A stretch of 64,000 nt of DNA from contig CAUYUJ010000288.1 in assembly GCA_963575745.1 (NCBI GenBank), positions 1 to 64,000 of the forward strand, written 5' to 3'. This stretch comes from Prorocentrum cordatum. Taxonomy: Eukaryota. This document shows positions 1 to 64,000 of the stretch, one piece after another. Numbering within the stretch: position 1 is the stretch's first letter; each line of letters begins with the position of its first letter. The notes below the pieces were generated by a model. That model saw only the letters and a program-made list of their open reading frames with translations, was not told the DNA's origin and ran no database searches. Made by a program: the position numbers and the translations under genes.

Positions 1-183
1 GGAGTGGAGTGGAGTGGAGTGGAGTGGAGTGGAGTGGAGTGGAGTGGAGTGGAGTGGAGTGGAGTGGAGTGGAGTGGAGTGGAGTGGAGTGGAGTGGAGT
101 GGAGTGGAGTGGAGTGGAGTGGAGTGGAGTGGGGTGGGGTGGGGTGGGGTGGAGTGGAGTGGAGTGGAGTGGAGTGGAGTGGA
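1..183. repeat. (GGAGT)n pentanucleotide microsatellite, running off the window edge
   Basis: Direct reading, with a few GGGGT variants at about 131-150. It abuts the 3' end of minus-strand LINE-C. Confidence 0.98.
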
Positions 184-184
184 C

Positions 185-1152
185 GCCACTACGAGGTGAT
201 ATCCGAAACTAACTACCTGAGGCCCTTGCTGCCTGCTGGGCTCGGGTCAGCGCCTTCGGCCACTGCCCTTTCGCCAACCTTCTGAGATATTATTGTCTGG
301 TGGGGGAGAGCCTATCAGTGCACGGTGCTTTAAAATCCTTAGACAGGAGCTCGTTTCAAAATAAGCCACACGCTTGACAATACCAAACCGGGAGGTCAAC
401 TTGAAACGGCATCTTGTGATGGGCCCCGACCCCCCACACAAATATTCAAAGGTTGCTCAGCGGGAGGATGCAAGACATTCGGACTTCCTAGAACGAGATC
501 GAAGCACGAGGACGACCGCCACATGGTGGCAGTGTCGATCGAGGCAGACCCGTGGCACCTGGTACAAGAGCGGCCGCTGGGCCCGAGAACATCGGAGCTG
601 TGGAAAACAGACAGGGCGGTAGGAGGAGGATGAGGAGGAGGAGGAGGAGGAGGAGGAGGAGGAGGAGGAGGGAGGCAGGAGGCGGCGGGGAGGGAGCGTG
701 TCACTCGTCCTCTCCCCGAGTCCTGTCACCTCCGCCACGTAGACAGGACTTGTCGGCCGAGTCGTGGCTGAGAACCTCGAGAGCTGCTCGTGGCAGCCGA
801 CGTCGGATCAGTAAAGCGTCTTTTCCAATCTGCCATGCACGCGCACGCACCGTACTGTTCAACCGACATGTTGCTGCTACTCCTGCCAACTCATCTGCCA
901 CACTATTGCCCGAGACCAGGAAACGCGGTACATCATCCTGCAAGATCTGGGGGGGAGTGAGGTGGGAGTCAACCTTGAGGACGGCAATATGTGACGTGTC
1001 ACGGCCTGTCTCATTCAGGGTCGAGCGTATAATATCCCACGTGCCCAAGCTCCCCCCAGCGGACCGTACATGCAGCCCATCACACCAACCGTCGCAAACT
1101 CCAGAATTGTCCGTGATGCAGATCAGGGGGCCTCTGGAATGGGAAAAGGCTA
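185..1152 (-). mobile_element. 3' part of degenerate non-LTR retrotransposon LINE-C: C-terminal half of RNase H plus C-terminal Cys/His motifs
   Basis: ORF 701..1210(-) has RNase H motifs ICITDN, LKVDSH and GNSVADELAG. Further on are H..CTRC (ORF 396..704) and HKMPFQVDLPVWYCQACGLF*NELLSKDFKAPC (about 418-320). A (GGA)n tract interrupts it at about 620-671. Confidence 0.85.
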
Positions 1153-1280
1153 CGGACCCTGGGGGGTTCTTATCTGACGAGGGCGGCGGTGATATCCATT
1201 GCCAACCCACGATTGGGGTCTCACGGGCTTCCAGACCCTGGATTCCTTACCCGATGGTTCCTTATCCAATGCCCTCACCG
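1153..1280. mobile_element. MITE family M1 copy with a deletion near its left end; host of the LINE-B insertion
   Basis: Colinear with 62378-62489 (CTGGGGGGT..ATCTGA[C/T]GAGGGCGGCGGTGATAT..GCTTCCAG[A/G]CCCTGGA[T/C]TCCTT..ATCCAA..TCACCG). Flanked by TA at 1151-1152 and, beyond LINE-B, at 7523-7524. Confidence 0.8.
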
Positions 1281-3265
1281 CGGACAACATCCTGGACGAG
1301 CTGTGCCTCAGCGGCTGGAGGCAGTCAGAGCCCCGCCGCATCGCCTTTCTGGTCAGGCTCAACAGTGCCCAGCCTCTGGATCGGTGGCGACTCGAGCACG
1401 CGCACTGGAGGCAACTGGCGCAGATCAGGGCCATGTTTCGTCGACTCCTTGGCGACAGAGCTGCTGGAGACCCAGTGCCGCCTCAGAGGCCTGGTGGGGG
1501 AATGGAGTCTGACCCTATTCGTTGGCCTGACCCAGATGACGACCAGGCGATGGATTACGTCGACAACCTGACGGCGAAGCTGGTCATGCTGTCGCACGCG
1601 CCCTCGCAGCAGCTTCCTGGCGGCAGGGTCTCGCCCAGCCAGGCCAACCTGTATGTGGAGCAAGCCAGCCTTGGTTCGCCCTGGTCAGCGAAGGGGGCCT
1701 CTTCGGTTTCGCGGACTGTTGAGTTAGAACGCATCCCTGATGGCGTTAGATCGCAGGGCGTTAGAACGCACGGCGTGGTGGCACGGGGGGGCGCGAGCCT
1801 GTTGGACACCGCCCTTGGCTTCATAGGGGGTCGAGGTGGGCGACCACCCCGTGCCACCAGTCTGCCCCAGTCGCCACCAGCTGGACAAACGCGTAAGAGC
1901 AGTGCAAGACCTGGTCCCGAGTGCTCCTCGAGCTCGGGCCAGGCTCAGTCGCCACCCGCTGGATCAATACCCTCGCCTGTCGAGAGGGTCGTTGGTGTTG
2001 CAGACAGCCCAAGCTGGAAAGCAAGAAGCCAACTCAACACCATAGTCACGGTGGACACCCTGGGCCTCCTGTCTGTCCCCGAGCCGCAGAACATCAAGGG
2101 GGACGTCCTGTCACAGCGGGAGGGGCCGTCTACGCTCTGCTTGGCCAAGCTGGTGGCGCCGCCTGTGGCTAGTCCAGCGTCCTTCATTTCGCTGAATGGC
2201 ACGACTTGGAAGGAGGCGCAGACGGAGCTAGAGCGCCTCTCGGTCCCTGGCGTGAAGGACGGCGTCTACCTTATCCAGGAGACGCGCTTCACGGGGAAGG
2301 AGAAGGAGAGCGAGGCCATCGGATGGGGCACTCGCAACGGCCTCAACGCTTCATTCAGCCCATGCAGGAGAACGGGAAGCTCGGCCCAGTCGGTGTCATC
2401 TGGGGTTGGCTGTCTTGCGGCGGCACACCGAGGATCAGCACCTGTGGACCATCACTGGGGTCCTTTCAGCTCGCGGCTCCTCGCTCGCAGGGTGGTATTC
2501 GGGGACTTGATGGTGATCGTGGTCAGCGCCTACCTGGAGCACTCCGCCAAGATGACGGGCACTAACGTGGAGCTGCTGAGCGAGCTGCAAGTCTTCCTCA
2601 ACTCTCAGTGCGAGCCTTTTGTAGTGGCAGCTGACTGGAACATGGAGCCGCAGCTGTTGGAGAGCTCCTGGTGGCCGCGTTCTGTAGGCGGGGCTGTTGT
2701 GGCGCCCAAGCTTCCTACCTGCTCAGTGCCCTCGGGGAACGATCGAGTATATGACTACTTCGTGATATCGGCCCCCCTTGCGGCTCTGAGCCCAACGGCA
2801 GACGTGCTTCGGCCAACGACTACACACCCCCATGCTCCAGTGCGGCTTACCTTCAGCAAGCTGGGGGCCCAAGCCAAGGTCTGGGTCTTGCGAGGCCCCA
2901 AGCGATTCGACCTGTCGACGCACATCTCGGAGGAGGACCAGCAGAAGGCGGTGGAAGACGCCCAGGACATCGTCTGGCAGGCGGCCCTGCCCTCTCCAGG
3001 CGTGGGGCCTGACGAGGCAGTGCGCGAGTTCTTCGACAAGGCGGAGATCCACTTGATTGGCATGTTGGGTCTCAGTGACGGCCCCAAGTACCGTGGCAGA
3101 GCGGACGGGCTCAAGCGGGTAGAGATCAGCCTCAAGGACCTCCAGCGTACGGGGACTTCCAGAGCCCTTCGACGAGGTTGTGGCTCTCACTCGGCAGGCT
3201 GGTCAAGCAACTCAGGGCAGCAGCTTCGGTCTCAGAGCCAGCCAAAGGCCATGCGCTATACATGA
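1199..3265 (+). CDS. LINE-B N-terminal region plus apurinic/apyrimidinic-type (EEP) endonuclease domain
   Basis: Motifs ISLNG, YLIQETR, SSGVG, VVSAYL, VAADWN, VYDYFV and HPHAPV. The TTG start at 1199 lies in the host MITE, so element-derived sequence begins at about 1281. It probably continues into the next ORF via a frameshift at about 3150-3180. Confidence 0.85.
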   Translation: MPTHDWGLTGFQTLDSLPDGSLSNALTADNILDELCLSGWRQSEPRRIAFLVRLNSAQPLDRWRLEHAHWRQLAQIRAMFRRLLGDRAAGDPVPPQRPGGGMESDPIRWPDPDDDQAMDYVDNLTAKLVMLSHAPSQQLPGGRVSPSQANLYVEQASLGSPWSAKGASSVSRTVELERIPDGVRSQGVRTHGVVARGGASLLDTALGFIGGRGGRPPRATSLPQSPPAGQTRKSSARPGPECSSSSGQAQSPPAGSIPSPVERVVGVADSPSWKARSQLNTIVTVDTLGLLSVPEPQNIKGDVLSQREGPSTLCLAKLVAPPVASPASFISLNGTTWKEAQTELERLSVPGVKDGVYLIQETRFTGKEKESEAIGWGTRNGLNASFSPCRRTGSSAQSVSSGVGCLAAAHRGSAPVDHHWGPFSSRLLARRVVFGDLMVIVVSAYLEHSAKMTGTNVELLSELQVFLNSQCEPFVVAADWNMEPQLLESSWWPRSVGGAVVAPKLPTCSVPSGNDRVYDYFVISAPLAALSPTADVLRPTTTHPHAPVRLTFSKLGAQAKVWVLRGPKRFDLSTHISEEDQQKAVEDAQDIVWQAALPSPGVGPDEAVREFFDKAEIHLIGMLGLSDGPKYRGRADGLKRVEISLKDLQRTGTSRALRRGCGSHSAGWSSNSGQQLRSQSQPKAMRYT

Positions 3266-6200
3266 AGCACCTGGAGCAGGCGATCTTCTCCCTGGCAGTT
3301 CAGTTCGACGGCTTGGGCAACCCGGTGTTCAACGGCACCGAGATGGATACGATAGTTCACGAGGTCAGGAGCGGCTCCTTTGACGGGCTGCAGGTGATGA
3401 AGGCCATCGCCAGGGTCACTGACAAGCACGTCAAGGGCGATGCGTCTGCAGCTAGGACCCGCTGGAAGGAGTTCGTGGACGAGTCGCTGGCGGGAGGAGG
3501 CCGTGGAGCTCATGCTATTAGCAAGAAGGTCCACGGCGAGGCGAAGCCGATCTTGGCGGACGGCAGCGGCGACTCGCCTCCTGTACCACTGGTGGGCCAA
3601 GCGGCCTTGGATCAGATGCTAGTGGAATGGGAGGCCCTGTGGAGCTGCGGGGACGGCCAGCAGACTAGACCTGCTGACTGGCTCACCACGTCGGACCTGC
3701 CCCCGATCACAGCTGAGCAGGTGATAGCGTCGGCGAAGACGTTCGCGAAGAAGACGGCGCTCGGATGGGATGGCTTCCACCCCAGGCTGCTGAAGATGTT
3801 AGGTTGGCCGTTCGCGCAGCGCATGGCGGACGTGCTGACGCAATGGGAAAGGCACCCGCAGCCGACGGCGATGTTCACCACGCTCATCGTCTTCTTGGGC
3901 AAGCCTGGGGGAGGACTTCGCCCCATCGGCCTGATGTGCTTTTGGCTCAGAGTTTGGGGCAGGATTCGCAGGCAGTATTGTTTACAATGGGAGCGCGACC
4001 ACCGCCTTCCTGAGATTTGGGGCAGCAGCTCTGACACCTGCTGCGATAGAGCAGCGTACTTGCACAACTTGTACCTAGGCCTCGCTCGGAAGGTCGGCTT
4101 CGACGGGGTCTCGGTGCACTTTGACATAAGCAAGTTCTACGAGCGAATCGACCACGGGCTGCTTCTGAAGGCGGCCGAGTTAAATGGATTCTGCACAGGC
4201 TTGGTACGTGCGCTCTGTGTTGCATACTCGGGACCGAGGAGAGCTACGGCAGACAGCGCCGTCAGCGAGGAGATACATGCGAGGGGCACGGTCATAGCTG
4301 GCTGCTCGTGTGCAACAACGATGGCCAGGCTCATGCTGATGGACCTTCTTGTCAAGAGCCGAGCCAAGCTCCCCATCGGGAGGATCGTCAGCGTGATTGA
4401 CGACATCTCGGGCAATGGAATCGGATCCAGAGGCGTGCTAGTCAGTCAGATGAACAGCTTCGTCCAGGGCGTCGTGGCGATGCTGAGAGACAAGCGGCTC
4501 CCGATCAACTGGGGCAAGACGAAAGTGCTGGCACCCTCAGTGGACATCCAGCGCGAGCTGATGAATCAGGAGGGGTGGCCGCTGGACAGGGCCGCCTTTG
4601 CTCAAGGACACCGAGATCTCGGTGGTGACGCGACGGCTGGTGGTCACCGTATGGTGGCGACGCAGGTCAAGCGGGAGCTGGATGCACTCCGTCAGGCAGC
4701 GAGACTGACACGCATCTTCGGACCTGGGCTGCGGCAAGCTCGGGTGATGCGAGCTGGGCCGACGGCCAAGGCGCTCTGGGGCTCGGCCATCGCTGGAGTC
4801 CCACCTGGGCGCATGAGGGCGCTGAGGGTGGCAGCTGCTAAGAGCGCTGGGCGCCTGCCGCCTGGAGCGGCCCTCAGCTTTGCCCTGCAGTGTGCGCCCC
4901 GCGGCTGGCGGCAGGACCCGCTGGTGGTGGCAGCGGGAATGGCAGTTCAGGCATTCGTCAACGTGGTGTGGTCTGGACAAGCCACTGCATCAGCCATCCA
5001 AGCGTGCATCCAAGAGAGCCAGCAGGTGCTAAGCAAGCAGCGGCCTTGGAGCTCGGTCCGTCAGCCGATAGCGGCGCTCACGCTCACTCTGCAGAGGATA
5101 GGCTGGCAGCTCTCCGTCGACGGCACCAAGCTGCTGGACGAGGACAAGGGGGAGTTCGAGGTGCTGCATTTCTCGCCCGCGTTCCTGGCGGAGTGGGCCA
5201 GAGAGGCCACGAGGAAAGCGGCTGCGCTGGGGGAGGCCCGAGCTCGTCCTGGATCGCTCTGGCCATGGAAGCTGCCGCCACAGTGGAGGCCAGTCAACGA
5301 GCTGCTCGGCAAGAGGGAGACGGAGACCTGGACTGGGCACCACAAAGGCTGCCTGCGCTGGCTCGTCTCGCTCTCGCACTGGCCCCAGGACCGTCTTGCG
5401 AGGCACTCCTCGGACATCGACCCGATCTGCAAGCTATGCCAGGCTGCACGAGGCACGGTGTTCCACAGGCACCACGTCTGCCCAGCTTGGGAACCTTGGC
5501 GGCGTGACAGGCTGCCGTCCGACCTGAAGCGTGCTGCTTGGTTGGTCCACGAGATGGGCCCGCCGTTCGATGAGCTGTTCTGCCAGGGCCTGTTCGTGGA
5601 CCCCTCCCTGCTGTTGCATCGTCCGTTCTGGCAGCCTCAATGGGAGCGGCTCTCGCATGGTTGGCATGAAGCAGTGGTGGTCGAAGACGGTGCCATGGTT
5701 TTCACAGACGGCTCCTGTATCCTCGGTGACTTTCCGCGCCTGCGCAGCGCTGGCTGGTCGGTCGTCGTGATGTCCAAGGAAGGGGCGATCCTAGCAGAGG
5801 CGTGGGGAGCGGTTCCCCCCAGTCTATGCCCATCGCAGACGGCACGTGCTGGAGAAGACTACGCAGCGGTGGTGGCGCTCACTGAGGTCATTGGCAACTA
5901 CCAGCTGCTGATCGACTGCAAGGGCACAGTGGACTCGGCGCTCAACCTTAGCAGAGCTCAGGGCCCAACTTCGACCTACGCCCATCTCTGGGCCAGAGTT
6001 GGGGATGCCGCGGAAGGTGTTGAAGTCAAGCACATTCCCGCACATCGGTCAGAAGCAGCGGTGGCCAGAGGGGAGATATCGGCTATCGAGCTCTTCGGCA
6101 ACCGCCTAGCAGACAAGCGAGCGAAGGAGGGGGCCGCCCTCCACGCTCTTCCAGCCGACGATGTCCAGCTTCTGGAGGGCTGCTTAGCCAGGGCTCGCGA

Positions 6201-7509
6201 CGCAGCTCGCTTCGCCGCAGAGATCGAGGTCTTCATCACGGATTCTGGGATGCGAGACTGCTGGCCGACGGAAGCCCTGGATAACGTCAACCTCCAGCCG
6301 TACCTCTACCCGTGGAACCTGTCGTGCGAGGACGAGGGCTACGACTTGTTGGACGCCTCCGCGGCGCAGCGTGGCAGGGGCTCGGCAGCTGTGTCAGCGG
6401 CAGCCTTCGCCGCGGCGGCAGCGACCAGCGCAGCGGCAACAGGTGCTGCTGCAGGCGCCGCGGGCGGCGCAGCGGGGCCTGTCCGCAAGCGCCCAGTGGC
6501 TGCGCAGAGGGCCGGCTCCGCCCCTGCCGCCCCCATCGCTGCGGGGCCAGGAGAGGGGGGCATTTCTCGTGCTGAGGCAGCGAGCGAGGTGTTTGCGAGA
6601 GAGGTTCGGCGCAGGGCGGAGGCCAGGTCGTCCGCAGAGTCCTCTCATCGCTCCCAGCTGGAGGAGCAACGCCCGTCCCCTGCCCCCACGACTGGACCCG
6701 AGCCATGGGTAGTGCACGGCCACAACATAATGCAGACCAACGTGGTGAGCAAGCCGAGCGAGGCCATCCTGGTGTGCACGCGCTGCTTCATGTACTGCCA
6801 CCAGCCGCGATACGCGCACAGGGGCCTGGCCAAGCCGTGTGTCGGTGGCGATCACAGATCAAGCCAAGGGTCGCGTGCTCAGGCCAGGACGGACTTCGGC
6901 AGGTTGCGATTGCCAGGCAAGGAGAAGCCGCCGATCGTGATGCTCAAGTCGCCGACGATGGAGGAGATGCAGCGCTGGCGGAGGTCGCTCAAGATGGACG
7001 ACTTCGACGGGCCCATCCTTCAGGTGGACGAGTGCCTGGCGGCGGCGCGTGCTGGCGGCCCTGGCGGCTCGCCAAGGCCTGCGGCTGCACAGCCTGCAGC
7101 GGGGCGAGCTGCTGGCGCGGCTGGGCCTGCGGGCGGAGCGGCGGCGGCTTCGGCGAGCGCCTCGGCTGCCGCGGGCGCGGCGGCGGTGCAGCCCGCGGTG
7201 CGCGAGGGCGTGCAGGAGCTCTTCGTGCCCGCCCTGGAGGACGTCCTCCGCGCGCACGGCTTCGCGTCGGCGGACGACGCCCGCGCCCGAGGGCGCGAGG
7301 CGGCCCAGGCGCGCGGGGAGCGGGACCGCGCGCGGGAGCGCGGCGCGGCGGCCCCGCGAGCGGCGAGGAGGCGGGGCCAGCGCTGGTGAGCCTCCCCCTC
7401 CTCGGCCGCCGAGGGGCCCTCAGCAGTCCCGCGCCGTTTGCGCGGGCATGCGGCAGTGCCCGAGAATTTGTGGCATGACCACGCGGGTGCTCGCGCCCGC
7501 TCGCAGAGT
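1281..7509 (+). mobile_element. Near-intact non-LTR retrotransposon LINE-B (APE endonuclease - RT - RNase H), probably 5'-truncated
   Basis: Bounded by the exact 13-bp direct repeat AATGCCCTCACCG at 1268-1280 and 7510-7522. Two long ORFs with one apparent frameshift. No poly(A) tail. Confidence 0.92.
3178..7389 (+). CDS. LINE-B reverse transcriptase - Zn knuckle - RNase H - C-terminal Cys/His motif polyprotein
   Basis: RT: ALGWDGF, GGLRPIGL, FDISKFYERIDH, GTVIAGCSCAT, SVIDDI. Zn knuckle: CKLC..H...C. RNase H: VFTDGSC, RAGED, IDCKG, HIPAH, GNRLADKRAK. C-terminal: HNIM..CTRC..LAKPC. Confidence 0.95.
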   Translation: MWLSLGRLVKQLRAAASVSEPAKGHALYMKHLEQAIFSLAVQFDGLGNPVFNGTEMDTIVHEVRSGSFDGLQVMKAIARVTDKHVKGDASAARTRWKEFVDESLAGGGRGAHAISKKVHGEAKPILADGSGDSPPVPLVGQAALDQMLVEWEALWSCGDGQQTRPADWLTTSDLPPITAEQVIASAKTFAKKTALGWDGFHPRLLKMLGWPFAQRMADVLTQWERHPQPTAMFTTLIVFLGKPGGGLRPIGLMCFWLRVWGRIRRQYCLQWERDHRLPEIWGSSSDTCCDRAAYLHNLYLGLARKVGFDGVSVHFDISKFYERIDHGLLLKAAELNGFCTGLVRALCVAYSGPRRATADSAVSEEIHARGTVIAGCSCATTMARLMLMDLLVKSRAKLPIGRIVSVIDDISGNGIGSRGVLVSQMNSFVQGVVAMLRDKRLPINWGKTKVLAPSVDIQRELMNQEGWPLDRAAFAQGHRDLGGDATAGGHRMVATQVKRELDALRQAARLTRIFGPGLRQARVMRAGPTAKALWGSAIAGVPPGRMRALRVAAAKSAGRLPPGAALSFALQCAPRGWRQDPLVVAAGMAVQAFVNVVWSGQATASAIQACIQESQQVLSKQRPWSSVRQPIAALTLTLQRIGWQLSVDGTKLLDEDKGEFEVLHFSPAFLAEWAREATRKAAALGEARARPGSLWPWKLPPQWRPVNELLGKRETETWTGHHKGCLRWLVSLSHWPQDRLARHSSDIDPICKLCQAARGTVFHRHHVCPAWEPWRRDRLPSDLKRAAWLVHEMGPPFDELFCQGLFVDPSLLLHRPFWQPQWERLSHGWHEAVVVEDGAMVFTDGSCILGDFPRLRSAGWSVVVMSKEGAILAEAWGAVPPSLCPSQTARAGEDYAAVVALTEVIGNYQLLIDCKGTVDSALNLSRAQGPTSTYAHLWARVGDAAEGVEVKHIPAHRSEAAVARGEISAIELFGNRLADKRAKEGAALHALPADDVQLLEGCLARARDAARFAAEIEVFITDSGMRDCWPTEALDNVNLQPYLYPWNLSCEDEGYDLLDASAAQRGRGSAAVSAAAFAAAAATSAAATGAAAGAAGGAAGPVRKRPVAAQRAGSAPAAPIAAGPGEGGISRAEAASEVFAREVRRRAEARSSAESSHRSQLEEQRPSPAPTTGPEPWVVHGHNIMQTNVVSKPSEAILVCTRCFMYCHQPRYAHRGLAKPCVGGDHRSSQGSRAQARTDFGRLRLPGKEKPPIVMLKSPTMEEMQRWRRSLKMDDFDGPILQVDECLAAARAGGPGGSPRPAAAQPAAGRAAGAAGPAGGAAAASASASAAAGAAAVQPAVREGVQELFVPALEDVLRAHGFASADDARARGREAAQARGERDRARERGAAAPRAARRRGQRW

Positions 7510-7522
7510 AATGCCCTCACCG

Positions 7523-9702
7523 TAACAGGAGCTCATATATTCCGCCTCGAGGAACCGGCTGCTTCCGACCAGGGAGAGGCCCCAGGATACCAGCCTTCAC
7601 GACGGGGGTGTCGTAGGAAGCTGACGTAATTGCTGAAACTCCAACGCGTGTAAAAGCTGGTTCGCGTGCATCTGGTCCTCCAGATGCGTCGCCGAAAACA
7701 ATGACTGGGTGGCCAATCGTGCCGACTCCGAGAGTAGTATCATGCAGAGTTCCCGCCATCTCGTTGCAACCGGCAGTGGACCACGAGGGTTTTGAGCTGG
7801 CTAGCGGCACTGCAGTCCAAGCTCGGGGAATGAGATCCCGCATCCAAAAACAAGCCTCGCTTTCGCCTCTGGCCATGGCTGAACCGACCAAGTTGCCAGA
7901 GGCCTTGAAAGCTTTGTGCTCTCCACTGTTGTTTCTGCAAAGCCAAACTTTATGCAGAGCAGTCTCTGGCGATTCTTGGCATCGAGGGCGAAGTGGGCTG
8001 ACGCGATGACGAGTTTCGTCGACGACGCGTTGACGAGGCCAGAATCCCCCAGTGGCGATGCTGATCATCGCTCTGGCGAGGCGATGTCCGTGATTACTCT
8101 GCCGTCGACTATGAAACACGACGATGGCTAGTATTGTCTACTCCACCTTGGACCCCTTTTCCCCACAAGAATGTCTGGAAGCACGTGACCAGGCAAGCTG
8201 TTGAAATGACTGCTGAAATTCGTCGAGCACCTCGGTCGGGTCCTCAAATCCAGTGGGGCCCTCGTCGGAACAAAAACCAGTGAGCGCCATCGTCTCCTGG
8301 AGTGGACCACTCCTTTGGCGATGTCGGTGTCCATGCTACTTCTAACATGTACCCAATAAGAGCCCTCATGGGGCCCCGAACCTGCCTGGGGAACTGAGAA
8401 GGTAGCATATTTTGAAGCACCCCACGTGCCCGAGGCCAGGCTTGACGAACCATAGGACGAAGATGAGGAACACCAAACCACGTATCTAACCATAACTCCA
8501 TCGCACCCCGAGGAAACGTAGCAAACGGGTCGGCACCAGGAACGCGTAAGTCTAGAAGGGTGGTAAGACATCGCCGTTTTCCTTAGCTCCCATAGACGCC
8601 CCGAGCCGTCGCCTACAACCAACGCGGAAAGATCCAAGCGAACCGTATATTTGTTGGCCAGACGATCCAGCAGCTTGCGCCCCTGCACGTCCCAACCGCC
8701 GAGTAACCTTGTACCGTCTGGATGCACGAGCGAACTTCCGAACCTTGACCGTCATCGGGGATGCTTTGGTGATGCGCTTACGTCGGGTGGAACGGGCAGG
8801 GCGTCCAGCGCCAAGGTCCACGCCGAGGTGCTGAGCCCGGAGCGCGCTCTGAACTGCGAAGCTTGGCGGCCACAAACACACCGTCGCAGGAATTGGAACA
8901 TATTGGAGCACTCTTGGGAGCGGCTTTCAGACCTGCCTTGGAGAGCTCGCTGCACGCATCGCGCAGGCACCAATAAAACTTGGCACGAACAACCTTCTTG
9001 GACCCAACAACCCTTTGATAGAGTTCGTCGACCCAAATCCTCATGGGCGCCCCCACGTGGGTGGTAGTGATTTTGGGAAGGATGAAATCAACCATGCACC
9101 TGCCGAAGCGTGCGCCACTTCTGAGACCTTGCACTATGCTCCGAAATGGTTGAAATGCGACAGAGAAACAACCGTCTTGGGCGAGAGTTCGCGGGGCCAT
9201 GCAATTCCGAAGCTCCAGCCCTAGAACGACAGCGGGGAAATGAAATTGAAGAGAAGTGCCGACCAACGCCTCCCAAGACATTGAATCTTAAAAAGCTCCA
9301 ACATCGATCAAACCCGTGCCGAAATCGATACCCATCCGCATCCAAGCTCCATCTTGTAAAGCTCGAACGAAACTTCGCGGAGTGCTGAGTTGCCTCGGAT
9401 GGTGGCGTCCACGCTGGCTCTGAGGAGGAGATCCAGGAGCGAACATCTCCACGAGCTAACAACCACACTCGGGTGAACATGGCCATTGACCCGGCCACCC
9501 TGTCGCCCCTATTTTTCTTCCCGAGAAGCTTATTTATGACGATGATCACTTGCCAGGGCCATGTGAGCCGTGCTTCGCATGCTTGAAGTAACTGCAGAGG
9601 CTGCTGGGCACCTTCAGGTGGAAGCCGCTGCATATCGATCGGTGACATCTGGCCGACACCCTGACCAGCGCGTGCTTCCATACCTCGAAGAGCGGTTTCC
9701 AC
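7523..9702 (-). pseudogene. LINE-C RT, Zn-knuckle remnant and RNase H N-half
   Basis: GKKNRGDRVAG, RSIVQGLRSG, IWVDEL (YxDD equivalent), QHLGVDLG, PRCQESPETALHKVWLC, VFGDASGG, GPLPGRKQPVPRGGIYELLL. Confidence 0.85.
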
Positions 9703-10989
9703 CCGATCGCCCGCGAGATCAGGTAAGTGATCGTCTTCGGCTGCAGCTCGAATCCGATCGTGCAGTTGGCCTAAGGCGCGGAGTCAGACTTCGCCTGGGC
9801 TCCACAGATTGTGTCATCGCTTGGCCTTCTGGTCTAAAACGTCTTTGTGGGTAAAAAGGACCTCACCACCAACCTCGATCTCAGAGGAAGGGTTGGGGGT
9901 GGACTTGCGGGCCTTGTGGAGCACTCCAATGGCTTCGGAGTGGAAATCCATCCCCGAAATTCGCCCAAGGAACTTTGGAGATCCCGACGCCTGGCACGAG
10001 CTGCTACGCGTTTGGCCAACGACCAAAGATGTTGCAACGTAGTCATATCTAGCGACTGCGCATGCAAAAACTGAGACTGCCAAATCGACCAAGAGCCGTC
10101 CGCTGGGTCGAGAGACGCAAGTAGGAGGTGAACTAATTCTGGAACGTCACCGGCTAGAGCTGAGAACGTTGCTGAAGGGCGAACCCGTCGTATTGCCCCG
10201 CTGCCTTCTATAACCACGTGATGGCAAATATTGTGAAGTACAGTGTGTGTACCCTTCCCAACCAGCATGCAACTTGCCCGTGCCAGGGTTCCGTGCGAAC
10301 TGTATCCAGCACGTGAAGCCTGGTATCCTCCTGGCATCGCTCGGACGTGTGCATTTTCCCTTCGGCGAGGACTATCGAGGAGCATCCTCGATCATTTGGA
10401 AAAAAAATCACGCACGAAACCAAAAAATACACAGGGAATGGACGTCCGAGCGATGGCGAGTCCTTGAAGTGTGGGCCTTCGGCCCTGGACCGGAGAGGAG
10501 GCCGTGCGTCACGATGCGCCGCGAAGGTCTGCCCCACTTGTGCGTGCCCGTTGTGAATGCGACGCGCTCCCACTCATGATGTGCTCGTGACCCGCGTGAA
10601 GTGCAGCGGAGTCCCTCATCGCAGGCCGAGCATCTTCTGACTTGCCCGCCGGTGCGCGCCCGATGCCCCGCTCGGCGGTTGCCCAGGACTCGTCGGAGAT
10701 GGCGAAGGTGGGAAGAGGAGGGGAAGGAGAACAAGGGCCCGCCTGATCCCCGCTGGGCCTTTCGGGGGCGGGTGGGTTTACAACCTCTAAGGTTGGTTCG
10801 TGGGCTTCTTGCTCGAGCTGGAAATCGCTAGCCTGCGACTCGGACGCGCTGGGCCCCCGCACCCCCAGGAGGAGACCCTGCCAGGGGGGCGAGCGAGAGA
10901 GGGGCCCAGGGACCGCACCTTCATCGTCCGAGTCGTCAGACAAAAGCTGTACTTGTGCTGTTGAGGAGCCTTGAGCGTCCTCATTCGAA

Positions 10990-11694
10990 TCAAACCTCCG
11001 AACAGCTCCTGGTGCTGCTCGTCGGCAAACATACGAGCAGCAAGTTTTTTTTCCGCAACGAGGCACGATTCTGACTAGACTTGGACCCAGCCTGTGGCAA
11101 CTTCTTGGGCCTCGGGGCCTGCGGAAGCTTGGGGGCCATGCGAAGCTCACGACAAAGCAACTGCTGACTGGAACTGCGAAGTACGTCGAACCGAGCTTCG
11201 ACGCGAGAAATGAAGGGAACGCTGGCTCTGCTTGCAAGCACGTGGTCGATGTGAGTCCCTGCTCCTATTGAACGTATGTGCTGCAACGGCCATTTGTAAA
11301 TCATGCCGTCGACTCGGTCAACAAAACCTACCCGCTGGAGAGTCTTTGGAGGAACGTTCCAACCCCCAACAACAATCCACGGGAGACGGCGCTGCTGGAG
11401 CAGAGCGCCGAGACGAGCTAGCCGTGGGAGATTGCGCCCGCGGTGCCCTTCGCCAGAGTTAGGGTAAAACGTGACACGGACGTAAGAGTATCCTTCAACC
11501 TCCTGCAGTGGACCAGTCCAGAGAAGAAGTACCATCTGCTGTAAGGTCCTTCCAGGCCCCGTCGGGGTGCGCAAGGGAGTGAACTTGCAAGTGCTTCTTG
11601 CTGAGAATGCATTATCCGCCCTCGTTGGCACGAGCCTGACCTGCTGAGGTCGACCCAGTGCCCGTGCTACGAGCAGGGTTGCAAAATTCTGCAA
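10990..11694 (-). pseudogene. LINE-C APE-type endonuclease remnant
   Basis: VTFYPNSG, LPWIVVGGWNVPP (GDWN-like), THIDHVLAS. Confidence 0.8.
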
Positions 11695-11925
11695 CTTGGC
11701 CTTCGCGGCCTCTTACTTCCAATGAGCAGTGCTGTCATTGGATTCGACGTGAGTCTCGCACAAGGAATGACACTGTAACTAGAAGCCCTGCCGCTAGTGA
11801 GAAAACCCCAGTCCTTTTTGCTGAGCAACGTGATGCTGGCAACAAAACATCGGTGTCTCACTGGACGACGACGTGGGCTCCCACCCCGCGGGAGCCGGCC
11901 TCAGTGCAGTCACCGACCCAAGCTC

Positions 11926-12134
11926 TGGACGCCCGAAATGGGTACTGAAAGAATGGGTACTATGCCCAACAGCAGTTCCTGTTCATTCTGAACAGGACTC
12001 GCTGTCCGCGCCGCCGCGGCCTGTGTCCATTCGAGACAGGAGGCCGCCCGCCCAACAGCGGCCGCTGTTGGTTTGGGACAACATTTGTTGTTGGGCATAG
12101 TGCCCATTCTTTCGGTACCCATTTCGGGTGTCCA
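11926..12134. repeat. 49-bp inverted repeat pair (foldback/MITE-like) inside LINE-C
   Basis: 11926-11974 versus the reverse complement of 12086-12134 match at 45/49. An internal perfect palindrome CCAACAGCGGCCGCTGTTGG lies at 12052-12071. Confidence 0.9.
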
Positions 12135-12529
12135 AACAAGCGATTGGCGGCTCGAGTGGCTCCCGTGCGGGTATCGCTCGTCGTTGCTGCTGGCCGCCGC
12201 CGCTGCTGCCCGAGCTGCTGCCAGCTTGGCTGCGCTGAGCCGCCGCGCCCCGGCCGCTGTCCCGGCCTCGCCGCTGGGCGCCTGGCCGGCCGCGGGCCCC
12301 GCTGCGGCTGCGCCGCCGGCGCTGCCCGCCGTGGGCTGCGCAGCCTCGCCGCGCGGGTCATTCCCAGAGATCCAACGTCCTGAAAATTTTTGCAATTTTT
12401 GGCCTCGATCTAGGGGCCGTCGCCGGGCCCCGGGACCGTGAAGAAACGGCTCAGGATGAACAGCCGGTCCCGTGGAGTGGATCGAGGCTTCTGGGGGCCG
12501 CGCATGGAAAAAATCACGGCGTCGGATCT

Positions 12530-13463
12530 CTGGGTTGCCGCTGCAGCCTCCGTCGGCTGCGCTCCCACTGGCGCCTGCCGCGGAGCTGCCATCGTTGCCC
12601 TTGCGCTTCTTGGCCGTGCGCTTCATGATGGTGTCCTGCACGGCCCGATGCTTGGCGGGCCACTCCTGGACCTCAGACGACTTGTTGCCCACCAGATCGC
12701 GCACAGACCTGAGGTCGGCCTCGATCCGCTTGAGGCCGGCCTTCTCCGCGTCGCTGACCTCCATCGTGTCCAAACCCTTGGAGAATTCCTCGTCCCAGGA
12801 GGCTGAGAACAACGCCTGCCCTTTGCTGTCGGAGCTGGCCGAAGAAAGTTCACGATTGGGTACGACTCCATTGAGCCCGGCCAGCGCCCGAACTGCGAGA
12901 TGCTGGGACTTCTCGGCCTTCGCGAAGGGGGAGCGCCGCTGCTGCCTCACGCTCTGTGGCCTTCTCAACGACTTCGCGCGCACGAAGGGGAGCTTGAACT
13001 GCTTGATCGTGTTTGGTGGCCGCATCACGCACAGCCGCTGTAGCTCGACGCACCGACTCCTCGGGTGTGATGGCCTTCTCGGAGGCGCTGCCGTCGTGGG
13101 TCTCGAGCTTCTGCACGTGAGCTGTGAGGATGGCCTTCATCGCTGGATCGGCGGTGATTGACAGAGCCTGCTCGTGCACCGCCGTCGGAGATGATGTGGT
13201 TGCTGCTGGACTCGGTGCCCTTGGAACGCGGGCGAGGTAGTGGCCGTCCTGGCCCCTTTGCTGAACTGCGGGGCTGCCTTGGATCGGTACAGCGTGACCT
13301 CTGCATAGCACTTCGGGCACCGACGCCGTTGCTGCAATAATACTCTGTTCCGCTCTTGACGCCCGCACTTCTGACATGCTGACCATCCATCGGGAGACGG
13401 TTCCGAACTGTCGGGAGAGGCGCCATGAGACTGTGACTTGAACCCTGGCTTCTTCTTGGCCAT
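12530..13463 (-). pseudogene. LINE-C ORF1 remnant with N-terminal CxxC-x15-CxxC finger and helical/coiled-coil-like region
   Basis: ATG at 13463 gives MAKKKPG...WSACQKC..RRRCPKC. It continues through frameshifts in ORFs 12850..13386 and 11910..13028 (LKRIEADLRSVRDLV..KRTAKKRK). Confidence 0.65.
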
Positions 13464-13575
13464 GGCTGGAGAGAAAGGAGATGTGGAACTGCCCTCCTTA
13501 GTCAGCCTGTTGGAGCGGTGCCAGAACACTGCCCCTCCTGGTGCCCCTCAGGCGCCACGGGGAGGCGAGGGCGGG

Positions 13576-13611
13576 CTCAGGACAAAATGTCCGGAGCCGA
13601 AATGGCTTGAG
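13576..13611 (-). other. Tandem relict dinoflagellate spliced-leader sequences at the LINE-C 5' end
   Basis: The minus strand reads CTCAAG-CCATTTCGGCTCCGG-ACATTTTGTCCTGAG. That is the SL 3' hexamer followed by 12/15 and 10/15 matches to the relic CCATTTTGGCTCAAG. Confidence 0.75.
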
Positions 13612-13765
13612 GGAGGAGGAGGAGGAGGAGGAGGAGGAGGAGGAGGAGGAGGAGGAGGAGAGGAGGCGGAGGAGGAGGGAGGAGGAGGAGGAGAGGAGGC
13701 GGAGGAGGAGGAGGCGGAGGAGGAGGAGGCGGAGGAGGAGGAGGCGGAGGAGGCGGAGGAGGAGC
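13612..13765. repeat. (GGA)n microsatellite flanking the LINE-C 5' end
   Basis: Direct reading. Confidence 0.95.
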
Positions 13766-13904
13766 GTGGACGTGTACGCCCCCATGCCCCGAATCATCAT
13801 TGGGTGGTGCACGGTCGGGGACTTCTGCACGGCGTGCCTCGCCGCGGGCTCCGAGGCCTGCCGCGCCGCGACGCGGCACGCCCCCCGCGCCGCGCTTTGC
13901 CGCG

Positions 13905-14787
13905 GCGCCTCGCCGACCGGTCTCTGCCGAGCCTCCCGGCCCGTCCAGCGGAGCGACGCGCGAGCCGCTTGCGAGGGCACGGGGTATCGTCAAACGACGC
14001 GAAGATCGGGACAAAATCGGATCGGGATAACTCGAAATCTCTGAGAATCGGCGGGTTGGGAGGATGTATTGGGCGCCGCGGCCGCTCCAGAGCGTTCCTG
14101 AACGCCCTGAGAGCGCTCCGGAACGCTCTGGAGCGATTTGTCCCGATCCTAGCCCTGTTTTAAGGGCACGGGGTGTCGCCGGGGCGGCTCGCCGACCGGT
14201 CTCTGCCGAGCCTCCCGCGGCCCGCCCAGCGGAGCGACGCGCGAGCCGCTTGCCAGTGCACGGGGTGTCGTCAAACGACGCGAAGATCGGGACAAAATCG
14301 GATCGGGATAACTCGAAATCTCTGAGAATCGGCGGGTTGGGAGGATGTATTGGGCGCCGCGGCCGCTCCAGAGCGTTCCGGAACGCCCTGAGAGCGCTCC
14401 GGAACGCTCTGGAGCGATTGATCCCGATCCTAGCCCTGTTTTAAGGGCACGGGCAGCGGAGCGACGCGCGAGCCGCTTGCCAGGGCACGGGGTGTCGTCA
14501 AACGATGCGAAGATCGGGACAAAATCGGATCGGGATAACTCGAAATCTCTGAGAATCGGCGGGTTGGGAGGATGTATTGGGCGCCGCGGCCGCTCCAGAG
14601 CGTTCCGGAACGCTCTGAGAGCGCTCCGGAACGCTCTGGAGCGATTTGTCCCGATCCTAGCCCTGTTTTAAGGGCACGGGGTGTCGCCGGGGCGGCTCGC
14701 CGACCTGTCTCTGCCGAGCCTCCCGCGGCCCGCCCAGCGGAGCGACGCGCGAGCCGCTTGCCAGGGCACGGGGTGTCGTCAAACGAC
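13905..14787. repeat. Tandem repeat, about 281-bp unit (one unit about 227 bp), about 3.3 copies
   Basis: GCACGGGGT[A/G]TCGTCAAACGA recurs at about 13977, 14258, 14485 and 14766. The units are near-identical and the last is cut by LINE-D. Confidence 0.95.
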
Positions 14788-17700
14788 ATCTCTCGGGCTA
14801 GGAAGGACTGGGCCGCCTGGCTTTCGGAGGGTATCAACCAGGGTGCCAGAAGAGCCCACCAAGTTTCTAGGGATCCCGCGGCTTGGAGGCCGACGAGTAC
14901 GCTGAGTAGGTTCCGTTCCTTGGTCGCGGATCCTACGGAGCTGCTGAACGCTGAAAGGACTAAGTTTGGGAAACTTTGGCATGCCAGCTCCCAGGCCCCC
15001 AAGATTAGGGTTCGCACCCAGGATCCGCTTCCTGCCATCCCAGTCGAGACGAGCAGAGAGATCTCTCGGGGTTTCTCACGTAGGTCTGCTGTCGGTCTGG
15101 ACGGCTTCCACATGAGGCACTACCAGTTCCTGGGCGATGATGCCCTTCGGTGTTTTTCGGAGCTCTGGACCTTGGTGGAGCTGCCTGGGGGGGTGCTTCC
15201 TAGTCAACTTCGGGCCCTCATCGTGGCCTTGATTCCGAAGACGGTTCCTGGATTTCGCCCCATCGGGGTTTTCTCCAGCCCCTACCGCTTGTGGGGGAGG
15301 GCTCGCCGCCCGATTGCTGTGTCCTGGGAGGCCCAAAACGATCGGCCCTACTGGGCTGCTGGGAAGCATCGCTCTGCGACAGACGTGGTCTGGAGGCAAG
15401 CCATGCGAGCTGAGACCAGCACGGCAAGAGGCCGTCACGCAGGCGCAGTTTTTTGGGATATGCTGAAGTACTACGAGCAGATTCCCTTAACGCTGCTCGA
15501 GCAGCGTAGCCTCAGGCTTAAGTTTGATCATGTTGTGTTATCGGTGTGCTTGTCGGCGTACCGATCGGCTAGATTCATGGTCTTGTGCGGGGTGGTTTCC
15601 CCTTTCCCAGTACGTTTCCTTCGGTGTTGTCGCGGGTTGCTCGATGGCGACTACCCTGATCAAAGCTCACGGGATGGAGGCTTTTGATTCCGTTCCGATC
15701 GCCCCTGACACTACGCTGGACATTTACATCGATGACACGGTTTTGAATTCGGTTGGATCGGCCGACACCGTGGTCGAGAGTTTAAAGGAGTCTTCGGCCG
15801 CCCTCGAGGTGGCGATCACTCGCATGATGAGGGCCCAAATTTCCATGGACAAGGTGGCTTGTGTCGCCTCTTCCAAGGTCATGTCCCTTCGGCTGGAAGA
15901 GGCGTTCGGGCCTCTGGTGGGCCCCCCCCTCGAAACCACGGTGAACCTGGGGATTGATTTTACGGCAGGGACCTCGAGGCGTGTTCGTGGCCGCAATGCT
16001 AGGGCGAAGGCCCGCTTGTCGAACGCAGCCAGGCGTACCAGGAGGCTGCTGAAGCTTAGGGGCGTTCTTGGACGTAGGACAGCTAAGGTGTTCGTTTCGG
16101 GCCTCCTGGCGGGCCTGCAGTACGGCTCGGAGGTGCACGGCATGACTGACGGAGAGTTGGCGTCAGTACGTAAAATGTTTGCTTCTACGTTGAAGCCGTC
16201 GGCTGGAGGTCGCAGCTTGACGATTTTGACTCGGTTGGAATCGGACCCTGTCTGGTACGGCTCGGTGGCGCCTATTGTTAGATATGTGCGTGAGTTGTGG
16301 CTTCTGCAGACGCATGCGTCCCCATGGGGGCTTTCGTGGGCTGGGTTGCGGTCGTCTTGGGAAGCTACCTGGAGTGCCCCCCCAAAGACGTGTACATCGG
16401 TTAAGGGACCGATGGGAGCTATGTATCTTTCTTTGGCCAGACTGGGTTGGACGATGCCCGACTCCTACACATGTACGGGCGATACTGGAAGAAATATTCC
16501 TCTCCTGGTCTCCTCCCCCGCCCTTTTAAAGAGGTGTTTAACAGATTATGTCCTTCGTGGCTTGGAGTTTGCTGCTGGAGAGAAATACGGCGACGGTGAT
16601 CGGTTGTGCTTTGACTTGGTTTCCAGGGCCTTGGTTTCCAAGAGATTCTCCCCCAGGCAGAAGGGCGCCATTAGAGCGCTCACTTGCCAGGCTTTGTGGC
16701 CTATGTCTCGGGCTGCGGAGAAGGGCTACATCGTGCCCGATGTGTCCCCTGTGCTCTAGGAGTGGAGACGCGGTGCTCCACAGACTGTGGTTTTGCGAGG
16801 CCTGTGAAGACAAACGGCAAGAAGTTGTCGATCCCGAGCTTTTGGATCGCATCCGTGGTGACCTGGGAGCGAACTCGACCCCTTCCTTTCGTTCCCTGTG
16901 CGAGTCGGGATTGTTCCCTCACCCAGCTAAGGACTTGCCTGGCCCTCTTAGTCACGAAGCCGCCCTTGAGGCAATTAGATACGAGTTCTTTCCTAGGGCC
17001 TTCGCCGAGGAAGGACTACCGCCGCCACCCCAGGGGATGAGGGAGATCTCGGGTAAGATTTTCTTGGATGGCTCGTGCTTTAAGTCGAAGGTCAAGGACC
17101 TGTCTAGGAATGGCTGGGGTGCTGTGATGATCGGTCCTTCGGGAAAATTGCTCGCTAGGATCTTTGGGTCTGTGAGCAATTTCTTCTCTCAGGCGAGCGT
17201 GGCCGCCGAGTTTATCGCCCCTGCCACGATCGCCAACCTCCTTGGCGGTCCCAGTTGGCTTTTCTCCGATTGTCAGATTGTTGTTAATGAGTCTAACAAG
17301 ACTCAGGCCGGGCGCCTCCACCCGAACAGGCCCTACGCTGGCCTTGTCTTGCAAGCGTTTGCTTTCGGTGGGGGTCACTTGGAAGAGCTGGCCAAGGTGA
17401 AAGCCCATCAAGAAGACGATCCGTCCCTTCCGCTGGATGATCGCATTTTTAATGTGGGGGAACACAGAGGCCGACAGGGCCGCTAAGATGGGGGCGTTGC
17501 TCCACCCCCGACTTTCGGAGTCCGAGGAGAGGCGTGTTGCTTATCTCGCGGACGTTGCGCAGGCCACTCTTCGGCTTGCGGCGAATCTTCTTGAGCTCTG
17601 GCCCCGTTCGAATCTTGAAGGAAGGGGTTGCTCGTGTTGTGGCCCCTCCCCCCTCGGCGAGAGCGGCGGGATCGCAGCATAGTTGGAACTGGGTTGGGCG

Positions 17701-18064
17701 ATTTTGGCAGTGATTCCATTGTTTAAGGTGCAAGCGCTCCGCATCGAAGCCGCCCCCAGGCCACTGTTCTTTGATTTTGAAAGTTAACCCCGCCAAGTTG
17801 CGGGCGCTCGAGCACAGGTGTTTAGTGGTTGATTTCAGCGACGGCAGTTTCGCCGCCGTTTGCCAGATTTGCCACGCATACACGACTGGTGGTCAAGTGC
17901 GGTTTCTCGCCAAGCCCTGCGTGGGTAAGCCGCCAGCTCGAAGCGTTGTTTTCAAGAGGTTCGGCAAATGACTCCACCCTGATTATAAAAAGGGTCGGGG
18001 TCACTGCCGATCTTGAGGATGTGGCCCCCCTCTAAGGGGCTCTTTGGCCGTGGATGTCAAAAAA
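14788..18064 (+). mobile_element. 5'-truncated, frameshifted non-LTR retrotransposon LINE-D (RT - Zn knuckle - RNase H - C-terminal Cys/His motif)
   Basis: AVGLDGF, GFRPIGVF, WDMLKYYEQI, GVVAGCSMAT, IYIDDT, CPLC..H...C, IFLDGSC, VAAEF, FSDCQ, KVKAH, GNTEADRAAK and HRCL..CQIC..LAKPC, spread over ORFs 14572..15687, 15524..16759, 16548..17486, 17437..17682 and 17771..17971. The 3' end is tentative (A6 at 18059-18064). Confidence 0.92.
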
Positions 18065-18860
18065 TGATGCGCAATGGGAAGTCATGCGAGTGAATGCCCA
18101 ACAAAACAGCGCAATGCCAAGCAATGCCGCAGACTGCGAAACCATGCCAATGTAAGAATGCTATTGTCACATAGTCAGCCAGCGGCAACGTTCCGCCGAG
18201 CATGAAGCCAAGAAGCTGCAGCGGAGCGCAACGGGACGCGCTGAAGTACGACATTCTTGGGATATGCACCGAGTCGCGGGTTCGCGACGGATTTCCGGGG
18301 AATTCCGTTGCGAACTTGGGACTCGTGTCACTTTGAAGTATTATTAGGACAACGCCTTCTGGAAGACGCACAGCCGTACAAAATGATGGCGTTTGGGGGC
18401 CATCGCGTGGCTATCACATGGGCTCGCTACGCGGCCCAGGAGGGCCTCAGGACGGCCCCAAGTGAGGCCCAAGAGGGGGGCACACGAACCCACAATTCGA
18501 GCCTTCCGCCCCAAGATCCTGGAGCCATCCTGGAGCCATCCTGGAGCCCTCCCATGGCCCTCTGGGCGGTCCTAAGCTGTCTTGGGGGCCTCCCATGGCC
18601 CTCTTTGGCGTCCCTTGGCCGCTTTTTGATGGCCTCTAGGGCTCTCTTTGGGTCGTCTTGGGGCTCACTTGGGCTGCCTCGGGGCCCTCTTGGGTCGTCT
18701 TGGAGACCGAAGGCCCCTTGGGCCGTCTCGGGACAATTTCGGGAGGCTCTTAGGCCGTCGTGGACGCTGCGAGGTAGAAATTGCAAATCTGCAGAGCATG
18801 TACGTCTTCCCGAAAGAAAAGAAGGGGTTATGCCTCTGGGGGGTCCTCCTGAGGGCCCCT

Positions 18861-18926
18861 TGGGGCGTCTCGGATGCCACCTGGCACCTAGATTCTTAGG
18901 ACCTAGATGGCATCCGAGACGCCCCA
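18861..18926. repeat. Perfect 19-bp inverted repeat with a 28-nt spacer
   Basis: TGGGGCGTCTCGGATGCCA (18861-18879) and TGGCATCCGAGACGCCCCA (18908-18926). Confidence 0.95.
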
Positions 18927-19067
18927 CGGGGGAAATCGCGAATTATCCTCCAGCAGGGCAGGGATCGCGGCTTTTCCTAAGTAGTTCCCCAATCGTAGCT
19001 TGCTTCTGTAGGGGTCCTAACGGATTCATATGGTTAGGTGAGGTTCGTCGCCGATTTCGGTGTCCAG

Positions 19068-19580
19068 CCCGGGTGCCCGGGTGTTTGGGTGCCCGGGTGC
19101 CCAGGGGTGCCCGGGTGCCCGGAGGTGCCCGGGAATGCCCAGGAGCCCGGGTGCCCGGTAGCCCGGTAGCCTTATAGCCCTATGGCCTTATAGCCTATAG
19201 GCCTATAGGCCTATAGCCCTATAGCCCTATAGCCCTAATAGCCCTATAGCCCTGTAGCCTCATAGCCCTATAGTCCAATGGCCCTATGGCCCTATAGCCT
19301 TGTAGCCTGATAGACTAATCGTCATGTGGCCCTTTTCAGTCCTGTAGCCCTATAGCCCTAATACCCCTATGGCCCTATAGCCCTATAGCACTATAGCCCT
19401 ACCTATAGCCCTGTGGCCCTATAGCCCTATAGTTCTATAGTTTTCTAGCCTTCTAGCCCTATAGCCCTATTGCCCTATAGCCCTATGGCCCTGGCCCTAT
19501 AGCCCTATAGCACTATAGCCCTATAGCCCTAATAGCCCCATAGCCCTATAGCCCTATAGCCTCATAGCCCTAGAGCCCTA
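19068..19580. repeat. Compound short tandem repeat: about 9-bp GTGCCCGG(G) units grading into 8-bp TAGCCCTA units
   Basis: Direct reading; the transition is at about 19155-19180. Confidence 0.92.
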
Positions 19581-20855
19581 AAAAGATTATGACTTTTTTA
19601 TGCGGTATTAGTTTGGAGCATTCCCCAAGTTGTTTAAATTTGTATTGTAATCGTCGAACAAGTATGCTCTCCAAATAGGCTTGCCTTATCGGAGTTCTAA
19701 CTCAAACCCTACTAATTGGTCCGTTGCCCCCCTAATGCCGATGGCTATGCCTATGCCTATGCCTATGCCTCCCCCTCACTCCTATGCCTACGCCTAGCTT
19801 GCTTGCTCTTGCGTGCTTGCTCTCGCTTGCTTGCTCTTGCTTGCCATTGCTTGCTTACACTTGATCGTGGGCTCTTGCTTGCTTGTTATTGCTCGTTTGC
19901 GCTTGCTTGCTTCCGCTTACTTGATTTTGCTCCTCCCGTCCTCCTCCCGTCCTGCTCCCGTCCTTCTTTCGTCCTCCTCCTGTCCTCCTTTCGTCCTCCT
20001 CCTGTCCTCCTATCTATTTGGAGTCAACGCTGGCTGATACCTCAGGACTATTTAAAATAACTCTGTAAAAGATGGTCTGTGGACGGACGTGCCCGAAATA
20101 GATCTAGGTCCAGGCCACTATTGGAGCGCTCTTGTGCTGTCCTGGGGCTCTCTCGGTCCGCCGGCAGGGCCTGGCAGGGCGCCCTCGGAGGCCCGGAACG
20201 GCCAGTGGACCTTCTCCGAGATTGTCCAGAAGTGCCCAAAACCATAATTATCGTTTGGCTTACAACAGCTCCCATTCGACATAGCCGCCCAGCCAGCCAA
20301 CATCAAGTAGCTTCGTGAGACGCTTGTTTCTTCATACGCCTCTTCTGTGGGTCCGTGGGGGCCGATAGCTATAAGAATATTGATAACGCCTGAGAAGCTG
20401 GCTGGTGCCAGCGAGGACACGACGCGTTCATATCTGTGATTGTGGGTGTACACTCTCTGAAGAGGGGTATGCTCTTGAGAACGCGTCGAGCGCGTCCGCC
20501 TCATCATGCTCAATAGCTGGCTTGGTTTAGATTGCAAGCGAGCCCTCGCTTGCCGTCCGCATTAGTTGTGCCAGCACCTCATTGTGCTGAAGTTAGGGGC
20601 GGACCAGGGTCGCGGCTGAACAGGAGAGGAAGGATGCAGAAGGGAGGAAGGAATAATCTTGGGAGGGAAAAGCAGAGGGAAGGCTGCAGGAGGAAAGGAT
20701 TGATATGCAGAGGTTCAGGGAGGGGTAGATGAGTAATGAGGGAGATTTGGAGAGGAAGAGCAGGATGATGATGAGGAGGCCCAGCGTAATATCTGTTATT
20801 TGTGCATTGGTGACTTGACATGACTTGTTTTCAGACGCGCCGCACACTCCGACAC

Positions 20856-20877
20856 TCCGTAGCCATTTTGGCCCAAG
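20856..20877 (+). other. Genomic copy of the 22-nt dinoflagellate spliced leader (relict SL)
   Basis: TCCGTAGCCATTTTGGCCCAAG versus DCCGTAGCCATTTTGGCTCAAG is a 21/22 match, ending 48 nt upstream of the ATG at 20926. Confidence 0.93.
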
Positions 20878-20925
20878 GTTTGGGGCCCGACCATCTTCAG
20901 AATTCAAAGTCACATCCTCGGCGGC

Positions 20926-21993
20926 ATGGCACTGCATGGCACTGCATTATTGTTGTGGATCTTCATCACCCCGGCGTATGCAGTTTGGAACCATTCAGGC
21001 ACAGAGTGGACACCACGTGCAGACAAGCATGCGACATATTTTGTTTTTTCGGGGAACGATGACGTACTCAAAGAGGCTAGCCTTTCTATCTATTCTTTAT
21101 GCAGGCTCGATCCGTCTGTAAGGGTGTTGATGGTCACAGATGAAGAAAACAAGGATGCGACTGCACGCGCAGTCACCGCAATCAGCGAAGCATGTTGGAA
21201 TGTTGCAAGGCCTGAGCACTTGTCAATGGTTATCGCGAACATAACCGAAATATCGCGTATAGTTTCCTCACATGGTTACACCAAACTTGCGCACCATTCT
21301 GGTTTTGGAGGCTATGCCAAAATGATTGCTGCTAACTTGATTCCCGAATCGATCGATCGCACGATTGTGCTCGACACAGACACAGTATTCAATGCCGCAT
21401 TTGAACAGCTCTGGAGGCAATTCGATAAGTTCAGCCCTGAACAGTTGCTAATGGGCAAACGGCTCAACGATTACTTGTGCGTCCATGGAGGCAACCGTAT
21501 CAATAGTGGTGTCGTCCTCATGGATTTAAGACGCATGCGGGACATCGGTTGGACTGAACTTGTGATGAGTGAGAGCAGGAAGTGCCACCATTGCATCGCT
21601 GGCGAAACACTGTCTTGTGGAGATCAGGAGCTTATTTCGTTCGCTTGCCAACAGAGACCTGGAGCGTGCAGTAGTTTTGACGTGAGGTTCCACTACGACT
21701 TCTGCAACGAGAGGAAGAACAATACATGGTGGAACAGCGATAACGCAACCATCTATCATTTTAATTGTGGAGGGGATGTGAGTCAATGCCCAGGACACGA
21801 GTGCAAATATAGCGTTGTAGAATGGAATAACCATTTCTGCCAACAAGCCGACCAGGCGTCATCGGTGCATCTCCTCGTTCTCCTCCTCGTGCTCCTCCTT
21901 GTCGCTATCCTCTTTCTTGGTGTCTCTTTTTTAAGAGCCAGGGGACAGCGGACATCGGTCGACAGGGTTTCGCAGATGGTGTGTTTGATTTGA
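20926..21993 (+). CDS. Glycosyltransferase family 8 protein, LARGE/xylosyltransferase-like; intronless probable retrogene
   Basis: 355-aa ATG-initiated ORF. Motifs HHSGFGGYAKM (compare LARGE HYSGIYGLMKL), IVLDTD (DxD), INSGVVLMDL, GDQELI and IYHFN. Hydrophobic N-terminal signal-like segment and a C-terminal hydrophobic helix. Confidence 0.9.
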   Translation: MALHGTALLLWIFITPAYAVWNHSGTEWTPRADKHATYFVFSGNDDVLKEASLSIYSLCRLDPSVRVLMVTDEENKDATARAVTAISEACWNVARPEHLSMVIANITEISRIVSSHGYTKLAHHSGFGGYAKMIAANLIPESIDRTIVLDTDTVFNAAFEQLWRQFDKFSPEQLLMGKRLNDYLCVHGGNRINSGVVLMDLRRMRDIGWTELVMSESRKCHHCIAGETLSCGDQELISFACQQRPGACSSFDVRFHYDFCNERKNNTWWNSDNATIYHFNCGGDVSQCPGHECKYSVVEWNNHFCQQADQASSVHLLVLLLVLLLVAILFLGVSFLRARGQRTSVDRVSQMVCLI

Positions 21994-23269
21994 GCACTCG
22001 GGCATTGATGCCCCTGAAGTAATAGGATCATGCAATCACTGGCCTCGGCATGTATAATCTTATGTTCGGTAATTGATTCCATTCCTGCTTGGTAGACACC
22101 GAAGCGTGTACAGGACGTTTTCTCAGGTTTGTACTGAATTGGCAGCCAGGTTGATTCCCCAGGACTCTGTCTGATGTCTCTCATGGTGGACCTACCACAT
22201 TAAAACAGGTGCTTGGTCAGCACAATCGTAGGGCTGGTCAGCGTCCGCTGCCTTCCAGTTCGTCCCTACTTTCTCCTTCATATCATTATCCTTCTTTCCT
22301 GCACCGCTTGCTCGCCCTCTCCCAGGCCTTCCCCATCCAACTCTTCAACGCGATGCCCCTTGCAAGCTTGGCAACGCTTGGCAAAGTCCCAGCACGATGG
22401 CGTTTTATTTGGCTTGTTTCGCAACAGGCGACGTCGTCGCACGTGACTCTTCGTGCCGAGGCATGTTACAGGTCTTGTGGTGTCACCAATGCGAGGGCGC
22501 AGACCATCTGCCACTACCAGGCGCGTGTGAGGGTGTGGCCTCAACAAAAACAACGCCGCACATTCCGACACTCGTTTGATGTAGTCGCGCTACGCATCAC
22601 GCGCTAGACGCACAGTGCACTGTCTACTTTCTTGTTGTGAGTAGTGTGTTCGCGACTTCTTGATGGTGCAGTGGTCCGCGGGGCGTGTCGTCACAGCTCC
22701 ACGCCGTGTGGGTCGGACGCGTCAGGCTGCAGAGGTTCCGCGCGGACGTCGCGCCCCGAGCCGAGGCGATGGGTCTGGTCCTTGCTCCTTGCTCCTTGCG
22801 CTCTCTCTGCCTCTCTCTCTAGCCCCCTACACGAGCATCTGATCAAGAAACCTCCTCCCGAAGAGCTGGGACAGCGCTTCTGGACCAGTTTGCTGGAGAG
22901 CTGGCCCCGTTTCTCGAGCAGGTTTGCCCCGCCAGCGCGAGAGCGGCAGATGCTGGCCCAGGTCTGTTGCAGGAAGCCCCCGGGGAGCTGGCCCAGATCT
23001 CTGAAACGATGCTTGTTTGACCAGACTCCCGGCTGTACACACACACACACACATATGTATATACATATGTGTATATATACACGAATATATCGAGAGACAT
23101 GTGTGTACACATGGGTACACATACCTATAGATCTCTCTGCCCAAGCCTGCCGCCCGAGCGCCCCGCCGTGGTGCCGAGGCCTGGAGTACAACGAGTCCGT
23201 CCTCCACGCGTGCGGGGGACGCCCCGAGGCCTCCCGGGGGCAAACCGACCCGCGCCGCAGCCAGGCGTA

Positions 23270-24190
23270 CCTCCTCCTCCTCCTCCTCCTCCCCCTCCTC
23301 CTCCTCCTCCTCCTGCCTCCTCCTCCTCCTCTCCTCCTCCTCCTCCTCCTCCTCCTCCTCCTCCTCCTCTCCTCCTCCTCCTCCTCCTCCCTCCTCCTCC
23401 TCCTCCTCTCTCCTCCTCCTCTCCTCCTCCTCCTCCTCCTCCTCCTCCTCCTCCTCCTCCTCCTCCTCCTCCTCCTCCTCCTCCTCCCCTCTCCTCCTCC
23501 TCCTCTCTCCTCCTCCTCTCCTCCTCCTCCTCCTCCTCCTCTCCTCTCCTCTCCTCCTCCTCCTCCTCCTCCTCCTCCTCCTCTCCTCCTCCTCCTCCTC
23601 CTCCCTCCTCCTCCTCCTCCTCCTCCTCCTCCTCCTCCTCCTCCTCCCTCCTTCCTCCCTCCTCCTCCTCTCCTCCTCCCTCCTCCTCCTCCTCCTCCTC
23701 CTCCTCCTCCTCCTCCTCCTCCTCCTCCTCCTCCTCCTCCTCCTCCTCCTCCTCCTCCTCTCCTCTCCTCCTCCTCCTCCTCCTCCTCCTCTCCTCCTCC
23801 TCTCCTCCTCTCCCTCCTCCTCCTCCTCCTCCTCCTCCTCCTCCTCCTCCTCCTCCTCCTCCCCTCCTCCTCCTCCTCTCCTCCTCCTCCTCCTCCTCCT
23901 CCTCCTCTCCTCCTCCTCCTCCTCCTCCTCCTCCTCCTCCTCCTCCTCCTCCTCCTCCTCCTCCTCCTCCTCCTCCTCCTCCTCCTCCTCCTCCCCTCCT
24001 CTCCTCCTCCTCCTCCTCCTCTCCTCCTCCTCCTCCTCCCTCTCCTCCTCCCTCCTCCTCCTCCTCCTCTCCTCCTCCTCCTCCTCCTCCTCCTCCTCCT
24101 CCTCCTCCTCCTCCTCCTCCTCCTCCTCCTCTCCTCCTCCTCCTCCTCCTCCTCCTCCTCCGCCTCCTCCTCCTCCTCCTCTTCCTCCTC
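23270..24190. repeat. (CCT)n microsatellite
   Basis: Direct reading. Confidence 0.98.
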
Positions 24191-25774
24191 GCCTTGTGGG
24201 AGCGGCGCGGCGGATAGCCTTGTCCTGCTTGTGCTGGCGCGGCCGCCGGGTCACGCGACCGCGGCCTCGGCCTTCTCCTCCCTCCCTCCTTTGAGCAGTG
24301 GCGAAGCGTCCAAGCTCGCGTATGGGCTTACCAACTGATGTTCCAAGAACCTTTGGTGGTCTGCACGACATGCGACATGTTCTTAGAGCATTTCTGGCTG
24401 AGACTGTTTTGTCTTACCACACCGGGCTTATGTTTTAAGAACCTTGCTTTGTCCTTAGAACATGTTCGGGTTCGAAGAACATTTCGTGGAAGGCCTGTAG
24501 GAATGCCGGGACGGTCGGTCCCTGCTCACCTCGTCCATCAGGGGAGGAAGCGATATCCATATCGTTGCTTACTCTTCCTGGAGAGTCCTCATCACCACGA
24601 CTGGGTTCTCCTCGAAATTCTGGTCGGAACGAACCGACGTCTGGGGAGTAGCGGTATCGATTCGTTTTTGCCACCCCAGCCCGCGACCAGAGCTTTTTCG
24701 CTCTGCGTTGCGAGCACCAGTTTTGTCAGTGCATGAACAAGCTGATTTCGCGAGTAAAGATTACACGTGTTCTCCGAATGTGCACGCGAACGTAGGATTG
24801 TTTAGGATTTCGATATGGTGACTGAGGTATGTGGGTGTCAGATGGATGAAGGGGCTGTCCCAGCAGGACTGAGCTTTGCTGAAAACCAGCGATGGCGCAA
24901 GCTGTGACAAGACCTTTGCGGAAGGCAGCACATGTCGTGCAACGTCCCACCAGAGATATCACACATGATGGCCAAGTGGGAGTTCATGCCAATCACATCC
25001 TCCAGAATAGGACACGGCGGCAAGCTTGGATGGTAGCAGTCAGCACTGAACCGCGGCAGGAAAAAACACCCCCCCCTCTCTCACGAATTTTTCCCCCGTG
25101 TCACCGAGGACCAGTACTCTTGTTAATCGACCTTTTCGCCTTGGAGGTTGCATGCATGCGCAGAGTGCGCTCAGTGTGCCCTGAGCGCGACGACTCCGCA
25201 CGAACTCTTCCGATTGGCCCACCCTCGAGGCACACGATTCGGAAGCTCCACTGCCTCCCAAAGGGGTAGGGGGAGGGGGGACGGGGAGACGCTGGGAAAT
25301 CGGGGAACAAGCAACGATATAAGCATACACTTTCGGAGGTCCGCGCGGATTTCTCGGATCGGTGCTGGACTGCCCCTGGCGCGCGGAGGGCACCGGGGGC
25401 GGCGCTGGAGGCGCCGCCGGGCAGCTCCAGCGCCAGCGCCGATCCAAAAATATTCGCCTGGACGTCCGAAGGCTTATGTTTATGCCGATGCTTAGTCCCT
25501 TGCAATCAGTGGACTATTGTTGGTAGTGAAATTCTAGGGAGCGTATTTCATCGGGAATGCTTTGGGTCCAACGCCATGTTCTGAATCTCGTTGCGTCCGT
25601 AGCCTCTGCGCGACTAGAGCGCGCCATAGCGCGACGATCGAGGACCGACCCACGACCGACGACCGCTCAGCTGGAGCGACCAATCCTCATACCGGGCACC
25701 CCGAGGTGTCTTCTGCTGCAGTTCGCTCTCCCGATGCGTAAGGCATGAACGTAGCATCGCCACGCGACGTACGA

Positions 25775-25801
25775 TCATCATTATCATCATCACCATCACC
25801 G

Positions 25802-25835
<34 letters not shown>

Positions 25836-26008
25836 GTCGTCATCATCATCACAAGCATCATCATCATCAGCATCATCACCATCACCATCGTCATCATCAT
25901 CGTCGTCATCATCGCCATCATTGTCACCATCACCACCATCATCATGACTATCACCATCATCAGCATCACCAGCAGCATCATCACCAGCAGCATGATCATC
26001 ATGGTCAC

Positions 26009-26049
<41 letters not shown>

Positions 26050-26950
26050 CCATCAATGTCGTCATCATCATGATCATCAAAGTCACCACCAGCAGCACCG
26101 TCATTTCCACCATAGTCATCATCATCATCATCATCATCACCATCACCATCATCACCATCACCATCGTCACCACCTCCATCGTCATCATCATTAGCATCAT
26201 TGCCATCACCGTCACCATCACCATGACCACCACCAGCACCATCATGATTATCATCGTCATCACCATCATCATATTCACGATCACAACCACAATCATCATA
26301 ACCGTTATCATCATCAGCATCATCATTATCATCCCTATTACCATCACCATCATCATTACAATGACCATAACCATCACCATGACCATCATCATCACTACCG
26401 TCGTCATCACCATCATCATCACCATCGTTATCATCATCACGATCATAATCATGAGCACCATTATCACCATCATCCTCATCATCACCACCATCATCATTCT
26501 TATAACCATTACCACTACCATCACCATGACCATCACCATCGCCATCATGATCACCATCATCACCACCATTATCATCACCACCATCACCATGACCATCGCC
26601 ATCACCATGACCATCACCACCATCAACATCATCATCATCATCATCATGTCCGTCATCATCCTCATCACCATCACCATCACCATCATCATCATAATCACCA
26701 TCATCATTACCATTATCATGTCCGTCATCATCACCACCACCATCCACATCATCATCAGCATCATCATCACCATCACAATGATCATCACCATCATCATCAT
26801 CATCATCACCATCGTCATCACCATGACCATCACCAGGACCACCACCACCATCATGAGCATCATCATCACCATCACCATCACCATCATCATCACCAGCACC
26901 AGCATCATCATTATCGCCATCATCATCATCAGCAGCATCATCACCATCAG

Positions 26951-27001
<51 letters not shown>

Positions 27002-27022
27002 GAGCATCATCAGCATCATCAT
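25775..27022. repeat. Degenerate (CAT/CAC)n trinucleotide tract
   Basis: Direct reading. A second, purer tract lies at about 27380-27572. Confidence 0.97.
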
Positions 27023-27383
27023 GCTCAATTGCAGTTTGGTGAGCATCGTCGTCATGCCTCGCAGAGCCTACTCCCCTGGTCGACCAGGAGTTGTGCTCCG
27101 TCTTCTCCGGCCCTCCCGGAGGTGGCGTTGGAGGTGCTCAAGTACCTGGACCGCGCATTGGAGGAGGGCGCCATGAACGCCGCACGTCACCCCGACCCGC
27201 CGCGACTGTAGGGGGGGGCAGCGACGGAAGGAATGAGGGAAGGAAGCCCACAGCCCCGATGTCGTTTTTTTTTTTTCTCCCCCAGCCATCCTGTGGTGTT
27301 GGGTCCTCGTTTTGAAGAGACAGCGCCCCGCGTTCCTCTCCTCTCGTCTCCTCTCCTCCTCCCCTCCTCCCTCCCCTCGTCAC

Positions 27384-27461
<78 letters not shown>

Positions 27462-27515
27462 GATCATGATCATGATCATCATCATCATCATCATCATCAT
27501 CGTCATCATCATCAG

Positions 27516-27571
<56 letters not shown>

Positions 27572-27584
27572 CTCGTTTTAGCAC

Positions 27585-29800
27585 ACCCCTCACACGTTTC
27601 GTGGCCCCATTGGAAGCCCCACCGAAGGTCCCAGTGCTACCGTCCGCATGCGTGCCGCGCACCCAGTACAGCGCTTCGTGGCCCCCACCTCCCTCCTCCC
27701 TGCGTTTCACCCACCCAGTGCAGCGTTTCGTGGTCCCATAGGAAGCCCCACCGAAGGTCCAAGTGCTACCTTCCGCATGCGTCCCGCACACCCAGTGCAG
27801 CGTTTCGTGGCCCCATAGGAAGCCACACCGAAGGTCCCAGTGCTACCGTCCGCATGCGTCCCGCACACCCAGTACAGCGCTTCGTGGCCCCATAGGGAGC
27901 CCCACCGACGGCCACAGTGGGACCGTCCGCATGCGCCCTGCACGCCCAATTTGGCATTTTCATACACACACGCACCCAATGCAGCGCTTCGTGGCCCCAT
28001 AGGAAGGCCCTACCGGAGGTCCCAGTGCTACCGCATGTGTCCCGCACACCCAGTACAGCGCTTCGTGGCCCCATAGGGAGCTCCGCCGAAGGATTTTCAC
28101 CTACCCAGTACAGCTTTTCGTGGCCCCATAGGGAGCTCCGCCGAAGGCCCCAGTGCCACCGTCCGCATGCGTCCCGAGAGCTCAATTTGGAATTTTCACC
28201 TACCCAGTACAGCGTTTCGTGGCCCCATAGGGAGCTCCACCGACAGCCCCAGTGCCACCGTCCGCATGCGTCCCGAAAAGCCCCATGGGGAGCTCCGCCG
28301 AAGGCCCCAGTGCCACCGTCCGCATGCGTCCCGAGAACCCAATTTGGAATTTTCACCCACCCAGAACAGCGCTTCGTAGCCCCATAGGGAGCCCCACCGA
28401 TGCCCCAGCGGGACCGTCTGCATGCGCCCCGAAAACCCACTTGGGCATTTTCACCCACCCAGTACATCGCTTCGTGGCCCCATAGGGAGCTCCACCGAAG
28501 GCCCCAGTGGGACCGCCCACATGCGTCCTGGAAGCCCAATATGGTGTTTTCACCTACCCAGTACAGCGTTTCGTGGCCCTACAGGGATCGAGCTCCACCG
28601 ACGCCTCCAACCGTCCACATGCGTCCCGGAAGCCAGATTTGGCATTTTCACCCACCCAGTGCAGCGCTTCGTGGCCCCATAGGGGGCCCCACCGACGGCC
28701 CAAATACTACCGCCCGCATGCGTTCCCCCTCCTTCCTTCCTTCCTTCCTTCTTTCCTCCTCCTCCTGCTCCTCCTCCTCCTTCTCCTCCTCCTCCTTCTC
28801 CTCCTCCTCCTCCTCCTCCCTCTCCTCCCTCTCCTCCCCCTCCTCCTCCGCCTCCTCCTCCTCCTCCTACTCCTCCTCCTCCTCCTCCTCCCGTTCCTCC
28901 CTCATTGCGTGGCCCCATAGGGAGCTCCACCGAAGGCTCCTGTGGGACCGCCCGCATGCGTCATCTTCCACCCAGCACAGCACTTCGTGGCCCCATGGGG
29001 AGCTCCACCGAAGGCTCCAGTGGGACCGCCCGCATGCGTCTTCCACCACCCAGTACAGCGTTCCATGGTCCCATAAGGGGCTCCACCGGAGGCCCCAGTG
29101 GGACCGCCCGCGTACGTCATCCACCACGCAGCATAACGTTTCGTGGCCCCATAGGGAGCTCCACCGAAGGCCCCAGTGGCACCGCCCGCACGCGTCATCC
29201 ACCACCCAGCAAAGCATTTCGTTTTTTCCATAGTGAGCTCCACCGACGGCTCCAGTGGGACCGCCCGCATGCGTCATCCACCACCAAGTACAGCGCTTCG
29301 TGGCCCCATAGGGAGCTCCACCGAAGGCTCCAGTGGGACCGCCCGCATGCGTCATCCACCACCCAGTACAGCGTCTTGGCCCCATAGGGGGCTCCACCGA
29401 AGGCCCCAGTGGGACCGCCGACATGCGCCATCCACCACGCAGCATAACGTTTCGTGGCCCCATAGGGAGCTCCACCGAAGGCCCCAGTGGGACCGCCCGC
29501 ATGCGTCATCCACCGCCCAGCGTAGAATTTCGTGGCCCCATAGGGAGCTCCACCGAAGGCTCCAGTGGCACCGCCCGCATGTGTTACCCACCACCCAGTA
29601 CAGCGTTTCGTGGATCCATAGAGGGCTCCACCGAAGGCCCCAGTGGGACCGCCCGCTTGCGTCATCCACCACCCAGTACAGCGTTTCGTGGCCCCATAAA
29701 AGGGGGCTCCACCGCAGGCCCCAGTGGGACCGCCCGCATGCGTCATCCGCCACCCAGTACAGCGTTTCGTGTTCCCACAGGGAGCTCCACCTAAGGTCTC
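27585..29800. repeat. About 77-78-bp minisatellite array in two sub-blocks separated by (CCT)n at about 28730-28900
   Basis: Core CACCCAGTACAGCG[C/T]TTCGTGGCCCCATAGGGAGCTCCACCGAAGG..CAGTG..CCG[C/T]CCGCATGCGTC. Period 77 (27730, 27807, 27884) and 78 (28909, 28987, 29065). Confidence 0.95.
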
Positions 29801-30754
29801 CGTGGCGGAACTCGCATGGCGGCCTGGCGGCGACTTTCGATATCCGGAGGTTTTTTGTCGTATTCGACGTGTTAAGGCCGCTTTCGGGCCGCGCATCCTG
29901 GGCGGGAGCCAGCCTGCTCGCTCTCTCTGCTTCGCGCAGCGGACGACCCGCGCGCGTCGCTTCGGGGCGACCAGCGCGCGTCGCGGGGACTCCGTGCGGC
30001 GTCGCGCCGGCAGCCTTGGACGTTGGCGTACACGGGCGAAGGGGGAAAAGAAAAGCGGGAAGGAAGCGGGCGCGATCCTCGTGAGAGGCGCGCCGACATG
30101 GGCGTCGACATTTGTGCATGTAGACTCACGCGCGCAGACTCATCCACAATCAGACTCACGCGCTCTCAGTCTCTCGCGCACAGACCTGTCGTCTTTGCTC
30201 GCGTTGTGTGCCCCGCCGCGCATGTCGGCACGTCCCTCACTCGGCTCGTGGCCCCATAGGGAACGCGGGCGAAGATGATATTCATAATTGCGGTATTCAC
30301 AGCTGCATATGGTTGGGTCCTTCGCCAGGCTAATTTTGAAAACGTCGACCTCTAGAGGTCTGGACCCCTTCCCCAGGACAGGCTTTTCAATTTTGACTTG
30401 TTCCCCATATCCTAAGATGGGGTTCCTGTTGTTACTCGGACGCCGCCGATTCCAGAGAGAAAACACCTACTCATACACAGACTTCTTCATACTCATACGT
30501 GCTCATACTCATACCTCCTCATGGTCTGACTTTCTCAACGCACAACATGCAGGCCTACTCGTACTCAGACTTACTCATGCTGGGATCCCTTCATACCCAG
30601 ACTTGCTCATACCCGTACTCTTTCCCAGACCTGCTCATACACAGACTTACTCATAGTCAGACCTACACATACGCAAACCTTCTCATAGTTTGAGTTGCTC
30701 AACGCACGGACTGAGACCTACTCATACTCAGACCTAGTCATATCCAGACTCGCA

Positions 30755-31503
30755 AGGGGAGCCGCCAGGGGTGTTTTCACGGGCCCGTTCGCGGCCAGTT
30801 TGTGGGGATGTCTCAGGCGGTTTGCTTGTATTCATGCCCAACATCCTTAGCTTTCATATCAGATTGTGAGGATGTCTCAGGCGGGGCGCTGGCTTCAGCA
30901 CCCCTAAGGGGAGCCGCCAGGGGTGTTTTCACGGGCCCGGTCGCGGCCAGTTTGTGGGGATGTCTCAGACGGTTTGCTCGCTTTCATGCCCAACATCCTT
31001 GGCTTTCAGATCAGATTGTGAGCATGTCTCAGGCGTGGCGCCGGTTTCAACACCCCTAAGGGGAGCCACCAGAGGTGTTTTCACGGGCCCGTTCGCGGCC
31101 AGTTTGTGGGGATGTCTCACGCGGTCTGCTTGTTCTCATGCCCAACATCCTTGGGTTTCATATCGAATTTCTGGGGATCTCTCAGGCGGGGCGGTGGTTT
31201 CAGCACCCCTAAGGGGAACCGCCAGGAGTGTTTTCACGGGGCCGTTCGCGGCCAGTTTGTGGGGATGTCTCCGGCGGTTTGCTTGTTTTGCATGCCCAAC
31301 ATCCTTGGCTTTCAGAGCTGATTTGGAGGATGTCTCAGGCCGGGCGCTGGTTTCAACACCCCTACAAGGAGCCTCCAGGGGGTAGGACACGGGCCCGTTC
31401 GCGGCCAGTTTGTGGTGATGTCTCAGGCGGCTTGCCCGTCTTAGTGCCCAACATCCTTGGCTTTCATATCAAATTGTGAGGATGTCTCAGGCGGGGCGCT
31501 GGC
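30755..31503. repeat. About 152-bp tandem repeat, about 5 copies
   Basis: GGG[C/G]CCG[T/G]TCGCGGCCAGTTTGTGG..GATGTCTC recurs at about 30781, 30933, 31085, 31238 and 31391. Confidence 0.95.
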
Positions 31504-31519
31504 GGAGCACTTATTCGGA

Positions 31520-33364
31520 GCTAACGCAAGCGGCGCCACGCCAGAAAATCGAACTGAAACAAGCTCAAGAAGCGGCGTTCGAGGTCAACTCAGAGGAAAA
31601 CCACATGGAGGAATCTGCGCGGCCCAAGCGCAGACTCAGAGGCAAACGGCCCCCAGTGGCCTCATTTGACAGCGAGGGCGCCTACGAGACGCCGAGTGTT
31701 TTCATCCGGCATCTTATATTGGAGCTACCTTCGGACAAGCAGCTGAATCGGCGACGACCGCTCTTCATGGTGATGGTCGCGGAAGCCTGCGCCAAGGCCT
31801 GGGGGAAGATAAAAACAACGCGCCGCCCGATCAGCGAGAGCCCACGCATCTGCTGCTCCTGGGCGTTGGGGGCACCGGCAAAACGCACGTGGGTTTTCAG
31901 GGCAGTGGAATACATCTGGCCCAACGAGACGCCCGAGTCCCCGTCAATGCTGGTGGTGGCGTGTTCCACCGCCCAATCGAATAACATCTCTACCACCGAA
32001 TAGAAAGCGCGGGCTCTGCACAGCGCTGCAGGCATGCGCGCCCAGGAAATGGGCAACGCGAAGATGCGGCCTGGCAACAAATCGCAGGCTCTCGAGGTGC
32101 GCTGGAGGAACGTGAAAGTGCTCGTCACCGAACAGGTGAGCATGGTGTTTGCCGCAAATTACAACATGCTGGACTTCCGCGCCATGCGCCGGCGCACCAG
32201 GACCCATGATGTCTCGCAGGGCAACTATAAGGAGCAAGGGTGCAGTTTTGATAGGTGCCCCATCGTCATCCACCTGGGCGATTTCCTGCAGTTGACACCG
32301 ACTGCGCAGCTCAGCCTCGTGACAGATCCCAACGAAAAAGACGAGGACGGCAACTACGTGCTGTCGGAGCCGCCCTCCCTTGAGATCCAGAACGCCCTCA
32401 GGGCCTTCAAGAGGATCACCTGTGTCATCGAGCTCCAAGGGGCGAAGCGCTTCGTCAAGGGCGATCCCCTCGTAGAGTTCTTGAGCAGCATGCGGCAGGG
32501 CAAACCGATCCCCGACCTTGTCTGGCGGGCCTTCGAGGCGAGGTTTGCGAAGGACAGCCGCCCCGACGCGAGCCCTGAGCTGGGCCCGCGGCGCGCGCAG
32601 AAGGAGCTCCTCGAAGCCTACGGCTTGGCCATGTACTGGGAACCTCTGGCCCGCTGGATCACCGGGCGGGCGCGGCGCGACGCCCGCGTGCTCGAGGTCC
32701 CTTTGGTTTTCCCGCAGGCTGCCGACGAGTGCCAGACCATCGAAGACAAGGATGCATACTCCAACATGCTAAACGTCGCCAACATTCACAACGCGGGCCG
32801 CATGCACGGCGCGCTGCCCGCCCACGTGGGGATGCGGGGTCGCTTCGCTGGCAAGTCCAATAGCACATGTGACTTGGTCCAGGAGCAACGGGCCACGATC
32901 GTCGACATTGTGTTCTACGAGGACGACCAGGTAAAATGCGACAGCGCGGGCCCTGGCGAGCTGTTCCGGCCTCGCCGCTCGCCCGCTGGCATCTGGTTGC
33001 AGGTCGACGATTTCACGGGGGTGCCCGCGTGGAAAGATTTCATGGACTACGCAGGCAAAAAAAAAGAAGATTACACGCGGCCTCTTCTGCGCGCCCCTGA
33101 TGGGGAACCTTCGCCTGGGAGGTTTCGTCCGTGGCGCGCGGCGTGAAGCGGCTTGTTTTCATGCTCTCGCACGCGCGCTACCTGGCGACGACAGCCTCGC
33201 AAGGGCAGACGGCGCGTTCTGCAGTGCCCATTGACTGTGCGCGCCAGGTGCCTCAGGGGCAGCGAGGCATCCACGATGACACTTGGTGGTTGAACCTCTA
33301 CGTGATGTTCTCCCGCGCCACTCGGGTGGCGGACATGTTGCTGGTGCGGCCGCCGCCTCGCTGA
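31520..33364 (+). pseudogene. PIF1-family (SF1B) DNA helicase remnant, possibly Helitron-derived
   Basis: Walker A GVGGTGKT at 31862-31885 (shifted frame), LVTEQVSM (motif II), IHLGDFLQLTP (III), IELQGAKRF (IV), LPAHVGMR, TTASQGQT (V) and LYVMFSRAT (VI). Stops and frameshifts, no introns. Confidence 0.85.
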
Positions 33365-36189
33365 CTTTTGGAGAGGTCCGCCAGCGTCAGTGAAACGCGC
33401 TCTTCGACGCTTCGCGTCGTCTGAGGGCTCGACGGTGGCGAGGGCCGCCCTGCTTGCCGGGGGGTGCGGGATAACGCTGCCTGAGGATGAGTGACGGCCC
33501 GTATTCCTTCTGGCCCGATGCCCAGTGCGGACGGCATTTGTTGCTCAGATTCCTTTGCCGCTGGCCTCGCACTGCAAAGCCCGGCGCCCAGTGCAGACGG
33601 CTGATTGTCTGCGCGGGCGTTGAAGTTCGAGAGCCCGCGCCGGGTTTCGACGCCCGATTTCGCGGGCGGGCGGCCAGGGCCGAGGCGTAAACTGCAAAGG
33701 TGCCATTTGTAGCGCTTGCCTTTAGCGCTGCCCCTCGCGCGCCTTGGACGCGGCGCCGCGAGAACTCCTTGCCTCTGAAACGCATCGAGCACCTTTATCC
33801 TGTCGGAACGTAGTCCGGTAGGAATCATCATTGGCACAGCCTTGACTCGAAGCGGAGGTCGCCCATCGGACCCGGCATCTCTATATTCACTAATTGCAAC
33901 CTCGCGCCCGCGCCGAGCGCGGCGCCGCGGGCGAGGGGGGGGGGGGGCAGCGAGGCCCCCGAGGCGCTGGGAGCGGTTCCGTCGACATTCGACAAGACTT
34001 CCTGTGAATCGCTCATGGAACGGCGCCAGGGAGTGCAAATCAAGGCTCGACCGCTGCGACGTCCTCGGGGGCAAGCGCTGCCGCTGTCAGCGCAGACGCG
34101 CGTTTTGCTCTGGCGCTCGACAGCATTCTGGCATGGCTGGCTCCGTCGGCCGAGCTTCGACTATCGGAGCAAGTTGCGCAGATCTGGGCACCTGCGCAGC
34201 AGCGGAGTTGGGCCTGTCGCCCACGGCGGCAGAGGCGGCCGTCTCTCAATTGCTGGATGACGGCGCCGCTTGCGAGACGATCGACGCCATATCCAGGTGC
34301 TGGAAGGGCGCGGTTCTTATTCCAGCGCGGCTGCGAACGAAGGCGACGGCGTCGACGGGGCGCTGGTCGACGCGCGGGACATCGTGGAGGGGGCCGACCA
34401 AGGGTCCGACATGGCACAGCTGGCAGATATGCGGTCGCAGACGTAGTGATTCGCGTCGCGCCTCTGGCCCTTCGCCCCGCCGCCAAGTGCAGAAGGCTTC
34501 GTTTTGCGTTGCCAGCTAGGCCCGAGGCCAAGCGCGGACGGCCAAAGCCGAGGCGCAAACCGCGAGGGTGCATATTGCAGCACTTGCCTTTTGCACGTCA
34601 TGCACCTGCGACTTCTGTCTGCGTTGCCAGCTAGGCCCGATGCGAAGTGCGGACGGTTAAAGCTGAGGTGCAGGTCGCGAGGTGCCGTTTGGAGCACTTG
34701 TCATTCGTGCACCCCCCGGCGCTTCGGACGCGGCGCCGCGATAATTCTTTTCCTTGGCAGAACAAGATGCGCGGGCACATGCGTGCTAATGAATGCATGC
34801 GCGTGGTGGATGTGCAGCCGCGCTGCGCGCGCGTGTGATCGCCGCTCACATGGACGCGCTCGTGGAGCAAACAACTATCATTGACAAGTGCTCGCCGTGG
34901 CACTATCCTGCAACATGATATGCACATGTGGCCCTGTGTGGCCAATCGCTCGTTTTACATATCCCACTGCCGACTATCCCAAAACATATGCACATTGCCG
35001 CGGGCTGAGGAGGGCGCGGCCTGGTAGCTGAGGCGGGGGAGTGAAGGGGGGCTCATATTCAATCATACTCAAAACTCACTCTGGCTCGTACTCACTCACT
35101 CGCGTTAGGATTCACTCGTTCTCGTCGGCCCTGTCGCCCACGTGGACGCGCTATTATACTCAAGCGCTCATGAACATACGCTCACTATGGCATGACAAAA
35201 ATCATGAGATGCGCGTATGGGGAGCTCCACGCAGTGGGTATTTTTTGACGGTTCCGAGACCCGGTAAAGGGCCCTTCACCCCGAGGCAGAATGCAGGACG
35301 ACTCCCCGGCGTGATTTCTTCAGAACGCGAGGGGCTCCGGGAGGGGTGGGAACAGGGAGGGCATGAGGGGAAGGAACTCCCCCGAGTCTGCCCCTGGGGC
35401 GGGGGCCCGCGGCGACTCCAGGGCGACTGCCTGCGGCGTGCGATCGGGGGAAGGGAGCGGGAAGGGATGGGCAGGGAGTGGTGGGGAGGGGGGGGGGGAG
35501 GGGGGCGGAAGGGGGACGGTAGGGGACGAGGACGGAAAGGGTAATTACGGGAGAGGGGGGGAGGGGGGCGGAATGGGGCGGGAGGGGAGGGGCGGGGGGC
35601 GGGGGGGCGGCAGGAGTGATGGGGAGGAGTTGTGGAGCGGATGGGCTGGGGGCAGGGTTGGGGCCACCGTGATTTCCGCAGGGGGGGTGCTTGGCTGCCG
35701 CATCTGTCCGCGCTCGCGTTTGGCAGCGAAAAGCAATGAACCCATCCAGCTAGCGACGAGCCGTGTCCAACTCTGGCGCCCCATTCTGCGACTGCGGTTC
35801 CGACGCCCGCTCCCACCTCCCCCGCTCCGGCTGCCATTTCCCGACCCCGGCTCACTATGCCTTGGTCCAGCTTCTGAGCGGTCAGCCCATACCGGCGCCC
35901 GGCGCCCTCCCGCAGCACCATCGCAGGTGTCTCGACACGGGTTTTGTCAGTGTCCCTGTCTCTGTTTGTCTGCGCGGTGACACCGGCACACCGCCTTTGC
36001 GTGTCTCACTGTGCCGCCGCAATCATCGGTTGCCTGGCTTGTGGGCCACCGAAGAACAGCTCTACAAGTTCCACCAATATGGTCGAAAGTCGTCCCGAAA
36101 CAGGTGTGCCCAAACAGGAGTACAATGTGGCAGGGCGGATGGCAGCGACGTGGCTGGTCCCGTGCATACAATATCCATCGTGTATTGAA

Positions 36190-36244
36190 ATTTATATGTA
36201 TACATATATGTGTATACTACCTGCATATATATACATATATACGC

Positions 36245-36279
<35 letters not shown>

Positions 36280-36910
36280 CGTGTGTGTGTTTATATATAT
36301 ATATATATATGTGTAGGTGTATGTATATATATATATATATGTATATGTATATGTATATGTATATGGTTATATATATATGTGTGTATATGTATGTGTATAT
36401 GTATGTATAGATGTATATGTGTATGTGTGTATAGGTGTATTTATATGGATCTGTACATGTACATGCATATGCATATGTATATGTACATGTCTATATATAT
36501 TTATATATATGTGTGTCGACGGATATGTATACGAACATGTATATGTATATGTATATGCATATGCATACGTATATGTATAGGTATATGTATTTGTATTTGT
36601 GAATGTATATGTACATGTATACGTATAGGTATGCGCATATGTATATGCATTGGTATATGCATATGTCTATGGAAATATATATGTATATGTATATGCATAT
36701 GTATGTGTATATGTATATGTGTATGTATATGTGTAGGTGTATGTATGTGTATGCGTACATGTATATGTACATATGTATGCATGTATGTATGTATGTATTT
36801 ATGTTTACATATGCATATATATACATATACATATATATATATGTATATATATATATATGCATATATATATATGTATGTATGTATACATTCAGTACACTGA
36901 CATGTATATG
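36190..36910. repeat. (TA)n/(TATATG)n low-complexity tract
   Basis: Direct reading. Confidence 0.97.
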
Positions 36911-39464
36911 TGCTTGTTTTCGCATGCCCGCGTTAATGTATTTATTCGTTTCCAACTATATTATACACGTACATAATTTTGTGCTGTCCCAAACGGTGGG
37001 TTCTTTGTGATCTAGATGTGCCATATTTCTGGCAGACTGGGACAACTTTTGTGTCGCAGTATGTACGGGGTGCAGTGCAACTGCGCACATATCTCGATAT
37101 ACCCAGTTGTGCACGGTACGATGTGTAATAACCAAAAATGAGTTGTCGGGAAAGATGGGTGGTATGTGGTGCAGTAGATCGAAGACGCATGCGGTCAGCA
37201 TCCGCTTCCCCCTGCCTTTCTGTGAACGCCGAGATGCCAGCGTCTTGCCACACTTTTGTGGCATCTGTTTTCCCCAGCCGTTGCGGAAACCCGTGGGGAA
37301 CGATTTTTGCGGAAGGGGGAGTGGGAAACAGAGAGAGAGAGAGAGAGATGGAAAGAGAAACACAGAGACAGAGGGAGAGGGGTGAAAAGAGAAAGAGAGA
37401 GAGAGAGAGAGAGTGAGAGAGAGAGAAGCGGATTTGCTGTGACCACGGGGGCTTCAGCTGCATTCGTGTTCGTGCTGCGAATGGCCTTGTCCAATCGGGC
37501 GATAAAGCAGGAATCGATCATGGGAAATTGATTTGCTGAAAAACGTTGGCTTTTGATACCGGTGTTAACACAACTGTGAACACCACTGTTAATGCACGTT
37601 TTTTTGGCATTCGCGCGTGGGTGTGGTCCGCATGTTGTTGTTCTATATTCTATATGGATCCATTGTAGACGCACTTGTCTGATGAAAAGCGAGCTGTGCG
37701 CATAGTGCATTCGACAGGGATGAAAGGGGGGGTCAATAAGGGGACTGGCTAGGATTGTATACATAGAGTTGTATTTAGAGTGAGCGGGTTTGCATCTCAT
37801 CTGTATATATATATATATACACATATATATATATAGACACATGTTCCGCAAGTAATGTTTGCACTTAGAGGTTCTTATCTCTCTTCTGGAGAGCTGGGCC
37901 TGCTGGCCGCTCTGGCAGCCATGTAGCCGCCTCGCCGCCTCGTCGCCGCCCGTGGCCTTCGGTTAATACGAACATCAGCCCATTGAGAATTTCAGTATAA
38001 ACATATGTTTTATAGTCTCTCTCTCTCTCTTTTTGTTTCTCTCTCTCTCTCTCTCCCGCTATATATATGTCTATATGTACACGATGTGCATATACACACA
38101 ATGTGAAAAGCCCTTGCGCGGAGGGGCGAAGCTAATCAGCCCTGGGCTCGGCATTGGGGGTGCGGGCTCTTGCTCTCCAGAAAGTGGACACTTACGAGCG
38201 TCAGGCTGCGTACCGCAACCCATGTGGGGCAAACTGTGTGCTGCAATCAGCGTGGGCGTTTGGAAGCGCTAGCCAGCACAAGTGCCAGACACGAAGCGGG
38301 CATGGGCGGGCGCCGGGCGCAAGTCTGGAAGCGCCGGCCGGCCCACGGGGCGTGCAGGCGAGCACTGAGCGAACATCCGGGGTGCAGTCAGGCTTTGTTC
38401 TTCGGGGGTCTGCTGGCCCAGGTCAATGCAAACCCAGGTCAGTCACGCCTTCTAAGATCCTGCAAGATATTGCAGGATTCTGCAGGATCCTGCGCCCAGG
38501 CCTGGGTCAATGCGCCCCTGGCCTTGCAGTATCCTGCAATGTCCTGCGCTCTGACTGCTCCCCGTTTGCATGGACCCCCGCCTCTTGAGCCCCGAGCTCG
38601 TGTTGCAGACGATGTGGGGCTTTGGCCACGCGCTGAGCGGCCCAAGACCGCACCTGGAATGGAGATGGACAGCACGTGCCAAGCGGTATTGCTTCTTCGC
38701 CCTCGCGTGGCGTAGCTTTCGATCGTCGCACACACATATATATATATATATATATACACATATGTGCACACATATATATATATATATATATGTATGTATA
38801 GGCATGTATACATGTCTAGAACAATAGATTTATATGTATATAGGGGTTTAGTGATCTACGCCGCGCTCATGCCTGGCCCCGCCACAAGGCGTTCGATCAT
38901 GCACGTGCAGCGTTCGAGCTCCATGAAGCTACGATCTGCGTGGGCGGGTGCAGGTGAGCACTGCGAGGCCTTCCTCGGGTCGCTGGAGGACCGATGCCGC
39001 CTACGTGTTATGTCCCTCGCGAGTGCCACGTCAGTGCTCACACGTCTGCTCTGGTGGTAGCTCAGCTTGCTTCTCTCCCTGTCCTCTTCTTCCTTGTGGC
39101 ATGTTCTGTCACTGTTCCAGCGCAGTGCTCTGTTTTGGCGACTCAGGGCACCGGAGTACAAGTCGCACGCGCAAGAAGAGTCGGTGGTTATGTGTGCTTC
39201 TGTGTGTCGTTTGTCTGCCTGCCCTGTGTTCCTGTCTGTCTGTTTGTCTGCCTGTCTGTCCGTCTGCCTGTCTGCCTGCCCAGTATGGGACCTCTCTCGT
39301 GAAGGGGCGCCAGCAGCAGCACAGCCTGCTTGTCGGCGCGGGTTTACTTGCTTCCTTGCTGCCGCTCTTGTGGTGTGGACATACTGCCTCCGCGAGCCTG
39401 TGTTTCTGTCTGCCCGTCTGTCTTTCTTTCTTGATGTCTGGCTGCCTGACTTTTTTTTTTTGTT

Positions 39465-39497
<33 letters not shown>

Positions 39498-39690
39498 ATA
39501 TATATATATATATGTATGTATATATATATATATATATATCTGTCTCTATGTGTCCTTTTATCCCACTTCTCTCTCTCCCTCTCTCTCTCTCCCCCACTCT
39601 CTTTCCTATCGCTCGTCCGGTGTTTATTTATTTTGTCCCGTCTCTCTCTCTCTCTTTCTTGTTTGTTTTCTCTCTCTCTCTCTCTCTCTA

Positions 39691-40210
39691 CACGGGGGGT
39701 ACTATAGTTTTGACCATAAGACGTCATGCTGTCGACGCCCCCTGCCCCCCCGTAGAATCTTAGCGACATGTTTTGGGTCGGGCGGCGGTTCGACTCCGAT
39801 GGGCTCTCACCCTGTAAGATATATATATATATATATATATATAAAACAGGGTGATAATTACTCCGTCCCATTTACAATAGGGCCGGAAAACACTCCGACT
39901 TGAACCCATTCACAGTAAACCACTCCGCTTGGGTCACGTTTGATCGTCCGTGTCATCATCCCCATCGACCCTGTCCTTATCATGCCAACGCGATGTTTCA
40001 TTGTATTCCTTGTTGCATTGATGCTGTGAGACCCTGGGCATCCTTCTCCAATGCGGTCGCTCTCGGTTCACTGGTTGGCCGTCCCAGAGGGCCCACAAAG
40101 GCTCGCGAATCCGCATCAAGGCACCTTTGCATCCTGATCGGTCCTCCGCGGCACGCGTGACCAGCGAGGCAATTCTCATCTTATGGTCAAAAACTTTAGT
40201 ACCCCCGAAG
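39691..40210. mobile_element. Non-autonomous TIR element (family M5), TA-flanked, Tc1/mariner-like
   Basis: Left end TA|CACGGGGGGTACTATAGTTTTGACCATAAGA; right end reverse complement TA|CTTCGGGGGTACTAAAGTTTTTGACCATAAGA. Confidence 0.82.
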
Positions 40211-40215
40211 TATGC

Positions 40216-40260
<45 letters not shown>

Positions 40261-40547
40261 GCATATATATATGCCTTTGCATTGGCATGGGCAAGTATAT
40301 GTTCTCATCTCTCTCTCTCTCTTGCTATCTCTCTCTTTCTTCTCTCTCTCTCTCTGTCTCGTCTTCCTGTGCACTGGCGCTCTCGGGCTGTTCGGCGCGT
40401 CTTGAATGCTTCATTGCCTGAGCAGCGAGAAAAACAGGGCTGGTGGGCTCCAGCCTCGGAATCGGTGGGTTGCTGGCCTCCGGTATGGCTGCTCGTATGC
40501 TATCCTGCATGGTGCCCTGCACAGTGTCCGCTGGGGGTTCCCGTATA

Positions 40548-40700
40548 GGGAGCCGCATGCGAACCCTTCCCCTACCCCCCCCCACGATTTTTGAGGGAGA
40601 GGGTGGGGTTCACTTCGCTCGGGAGCTCCCGAAAGAAGTGAACCCCGCCCTCCCCCTCAGAAATCGTGGGGGGTAGGGGTAGGGTTCGCATGCGGCCCCC
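40548..40700. repeat. About 150-bp near-perfect palindrome centred on CGGGAGCTCCCG
   Basis: Arms GCCGCATGCGAACCCT..CCCTACCCCCC..GGGGTTCACTTC and GAAGTGAACCCC..GGGGGGTAGGGG..AGGGTTCGCATGCGGC. A partial second copy lies at 58294-58385. Confidence 0.92.
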
Positions 40701-40930
40701 CGCCGTGCTGTCTCCCGCGCGGCTTTCCGTGGCATGGTCTCCCGATAGGGTCCCCCGCACGGTCTCCCGCGCGGCCTCTCCTGCGTGGCTCCGTGCTCTC
40801 CCGTGCGGCCTCCCGCCCCGCCCCCCGGCAATGTGCCTGTCGACGCGTGGGGTCGTCCGGGTCTGGAGTCGGTGGCTCGTGGCCCGAGTGGTCTCCCGAC
40901 GCGGTCGCGCGTGGGGTGCACCTCTTCGGG

Positions 40931-41065
40931 CCAGCCACAGCTGGGGGAGCTGTGGTCGTCACCCCCCTGGGGGACCCATCGATTTCGGCATCCCTCGCGA
41001 GAGATCGTCGAGGCGATGGGTTCCCCCAGGGGGGTAAGGACCACAGCTCCCCCAGTTGTGGCTGG
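40931..41065. repeat. About 51-bp inverted repeat with a 32-nt loop (foldback/MITE-like)
   Basis: CCAGCCACAGCTGGGGGAGCTGTGGTC..CCCATCG and CGATGGG..GACCACAGCTCCCCCAGTTGTGGCTGG. Confidence 0.9.
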
Positions 41066-42139
41066 TCGGCCTCTTCGCGTGCAGTCGTGCCTTCTATCTG
41101 CCATGCGTCCCTGCGCTTCGGGGTCTTCCGCGGCCAGGGGGAATCTTTTTTGATGTGCGGGGTGGGTATGTGGGGGGCCTGGGGGGTCTGCTCCCCGTTG
41201 AGGCGGATAGGTCAAACCAAACACACAACAGCACAGTCATCGCATCGTTCGTGTGTTGGTAGGTAAAAGATGCACATGCGTTGACAAATCTTATTGCAGG
41301 TCCCTGTCCCAGAGCCGGTCTTGGGCTGTTCGGGGGACTCCCCGACTGTGTCCACTGTCGTGCCATGGCTGTCTTGGACTGGTCTCGGATTTTCTCCTGC
41401 CGTCTTGGGACCGCTTCTGGGCTTCCTGGTAGACGCTGGGTAAGAGTCCTGAGAGCGTCTTGTGGCCTCTCCGGGCGGAGAAAAACGAGGGGCAGGAAAC
41501 GACATCTTGGGCCATCGCGGCGGTCCAGCAGACCGTCTTCAAGGCCAGTTTGGGCAGTCTTTGAGGCTCTGCAGGCCGCCTTGATGTGTCGGGGCACCCA
41601 GGGGCACTTAGAAGAGGAGGAGGAGGAGGAGGAGGAGGAGGAGGAGGAGGAGGAGGAGGAGGAGGAGGAGGAGGAGGAGTAGGAGGAGGAGGAGGAGGAG
41701 GCAGGCGGAGGAAGAGGAGGAGGAGGAGGAGGAGAAGCAGAAGAAGGAGGAGAAGAAGAAGAAGAAGGAGAAGGAGGACGAGGAGGAGGAGGAGGAGGAG
41801 GGGGAGGGCGCATTCGGCCCGACGCGATGAGGGCAAGGGAGGGGGGCCTTGCCAAACCGCGATGGGCCCGGGCGGGCGGAGCAGGATCACAGCCAAGGCG
41901 CCGACAGCAGGGCCCCCCCTGGGCTCCGGAAGCGGCCCCTGGCCTTCGAGGCGCTTCGCGGCCGAGGCGCCTCCGAGGCGCCAGCACAGCCCCCCTCCCG
42001 TTCCCGATGCGGCGCCCCCTGCCAGACGGCGCTGCGAGGCGTGGCGCTCCCTCCTGCCGAGTCGATCCGATCCTCTCCTCCCTCCCTCCCTCCCCTGCAG
42101 TCTCGCCACGTTCGCCCTTCCCCGGGCCCTGCCGCCCCC

Positions 42140-44795
42140 CTCCCTCCTCCCCCCTGGCCAGGGAGAAGAGTTGGGGCCTGGGTGGCCTCGGAGCCCCGGA
42201 CAGGGCGGGATATTGGAGCGCTGCCCTCACTCATCCTAGGCTCGATGCTCCACCCCTGCGGCCCCTCCCCCCCCAAGGGGTGGGGGGTGGGGGCCCAAAC
42301 GGCGCTGCGAGGCATGACGCTCCCTCCTGCCGAGTCGATCCGATCCTCCCTCCCTCCCTCCCTGCAGCGAGGGCGCTGGAGCAAGGACCACCTGGGGCTC
42401 TGGAGGGGGCTCTGGTCTTGGGGCCGCTCCTCACGTCCGGGCCGTGGAAGCTGTGCGTGCCCGAGGTCCGCCGTGGTCAGGCAGGTCCCTTCGCTCCTCC
42501 TCTTCCTCGCTCCTCGCTCCTCGCTCCTCGCTCCTCCTCCGCCTCCTCCTCCTCGCTCCTCCTCCTCGCTCCTCGCTCCTCCTCCTCCTCCTTGCTTCTC
42601 CTCCTCGCTCCTCCTCCTCCTCCTCCTCCTCCTCCTCCTCCTCCTCCTCCTTGCTTCTCCTCCTCGCTCCTCCTCCCTCCTCCTCCTCCTCCTCCTCCTC
42701 CTCCTCCTCCCCCTCCTCCTCCTCCTCCTCCTGCCTCCTCCTGCCTCCTCCTGCCTCCTCCTCCTCCTCGCTCCTCCTCCTCCGCGGCCCGAGGCCCGAG
42801 GTCCGAGGTCGGCCGTGGCCGTGGCGCCCCCTGTGGCAGCACGACCGCTGCATGCTGCCCAGCTGCCTGCGGCGAGCCTCGCACGGAGGGGGGGGCACCT
42901 CCCCCGAGATGCTCCTCGTAGGGCACGGAGGGCGAGCCTCGCACGGAGGGGGGGGGGCGCACGGAGGGCGAGCCTCGCACGGAGGGGGGGCACCTCCTCG
43001 GCCTCCTCCTCGCTCCTCCTCCTCCCTCCTCCTCCTCCTCCTCCTCCTCCCTCCTCCTCCTCCTCCTCGCTCCTCCTCTCGCTCCTCCTCCTCCTCCTCC
43101 TCCTCCTCCTCCTCCTCCTCCTCCACCTCCTCTTCCTCCGCCTGCCTCCTCCTCCTCGCTCCTCCTCCTCGCTCCTCCTAGCTCCTCCTCCTCCTCCTCC
43201 TCCTCCTCCGCCTCCTCCTCCTCCGCAGCCCGTGCCCATTCTTCGAGCCGGGCGCTTTCGCTTCCTTTTTGTCCGGGCCCCAGGGCGCTCACAGATCGAG
43301 CTGGCTCGCAAAGCGACCCAGAAACATGGGCTCCAGGGCTCCAGGCGGGATTTTCAACGACGTTGCCATTTGGTCGCTGCGTCGGATCTCAGGGTCACCC
43401 GGCGAGTGTGGACCTGAGGCCCGCGGCAGGCCAGGCCGGCCGCGGCCACCGCCCGAAAGTTCGGTGGCAGATCGTGGGAGTCTCGCGTGTCCGCTGAATT
43501 CCGTCTTTAGCGTCGACTCGCGTCGATTAGCGTCTGGGAGTCGTGAGATGGAGCCGATTTAGCGTCGGCTAGCGTCGGTTCGCGTCGATTTAGCGCCGAC
43601 CAGCGCCGATTCGGCATCGACCAGCGCCGACCCGCACGAGCCGACAAGATGGTATGGGAGGCTCCCATGAGTTGCCACCGAACCAGAGAGTCAGGCCCGC
43701 CTCGCACGCCAGGCGGGGTTTGCACATGGCTCGCGAGCCGAGCGGCCCCGGATGCGGCTCGGGCCGAACGGAAGGGGGGGATCGGGAAAGGGGGGGTTAC
43801 GAAATCTGCTGCATGCAGCTGGTGTCGGCCCCGCCGCCGGGCCCATTCCTCGATACATGGGCGCCTCCCGGCGCCGGGAGGCGCTGGGGAAATCAGCCAC
43901 TTGACCTGATTCTCTACCCTGCCCTTTCGTTCCCCCCGAGACGGTGGCGCGCGAGGCCTCGGTGTCGGCACGGGCGGGGCGCCACGGCGAGGGTCCCAGC
44001 GGGGGCGCGCCGCTCCCCGCGCGGGGCCGAGCCCTACCCCAGAGGGGATGCAGCCATCGTGCTACCACACGGAGCGGCGAGGAGGAGGAGGAGGAGGAGG
44101 AGGAGGAGGAGGAGGAGGAAGGAGGAGGAGGAGGAGGAGCGAGGAGGAGGAGGAGGGAGGAGGAGGAGGAGGAGGAGGAGAGGAGGAGGAGGAGGAGGAG
44201 GAGGAGGAGGAGGAGCGAGGAGGAGGGGGAGGAGGAGAGGAGGGGAGGAGCTAGGAGCGAGGAGGAGGAGCGAGAGGAGGAGGAGGAGGAGGAGCGAGGA
44301 GCGAGGCGCGAGGAGCGAGGAGCGAGGAGGAGCGAGGAGCGAGGAGTGAGGAGCGAGGAGCGAGGAGCGAGGAGCGAGGAGCGAGGAAGAGGAGGAGCGA
44401 AGGGACCTGCCTGGCCACGGCGGACCTCGGGCACGCACAGCTTCCACGGCCCGGACGTGAGGAGCGGCCCCAAGACCAGAGCCCCCTCCAGAGCCCCAGG
44501 TGGTCCTTGCTCCAGCGCCCTCGCTGCAGGGAGGGAGGAAGGGAGGGAGGGAGGGAGGGAGGGAGGGAGGGAAGGAGTATCGGGTCGACTTGGCAGGACG
44601 AAGTCGACTTGGCGGGAGGAAGCTTCATGCCTCGCAGCGCCGTCTGGGCCCCCACCCCCCACCCCTTGGGGGGGGAGGGGCCGCAGGGGTGGAGCATCGA
44701 GCCTAGGATGAGTGAGGGCAATATCCCGCCCTGCCCGGGGGTCAAAGGCCACCCAGGCCCCAACTCTTCTCCCTGGCCAGGGGGGGGAGGGAGGG
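42140..44795. repeat. Large inverted duplication: arms about 42140-42500 and 44395-44795, plus adjoining CCT/GGA tracts
   Basis: GGCCAGGGAGAAGAGTTGGGGCC..CAGGTCCCTTCGCTCC is mirrored on the opposite strand. The ORF track shows identical peptides on both strands (ARALEQGPPGALEGALVLGPLLTSGPWKLCVPEVRRGQAG). Confidence 0.93.
43760..43937. mobile_element. MITE-like family M6 copy (G-rich TIR)
   Basis: Colinear with about 60206-60404 (GGGAAAGGGGGGGTTACGAAATCTGCTGCATGCAGCTGG). Confidence 0.7.
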
Positions 44796-45639
44796 GGGCG
44801 GAGGGAGAAGGGAAGGGCGTCCCCCGACCCCCCGATGGGGCCACCTCCCCTGGGGGACTCACGCCCCGGGGCCGCGGAGATCGCTCCAGGGCCCCCCCCC
44901 GTTGCCCAGCGGTCCGCGCCTCCCCCCGGAGGCCCCAGGGCAGTTCGGTGGAGCTGAGCCGGCAGCGGCAGCGCCCTTGGGGTTGCGGCCAGCTGTTGGC
45001 AGAGCCGTTTGTGTCCTCTCCGGGCTGCACCCCGCGGATCGAAGGTACGCACGCAATCGGGCGGGGTGCGACTTGGGGGGGGGGGGGGGGGGCAAAAATC
45101 TCGGGGGGATCGGCAGGAAAGTGGCCCCAGAGGGGCCCTGAGTAGCCCCTGGCCTGCCACTGCAGGCCCGAAGGGAGCACGAACGGTGCACAGTTTTTCA
45201 CCCTACGGTACTGCCCCTCGTTTGCGAACATTATGCGAATACGAACTTGGCCTGGACCACGTCAAGCAGAGATCTGTTCTTCTGACCCTCTGTGGTCGTT
45301 CTTTGTTCATTGTCTTGCCGATCGGCGCGGGCCCTCGCACCTCCCCCTCCCCCCCATGGAGTAGATCTTGGCTGTTTTCGGCGCCTGTCTCAAGCAGGTG
45401 GAATCTCCCCCAGAGGACTCACGGTTCCGAACAGACGCACTAAGCAGCGGACCGGAGCCCCCCACCCCCCTCCGCCCAATGTCGAAACGCCGAATCGGAA
45501 AACGCTCATGTTTCGGCATTTCCACCACCTCCACGAGGCATAGCATACCGTATTCATCTTGCCGTTGCAGAGAGCTCGCCGCCCAGAAGGTCACGGGTCA
45601 GTGCCGTTGCTGCTCTCTGGAACAGGTGCTTCTCGTTAT

Positions 45640-45812
45640 CCAGACCCCCGACGTCGTGATTTTCTCACAGCGTCGACCCCCAGAGGTCTGGACCCCTTCC
45701 CCGGGAACGGTTTTTCGTCCTGAGTCGTTTTTTGACGGTCCTGAGGCCCGGTTAGGGTCCCCGGAGGCCGAAAATCATGAAAAACTTCCCGTCGTGATTT
45801 TTTCACAGCGCG
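45640..45812. repeat. Representative copy of an abundant dispersed repeat of about 170-200 bp
   Basis: CAGACCCCCGACGTCGTGATTT..GTCGACCCCCAGAGGTCTGGACCCCTTCCC..TTTTGACGGTCC[C/T]GAGGCCCG..GAGGCCGAAAA..CCCGTCGTGATTTTT. Related copies occur in both orientations at about 12400, 30340, 35240, 47110, 47550, 48340, 54565, 56600, 58730, 59220, 59500, 59750, 60120, 60930, 61945, 62530 and 62705. Confidence 0.85.
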
Positions 45813-46507
45813 AGGAGGTCTGGGTAGCGAGCATCCGACGTAAAAGAGAAACTCCCCCCGACGTAAACCTTCCCGGGGAGGGGGGATGCTTTTTTGTTCC
45901 TCCCTCCTCCTCCTCCTCCCCCTCACCCTCCCCCTCCCCCTCCCCCCCCTCCTCCTCCTCCTCCTCCTCCTCCTCCTCCTCCTCCTCCTCCTCCTCCTCC
46001 TCCTCCTCCTCCTCCTCCTCCTCCTCCTCCTCCCCCTCCTCCCCAGCGCCCCGCGGCCAGTACGTGGACGGCGAGCGCGACGGCGCGGACCGGGGCGTCC
46101 ACCGCCTGCTGAAGGCGCGGTGGGCGCGCGCGGGGTGGTTGCGCCTGCGGGGAGAGGACCTCCTCCCTTCGGGACGCAGGTGAGGGGGATCTCCTCCTCC
46201 TCCTCCTCCTCCTCCTCCTCCTCCTCGCTCCCTACTCCTCCTCCTCCTCCTCTCCTCCTCCTCCTCCTCCTCTCTTCCTCCTCCTCCTCCTCCTCCCCTC
46301 CCCCTCCCCCTCCTCCTCCTCCTCCTCCTCCTCCTCCTCCTCCTCCTCCTCCTCCTCTTCCTCCTCCTCATGGCAAGGAGGGGAGGGGACAAGCGCGCGG
46401 CTTTCAGGGGGGAGGCCGTGGGCGAAGAGCAGACTCTCATCCCTGGGAGGAGAGGATCTCCTCCCTAACCGGGGCCAGCCTAAGCCCTCCGATCCCCTCG
46501 ACAGACC

Positions 46508-46922
46508 CTCGGCGGCGAGCGTGGGAGGGAAGTGAGACGGGGCGGGCCTTCTCAGAAGGCTCGGAAGTCCCCCGGCCTTCCGAGAAGTGCTCGAAGCCTT
46601 CCACGAAGACACGGATAGCCCTTCTCAGAAGGCGCGAGGGCCTCTGAGAAGTTCCGCCGCCCTCTGAGAAGGCCTTCTTTTTCTTCTTATTTACCCCCTC
46701 GCTCGCCGCCAAAAATCTGTCAAAATCGGTTTCCGGACCCCTCCTGGGGTCCATCCGACGCGGTTTTTCATCAAGGGTCGAGTTTCGGGGGTCTTGGGGC
46801 CCGAAAACAGCCCCCAGAGGCCGAAAACGATGAGAAACCGCCTCGGCCTTCGAACCTCGAAGTTCGACCCTCGAAGTTCCCTCCCTCGCCGCCGCCGAGA
46901 ATATCACGCCTCTGGAGACCTG
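46508..46922. repeat. About 415-bp segment duplicated in inverted orientation at 50490-50906
   Basis: For example CTTCTTATTTACCCCCTCGCTCGCCGCCAAAAATCTGTCAAAATCGGT (about 46683) has its reverse complement at about 50684-50731. Confidence 0.92.
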
Positions 46923-48201
46923 CCGATGCGCGCCCGGCGCCGCCGCGAGCCCCTCGCTCGCCGCCGAGACCCGGGGCCGGCCCTTCCTGCCGTAACTGCG
47001 CTGACCCGCGTTTCCCGCCTCCTCCTCCTCGTCCTTTTCCTCCTCCTTCTCCTCCTCCTCCTTCTCCTCCTCCTCCTCCTTTACCCTCCCCATCCAGACT
47101 CCCTCGCGTCGTAAAAAACACGACGGGAGGTTTTTCGCTATTTTCGGCCTCTGGGGGCCCTTACCCGCCCTCGGGACCGTCAAACAACATCTTGGGATTG
47201 AAAATTGGTCCTGGGGTATGGGTCCAGACCTGTGGGGGTCGACGTCTGAAAGAGACGACGTCGGCGGTCTGGTTTGGGAGCGACAGTCGGACCGAGGTAC
47301 GAGATCGAGGTCGATTGGGGGAGGGTGCCCTCACGTGCTTCGTGCTCGTTGGGCGCTCTGTGCGCATCCTGCCCAGACCCCGAACTGTGCGTTTTGTTTC
47401 ACAACGTCGACCCCCAGAGGTCTTGATTTGTGTCCTGATGTTTGTCCTGATTTTTTGTCCTGATTTTTTCGTCCTGACCTGTTGTCTTTATTTTTTCTCC
47501 TGATTTTGTCCTGATTTTTCTGTCCTGGGACCGGTTGTTTGTCCTGATTTTTTGACGGCCCCGAGGCCCGACAAGGGCCCCCGGAGGCCGAAAATGGTGG
47601 ACAACTTCCCGTCGTGATTTTTTCGCAGCGCGAGGAGGTCTGGGTGGGGATGGTACCCTTGGATGCTCCGTGTGTTCTGGCTGGCGGAGGGTCTCATGCT
47701 CTTCTGGCCTAGGTCCGACTTCAGGAGTGAAACAAAAAACACAGGCACAACTCATCGTCGACCCCCAGGAAAGCATGGGAAAACATGGGAAGTGGGGGGA
47801 ATAGACGAAGATCCAGAAAGTATGGACAAGTATTATGGGGATTCTGGGGATTTGTGTGAATTTATTTGTGTGTCCCTGAGCCCCCGTCACGACTGTACAC
47901 TTCGAGGTCGATTGGGGAGGGCGCCCTAATGTGCTTCGTGCTTGTTGGGCGTTCTCTTTGCGCATCCTGGGGAGGGTACCCTTGGATGCTCTGTGTGTTC
48001 TGGCCGGCGGAGGGTCTCATGCTCCTGAAGGATGCTCTTCTGGCCTAGGTCCGACTTCAGGAGGGACGAAACACACACAGACACAAGTAATCGTCGACCC
48101 CCCGGAAAGCATGGGAAAGTTGGGGGAAAGTGGGGGGGTGGGGGGATAGACGACGCTCCAGAAGGTATGGGCAAATTTCATGGGGAGCCCTGGGATTTGT
48201 G

Positions 48202-48234
<33 letters not shown>

Positions 48235-48792
48235 CTGTGTCTGTGTCTGTGTCTGTTTGCCCAGAGATCCAGTGCCGTGATTGTTTCAACACGCGGTCCC
48301 TGGAAGCCTCGATCCATTCCTCAGGACCGGCTTTCCATCCTGAGTCGTTTTTTGACGGTCCCGAGGCCCGGCGAGGGCCCCTAGGGGCCGAAATTCGCGA
48401 AAAACCTCCGTCTTGTTTTTTTCGATACAGTCGGGACCCTGAAGAAGGAACCCTTTTGGTTGGGGAGGGGCTCCGCGTTCCTGAAGTGTTTCACGGCTTG
48501 CCTCAGGTTTCCCTTAGTTCTTCGATAGGATTTCGAAGTTTGACTTCTGGGAAACAGGGGCCTCGTTCCTTATTGAGGGTTCCTTAGGCCAACGCCCCGA
48601 CTGCACGTTGGATCTCTGGGTGTGCGTCTCGGGGCCCCGTCGCGGCCGCGCCCTGCGCGGCGGGGCCGCGGCGCCGCGACCGCGGCCGCGGCGGGCCTGG
48701 GCGGTCGCCGGCCCGGGGCAGCGCGGCCCTGGACTGCCTCCCCTCGCGGCTCGAGCCCGAGGGTCGGCGGCCTCGAGGTTCGGAGGCTGCTA

Positions 48793-48971
48793 CTCCAGAT
48801 TTCGTAGTAAAAGGGAGGGGGTCTGGACCCTCCAAGACAAGCCATTTCAGACCTCCCCCGTGGGAGAACCCTCCGAAGCATCGTCCCCAGACCCCCCCGG
48901 GCCCTCCAAGGTAGCCTGGAAGAGACCCCCCCCGAAATGAGACCCCCCTCCCTTCATCACGAAATCTGGAG
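48793..48971. mobile_element. MITE family M2 copy 1 (about 31-bp TIR, TA TSD)
   Basis: TA|CTCCAGATTTCGTAGTAAAAGGGAGGGGGTCT ... AGACCCCCCTCCCTTCATCACGAAATCTGGAG|TA. Confidence 0.92.
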
Positions 48972-49706
48972 TATCGACGCCACCCCAGCATACTGATACT
49001 ACTTGTGCGTCGCCCCCCTGGTGGCCACGCGCGCACCGAGAGATCTTATAGTATGTGCGCCGTGGCGGGCGCTTTCCGGCCACACCGCCGGGGAAACGGC
49101 ATACTACACGATGGGTGTACTATATGTTCGGGTCGGACGCGCGCCTCCAAGGAGGACACATAGTATTAGTATGTCTTTGGGCGTCCCATGCTAGACCTCC
49201 TACACGTGGTTCATTTCTAATTCTTCGAGAGTTCCTTTATTTTTTGGGGCGCCAAGGTCCTTTCATCTCTAACTGTCCTGGGCCTTTTCCTGGCCATCTA
49301 GGGGGCCAGGAACGATTAGGAACGAGCACAGTTGGAACTGAGCACGATTAGAAATGAACGTGTACCCTGACACGTCGATCAATGAAGTGGCCATTTTCGG
49401 TTCGCGAGAGGGCGTCGAGGCCGTCGTTTTTGCGGGTCCGGGTCCGTCGGTTTCGGTCCTGGGCCGCTTTCACGAAATGGAGGTTTACTAAAGGGAGGTC
49501 TGTCCACCGCCGAAAAAGGATGGCACCAACACCAAGACCAACTACAGTCAACGCGCCTAGTCAGGACGCGCGCCTTCATCTAGGATGCCCTTGCGTCCTT
49601 GCCTCTGTGGCCCGTCCTTTGCCGTTTTCACTGGTCGCCGCCGCCCAAAGAAATCCCAACTTCAGGCTCCAAGGGTCTTGCGCCCTTACCACGCGTCCTT
49701 ACTATA

Positions 49707-49884
49707 CTCCAGATTTCGTGATAAAGGGAGGGGGGTCTCATTGGGGGGGGGGTCTCTTCCAGGCTATCTTGGAGGGCCTGGGGGGTCTGGGGACGATGTT
49801 TTGGAGGGTTCTCCCACGGGGGAGGTCTGAAATGGCTTGTCTTGGAGGGTCCAGACCCCCTCCCTTTTACTACGAAATCTGGAG
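49707..49884. mobile_element. MITE family M2 copy 2 (opposite orientation)
   Basis: TA|CTCCAGATTTCGTG ... TACGAAATCTGGAG|TA, with flanks different from copy 1. Confidence 0.92.
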
Positions 49885-50017
49885 TACGTTTTCACTGTAG
49901 GACGAACGAGCAGCACACACCCATACCCACAGGGGGGTCGTTGGGCGGAGCACTGGCCCCGGGCGTGGGTGCGGGCTGTCGGACCCTGGGGAACGCTCCC
50001 GCTCGAGCGGGGACTTA

Positions 50018-50168
50018 CCAGCCTCGAGCGTATCCCTATCCCTAAGATCGACACGCCAAAAGGCGACGACAATCTTAGGGACTCGCCCTCAAAAATAAGG
50101 GAACCCCTAAGATTGGCATCGTGGTGAGGAGGTACCCAGCATAGGGACAGGGACATGTTCCAGGCTGG
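50018..50168. mobile_element. MITE family M3 copy 1 (TA TSD), nested in a larger foldback at 49901-50251
   Basis: TA|CCAGCCTCGAGCGTATCCCTATCCCTA ... TAGGGACAGGGACATGTTCCAGGCTGG|TA. Confidence 0.88.
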
Positions 50169-51782
50169 TAGGGGACCCCCACCCGACAACACGCACCCAC
50201 AGCCCTCTCCGGACCCCCCTTGGGGGTATGGGTGTGTGCTGCTGGTTCGTCAGGCCATCCGAGGCGAGCGAGGGGGGGAGCCGAGAGGGAGGCTGCCGTC
50301 GGCGGCGAGCGGGGGGGGAGGGCGAGCTGCGGGTGCGAGGCTCGAGGCTGCGGGGGCGTTTTCGTCGGCCCTCGGCTGTGTTGCAGCCTCGGGATGCGGT
50401 CCAGCGGCTGCGCCTCGGCGAGAGCGTCGTGAGGGTGCCCGGCGCGTCCCGAACGGCCGCCGGAGACCCGCGGAATTCGGCGGCGCGCCCAGGTCTCCAG
50501 AGGCGTGATCTTCTCGGCGGCGGCGAGGGAGGGAACTTTGGGGGCTCGAACTTCGAGGTTCGAAGTCCGAGGCGGTTTCTCATCGTTTTCGGCCTCTGGG
50601 GGCTGTTTTCGGGCCCCAAGACCCCCGAAACTCGATCCTGGATGAAAAACCGCGTCGGATGGACCCCGGGAGGGGTCTGGGGACCGATTTTGACAGATTT
50701 TTGGCGGCGAGCGAGGGGGTAAATAAGAAGAAAAAGAAGGCCTTCTCAGAGGGCGGCGGCGCTTCTCAGAAGCCCTCGAACCTTCTGAGAGGTTTTCTGT
50801 GTCTTCGGGGAAGGCATTCTTAGAGCACGTCTCGGAAGGCCTGGAGACTTCCGGGCCTTCTGAGGAGGCCCGCCCCTTTTCACTTCCCTTCCACGCTCGC
50901 CGCCGACAACACGTGCCCCTGGGGAAGGGGTCGGGACCTCTGGGGCCGCGCGTTGAACAACTCTCGCCGTCGGGTGTCTGGGTACCCTGAGATCCGACGT
51001 TGCAAAACAATTGCAGCATCGCAGAAATCACGCCCGGAGCCCCAGACCCCATCTTTCGGCATCATTTTTCGAGCCGGGGCGGTCTGTGTGTGGGCCCCCT
51101 GGCCCGACGAAGCGCGAAGACGCCCGCAGCAAAACAAGCATGCAGCGCCAGGGTCTCAGGGTAAGGCTGCGCCTGGTGCTGGCTGCTGCGGTGGCTGCGC
51201 ACGCAGTCGCGCCCTCGGGGTCCCGGCCCTGGTTGCCCCGCCAGCATGATTATAATCTCAAGTCCGGCGTGTCCCTCTACAGGACGAATTTCAAGAGTAG
51301 TGAAAAACTGGCCTGAGACAATTTTTGTGCCCTTGGACTATTTGTGTCGTTGTTTGACTATTTGTGATTTGTCTTCCAAGCTCCGCCTGTCGGTGAACAT
51401 GCCCGACCTGATTCCAGTCGCTCGGGGTCCACGATCCGGTGTTTGAGGTGTGAGTCCGCAGCACGGTCGGCGCAGCTCTCGGATCCGCTGATCCGCTGCC
51501 GCAGCCTGCGCACGAGATTCAGAATCGGGCTGGGCCCACATGGGGTACGGGATTGATCGGATGATCTCCTCTTCGATCGTACCGTCTTCCCGGTGCCCTC
51601 TCGCGGCCTCAGCAGCGCCCAAGCTGCCAGTCCGAGTGGGGCCTGCGCGCTCTCTCGCGCGCGGTGCTCCGACGCGCAGCTGCCTCCTCGCGGCGCGGCC
51701 CCGTCGTTGCCTCTCATCGTGAGAGGCTCGCACGCCCCTCGGGCCGATAGCGCAGACGTGTGGCGTTCTGGAGTACGGCATG

Positions 51783-51955
51783 CTAGCCTCAAGTCGGGCG
51801 TGTCCCTCTACAGGAGGAGAATTCGACAATAGTCAAAACATCGTCCAGAGGCTATGCTTTCAGTTCTGTTTGAATATCTCGGTGTATGTTTTGGGGTATG
51901 TTTGGTTTTTCGTCCCAAATCCGCCTGTAGGGGGGCAGGCCCGACCTAATGCTAG
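51783..51955. mobile_element. MITE family M4 copy
   Basis: CTAGCCTCAAGTCGGGCGTGTCCCTCTACAGG ... CCTGTAGGGGGGCAGGCCCGACCTAATGCTAG. Other copies lie at about 51258-51412 and 61318-61476. Confidence 0.82.
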
Positions 51956-53267
51956 GCGCTTTTTGCTGCCATGTATGCGACCCCTCTGTCTTGTTTCTCT
52001 GCTTGCCTTAGAGTCACATCACCTCATCGGCAACAGTTTCTGGGCCATACCGCATGTCGTGAAGGCCATCGTGGGATGACGGCTGGTTGCAGTCGTTCTG
52101 GAGGGCTATCGTGGATTCGGCGCAAAAGTATAGCAACTGCCTCGAGGGATTTTTTGGGGAGAATCCAATGACAACAGCAGCAGCAACAACAACATCACTT
52201 ACCACACCACCACCACCAACAACAACACTAATTATAAGACTGTTCGCTCCTATCTGCTCACGTGCCAATCCATACGTTTATTCCAAGCCCTCAGTACCCG
52301 CTTCGTCGTCTTCGATCATACCCCCTTGGGGGTATATCTTCCTTACATGCCACGTGCATGTAGTGCAGCCCCTAAGAAAGGGAAGGGAAGACGGGTGGAA
52401 GGGGGAGGGATAATAATGGAGCACGAGAGAAATTAGCAGGAGAGGGGGGGCAAGGAGCAGAAAACAAGTGGTATAATCAGACGGACAGATCGGGTGGGCA
52501 GACCCATAGCGGGCAGGTTGGGAAGGCGGGCCCAGGCGACCAGGTCGAGCATGCGGGTTGCTGAAGCGTGGGTCTTGCATGATTCGCGAGGAATTATCGA
52601 GCGATAGCGCGATTCCCAAATAAATCGTTAGAAAAGCCAAAGCGAGAGCGCGATTCCTGAGCGCCGAGGGCGCATCGTCTGAATAAATTGCGAGGAGGTC
52701 CAACGCGAGAGCGCGATTCGTATTCAAATTGTGAGGAAGTCTCGCGCGAGAGGGCGATTTGGGAATAAGTTGTGAGGAAGTATCAGGCGGGAGCCGTTGT
52801 TGCTGCTGTTGTTGAATTCTCGTTTTTGAAAACAACTATTGTCGATCCCCCCCGTCCAGTGCACATTGTTTTTCGATTGAAGTGCCCTTCCCGGGGCTCG
52901 CACCCTGTTTTTTATAAGGAAAGTCCTGAGGGTCAAACTGTGCCCTTGGCCCCCGGTTTACAACAACAACGGCTCCCGCCTGAGACTTCTTCGCAATTTA
53001 GCCAGGACCCCCGCTCCCGCCCGAGACTCCCTCGCGTTTTATTCAGGAATCGCGTTCTCGCGTGGGACTTCCTTAGAATTGATTATCCCGGCGCTCTGGA
53101 GTCGCGGTCTCGGTGGAGACTTGCTTGCAAATTACTGAAGAATAGCGCGCTTGCGTTGTAATTTCTTGCAATTTACTCAAGCGCCGCGCTCCCGACACCC
53201 AGGCACCCAGGAGTCGTGCTCACGCTTAGGACTCCTTCACAGATTGCATAGGAGTCGGGATCTCGCT

Positions 53268-53830
53268 GCCCTTCGTGGCCCCGTTGCAGCCCTTCGTGGC
53301 CCCCTCGCTTTGTTTCGTGGCCCCGTTGCAGCCCCTCGTGGCCTCCTCGCTGCCCTTCGTGGCCCCGTTGCAGCCCCTCGTGGCCTCCTCGCTGCCCTTC
53401 GTGGCCCCGTTGCAGTCCTTCGTGGCCCCCTCGCTTTGTTTCGTGGCCCCGTTGCACCCTTCGTGGCCCCGTTGCTGCCCTTCGTGGCCCCGTCGCAGCC
53501 CTTCGTGGCCCCGTTGCAGCCCTTCGTGGCCCCCTCGCTGCCATTCGTGGCCCCGTCGCAGCCCTTCGTGGCCCCGTTGCAGCCCTTCGTGGCCCCATCT
53601 ATGTATGCCTTTCGTGGCCCCCGCTCGTTCGCGCCCGTGGTGGCCCCACGTGCATTTGTCCTACGTGGCCTTGTTGCTACCCTAAGTGGCCCCATCGTTG
53701 CCTTCTGTGGCCCCGCATTATCTGCCCTTCGTGGCCCCCGCTCGTTCGCGCTCTTCGTGGCCCCATACGCATTCCTTTCGTGTCCCCGCTGTTGCCCTTC
53801 GTGGCCTACTTCGTGTCCTTGTGGCCCTAC
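53268..53830. repeat. 21-bp minisatellite (CTTCGTGGCCCCGTTGCAGCC consensus), decaying rightwards
   Basis: Direct reading; about 25 units. Confidence 0.93.
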
Positions 53831-53865
53831 TGTCGTTCTCTTTCGCTCTTGCTTTCGCTCGTTGT

Positions 53866-53909
<44 letters not shown>

Positions 53910-55439
53910 ACGTCGTCGTCGTCGTGGTCGGTCCCCTGTCCGTCCCTGTTGGGGTCGGGTCGACGGTCCGCGGCCGCCCCGCCGATCAGCGCTGCCGCTG
54001 GCCAGGCCGACGGTCCGCGGCCGCCCCGCCGCTTGCTGGGGCCCGGCCTGCAGGGAAGAAAGGTATACCCCCCAAAAGGAGTTCGATCGAAGACGAAGAG
54101 CGTGGGTATCGAGGGTTTGGGAAATAGGCGTTATTGGATACTCGAGCAGGTAAGGGCGAACAGTCTTAAAATGATTGTTGTTGTTGTTGCTGCTGCTGTT
54201 GTTGTTGTTGGTGTTGTTGATGTTGTTAACCGGGGGCTGGTGGTGCAGTTTGAGCCTAGTGATTTTCCTTGGCAAAAAAGAAACAGGGTGCGAGTCCCAG
54301 GGGAAACACTTCCATTGAAAAAATACAATGGTCACCGGAGGGGGGTGATCAACATCACGTATTCTTCAGTAGTGAGAGTTCAACGGCAAGAGTAATTGCT
54401 GCTTTTCGGGGGGTCCTCGCCGCAGCGGCCCCCCTTCGCAGTTGCTGGTCAGGGCCCGCCCCAAACTCAGTCCAACAATAACCACCTAACTGCAGTACGC
54501 ATGTCCTTCTGCGTCCCATCGTCGCCCCTCCTCGGCCGCCGCCGCCACCGCCGTCCAGCCATCTCCAGACCCCCGACGTCGTGATTTATTGTGACGTGGA
54601 CCCCCAGCGGTCTGTACCCCTTCCCCAGGACCGGCTTCTCCTCCCGAGCCGCTCTTTGCCGACCCCGCGGGCCGGTGGGGGCTACCTGGAGGCTTAAGAT
54701 GGCGAGAAACGTCCCGCCACGATTTTTTCATGAAGCCCGAGGGGGTCTGTGTCCTCGGTCAGGGCTGGGCCTGAACGTTGTCTCTGCTGGACTTCGGGTT
54801 CCTTTCTGTCTTTGGCGTATTGGCGGAGAGGCCCACGGGGAGCAGGCAGAGCGAACCGAAGAGCCACTCGGAGCACGGAGCGAAGAAGAACGTCCAGGTC
54901 CAGTCCTGTCCTCGGTCGCCGCCCCGCCCCCCCCCGGGCCCTCTCCGCCCGATCCCGTGGCCAGAGCTCTGGCCCCAAGAGAGACCGCCCGCGACAGGGC
55001 GGGGAGTCTCGGCTCCCGCCCCCTCGAGCGCTGCGCCCGGGCGCTCTCCCCAGACGGCCGCCGATGTGATTCTTCCTTCTCGGGCAGGAGGAGGCAGGAG
55101 GAGCCCGAGATCCAGGCGCTGGGGATGCAGGAGGAGGAGATGACCTGAGGCAGGAGAATGAAGAGGATCAGGCGGGAGAAGGAGGAGGAGGAGGACGAGG
55201 AGGAGGAGGAGAAGCCTGAGGAGGAGGCCGGAGCAGGAGGAGGACGGAGGAGGAAGGAAGAGGAAGCAGGAGGGAGGAGAAGGAAATTCCCAGGCAGGCT
55301 GAAAGATCCTCGTGCGGGGCCCCGCCGTCGCAGTGATGTCCACCCCGCGGCCTCGGGTAGCTCCAGACCGCTGCACCGCTCCGGCAGCTTTTCGCTCCGG
55401 CTCCGTGCCTGATTGCCCACGGCCTTCTGCCTCTTTTTT

Positions 55440-55591
55440 CCAGCCTGGAACATATCCCTATCCCTACGCTGGGCATCTCCTCATCACGATGCCAATCTTA
55501 GGGATTCCCTTAGTTTTTGAGGGCGAATCCCTAAGATTGTCATCGCCTTTTGGCGTGTCGATCTTGGGGATAGGGATAAGTTCGAGGCTGG
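55440..55591. mobile_element. MITE family M3 copy 2 (opposite orientation)
   Basis: Reverse complement of 50018-50168; TA on the right, TT on the left. Confidence 0.85.
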
Positions 55592-55711
55592 TAACCTTTT
55601 CGCACCTTCCGCGCGGCAGGTGCCGCGCCGCCGCGGTCCCCCGGGGGCCGGACCCCACGAGTAAAAACGCAGCCAGGATTCGAGATATCACGTCGTCGCC
55701 GATTTTTCGTT

Positions 55712-55777
<66 letters not shown>

Positions 55778-57342
55778 TCGCTGTCTGACGGTTCTGGGGT
55801 CCGGCGAGGGGGGCCCCCAGAGCGGGGAGCCGTCAGGAGCCGTCCGTCATGATCTGCTCATGGCCCGAGGGCCTCCTCCTCCTCCTCCTCCTCCTCCTCC
55901 TCCTCCTCCTCCTCCTCCTCCTCCTCCTCCTCCCCACTCCGAGGGCAGAGCACTTTTCTCTAGAAGGCCAGAGGGTCTCTGAGAAGCCCGGCCGCCCTCT
56001 GGGAAGAGGGCCGAGCCCGAAGAAGAAAGGCCACCAGGGTGCGAAGCACCACGTCGTGACTGGAGGCCTGGGTCCCCAGGAGATCGAGTACAGCACTGAT
56101 TTGCCCCAGCACTGCTCTGCCCGTCGAGCCTACCACACAAAAGGCGTAGAACGCTCGTATGTCTACCCGCACTCTACGCGTCTTTTCGCAGACTCGACGA
56201 ACATGTGAATTCTAGGGTCAATCAATGCTGCACAGTCCACGCGCCTCGCAAGGACGCGCGCCTTCATCTGGGGTACCCTTGTGCCCTTGCCTCTGCGGTC
56301 CGTCCGTCGCCGTTCTCACTGGACACCCGCCTCCCAACAAATCCCAACTTCGGCCTCCACGGGTCTTGCGCCCTTACAGTCGGGGCTCTGGACAAGAAAC
56401 CCTTTTCGTTGGGGAGGGGCTCCGTGTTCCTTAATTGTTTCGCAGCTTGCCTTAGGTTGTCCTTGGGTTCTCGATGGGGAATCGAAGTCTACTTTATGGA
56501 AAAAAAGGGGCCTCGTTTCTTATTTTGGGTTCCTGAGGTCAACGCCCCGACTGTACCACCCGTCCTTCGTACCCGGGTTGTTCGATACAGGGTCCTCCCT
56601 GGACGGCCCGACCCTTTCTCGGGGACCGGTTTCCATCCTGAGCCGTCTTTCACGCTCCCGGGGCCCGGCGAGGGCCCTCCGAGGGCGAAAACTGCAAACA
56701 ACCGTCGGTCTTCTGATTATTCTGGGCATCTTCCTAGGGTGGAGGGCTCAGGGTGAAATTCATAGGGGCTTTTGCACCTCGAAAATCAGTCCGTCTTGTG
56801 ACTCACCTTTTGCAGACTTCGAAAATCAATCGAAACGGCATTTCAGATTTCACCATTTGCCTGCCACCCAACGAAAATGCTAAGTTGTTTTACCACGCGA
56901 TCCTGCCTGGGTGAACGTCTTGACTGCAGTCGCTCCTGTGGTCATGATCCGCCTCCTCCCCCTCCCCCTCCTCCCCCTCCTCCCCCTCCTCCTCCTCCTC
57001 CTCCTCCTCCTCCCTCCTCCTCCCCTCCTCCTCCTCCTCCTCCTCCTCTCCTCCTCCTCCTCCTCCTCCTCCTCCTCCTCCTCCTCCTCCTCCTCCTCCT
57101 CCTCCTCCTCCTCCTCCTCCTCCTCCCCCTCCCCTCCTCCTCCCCCTCCTCCTCCTCCTCCCCCTCCACAATTACTCAATATGAATACTACTCTCCCTCT
57201 TCCCCTGATGACGTGCTGGGAGTGTTCGCCCCCCCCCCCCCCGCGTCCTGTTTTTTTACACAGGATTCCCGGGAGTTGGGTTTTCGCTTGCATTTTTTTT
57301 CAAAATGCTGCTCTCGCTGAGGCGCGGGCCTCATTTTCGGGC

Positions 57343-57500
57343 CCCGCTCGTTCCGAATCGTGCTCCCGCTGCAGCGCTGGCCTCATTTCCGTGCTTCCGC
57401 TCGTTCCGAATCGTGCTCCCGCTGCAGCGCTGGCCTTATTTCCGCGCTTCCGCTCGTTTCGACTCGTGCTCCCGCTGCAGCGCTGGCGTCATTTCCCGTG
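57343..57500. repeat. About 54-bp tandem repeat, 3 copies
   Basis: CCGCTCGTT..TCGTGCTCCCGCTGCAGCGCTGGC three times. Confidence 0.88.
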
Positions 57501-60205
57501 CCATGCCACGGCATGCGATGCAATGCTAGGTTGATACTACGCTTTGCGGTGCTCTTCTACGCCATGCCATGCCGTGCTCTACAATGCATCGCGTCCCTTT
57601 CGGGATCATTGCCCTGCTCGACATCCGACTGTGCGAGTAGAGAGGGGATCTGCGCCATGGTAAGGGATGGGAGGGAGGGGTGGATGTCAGATGCGACGCG
57701 AGCGCACCTAGCTTGTCCTCCTCCCCTTCCCCCTCCCCCCTGCCTGGCTGCGCGCCGCGTCTTGCAGCCGCCCCCCCCCGCCCGAGCCCCCGCGCTCGGC
57801 CGCGCCCTCGTCGCGCGGGGCGCGCCCCGCCGGCAGAGCCGATGCTGCCGCCGCCGCCGGGCGCCCGCCCCGCCCCCCGCGGGCCGCCCGCGCCCCGCGG
57901 GCCGCCCGCGCCCCGCGGGCCGCCCGCGCCCCGCGGGCCGCCCGCGCCGGGGCCCGAGGCCTGCGGCGGGGGCCTCTGCGAGAAGCCGGCGCGCGCGCCG
58001 CTCGGGCGCGCGTCGCCTCGCCTCGGCGGGGGGCGTCGGGGAAGGAGGAGCAGACGAGGAGGAAGAAGGAGCAGAGGAGGAGGAAGAAGAAGAGGAAAAA
58101 GAAAAAGAAGAAGAAGAGGAATAATAAGAGGAAGAAGAAGAGGAAGAAGAGGAAGAAGGGGAAGAAGGAGAGGAATAATTAGCAGGATAATAATAATAAT
58201 AATCATAATAAGAAGAAGAAGAGGAAGAAGAAGAATAAGCAGAAGAAGACGAAGAAGAAGGAGAAGCAGAAGAAGAAGGAGAAGGAGAATAATGGGGGAC
58301 AACATGCGCACCCGACCCCTACCCCCCCACGACTTCCGAGGGGGAGGGTGGGGTTCACTTCGTTCGGGAGCTCCCGAGCGAAGTGGCCAGGACCCCAGGT
58401 AAGGGGACCCAGTTAGTGGTAGGGCCCTGGGGCCCCTCAATTGGCCAGATTCACTAAACCAGGTCTGCCGCAGCTGGTGTTTTTCGGGTGACGGCAGTTC
58501 CGGTTAGCGGAACGGGGCGGGGGGGCGCCCCCCGGTACACATCACTAAACCAGGTTCCACTGAACCCAGTTCTGCCAACGCCCGACTCTTCTCGGCGAGG
58601 GCCGTCGGGGAAGAAGAAGCAGAAGAAGAGGAAGCAGGAGAAGCAGAAGAAGAAGAAGAAGACGAAGAAGTTAACGAAGTCACCGAAGAAGGATCGCGTC
58701 GTAAAACAAGAACATCAGGGCGGCGGGTTTGGGGCCGCGTTCGGCCTCGCAGGGCCCTTGCTGGGCCTCGGGACCGTCAAACAGCGACTCGAGATGGAAA
58801 ACCGGTCCCGGGGAGAGGGTCGGGACGTCCAGGGACCCCAGATTGCAGAAACGCCAAACTTTTGGCGCTGCGCGCGGGTTTCTCAGATCTGCGCTGGGAC
58901 CCCCCCCCCGCGGCGCTCCCGGCGCCTCCCCTGGCGCGCTAGCGCCAAAAAAGTTGGTGCTTCAGAAGGAAAAATACACACAGACACAATTAATCGTCGA
59001 TCCCCCGGAAATATGGGAAAATATGGGAAGTGGGGGGGAAGACAGAAGCCCCGAAAATATGGGGAAATATGGGGAATCTGTTATTCGTGTGTATTTACCT
59101 GTGTGTCTCAGGACCCCTTCAATGTTTATGGCGTTGTTTCTTCTTCTGAGTCAGCTTGGCACCGCTCGGGCGTGTGCGCGTCTTCTCGGCGAGGGCCCTC
59201 GAGGAGCAGCCTCGACCCCAGACCCCTGACGTCGTGATTTGTGTTGGCACCGTCGACCTCCGAGGTCTGGACCACTTCCCCGGGACAAGTGTTTCGTCCT
59301 GGGCTGTGATGTTCCAACCTACTTGAGCCTAGATCACCAGAGAGAATGTCGAGCACCAGAGAAGAGTACCGAAACTCGAGGGTTTTCACGTGTCGGGTCC
59401 TGGGAGACACTGTTTCGACATTCTTTCGATACTTATCTGGGTGCTCGAAATTCTTTCTGGGATGTGGTCCCTAAGTACGATGGGCGCAACATAAGTCCTG
59501 AGTCATTTGTTGACGGTCCTGAGGCCCGGTGTGAGCTCCCGGAGGCCGAAAATAGCGAAAAAACCCGTCGTGATTTCTTCACCACGCGAGGATTTGTTTT
59601 GGGACCATCGGGCCAACAAAAAGCACGCACGAGCCCGACAATGGCAAACCAAGGCGCTGAAGTGTAAGGACCACCTTGGGCTCTGGGGGGCCGGGTGGGG
59701 GGGGTGGGTCTGGGTTTCGGGCCGCTCCTTACCCAGACATGATCGCGCCGGGTTTTTGGCCGTCTTCGGCCTCGGGGGGCCCTCGCTGGGCCTTCGGACG
59801 GTCAAGCAACGACGCAGGATGAGAAACCGCTCCTGGGGACAGGGCCGGGACTTCCAGGGGCCCCACGTGGAAACAATCCGGACGTCGCATGTCTGGGTAG
59901 ATGTTAGAGCTGTGCGTAGCCCGCCTAGCTTTTAGCGGAAGAGGTTCGCTCTCGCCCCGCCGACCACAAATTTTTGGGTAGATGTAGTTCATGGGACCTA
60001 CTAGCTTGCCGTGGCCAGAAGAGCCTCTTCGCTCCTTATCCAGCGTTGCTTTCATGGCAGCACGGTGGCCGTACATCCCCAGACATCCGGCCCCCTCGAG
60101 CAACTCGAGGCCGATGTTTCTCATGGTGTTCGGCCTCTCGGGGCCCGTGCCGGGCCTCGGGACCGTCGGAAAACGACCCAGGATGAAAAGCAGGTCCCAG
60201 GGAAG

Positions 60206-60404
60206 TTCGGGCCGGACGACAGGGGGGGATTGGGAAAGGGGGGGTTACGAAATCTGCTGCATGCAGCTGGTTTCGGCCCCACCGAGGGGCCCATTCCTCG
60301 ATGCGTGGCCGCCTCCCGGCGCCAGGAGGCGCCGGGAAAATCGGCTGCGCGAGCTGATTCTCCAACCCCCCCTTTGCCATCCCCCCCCCTTTCGCCTGGC
60401 CCGA
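60206..60404. mobile_element. MITE-like family M6 copy
   Basis: Imperfect TIRs TCGGGCCGGACGACAGGGGGGGATTGGGAAAGGGGGGTT and AACCCCCCCTTTGCCATCCCCCCCCCTTTCGCCTGGCCCGA. Confidence 0.75.
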
Positions 60405-60679
60405 GAAGTGGTCGAGGGGTCGGGGGGGCCGCGTCTCGAAGAGAGCACGGCGCCGGAGGCCTGGAGCCACATGCCCACCGCCCCCGTGCGGGGGGATCCA
60501 TATATTCGGGGGCGTCGGCAGGCGCTGGCTCTGGACACGCTCGTGCCCCCCTGGGGCACCATACCCGCCACCTGTGGGGGCCCCAGGACCCAGATCCCCG
60601 CTTATAATTATATATAATATATATATGTAGATATATGTGTATATATATATATGTGTATATATATATATTTATATATGTA

Positions 60680-60710
<31 letters not shown>

Positions 60711-61317
60711 GCATATACACATATATATACACATATCACGTCGACCCCATCAGAGTTTCCCCTGAGTTTGCCCTTCTCAGGCGTCGTTCGCCATCTTTCG
60801 GGTCCTGGCAGACTTGCTCGTGCTCGAGCCTCCCTCACTTGATGGGCCGGCTGCTGGTGCAAAGATCCCCAGCAGTCGCTGTCACTGCTCCAGCCTCGCA
60901 CAGATGTTAGAGTTTGAGAGGCCTCGAACCATTCCCCAGTACAGGCTTGTCGTCTCGAGTCGTCTGTTGACGATGCCAGGGCATGACGAGGGCCCCCAGA
61001 GGCAGAAAGCGGCGAAAAACCTCCCGTCATGATTGTTTCGTGGCCCGCCCCTAAGATCCTGGCGTCGCAATTTTTTCGCAACTGGCGTTTTCGCTCCATT
61101 TGGGGCCCGGGACTCTCACATATCGTTCCGGCTCGGAAACTGACGCAGAAAGATGGGGTCCGGGGCTCTGGTCGCGATTTTCTGCCATGTTGTATTTTTT
61201 TCGCGACGTCGGATCCCAGGGGAGGGGCTTGGGTCTGGGCGACTTGTTGAACAACCGCCCGGACTGACAAAAAGCCAGGCCGCCCGAGCTCGGCTGCACG
61301 CGTGAGTGGCCCTAGTT

Positions 61318-61476
61318 AGGCTTAAGTCGGGCCTGTCCCTCTACAGGGGGAATATTGAAACACGGTTTAAAACATGGGACGATTGTTTGACCATGTTTTA
61401 ATACTTTTGGCTTACTTTTGGGGTATTTTCAATTTTTCGTCCAAAATCCCCCTGTAGGGGGACACGCCCGACCTGA
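61318..61476. mobile_element. MITE family M4 copy
   Basis: TTAAGTCGGGCCTGTCCCTCTACAGGGGG ... CCCCCTGTAGGGGGACACGCCCGACCTGA. Confidence 0.82.
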
Positions 61477-62334
61477 CAGACAAATAATGGGCTTGTTTTC
61501 CACCACCAGCACTATAAGTTGGAGGGGGAGGAGGAGGAGGAGGAGGAGGAGGAGGAGGAGGAGGAGGAGGAGGAGGAGGAGGCGGAGGAGGAGGACAGAC
61601 AAAAAGGAGGAGGAGGAGGAGGAGGAGGAGGAGGACAGACAAAAAGGAGGAGGAGGAGGAGGAGGAGGAGGAGGAGGACGCCCTCCCCCTCCAACTTATG
61701 CTGGTGGTGGTGGGAAACGGGCCCATCAGACAAAAAGCCACGCCGCCCGAGCTCGGCTGCACGCACGAGTGGCCCCATAGCTAGGCACGAGTGGCCCTGC
61801 GGTGCGCGGCAACGGGGATCGGCCGCGGGAGAGGCCGCGCTGGGCCCGCACCCAGCGGCCTCTCCGGCGATGACGCGCAGCTGCGGGCCCCAAATCGGGT
61901 GCTGCTAGAAGCGCTCCTGGCCCAAGGTGCCCAGACCTCCTCGCACTGTGAAAAAATCACGACGGGAGGTTTTTTGCTATGTTCGGCTTCCGGGGGTCAC
62001 CGGGCCTCAGGACCGTCAATAAACGACTCAGGACGAAAGACCGGTCCCGGGGAAGGGGCTCAGACCTTTGGGGGTCGACGTTGCGAAAAAATCACGACGT
62101 CGGGGGTCTGGGTCGTGTGTTGCTAGAAGTGCCCCTGGCCCAAGGATTCTCGGTGTGGCCCAGACGGCCTCCCTCACGAGGGATCAGAGGGCCCCAGGGG
62201 CTCCAGGATGGAGCGAAAAGCTGGGGGCACCTTGGGCTAGGGGCACCGTTCGCAACTCCCGACAACGGTCTCTCCGGCGATGACGCGCAGCCGAGGACCC
62301 CAAAGGTCACCAAAGCTTCCCCAGGCGGTGGATA

Positions 62335-62489
62335 CAGTGGGGGGGCGTTAAGGAATGCGCCCGGGCGGCTTCAGATGCTGGGGGGTCCCTAATCTGATGA
62401 GGGCGGCGGTGATATGCACGGCGAAGCCTCAAGTTATGTGCCGCCTGCTTCCAGGCCCTGGACTCCTTCCTCATCCAACTCCTTCACCG
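62335..62489. mobile_element. MITE family M1, full-length copy, Tc1/mariner-like ends
   Basis: TA|CAGTG ... CACCG|TA with an imperfect TIR; homologous to 1153-1280. Confidence 0.8.
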
Positions 62490-63445
62490 TATGCGCACAC
62501 AGACATGCGACGTCCTCATTTTTCAATAGGGGGCCCCTGAGGGTTCCAACCCTTTCCCCAGGGCCGGCTTATCATCCCGAGTTGTCTCTGGTTTGACAGC
62601 CACGAGGCCCTGCGAGGGCCCCCCGAGGCCGAACACGGCCAAAAACCTCCCGTCCTGATCCTCTCACGACGCGATCACCGTACCTGCGTAAGACCCCGCC
62701 TCCCCAGACCCCCGACGTCGCGATTTTTTCACAACGTCGACCCCCAGAGGTCTGGACCCCTCCCCTTTTGCATCCTGAGCTGTTTTTTTGACGGCCCCGA
62801 GGCCCGGTTTAAGGGCCCCCGGAGGCCGAAGATAGCGAAAAACCTCCCCTCGCGACTGGGGGCTTGGGGGCCTCGAGATCCGACGTGGCGGAAAAAATGC
62901 AACATACCAAAACATCGCGACCCGAGCCCTGGACCCCATCTGTCTGCGTCATTTTTCGAGCTGGATCGACATGTGAGGGTCTCGGGGCCCGACAATGAGC
63001 GAAAGCGCTGCTGGTTAAAAATTACAGCGCGAGATCTTAGGGTCGTCCTCGAACGAGGAGGAGGAGGAGGAGGAGGAGGAGGAGGAGGAGGAGGAGGACC
63101 AGTGTAAACCCAAGAGTCCTCAACGATGTTGGAACGAACCCTCCCTCCAGGCTTCCTCTTCATAGGCCCTCTCAACTGTTCATTGCCACTGAAGGAAGTG
63201 CCTCGTTGGTAGACAACCGTCTGAAGAAAGCATGCCAAAACATTGTTCTCGGGATTCCAACGCCACGGATCAACCTGACTGTTGCGTCGTGACGATCTTG
63301 AACCGTGCCAGAACGCCATTCCTGAGATTTCAACACCGGCAATCAATGTAACTGTTGCACCCTCGTAAATCTTGAATCCTTCCAACGCATAAATTCTGGC
63401 ACTTTGACTATAGGAACCCGTGCAACGCATGCAGTTTTTTAGAAC

Positions 63446-63915
63446 GAATGTGCGCGGCGCTATTTTGAAAATCAGTCGCCCTCAACCCGTGAAGCTCTTG
63501 CCATTATTTGAAACGAATGTGCGCGGTGCTCAGGCGGGAGCTACATGTTGAAAACCACCCGCCCTCAATCTGTGAAGCTCTTACATGTTGTAACAAATGT
63601 GCGCGGCGCTAAGGTGAGAACCACATTTTGAAAAAGAGCCGCCCTCAATCCGTGAAACCCTTACAAATGTTTACATCGAATGTGCGCGGTGCTAAGGCGA
63701 GAGCTACAGTTTGGAAATCACTCGCCCTCAATCCGTGAACCTCTTGCAATTATTTCAAACCGAATATGCGCGGTACTAAGGCAGGAGTTACATGTTGGAA
63801 ACCACCCGCCCTCAATCCGTGAAACTTTTGCAAATGGTTAAAGCGAGTGTACGCGGCGATAATGCGAGAACCACATTTTGAAAACGACCCGCCCTCCATC
63901 TGTGAAGCTGTTGCC
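63446..63915. repeat. About 83-bp tandem repeat, about 6 diverged copies
   Basis: AATGTGCGCGG..CGCCCTCAATC[C/T]GTGAA at about 63447, 63516, 63596, 63679, 63763 and 63846. Confidence 0.92.
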
Positions 63916-64000
63916 AAGTTCTGAGCTTCAGGGTCGTAAATGGTGAGGAGGTCTTGGGCGAAACGCCCGGCCCGCTTTATAAATTGGCTTCGCGGTGCGA

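Follow-up and report, generated by a model that had tools for sequence, protein, structure and literature searches.

A LINE within a short TA-flanked repeat within the RNase H region of a second LINE: three nested repeat families at one locus

The window, a stretch of DNA of 64,000 nucleotides analysed as a whole, carries three repeats nested in one another at positions 185–13611. The outermost, LINE-C, lies on the minus strand and is split within its RNase H coding region by a short repeat, which is itself split close to its 3′ end by LINE-B on the plus strand. A first-pass annotation had described this layout, and its coordinates for the duplicated TA (1151–1152 and 7523–7524) and for the 13-base repeat proved correct throughout. 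The features are:

185–1152, minus strand: LINE-C 3′ arm, with the second half of RNase H at about 869–1150 and a stop codon at 701–703; outer end at 185 putative
1151–1152: left-hand TA of the 2-base duplication that borders the short repeat
1153–1280: short interspersed repeat of 128 bases, very abundant and TA-flanked (evidence: contig depth and loose ends)
1268–1280: left copy of the 13-base target-site duplication of LINE-B, corresponding to the final 13 bases of the repeat
1281–7509, plus strand: LINE-B, 6229 bases; 3′ end at 7509 placed by the duplication only
1433, plus strand: first in-frame ATG of LINE-B
about 2171–2986, plus strand: predicted LINE-B endonuclease
near 3162, plus strand: LINE-B frameshift
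about 3343–6180, plus strand: predicted LINE-B reverse transcriptase and RNase H
7389, plus strand: end of the LINE-B frame
7510–7522: right-hand 13-base copy, representing the genuine 3′ terminus of the short repeat (the second repeat copy ends alike, followed by TA)
7523–7524: TA, right copy of the 2-base duplication
7525–13611, minus strand: LINE-C 5′ arm, with the first half of RNase H at 7526–8071; outer end at 13611 putative
about 8112–8606, minus strand: thumb and zinc-finger region of LINE-C
about 8853–9936, minus strand: LINE-C reverse transcriptase
about 11041–11710, minus strand: LINE-C endonuclease
62335–62489: second, uninterrupted copy of the short repeat; shared part 62372–62489, with 62335–62371 extra

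Full-length relatives place the endonuclease, reverse transcriptase and RNase H of LINE-C in this order on the minus strand, and its closest named relatives are Pyramimonas sp. fragments (36–72% identity). LINE-C also holds further independent insertions, two other elements lying within it, one with a 14-base perfect inverted pair and one with 102-base arms. A third LINE of the window is located at 14647–17604.

Cutting out 1153–7524 (6372 bases, a multiple of 3) leaves one open minus-strand frame through the junction. Relatives of LINE-C were sought among 1.84 billion proteins at E ≤ 0.001, which yielded 427 matches to the piece right of the insertion (7526–8137). Among the best 150 of these 427, which were used further, 42 also match the left piece (704–1150) at E ≤ 10 and 14 at E ≤ 0.004, the left-piece E-values being computed for the 150-protein set. 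In intact relatives the two pieces align at adjoining positions of the same proteins, confirming the earlier claim that both minus-strand pieces belong to one LINE family. In 9/14 of the best left-piece alignments just the junction codon separates the two pieces (a projected gap of exactly one residue), and both alignments reach the junction in P0070 (residues 1003 and 1005), P0038 (510 and 512), P0028 (350 and 352) and P0130 (278 and 280). The other five project gaps of −11, −10, 3, 5 and 11 residues, and in at least three of them one alignment ends well before the junction. Residues 1005–1096 of P0070 map to 1150–872 and residues 1444–1508 of P0127 to 1033–869, while the Pfam RNase_H domain runs over the junction point in P0028 (49.9 bits, residues 288–443), P0130 (40.1), P0045 (41.1) and P0068 (36.0). 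A single residue between the two RNase H pieces in the relatives is consistent with one original TA and one duplicate.

The same conclusion was reached at the level of the domain. Against a local profile built from 19 relatives, the joined peptide scores 113.9 bits as a single ungapped domain (profile positions 11–176), compared with 48.0 bits for the right half alone (10–73) and 50.5 bits for the left (80–176); neither half alone matches Pfam RNase_H even at E ≤ 10. The excised product thus behaves as the one RNase H domain that had been proposed. It had been called complete and colinear, of which colinearity holds, whereas completeness does not extend to function: the column of the catalytic Glu in the profile is occupied by Gly in LINE-C, with the Asp, Asp, His and Asp positions kept, and the LINE-C RNase H is a predicted dead copy of the domain. 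A BLASTP comparison of the joined peptide with LINE-B ORF2 was set aside as too weak (E 0.36, 19% identity), its best match crossing the junction onto the LINE-B RNase H. No copy of LINE-C with an empty site was found among the contigs listed from public runs, and none would be expected because LINE-C is at single-copy depth.

The sequence that interrupts LINE-C directly is the short repeat. TA stands on both sides of the interrupted copy, and restoring the RNase H frame needs one TA. The window holds only two copies, 74.5% identical over 102 bases by BLAST, with the last ~25 bases alignable as well. In the second copy TCACCG ends at 62489 and is followed by TA at 62490–62491, as had been proposed, but its start, earlier placed at 62335 (TA also stands at 62333–62334), may instead be 62372: the 37 bases at its 5′ end (62335–62371) are absent from the interrupted copy and from a tandem copy in run X1, where two copies of the short repeat lie on one contig with 18 bases between them, the second starting at ~1153–1155. 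The 5′ flank varies, being TA at the interrupted copy, TT at the shared part of the second copy and TG at the tandem X1 copy. No inverted pair of at least 8 bases occurs in 1145–1290 and none is terminal in 62325–62500; the ends have only CGG...CCG in common. Of the original label, a MITE, the length (128 bases), the lack of coding capacity and the high depth in three runs therefore stand, whereas a terminal inverted repeat is lacking. The whole window gave no Rfam match at gathering score, which indicates that the short repeat has neither a tRNA-like SINE head nor a hammerhead, despite a CTGATGAG-like motif. When a 17-base core of the repeat was used to scan metagenomes, 117 loci were returned, but these were discarded as chance matches in other organisms since 0/117 extend beyond 17–38 bases.

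Contigs of public runs place the boundaries independently of the coding frames. In these data contig depth is not copy number, and counts of other copies refer to the contig matches listed; X1 may be the sample behind the assembly of the window, in which case it is independent only for other copies, and run X4 consists of one uninformative contig. The bin 1131–1560, which includes the short repeat, has a depth of 377 in X1, 52.6 in X2 and 57 in X3, and the neighbouring LINE-C bin 701–1130 has 4.5, 0 and 0.59, respectively, no conclusion being drawn from X2 and X3 stretches lacking contig cover. Depth in X1 is ~63–175 (about 100) along LINE-B and ~1–11 along the rest of LINE-C, inserted repeats excepted. 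Behind 1280, the loose ends among those listed number 9 in X2 and 29 in X3, both metagenomes, and their consensus begins with TA; other copies of the short repeat thus stop at 1280 and continue through TA into unrelated DNA. The loose ends agree at only 0.39–0.46, pointing to many different flanks. The 5′ end of LINE-B at 1282 is common to two contigs among those listed: record 2 of X1 (814 bases) matches 1282–1579 and record 17 of X3 (373 bases) matches 1282–1564, each then becoming unlike the window. Three separate repeat families therefore meet at these boundaries.

It could still be proposed that there are two layers only, with 1153–1280 forming LINE-B's own 5′ leader, LINE-B inserted straight into LINE-C and the 13-base repeat arising by chance; the frame of the LINE-B endonuclease is indeed open from 1193, through the short repeat, and chance 12-base exact repeats occur in the region. 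That open frame, however, contains no ATG before 1433, and the two other LINE-B contigs match from 1282 with different DNA upstream, so that these two copies of LINE-B lack 1153–1280, as the earlier interpretation demanded. Moreover, the bin with 1153–1280 has several times the depth of LINE-B in all three runs, 38 of the listed loose ends, from two metagenomes, break off at 1280, and the related copy at 62372–62489 has no adjoining LINE-B. Together, these observations make a two-layer structure extremely unlikely.

LINE-B is predicted to encode an endonuclease, a reverse transcriptase and an RNase H in that order. In Pfam it stays under the curated cut-offs (RVT_1, 16.6 bits against 29.6; Exo_endo_phos, 14.4 against 24.5; RNase_H, 25.4), and the assignment draws on alignment with RVT_1-carrying proteins (24–32% identity over 600–1000 residues) and on tblastn, which maps the endonuclease parts of relatives to 2171–2986. 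Among named relatives, Prorocentrum cordatum proteins match best (32% identity). In alignments with relatives, the endonuclease falls in frame 2 as far as 3148 and the reverse transcriptase in frame 1 from 3328 onwards, and other copies are 7 bases longer behind 3162 (X1 depth 27 of 43.3; X2, 6.6 of 6.6). LINE-B has no poly(A) or simple-repeat tail. Self-comparison of the window at the DNA level detected no second copy of LINE-B or LINE-C, and a 3′ end at 7509 was met in no other copy among the contigs listed.

At both outer edges of LINE-B stands AATGCCCTCACCG (1268–1280 and 7510–7522), identical at 13/13 positions and not extended on either side. As two 12-base exact repeats occur in the same 6.5 kb, an exact 13-base repeat is not rare here by itself; its weight comes from its position, which coincides with boundaries set independently by other copies. 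These boundaries identify it as the target-site duplication of LINE-B, derived from the terminal 13 bases of the short repeat. The same features bear on whether the joins were made by the assembler and are absent from the organism. All four joins fall at repeat boundaries, where assemblers err, and no contig among those listed spans the whole stretch, but a chimeric join would not duplicate 13 bases and a TA and also restore an RNase H to the exact residue, and we attach next to negligible probability to an artefact.

The nesting order is thus directly visible: LINE-B lies within the short repeat and the short repeat within LINE-C. From this nesting follows the order of insertion LINE-C, short repeat, LINE-B, that is, three successive insertions at one locus, to which we assign a probability of roughly 0.85. 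The state of decay fits, with at least four frame changes and near single-copy depth in LINE-C, compared with one frameshift in LINE-B and many copies ~90–97% alike, and the order given by the first-pass annotation agrees with both lines of evidence. The LINE-B family is young and probably still recently active.

A different order of events would apply, with the physical nesting unchanged, if LINE-B had already been inside a short repeat elsewhere and a 6.4-kb unit with both repeat ends had then moved into LINE-C. Both ends of the short repeat do flank LINE-B, at 1153 and 7522. Such a composite move is nevertheless very unlikely: upstream of 1282 the DNA of the two other LINE-B copies is different, the short repeat lacks inverted ends for transposase pairing, and the cargo would be fifty times the size of the short repeat, whereas sequential insertion requires no additional assumption.

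Given the mechanisms of transposition and the classification of the middle element that we infer, successive insertion would have proceeded as follows. LINE-C, an endonuclease-type non-LTR retrotransposon on the minus strand, would have been resident and decaying when the abundant, non-coding 128-base repeat entered its RNase H coding region between the domain halves and duplicated TA, the presumed mark of a TA-targeting cut-and-paste DNA transposon. Target-primed reverse transcription would then have placed the 6.2-kb LINE-B, from a young multi-copy family, on the plus strand 13 bases short of the repeat's 3′ end, with duplication of those 13 bases. Afterwards, this copy of LINE-B may have lost 7 bases near 3162, which broke up its one long reading frame. 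A host function need not be assumed for any of the three elements.

The short repeat admits another classification. On the minus strand, both copies have, 2 bases in from one end, a donor-like GGTGAG and, 6 bases in from the other, a C-run with AG, which might make the TA-flanked 128-base repeat an introner-type element with both splice signals on one strand rather than a classical MITE. We regard this as quite unlikely. Splicing at those sites would leave 10 bases too many, a number not divisible by 3. A literature search combining Pyramimonas with introner or transposable elements returned no relevant paper. In the accessible portions of published reports, introner-like elements of marine algae and dinoflagellates are short and abundant, some lack inverted repeats, and their duplications span 3 to 9 bases (10.1101/2020.10.14.339549, PMC9860276, PMC7789003). 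Against the range given in those portions, the duplication at the short repeat is 2 bases. Were the introner reading true, insertions in transcribed DNA would mostly be spliced out, and very high copy numbers could be possible in a marine alga.

As a locus this is ordinary nesting, which is routine among transposons and matters little in itself because nested transposons are common where repeats are dense. It nonetheless offers a tidy model case for the annotation of a marine genome that is rich in repeats and little described: it defines the ends of the LINE-B family (the 5′ end confirmed by other copies, the 3′ end from the duplication only), the ends and probable TA target of a very abundant short repeat, and the relative ages of three families, and it indicates that the abundant short repeats of this genome include one without inverted ends.

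Endonuclease-type LINEs with RNase H after the reverse transcriptase are known from some L1-like, I, Tad1 and related clades. The elements described here resemble them in the predicted order endonuclease, reverse transcriptase, zinc-binding region and RNase H, and LINE-B in its 13-base flanking duplication, but LINE-B differs in having one long frame rather than two ORFs and no poly(A) or simple-repeat tail. Stowaway-type MITEs belong to the Tc1/mariner superfamily. Like them, the short repeat is small (128 bases), non-coding and abundant, with TA flanking the interrupted copy and base-exact excision; unlike them, it lacks a terminal inverted repeat, its 5′ end varies between copies and no transposase partner was seen.

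Nested insertions have served for relative dating, as with the intergenic retrotransposons of maize and in the 'transposition in transposition' approach. Here, as in those systems, a younger element interrupts an older one that in silico excision restores, each event is marked by target-site duplications and the order can be read from the nesting. The locus departs from maize-type nesting only in its layers (LINE, short DNA-type repeat, LINE) and in its setting, a GC-rich marine protist or alga instead of a plant or mammal, and not in kind.

Direct reading of the sequence found every boundary where the first-pass annotation had placed it. TA stands at 1151-1152 and again at 7523-7524, either side of the insert, and the 13-mer AATGCCCTCACCG occurs at 1268-1280 and 7510-7522 (13/13 identical), a repeat exactly 13 bases long because the neighbouring bases of its two copies differ. 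The stretch 1153-7524 measures 6372 bases (128 + 6229 + 13 + 2), a multiple of three, and the minus strand translated without it gives a single open frame through the join. An insertion order of LINE-C (an old element), then a 128-base short repeat, then LINE-B, as previously proposed, is well supported: the rejoined RNase H places the short repeat within LINE-C, and the 13-base duplication and contig boundaries place LINE-B within the short repeat. Nested insertions of this sort are an ordinary phenomenon.

Features of the nested site (LINE-C parts were placed by mapping full-length protein relatives)
11710-11041, minus strand: LINE-C endonuclease
9936-8853, minus strand: LINE-C reverse transcriptase
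8606-8112, minus strand: LINE-C region before RNase H
8071-7526, minus strand: LINE-C RNase H, first half
1150-869, minus strand: LINE-C RNase H, second half
about 2171-2986, plus strand: LINE-B endonuclease, one frame (frame 2)
about 3343-6180, plus strand: LINE-B reverse transcriptase and RNase H, the other frame (frame 1), which continues to 7389

The LINE-C parts lie in order on the minus strand, with at least four frame changes along the path. A search of 1.84 billion proteins with the right piece of its RNase H (7526-8137, minus strand, 204 residues) gave 427 matches at E <= 0.001 and 52 at 1e-10. The 149-residue left piece (minus strand, 704-1150) was then compared with the 150 proteins listed of these 427, many of them short fragments that stop ahead of the second RNase H half; it aligned to 42 of the 150 at E <= 10 and to 14 at E <= 0.004, an E-value for this small 150-protein set. 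In nine of the 14, the projected left-piece start falls two positions after the last right-piece residue, leaving the single intervening residue that the join predicts, because one base from 7525 and one TA make up the junction codon. Both alignments reach the junction in the relatives P0070 (1003 and 1005), P0038 (510 and 512), P0028 (350 and 352) and P0130 (278 and 280). The remaining five project to -11, -10, 3, 5 and 11; at least three of these include an alignment that ends well before the junction.

Pfam RNase_H matches above cut-off span the junction point in P0028 (49.9 bits over 288-443) and in P0130, P0045 and P0068 (36-41 bits); neither LINE-C half taken singly matched Pfam, even at E <= 10. 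Against an RNase H profile built from the corresponding region of 19 relatives, the joined peptide scored 113.9 bits as one domain (profile 11-176, ungapped at the join), versus 48.0 bits for the right piece (profile 10-73) and 50.5 bits for the left (profile 80-176). The description of a complete colinear RNase H therefore stands as to colinearity and falls as to completeness of function: LINE-C carries Gly in the catalytic Glu column (7526-7560, minus strand), so the domain is colinear but dead, and the Glu singled out earlier lies three residues beyond that column. Among the matches listed, the closest relatives of the LINE-C piece are Pyramimonas sp. data-set fragments (36-72% identity).

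Contigs of four public runs (X1, a single organism; X2 and X3, marine metagenomes; X4, one contig) were placed on 701-13600 at 80% likeness.

Summed contig depth by segment
LINE-C, 701-1130: X1 4.5; X2 0; X3 0.59
Bin 1131-1560, with the 128-base element: X1 377; X2 52.6; X3 57
LINE-B: X1 about 63-175
LINE-C past 7581, two inserted repeats excluded: X1 about 1-11

The contrast between the short-repeat bin and LINE-C is large in three runs, contig depth being no copy number. Among the matches listed, those to the short repeat end at 1280 in nine contigs of X2 and 29 of X3; the consensus beyond opens with TA and shows little further conservation (agreement 0.39-0.46), the pattern expected of many short-repeat copies at different sites. 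Two contigs match LINE-B only from 1282, X1 record 2 (814 bases; match 1282-1579, then 516 bases of unlike DNA) and X3 record 17 (373 bases; match 1282-1564, then 90 bases of unlike DNA), so at least these other LINE-B copies begin there, without 1153-1280. In one X1 contig two short-repeat copies lie 18 bases apart; the start of the second corresponds to 1153-1155 and so favours 1153 as a genuine 5′ end of the repeat.

LINE-B has its first in-frame ATG at 1433. Its two frames share 3079-3265, and single-protein relatives match frame 2 as far as 3148 and frame 1 from 3328 on. Other copies carry seven further bases behind 3162 (depth 27/43.3 in X1, 6.6/6.6 in X2). Their absence here accounts for the separate frames of endonuclease and reverse transcriptase; as this difference is the shift that joins both, the LINE-B of the window has a single frameshift. 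Pieces of other copies diverge by about 3-13% among the contigs listed. No poly(A) tail was found at the 3′ end, which the 13-base duplication puts, putatively, at 7509. Among named relatives, those of the dinoflagellate Prorocentrum cordatum match best (proteins, 32% identity). Together with the Pyramimonas relatives of LINE-C, they point to a GC-rich marine protist or alga as the host. A third LINE (14647-17604, plus strand) shows 24-27% protein identity to LINE-B and 29-40% to database proteins P0152, P0153 and P0155; it reads through three frames in turn, hence at least two frameshifts.

The supposed outer ends of LINE-C are 185 and 13611. A (GGAGT)n array at 1-183, the window start, adjoins the supposed 3′ end; GGA-rich microsatellite arrays lie at 610-700, directly past the LINE-C stop codon, and at 13609-13770, at the supposed 5′ end, and recur across the window, including many sites between 23270 and 63100.

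LINE-C also houses other short repeats. The 129-base element at 10332-10460 has a perfect 14-base inverted repeat (10335-10348 and 10442-10455), TCC either side, loose contig ends at 10332 and 10457/10460, and a summed bin depth of 11489 (X1), 1914 (X2) and 3049 (X3); it is a true MITE-like insertion, far more abundant than the 128-base repeat. A 213-base near-palindrome in the 5′ part (11924-12136; 102-base arms, 72% complementary) has CAAGC either side, loose ends at 11924 and 12136, and depths of 19572, 2680 and 3507, respectively. A third family of about 150-185 bases has many window copies, often as inverted pairs; one lies inside LINE-C, and inverted copies flank the second copy of the 128-base element.

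Copies of the third short repeat family
12387-12535
45640-45824
47094-47272
48260-48384
61930-62112
62497-62667
62703-62855

The label MITE, in its strict sense, does not hold for the 128-base element: terminal inverted repeats are absent from both window copies, with 0 pairs in 1145-1290, whereas the same search returned clear pairs in two other abundant elements inside LINE-C. Over 102 bases the two copies share 74.5% identity, and their last ~25 bases align too. For the second, annotated at 62335-62489, the end at 62489 followed by TA was confirmed and TA also precedes 62335; the start may need revision, since the shared part begins at 62372, flanked by TT, and the 37 extra 5′ bases (62335-62371) occur neither in copy 1 nor in the tandem X1 copy. 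The exact excision and the TA either side of copy 1 would fit a TA-targeting cut-and-paste transposon. Such transposons include Tc1/mariner, and a 2-base duplication is reported for ISL2EU too. Rfam gave no match across the whole window.

Judged on its bases, the short repeat might conceivably be an introner-like element carrying both splice signals on the minus strand, which we consider very improbable. Both copies (1153-1280 and 62372-62489, minus strand) have a donor-like GGTGAG or GGTGAA two bases inside one end and a C run then AG six bases inside the other, and excerpts of PMC9860276, 10.1101/2020.10.14.339549 and PMC7789003 describe short, abundant intron-creating elements in marine algae and dinoflagellates, some without inverted repeats and some bringing both splice sites and adding a few bases to the transcript. 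However, the duplications given there are of 3-9 bases versus 2 here (same excerpts). Splicing at these sites would also leave 10 extra bases behind.

What the first reader, a model, noticed from the sequence alone, without database searches (positions are those of the whole stretch)
13464..13611. LINE whose 5' end is a stack of spliced-leader relics: a retrotransposon that may cycle through host trans-splicing
Seen: the very 5' end of LINE-C reads CTCAAG + CCATTTCGGCTCCGG + ACATTTTGTCCTGAG. A 112-nt leader and the ORF1 ATG (13463) follow, and only (CCT)n lies upstream. The matches decay inward (6/6, 12/15, 10/15). Known: dinoflagellate mRNAs get a 22-nt SL by trans-splicing, and repeated retroposition leaves tandem 15-nt CCATTTTGGCTCAAG relics with the oldest innermost. 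Inference: this lineage passed through about three SL-addition/retroposition rounds. It may use the internal AG of its genomic SL copy as an acceptor to cut a capped, unit-length RNA out of read-through transcripts. That would replace the internal promoter or 5' ribozyme other LINEs use.
Basis: partly seen in the sequence, partly recalled or inferred. Interest (0 to 1): 0.85.

Follow-up and report, generated by a model that had tools for sequence, protein, structure and literature searches.

The report
Spliced-leader relics capping a dead LINE
A decayed jumping gene (LINE) in a dinoflagellate genome begins with leftover copies of the short leader that these algae splice onto every mRNA, so its ancestors were copied back into DNA from spliced messages several times, as already known for ordinary dinoflagellate genes.

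Summary
On the minus strand a (CCT)51 array is followed by CTCAAG, CCATTTCGGCTCCGG (12/15) and ACATTTTGTCCTGAG (10/15), a 112-nt leader and an ATG at 13463. No other site in the window comes within 11 mismatches of this 36-nt pattern. None of 300 shuffles exceeded 25/36 against 28/36 observed, and about 2e-7 to 3e-6 such sites are expected per window.

The genome is dinoflagellate. A 21/22 spliced leader heads a glycosyltransferase retrogene at 20856, and the nearest proteins are from Prorocentrum cordatum.

The ATG opens a complete but frameshifted ORF1 (zinc ribbon plus predicted coiled coil). Its family has 92 clusters. Two database proteins link ORF1 to the shattered region downstream, which looks like endonuclease, RT and RNase H.

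The best reading is the known mRNA-recycling mark, here on the retrotransposon itself, with at least three leader additions.

Not supported:
- The inward decay gradient is not significant.
- This copy lacks the internal CCGTAG acceptor.
- That trans-splicing replaces a promoter is untested.

I could not fetch any other genomic copy or any RNA, so the family-level test is still open. Interest is moderate.

The parts
13612..13764 (-). (CCT)n microsatellite, the 5' flank of the element. It reads as a roughly 150-nt polypyrimidine tract on the element's strand.
   Evidence: TRF gives period 3, 51.3 copies, 88% matches. The same repeat type occurs at many other places in the window.
13606..13611 (-). 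CTCAAG, the last 6 nt of the 22-nt spliced leader: a 5'-truncated remnant of the most recent SL.
   Evidence: It is 6/6 and in phase with the relics. CTC could also be read as the end of the CCT array.
13591..13605 (-). SL relic 1, CCATTTCGGCTCCGG (12/15)
13576..13590 (-). SL relic 2, ACATTTTGTCCTGAG (10/15)
   Evidence: In-phase p = 6.5e-4.
13464..13575 (-). 112-nt leader (5' UTR) between the relics and the ORF1 ATG. It ends in TTTCTCTCCAG just before the ATG.
   Evidence: No Rfam family apart from one chance-level hit.
11910..13463 (-). ORF1 with an N-terminal CxxC...CxxC zinc ribbon, a central region that looks like a coiled coil by eye, a basic KKRK patch and an RLSAAK tail. It is complete relative to the family profile but has two frameshifts and an inserted interspersed repeat of about 125 nt.
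   Evidence: A family HMM of 38 members matches profile positions 6-78 (frame of the ATG, E 2.4e-10), 55-159 (another frame), and 160-280 plus 278-341 (the first frame again). tblastn of P0005 gives 62% and 53% identity.
10990..11712 (-). Probable AP-type endonuclease domain at the start of ORF2
   Evidence: Pfam Exo_endo_phos at E 0.0011 and 19.3 bits, below the 24.5-bit cutoff. ESM Atlas nearest clusters carry Exo_endo_phos or Exo_endo_phos_2 at scores 0.90-0.92 (a lead only). The tail at 11175-10991 matches P0004 residues 234-295.
8394..9860 (-). Probable reverse-transcriptase region, split over several frames
   Evidence: No Pfam hit. tblastn of the neighbouring LINE's ORF2 gives E 0.13 over its RT N-terminal part at 9861-9463. 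P0023 residues 377-555 match 9005-8394. An Atlas cluster with RVT_1 on 22% of members sits at rank 11, score 0.91 (a lead only).
7517..8137 (-). Last recognisable ORF2 fragment. It holds a GDASGG motif that resembles an RNase H start by eye. The element is cut off here by the 3' end of the convergent intact LINE at 492-7389 (+).
   Evidence: Translation, no Pfam hit, sequence. The RNase H reading is my inspection only.
20856..20877 (+). In-window control, not part of the element: a near-complete 22-nt spliced leader (21/22) heading a glycosyltransferase-8 ORF (20863-21993). This is a classical SL-tagged retrogene.
   Evidence: Pfam Glyco_transf_8 at E 1.9e-5 and 24.8 bits, above the cutoff.

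Best explanation
These are genuine dinoflagellate spliced-leader relics marking the 5' end of an old, dead copy of a non-LTR retrotransposon.

Like other nuclear mRNAs in these organisms, the element's RNA received the 22-nt SL by trans-splicing. Its own reverse transcriptase then copied that RNA almost to the 5' end, so each daughter copy carried an SL in DNA. When such a copy was transcribed from upstream, a new SL was spliced onto the AG inside the genomic SL. That left the 15-nt relic CCATTTTGGCTCAAG.

Two relics plus a 6-nt SL tail mean at least three SL additions and retrotranspositions in this lineage. The last insertion lost 16 nt at the 5' end and landed in, or next to, a (CCT)n array.

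Shown: the motif, its significance, its position upstream of a family-typical ORF1, and the multi-copy family.
Inferred: the order of events, that the downstream ORF2 is LINE-type, and any functional use of the SL (cap, 5'-end definition, acceptor or promoter motif).
For: - Sequence and statistics: 28/36 matches, a unique site, 0 of 300 shuffles above 25, and an expectation of 2e-7 to 3e-6 per window.
- Relic signature: both full units begin exactly after the SL's internal AG and are in phase at 15 nt. This is the trans-splicing signature described in PMC7245778 and PMC3229502 (passages).
- Published pattern: 'CTCAAG followed by CCATTTTGGCTCAAG' is reported as the dominant pattern in dinoflagellate retrogene transcripts (PMC12014239, passage).
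- Host: a 21/22 SL sits in front of a GT8 retrogene in the same window. The only 3 hits of the ORF1 search are Prorocentrum cordatum proteins.
- ORF1: a profile of 38 family members covers positions 6-341 of 356 in three frame pieces, starting in the frame of ATG 13463. 19 of the 102 stored proteins scanned carry the W-x-x-C-x-x-C zinc-ribbon motif within 4-21 residues of their first residue.
- Family size: 92 cluster representatives at E <= 1e-3.
- One element: P0004 joins ORF1 to 11175-10991, and P0023 joins ORF1 to 9005-8394, collinearly.
- Endonuclease: Pfam E 0.0011 plus Atlas leads.
Against: - Only one copy could be examined. No second genomic copy, consensus or transcript was obtainable, so I cannot show that 13611 is the family's 5' end or that other copies carry relics.
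- The reverse transcriptase is not confirmed by any curated model. The endonuclease hit is below Pfam's cutoff. A search for longer relatives of the endonuclease ORF found none.
- The 3' end is missing, so there is no poly(A) tail or target-site duplication to prove retrotransposition of this copy.
- CTC of CTCAAG may belong to the CCT array. Only two rounds would then be firmly recorded.
- The other two LINE copies in the window (492-7389 and about 14500-17500, plus strand) show no SL-like motif at the thresholds used. Their true 5' ends are unknown and they belong to another family.
Confidence: 0.72

Rival explanations
1. This is a functional SL-dependent LINE. The family has no internal promoter. 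It relies on trans-splicing at its genomic SL, or on the AG behind the pyrimidine tract, to cut a capped unit-length RNA out of read-through transcripts. The relics are therefore a working part of the life cycle and not a passive scar.
For: - The relic stack shows that SL-bearing copies themselves served as sources at least twice.
- No ribozyme or other Rfam family lies in the leader.
- The flank (CCT)n followed by CTCAAG looks like a textbook polypyrimidine-AG acceptor (my inspection).
- The 5' half of both relics, which holds the TTT(G) motif proposed as a portable promoter (PMC6050394, passage), is kept at 15/18 against 7/12 for the 3' half.
Against: - Nothing here tests function.
- This copy lacks the internal CCGTAG acceptor and is dead.
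- The difference between relic halves is not significant (p = 0.21).
- Since dinoflagellate nuclear mRNAs are reported as trans-spliced (PMC6027434, abstract seen in the listing), relics would accumulate on any retrocopied RNA whether or not the element depends on them.
- I saw no RNA data.
Confidence: 0.25
2. The SL relics belong to a retroposed host gene. On this reading the 'ORF1' family is a cellular zinc-ribbon and coiled-coil gene copied by someone else's RT, and it only happens to lie upstream of an unrelated LINE fragment.
For: - No Pfam family for ORF1.
- Several relatives sit as complete ORFs on short 1.3-1.9 kb contigs with little room for an ORF2.
- More than 20% of dinoflagellate genes carry such relics (PMC5585692, abstract and passages).
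Against: - Two independent database proteins from other loci join ORF1 to sequence that lies 1-4 kb downstream in the window, in the same order and strand (P0004, P0023).
- P0082 shows, by eye, an ORF1 followed by a QETH-type endonuclease start, and it has a weak RNase H hit (E 0.066).
- The gap between the ORF1 end (11910) and the endonuclease ORF (11712) is under 200 nt.
- The architecture is typical of LINE ORF1 proteins (established knowledge, recalled).
Confidence: 0.08
3. This is a site-specific LINE that targets SL RNA genes or SL sequences, like SLACS/CZAR of trypanosomes or NeSL-1 of nematodes. Alternatively it is a 5' chimera made by RT template switching onto SL RNA.
For: SL-derived sequence lies exactly at the element's 5' junction. 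Such elements exist in other SL-using organisms (recalled, not read here).
Against: - The upstream flank is (CCT)n, not the 5' part of an SL exon.
- No SL intron or SL RNA gene features are present, and there is no Rfam hit.
- The units start right after the internal AG and repeat at 15 nt. That is what trans-splicing of an SL-bearing transcript produces, not insertion into an SL gene.
- A template switch would add the 5' end of the SL (DCCGTAG...). That is exactly the part that is missing.
Confidence: 0.03
4. The resemblance to the spliced leader is due to chance.
For: Relic 1 alone (12/15) is expected about 1.2-1.5 times per window. The pattern was defined after seeing the sequence.
Against: The joint expectation is 2e-7 to 9e-6 per window. 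0 of 300 shuffles came within 2 matches of the observed score. The site is in the right strand and position relative to an ORF start, in a genome that demonstrably carries SL-tagged retrocopies.
Confidence: 0.02

Closest known systems
Relic spliced leaders of recycled dinoflagellate mRNAs (Slamovits & Keeling 2008, known to me only through passages in PMC3229502, PMC7245778, PMC5585692 and PMC12014239)
   Same: - The same 15-nt unit starting after the SL's internal AG.
- Tandem, in-phase units directly upstream of the coding region.
- A truncated CTCAAG followed by a full relic, reported as the commonest pattern.
- Downstream relics more degenerate.
   Different: The tagged RNA here is that of a retrotransposon, not a host gene. 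The relics therefore record the element's own retrotransposition cycles. This is seen in genomic DNA of a dead copy, not in a transcript.
DinoSL-bearing genes of GO class 'RNA-dependent DNA replication' in Symbiodinium genomes (Song et al. 2017, PMC5585692)
   Same: Genes for reverse-transcription functions with DinoSL relics upstream, found by genome-wide screen (passages).
   Different: That paper reads the enrichment as a sign of retrotransposon activity during retroposition bursts. In the passages I saw it does not describe the anatomy of any element or treat the SL as its 5' end. The genus and the element family are also different.
SL-containing retrotransposons in Schistosoma mansoni (PMC5832876)
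   Same: The authors suggest that retrotransposons bearing the SL are 'trans-spliced retro-transcribed elements' (passage).
   Different: It concerns a flatworm SL and a single SL rather than a stack of relics. The authors caution that it may be an assembly artefact.
SLACS/CZAR/CRE (trypanosomatids) and NeSL-1 (nematodes): LINEs inserted in SL RNA genes. Recalled, not read here.
   Same: A physical association between a LINE and SL sequence in an SL-using organism.
   Different: Those elements insert into SL RNA genes and are flanked by the two parts of the SL exon. Here the SL pieces are mRNA-type relics at the 5' end only, and the flank is a microsatellite.
L1Tc and R2-type LINEs with 5' HDV-like ribozymes, and L1 internal promoters. 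Recalled.
   Same: They solve the same problem of making a defined, translatable 5' end for a LINE RNA.
   Different: No ribozyme family matches the leader. The 5'-end definition proposed here would come from host trans-splicing, which was not tested.

Membership tests
DinoSL-relic-tagged retrocopy (mRNA recycling) | The host is a dinoflagellate that uses the 22-nt DinoSL | tested here: met
   A 21/22 DinoSL lies in the same window at 20856-20877, ahead of a GT8 ORF. All 3 hits of the ORF1 search are Prorocentrum cordatum proteins. Trans-splicing itself was not observed.
DinoSL-relic-tagged retrocopy (mRNA recycling) | Tandem 15-nt units equal to the SL downstream of its internal AG, in phase | tested here: met
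   12/15 and 10/15, contiguous, preceded in phase by CTCAAG. The expectation is 2e-7 to 3e-6 per window.
DinoSL-relic-tagged retrocopy (mRNA recycling) | Position in the 5' UTR, same strand, close to the start codon | tested here: met
   The relics end 112 nt before ATG 13463. Its frame carries the family's N-terminal zinc ribbon.
DinoSL-relic-tagged retrocopy (mRNA recycling) | Retrocopy hallmarks at the 3' end (poly(A) remnant, target-site duplication) | not testable with these tools
   The 3' end of the element is cut off near 7500 by the convergent LINE at 492-7389.
DinoSL-relic-tagged retrocopy (mRNA recycling) | Transcripts carry a fresh SL joined to the relics | not testable with these tools
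   No sequencing run was listed, and read laying could not be used.
AP-endonuclease-type non-LTR retrotransposon (LINE) | Reverse transcriptase domain | tested here: inconclusive
   No Pfam RVT hit in any fragment. Only E 0.13 against the neighbouring LINE's RT, plus an Atlas lead (RVT_1 on 22% of members, rank 11).
AP-endonuclease-type non-LTR retrotransposon (LINE) | AP-type endonuclease N-terminal to the RT | tested here: inconclusive
   Exo_endo_phos at E 0.0011 and 19.3 bits against a 24.5-bit cutoff. Atlas leads at 0.90-0.92. No PDB match and no longer relatives.
AP-endonuclease-type non-LTR retrotransposon (LINE) | ORF1 upstream of ORF2 on one strand, linked in several copies | tested here: met
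   ORF1 at 13463-11910 is followed by the endonuclease ORF from 11712. P0004 and P0023, from other loci, join ORF1 to downstream sequence collinearly.
AP-endonuclease-type non-LTR retrotransposon (LINE) | Multi-copy, dispersed family | tested here: met
   92 representatives of clusters at 50% identity at E <= 1e-3. Named members lie on at least 8 different P. cordatum contigs, judged from the differing contig lengths. This is at the protein level only. No second copy lies in the window.
SL-gene-targeting site-specific LINEs (SLACS/CZAR/NeSL-1 type) | Insertion inside an SL RNA gene, with the 5' part of the SL exon in the upstream flank | tested here: not met
   The upstream flank is (CCT)51 and no 5' SL part is present. 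No SL RNA gene features or Rfam hit.
LINEs with a 5' self-cleaving ribozyme | An HDV-like or other ribozyme at the 5' end | tested here: not met
   Rfam found nothing at gathering level in the window. At E <= 1 over 13300-13800 it found only a chance-level lncRNA hit. An undescribed ribozyme is not excluded.

The most novel reading that the evidence does not exclude
This ORF1 family of dinoflagellate LINEs has no promoter of its own. It lives off host spliced-leader trans-splicing. The SL copy that each insertion carries, or a pyrimidine tract plus AG at the junction, serves as the acceptor that releases a capped, unit-length, translatable RNA from any read-through transcript. The conserved TTT(G) part of the relic may also act as a portable promoter. 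Such LINEs would then be the engine behind the massive SL-tagged retrogene formation of dinoflagellates.
Probability: 0.2. Interest if true: 0.7.

Novelty: new member of a known kind. Interest (0 to 1): 0.4.

Why it matters
Which retroelement drives the very large number of SL-tagged retrogenes in dinoflagellates is an open question. The reviews I read favour LTR Ty1/copia elements and say direct evidence is lacking (PMC6050394 and PMC5585692, passages).

A LINE whose own 5' end is a stack of SL relics shows two things. A LINE-type machinery copied SL-capped RNA nearly to its 5' end, and it did so repeatedly. That makes LINEs a concrete candidate for the retrogene engine. It also gives a countable record of retrotransposition rounds.

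It raises a testable idea for transposon biology as well: host trans-splicing could stand in for a LINE's promoter. On the present evidence, one dead copy, it is an expected consequence of known biology and not a new mechanism.

Tried and rejected
- Own genome: none is held.
- Sequencing runs: none was listed for 12700-13611, and no RNA holder was listed. Read laying was therefore unusable.
- Second copies in the window:
  - blastn found only the microsatellite and a 125-nt repeat.
  - tblastx found the same.
  - The family HMM on the six-frame translation hit only this ORF1.
- Metagenome contigs: two scans with ORF1 alignments found 0 confirmed loci out of 453 and 593 pattern matches. One search was an error because the alignment had no conserved stretch, so I remade it. 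The peptide patterns used were narrow, so this is weak evidence.
- Viral contigs: 0 confirmed of 58 pattern matches.
- Earlier scan notes: nothing by place, by words or by sequence.
- Protein searches:
  - Longer relatives of ORF1 gave only the two proteins already known.
  - Longer relatives of the endonuclease ORF gave none.
  - PDB sequence searches gave none.
- SL-derived peptides at the N-termini of the 102 stored proteins: none at an N-terminus. Internal LAQA-type matches lie in the alanine-rich central regions.
- Rfam: no family.
- Pfam at lenient thresholds on RT and RNase H fragments: nothing relevant.
- timed out and was redone.
- Literature: (one search failed on syntax). In the listings and passages I read, I found no paper that describes a dinoflagellate LINE beginning with SL relics. 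Supplementary tables of PMC5585692 and PMC8045281, which list DinoSL-bearing genes, were not opened and may contain such cases.

Full report
**What is in the sequence.** Read on the minus strand, a CCT-type microsatellite occupies 13764-13612 (TRF: period 3, 51.3 copies). It runs directly into CTCAAG (13611-13606), CCATTTCGGCTCCGG (13605-13591) and ACATTTTGTCCTGAG (13590-13576). A 112-nt leader (13575-13464) and ATG 13463 follow. Against the 15-nt relic unit CCATTTTGGCTCAAG the two units score 12/15 and 10/15.

**Is it more than chance?** Yes.
- The composite 36-mer (SL tail plus two relics) has a single site in the window at 11 or fewer mismatches, on either strand. That site has 8 mismatches.
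- In 300 composition-preserving block shuffles the best score was 25/36, and none reached 26, against 28/36 observed.
- The analytic expectation is 3e-6 per window.
- Relic 1 alone is not significant: about 1.2-1.5 such 15-mers are expected per window.
- The second relic in phase has p = 6.5e-4 and the in-phase CTCAAG has p = 2e-4. The joint expectation is 1.7e-7, or 9e-6 if only the AAG is credited, since CTC could belong to the CCT array.

**The host.**
- The window holds a second SL-related site and no others at the thresholds used. This is TCCGTAGCCATTTTGGCCCAAG at 20856-20877 (+), a 21/22 match to the full dinoflagellate SL.
- An ORF follows whose product passes Pfam's cutoff for glycosyltransferase family 8. 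This is a textbook SL-tagged retrogene and serves as an internal positive control.
- All 3 hits of the ORF1 search, and the named members of related clusters, are proteins of Prorocentrum cordatum.
- G+C is about 60% in most of the window. No whole genome is held for the window.

**What lies behind the relics: ORF1.**
- The frame of ATG 13463 runs to 11910 with one in-frame stop.
- phmmer with the apparently intact 297-aa relative P0005 against 1.84 billion representatives found 92 proteins at E <= 1e-3, of which 47 were at E <= 1e-10.
- Many relatives start with a short N-terminus and then a zinc ribbon of the form W-x-x-C-x-x-C ... C-x-x-C ... L-Y-K-P. This is followed by a long alanine- and glutamate-rich region that I read as coiled coil, a KKRK patch and an RLSAAKF tail.
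- A profile of 38 family members, run against the six-frame translation of the window, hits only this locus, in three pieces:
  - positions 6-78 in the ATG frame (E 2.4e-10);
  - positions 55-159 in a second frame;
  - positions 160-280 and 278-341 back in the first frame.
- So the window holds a complete ORF1 with two frameshifts. The stop at 13139-13137 falls where the true frame has shifted.
- An extra segment of about 125 nt at 12410-12534 is an interspersed repeat, with a copy at 48260-48384 (84% identity) and weaker copies elsewhere.
- The ATG at 13463 is therefore the family-typical start region, and the 148 nt upstream are the 5' UTR plus relics.

**What lies behind the relics: ORF2.** Downstream, the minus strand is a mosaic of short ORFs.
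- The first (11712-10990) gives Exo_endo_phos at E 0.0011, below Pfam's cutoff. Its ESM Atlas neighbours carry Exo_endo_phos families at scores 0.90-0.92 (a lead).
- The RT is not confirmed by any curated model. What exists is:
  - a weak collinear match (E 0.13) to the RT N-terminus of the neighbouring intact LINE;
  - an Atlas lead;
  - a match of 9005-8394 to residues 377-555 of P0023.
- The last fragment contains a GDASGG motif that looks like an RNase H start by eye.
- Two database proteins from other loci show that ORF1 and this downstream region belong to one element. P0004 joins ORF1 to 11175-10991. P0023 joins ORF1 (13167-12720) to 9005-8394. Both are in the window's order.
- P0082 shows, by my inspection, an ORF1 followed by a QETH-type endonuclease start, and it has a weak RNase H hit at E 0.066.
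- I therefore accept 'LINE' as probable, about 0.8, but not proven by domain models.
- The element is cut off near 7500 by the 3' end of a convergent LINE (492-7389, +) that carries an uninterrupted 1436-codon frame. That LINE belongs to a different family, as does a third copy at about 14500-17500 (+).

**How it most likely arose.** The units begin exactly after the internal AG of the SL and repeat every 15 nt. This is the signature of the recycling model as described in passages of PMC7245778, PMC3229502 and PMC12014239:
1. An SL-bearing mRNA is reverse-transcribed and integrated.
2. The copy is transcribed.
3. A new SL is spliced to the AG inside the old one, leaving a 15-nt relic.

Two relics plus the tail of a further SL imply at least three SL additions, the last followed by an insertion that lost 16 nt at the 5' end. 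'CTCAAG followed by a full relic' is reported as the dominant arrangement in dinoflagellate retrogene transcripts (PMC12014239). The template here is the retrotransposon's own RNA, so the stack counts the lineage's own retrotransposition rounds.

1. The inward decay is not significant: 6/6 vs 12/15 gives p = 0.53, 12/15 vs 10/15 gives p = 0.68, and 6/6 vs 22/30 gives p = 0.30.
2. This copy no longer has the internal CCGTAG acceptor, so the proposed self-excision cannot operate here as described. The AG of CTCAAG behind a 150-nt pyrimidine tract is a plausible acceptor, but that is my reading and not a test.
3. That trans-splicing replaces a promoter or ribozyme is untested. Rfam finds no ribozyme, which is weak evidence.
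4. A published alternative role for relics is a portable TTT(G) promoter motif (PMC6050394). The 5' halves of both relics are better kept (15/18 vs 7/12), but not significantly (p = 0.21).

**Rivals.**
- Chance is excluded (see above).
- A site-specific SL-gene-targeting LINE, or a template-switch chimera, is contradicted by the flank (a microsatellite, not the 5' part of an SL) and by the absence of exactly the SL part such events would add.
- A host-gene retrocopy lying by accident next to a LINE fragment is contradicted by the collinear links through P0004 and P0023. The short ORF1-only contigs keep it alive at a low level.

**What could not be done.** The decisive family-level test, the 5' ends of other genomic copies and SL-joined transcripts, was out of reach:
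- no genome is held;
- no runs were listed;
- two metagenome scans and one viral scan gave no confirmed locus;
- nothing turned up in earlier notes of this scan.

All conclusions about the family's 5' end therefore rest on one dead copy.

**Comparison with what is known, and novelty.**
- SL relics on retrogenes are well established.
- Genes of the GO class 'RNA-dependent DNA replication' are enriched among DinoSL-bearing genes in Symbiodinium (PMC5585692).
- Schistosoma retrotransposons bearing an SL have been suggested to be trans-spliced retro-transcribed elements (PMC5832876).
- My searches and the passages I read turned up no description of a dinoflagellate LINE whose 5' end is a relic stack. 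I did not open the supplementary gene lists of those papers.

I file this as a new member of a known kind: a known mark on a template where it is expected but little documented. It matters mainly as a lead on which retroelements drive dinoflagellate retroposition, and as a testable idea about LINE 5'-end formation.

**Scores.**
- Interest: 0.4.
- Confidence in the best explanation: 0.72.
- Probability of the bolder SL-dependent life-cycle reading: about 0.2-0.25.

Noticed in passing
window 20856-21993 (+): A near-perfect 22-nt spliced leader (21/22) sits directly ahead of an ORF with a glycosyltransferase family 8 domain. It is a classical SL-tagged retrogene. The SL is followed by GT, as in SL RNA genes, but no Rfam family matches.
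   Followed up: partly
window 12410-12534, with copies at 48260-48384, about 61971-62113, 56622-56698 and about 59777-59911: A short interspersed repeat of about 125 nt (84% identity between the two best copies) is inserted inside the LINE's ORF1. Its nature is unknown.
   Followed up: no
window 492-7389 (+): A second LINE of another family has an uninterrupted 1436-codon frame with weak RT and RNase H Pfam hits. It lies tail-to-tail with the dead element and probably truncates it. No SL-like motif was found near its presumed 5' region, but its true 5' end is unknown.
   Followed up: partly
window 13899-14680 (+): Tandem repeats of 281 and 227 bp (96-97% identity), each containing a 21-bp sub-repeat. 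They lie between the (GGA)n array and a third, 5'-truncated LINE copy (about 14500-17500) that is related to the one at 492-7389.
   Followed up: no
window 1-183 (+), and many (GGA)n/(CCT)n arrays (for example 23270-24190, 42488-43226, 56948-57167): A (GGAGT)n satellite lies at the window start, and GGA/CCT microsatellites are pervasive. The LINE's 5' flank is therefore a common repeat type in this genome and not a special target.
   Followed up: no
proteins P0004, P0009 and P0082 (database gene models of Prorocentrum cordatum): Gene models fuse LINE ORF1 sequence to host domains: EF-hand in P0004, an ion transport domain in P0009, and a source label of xylosyltransferase for P0082. This suggests that retroelement ORF1s are embedded in annotated genes of that assembly.
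   Followed up: partly
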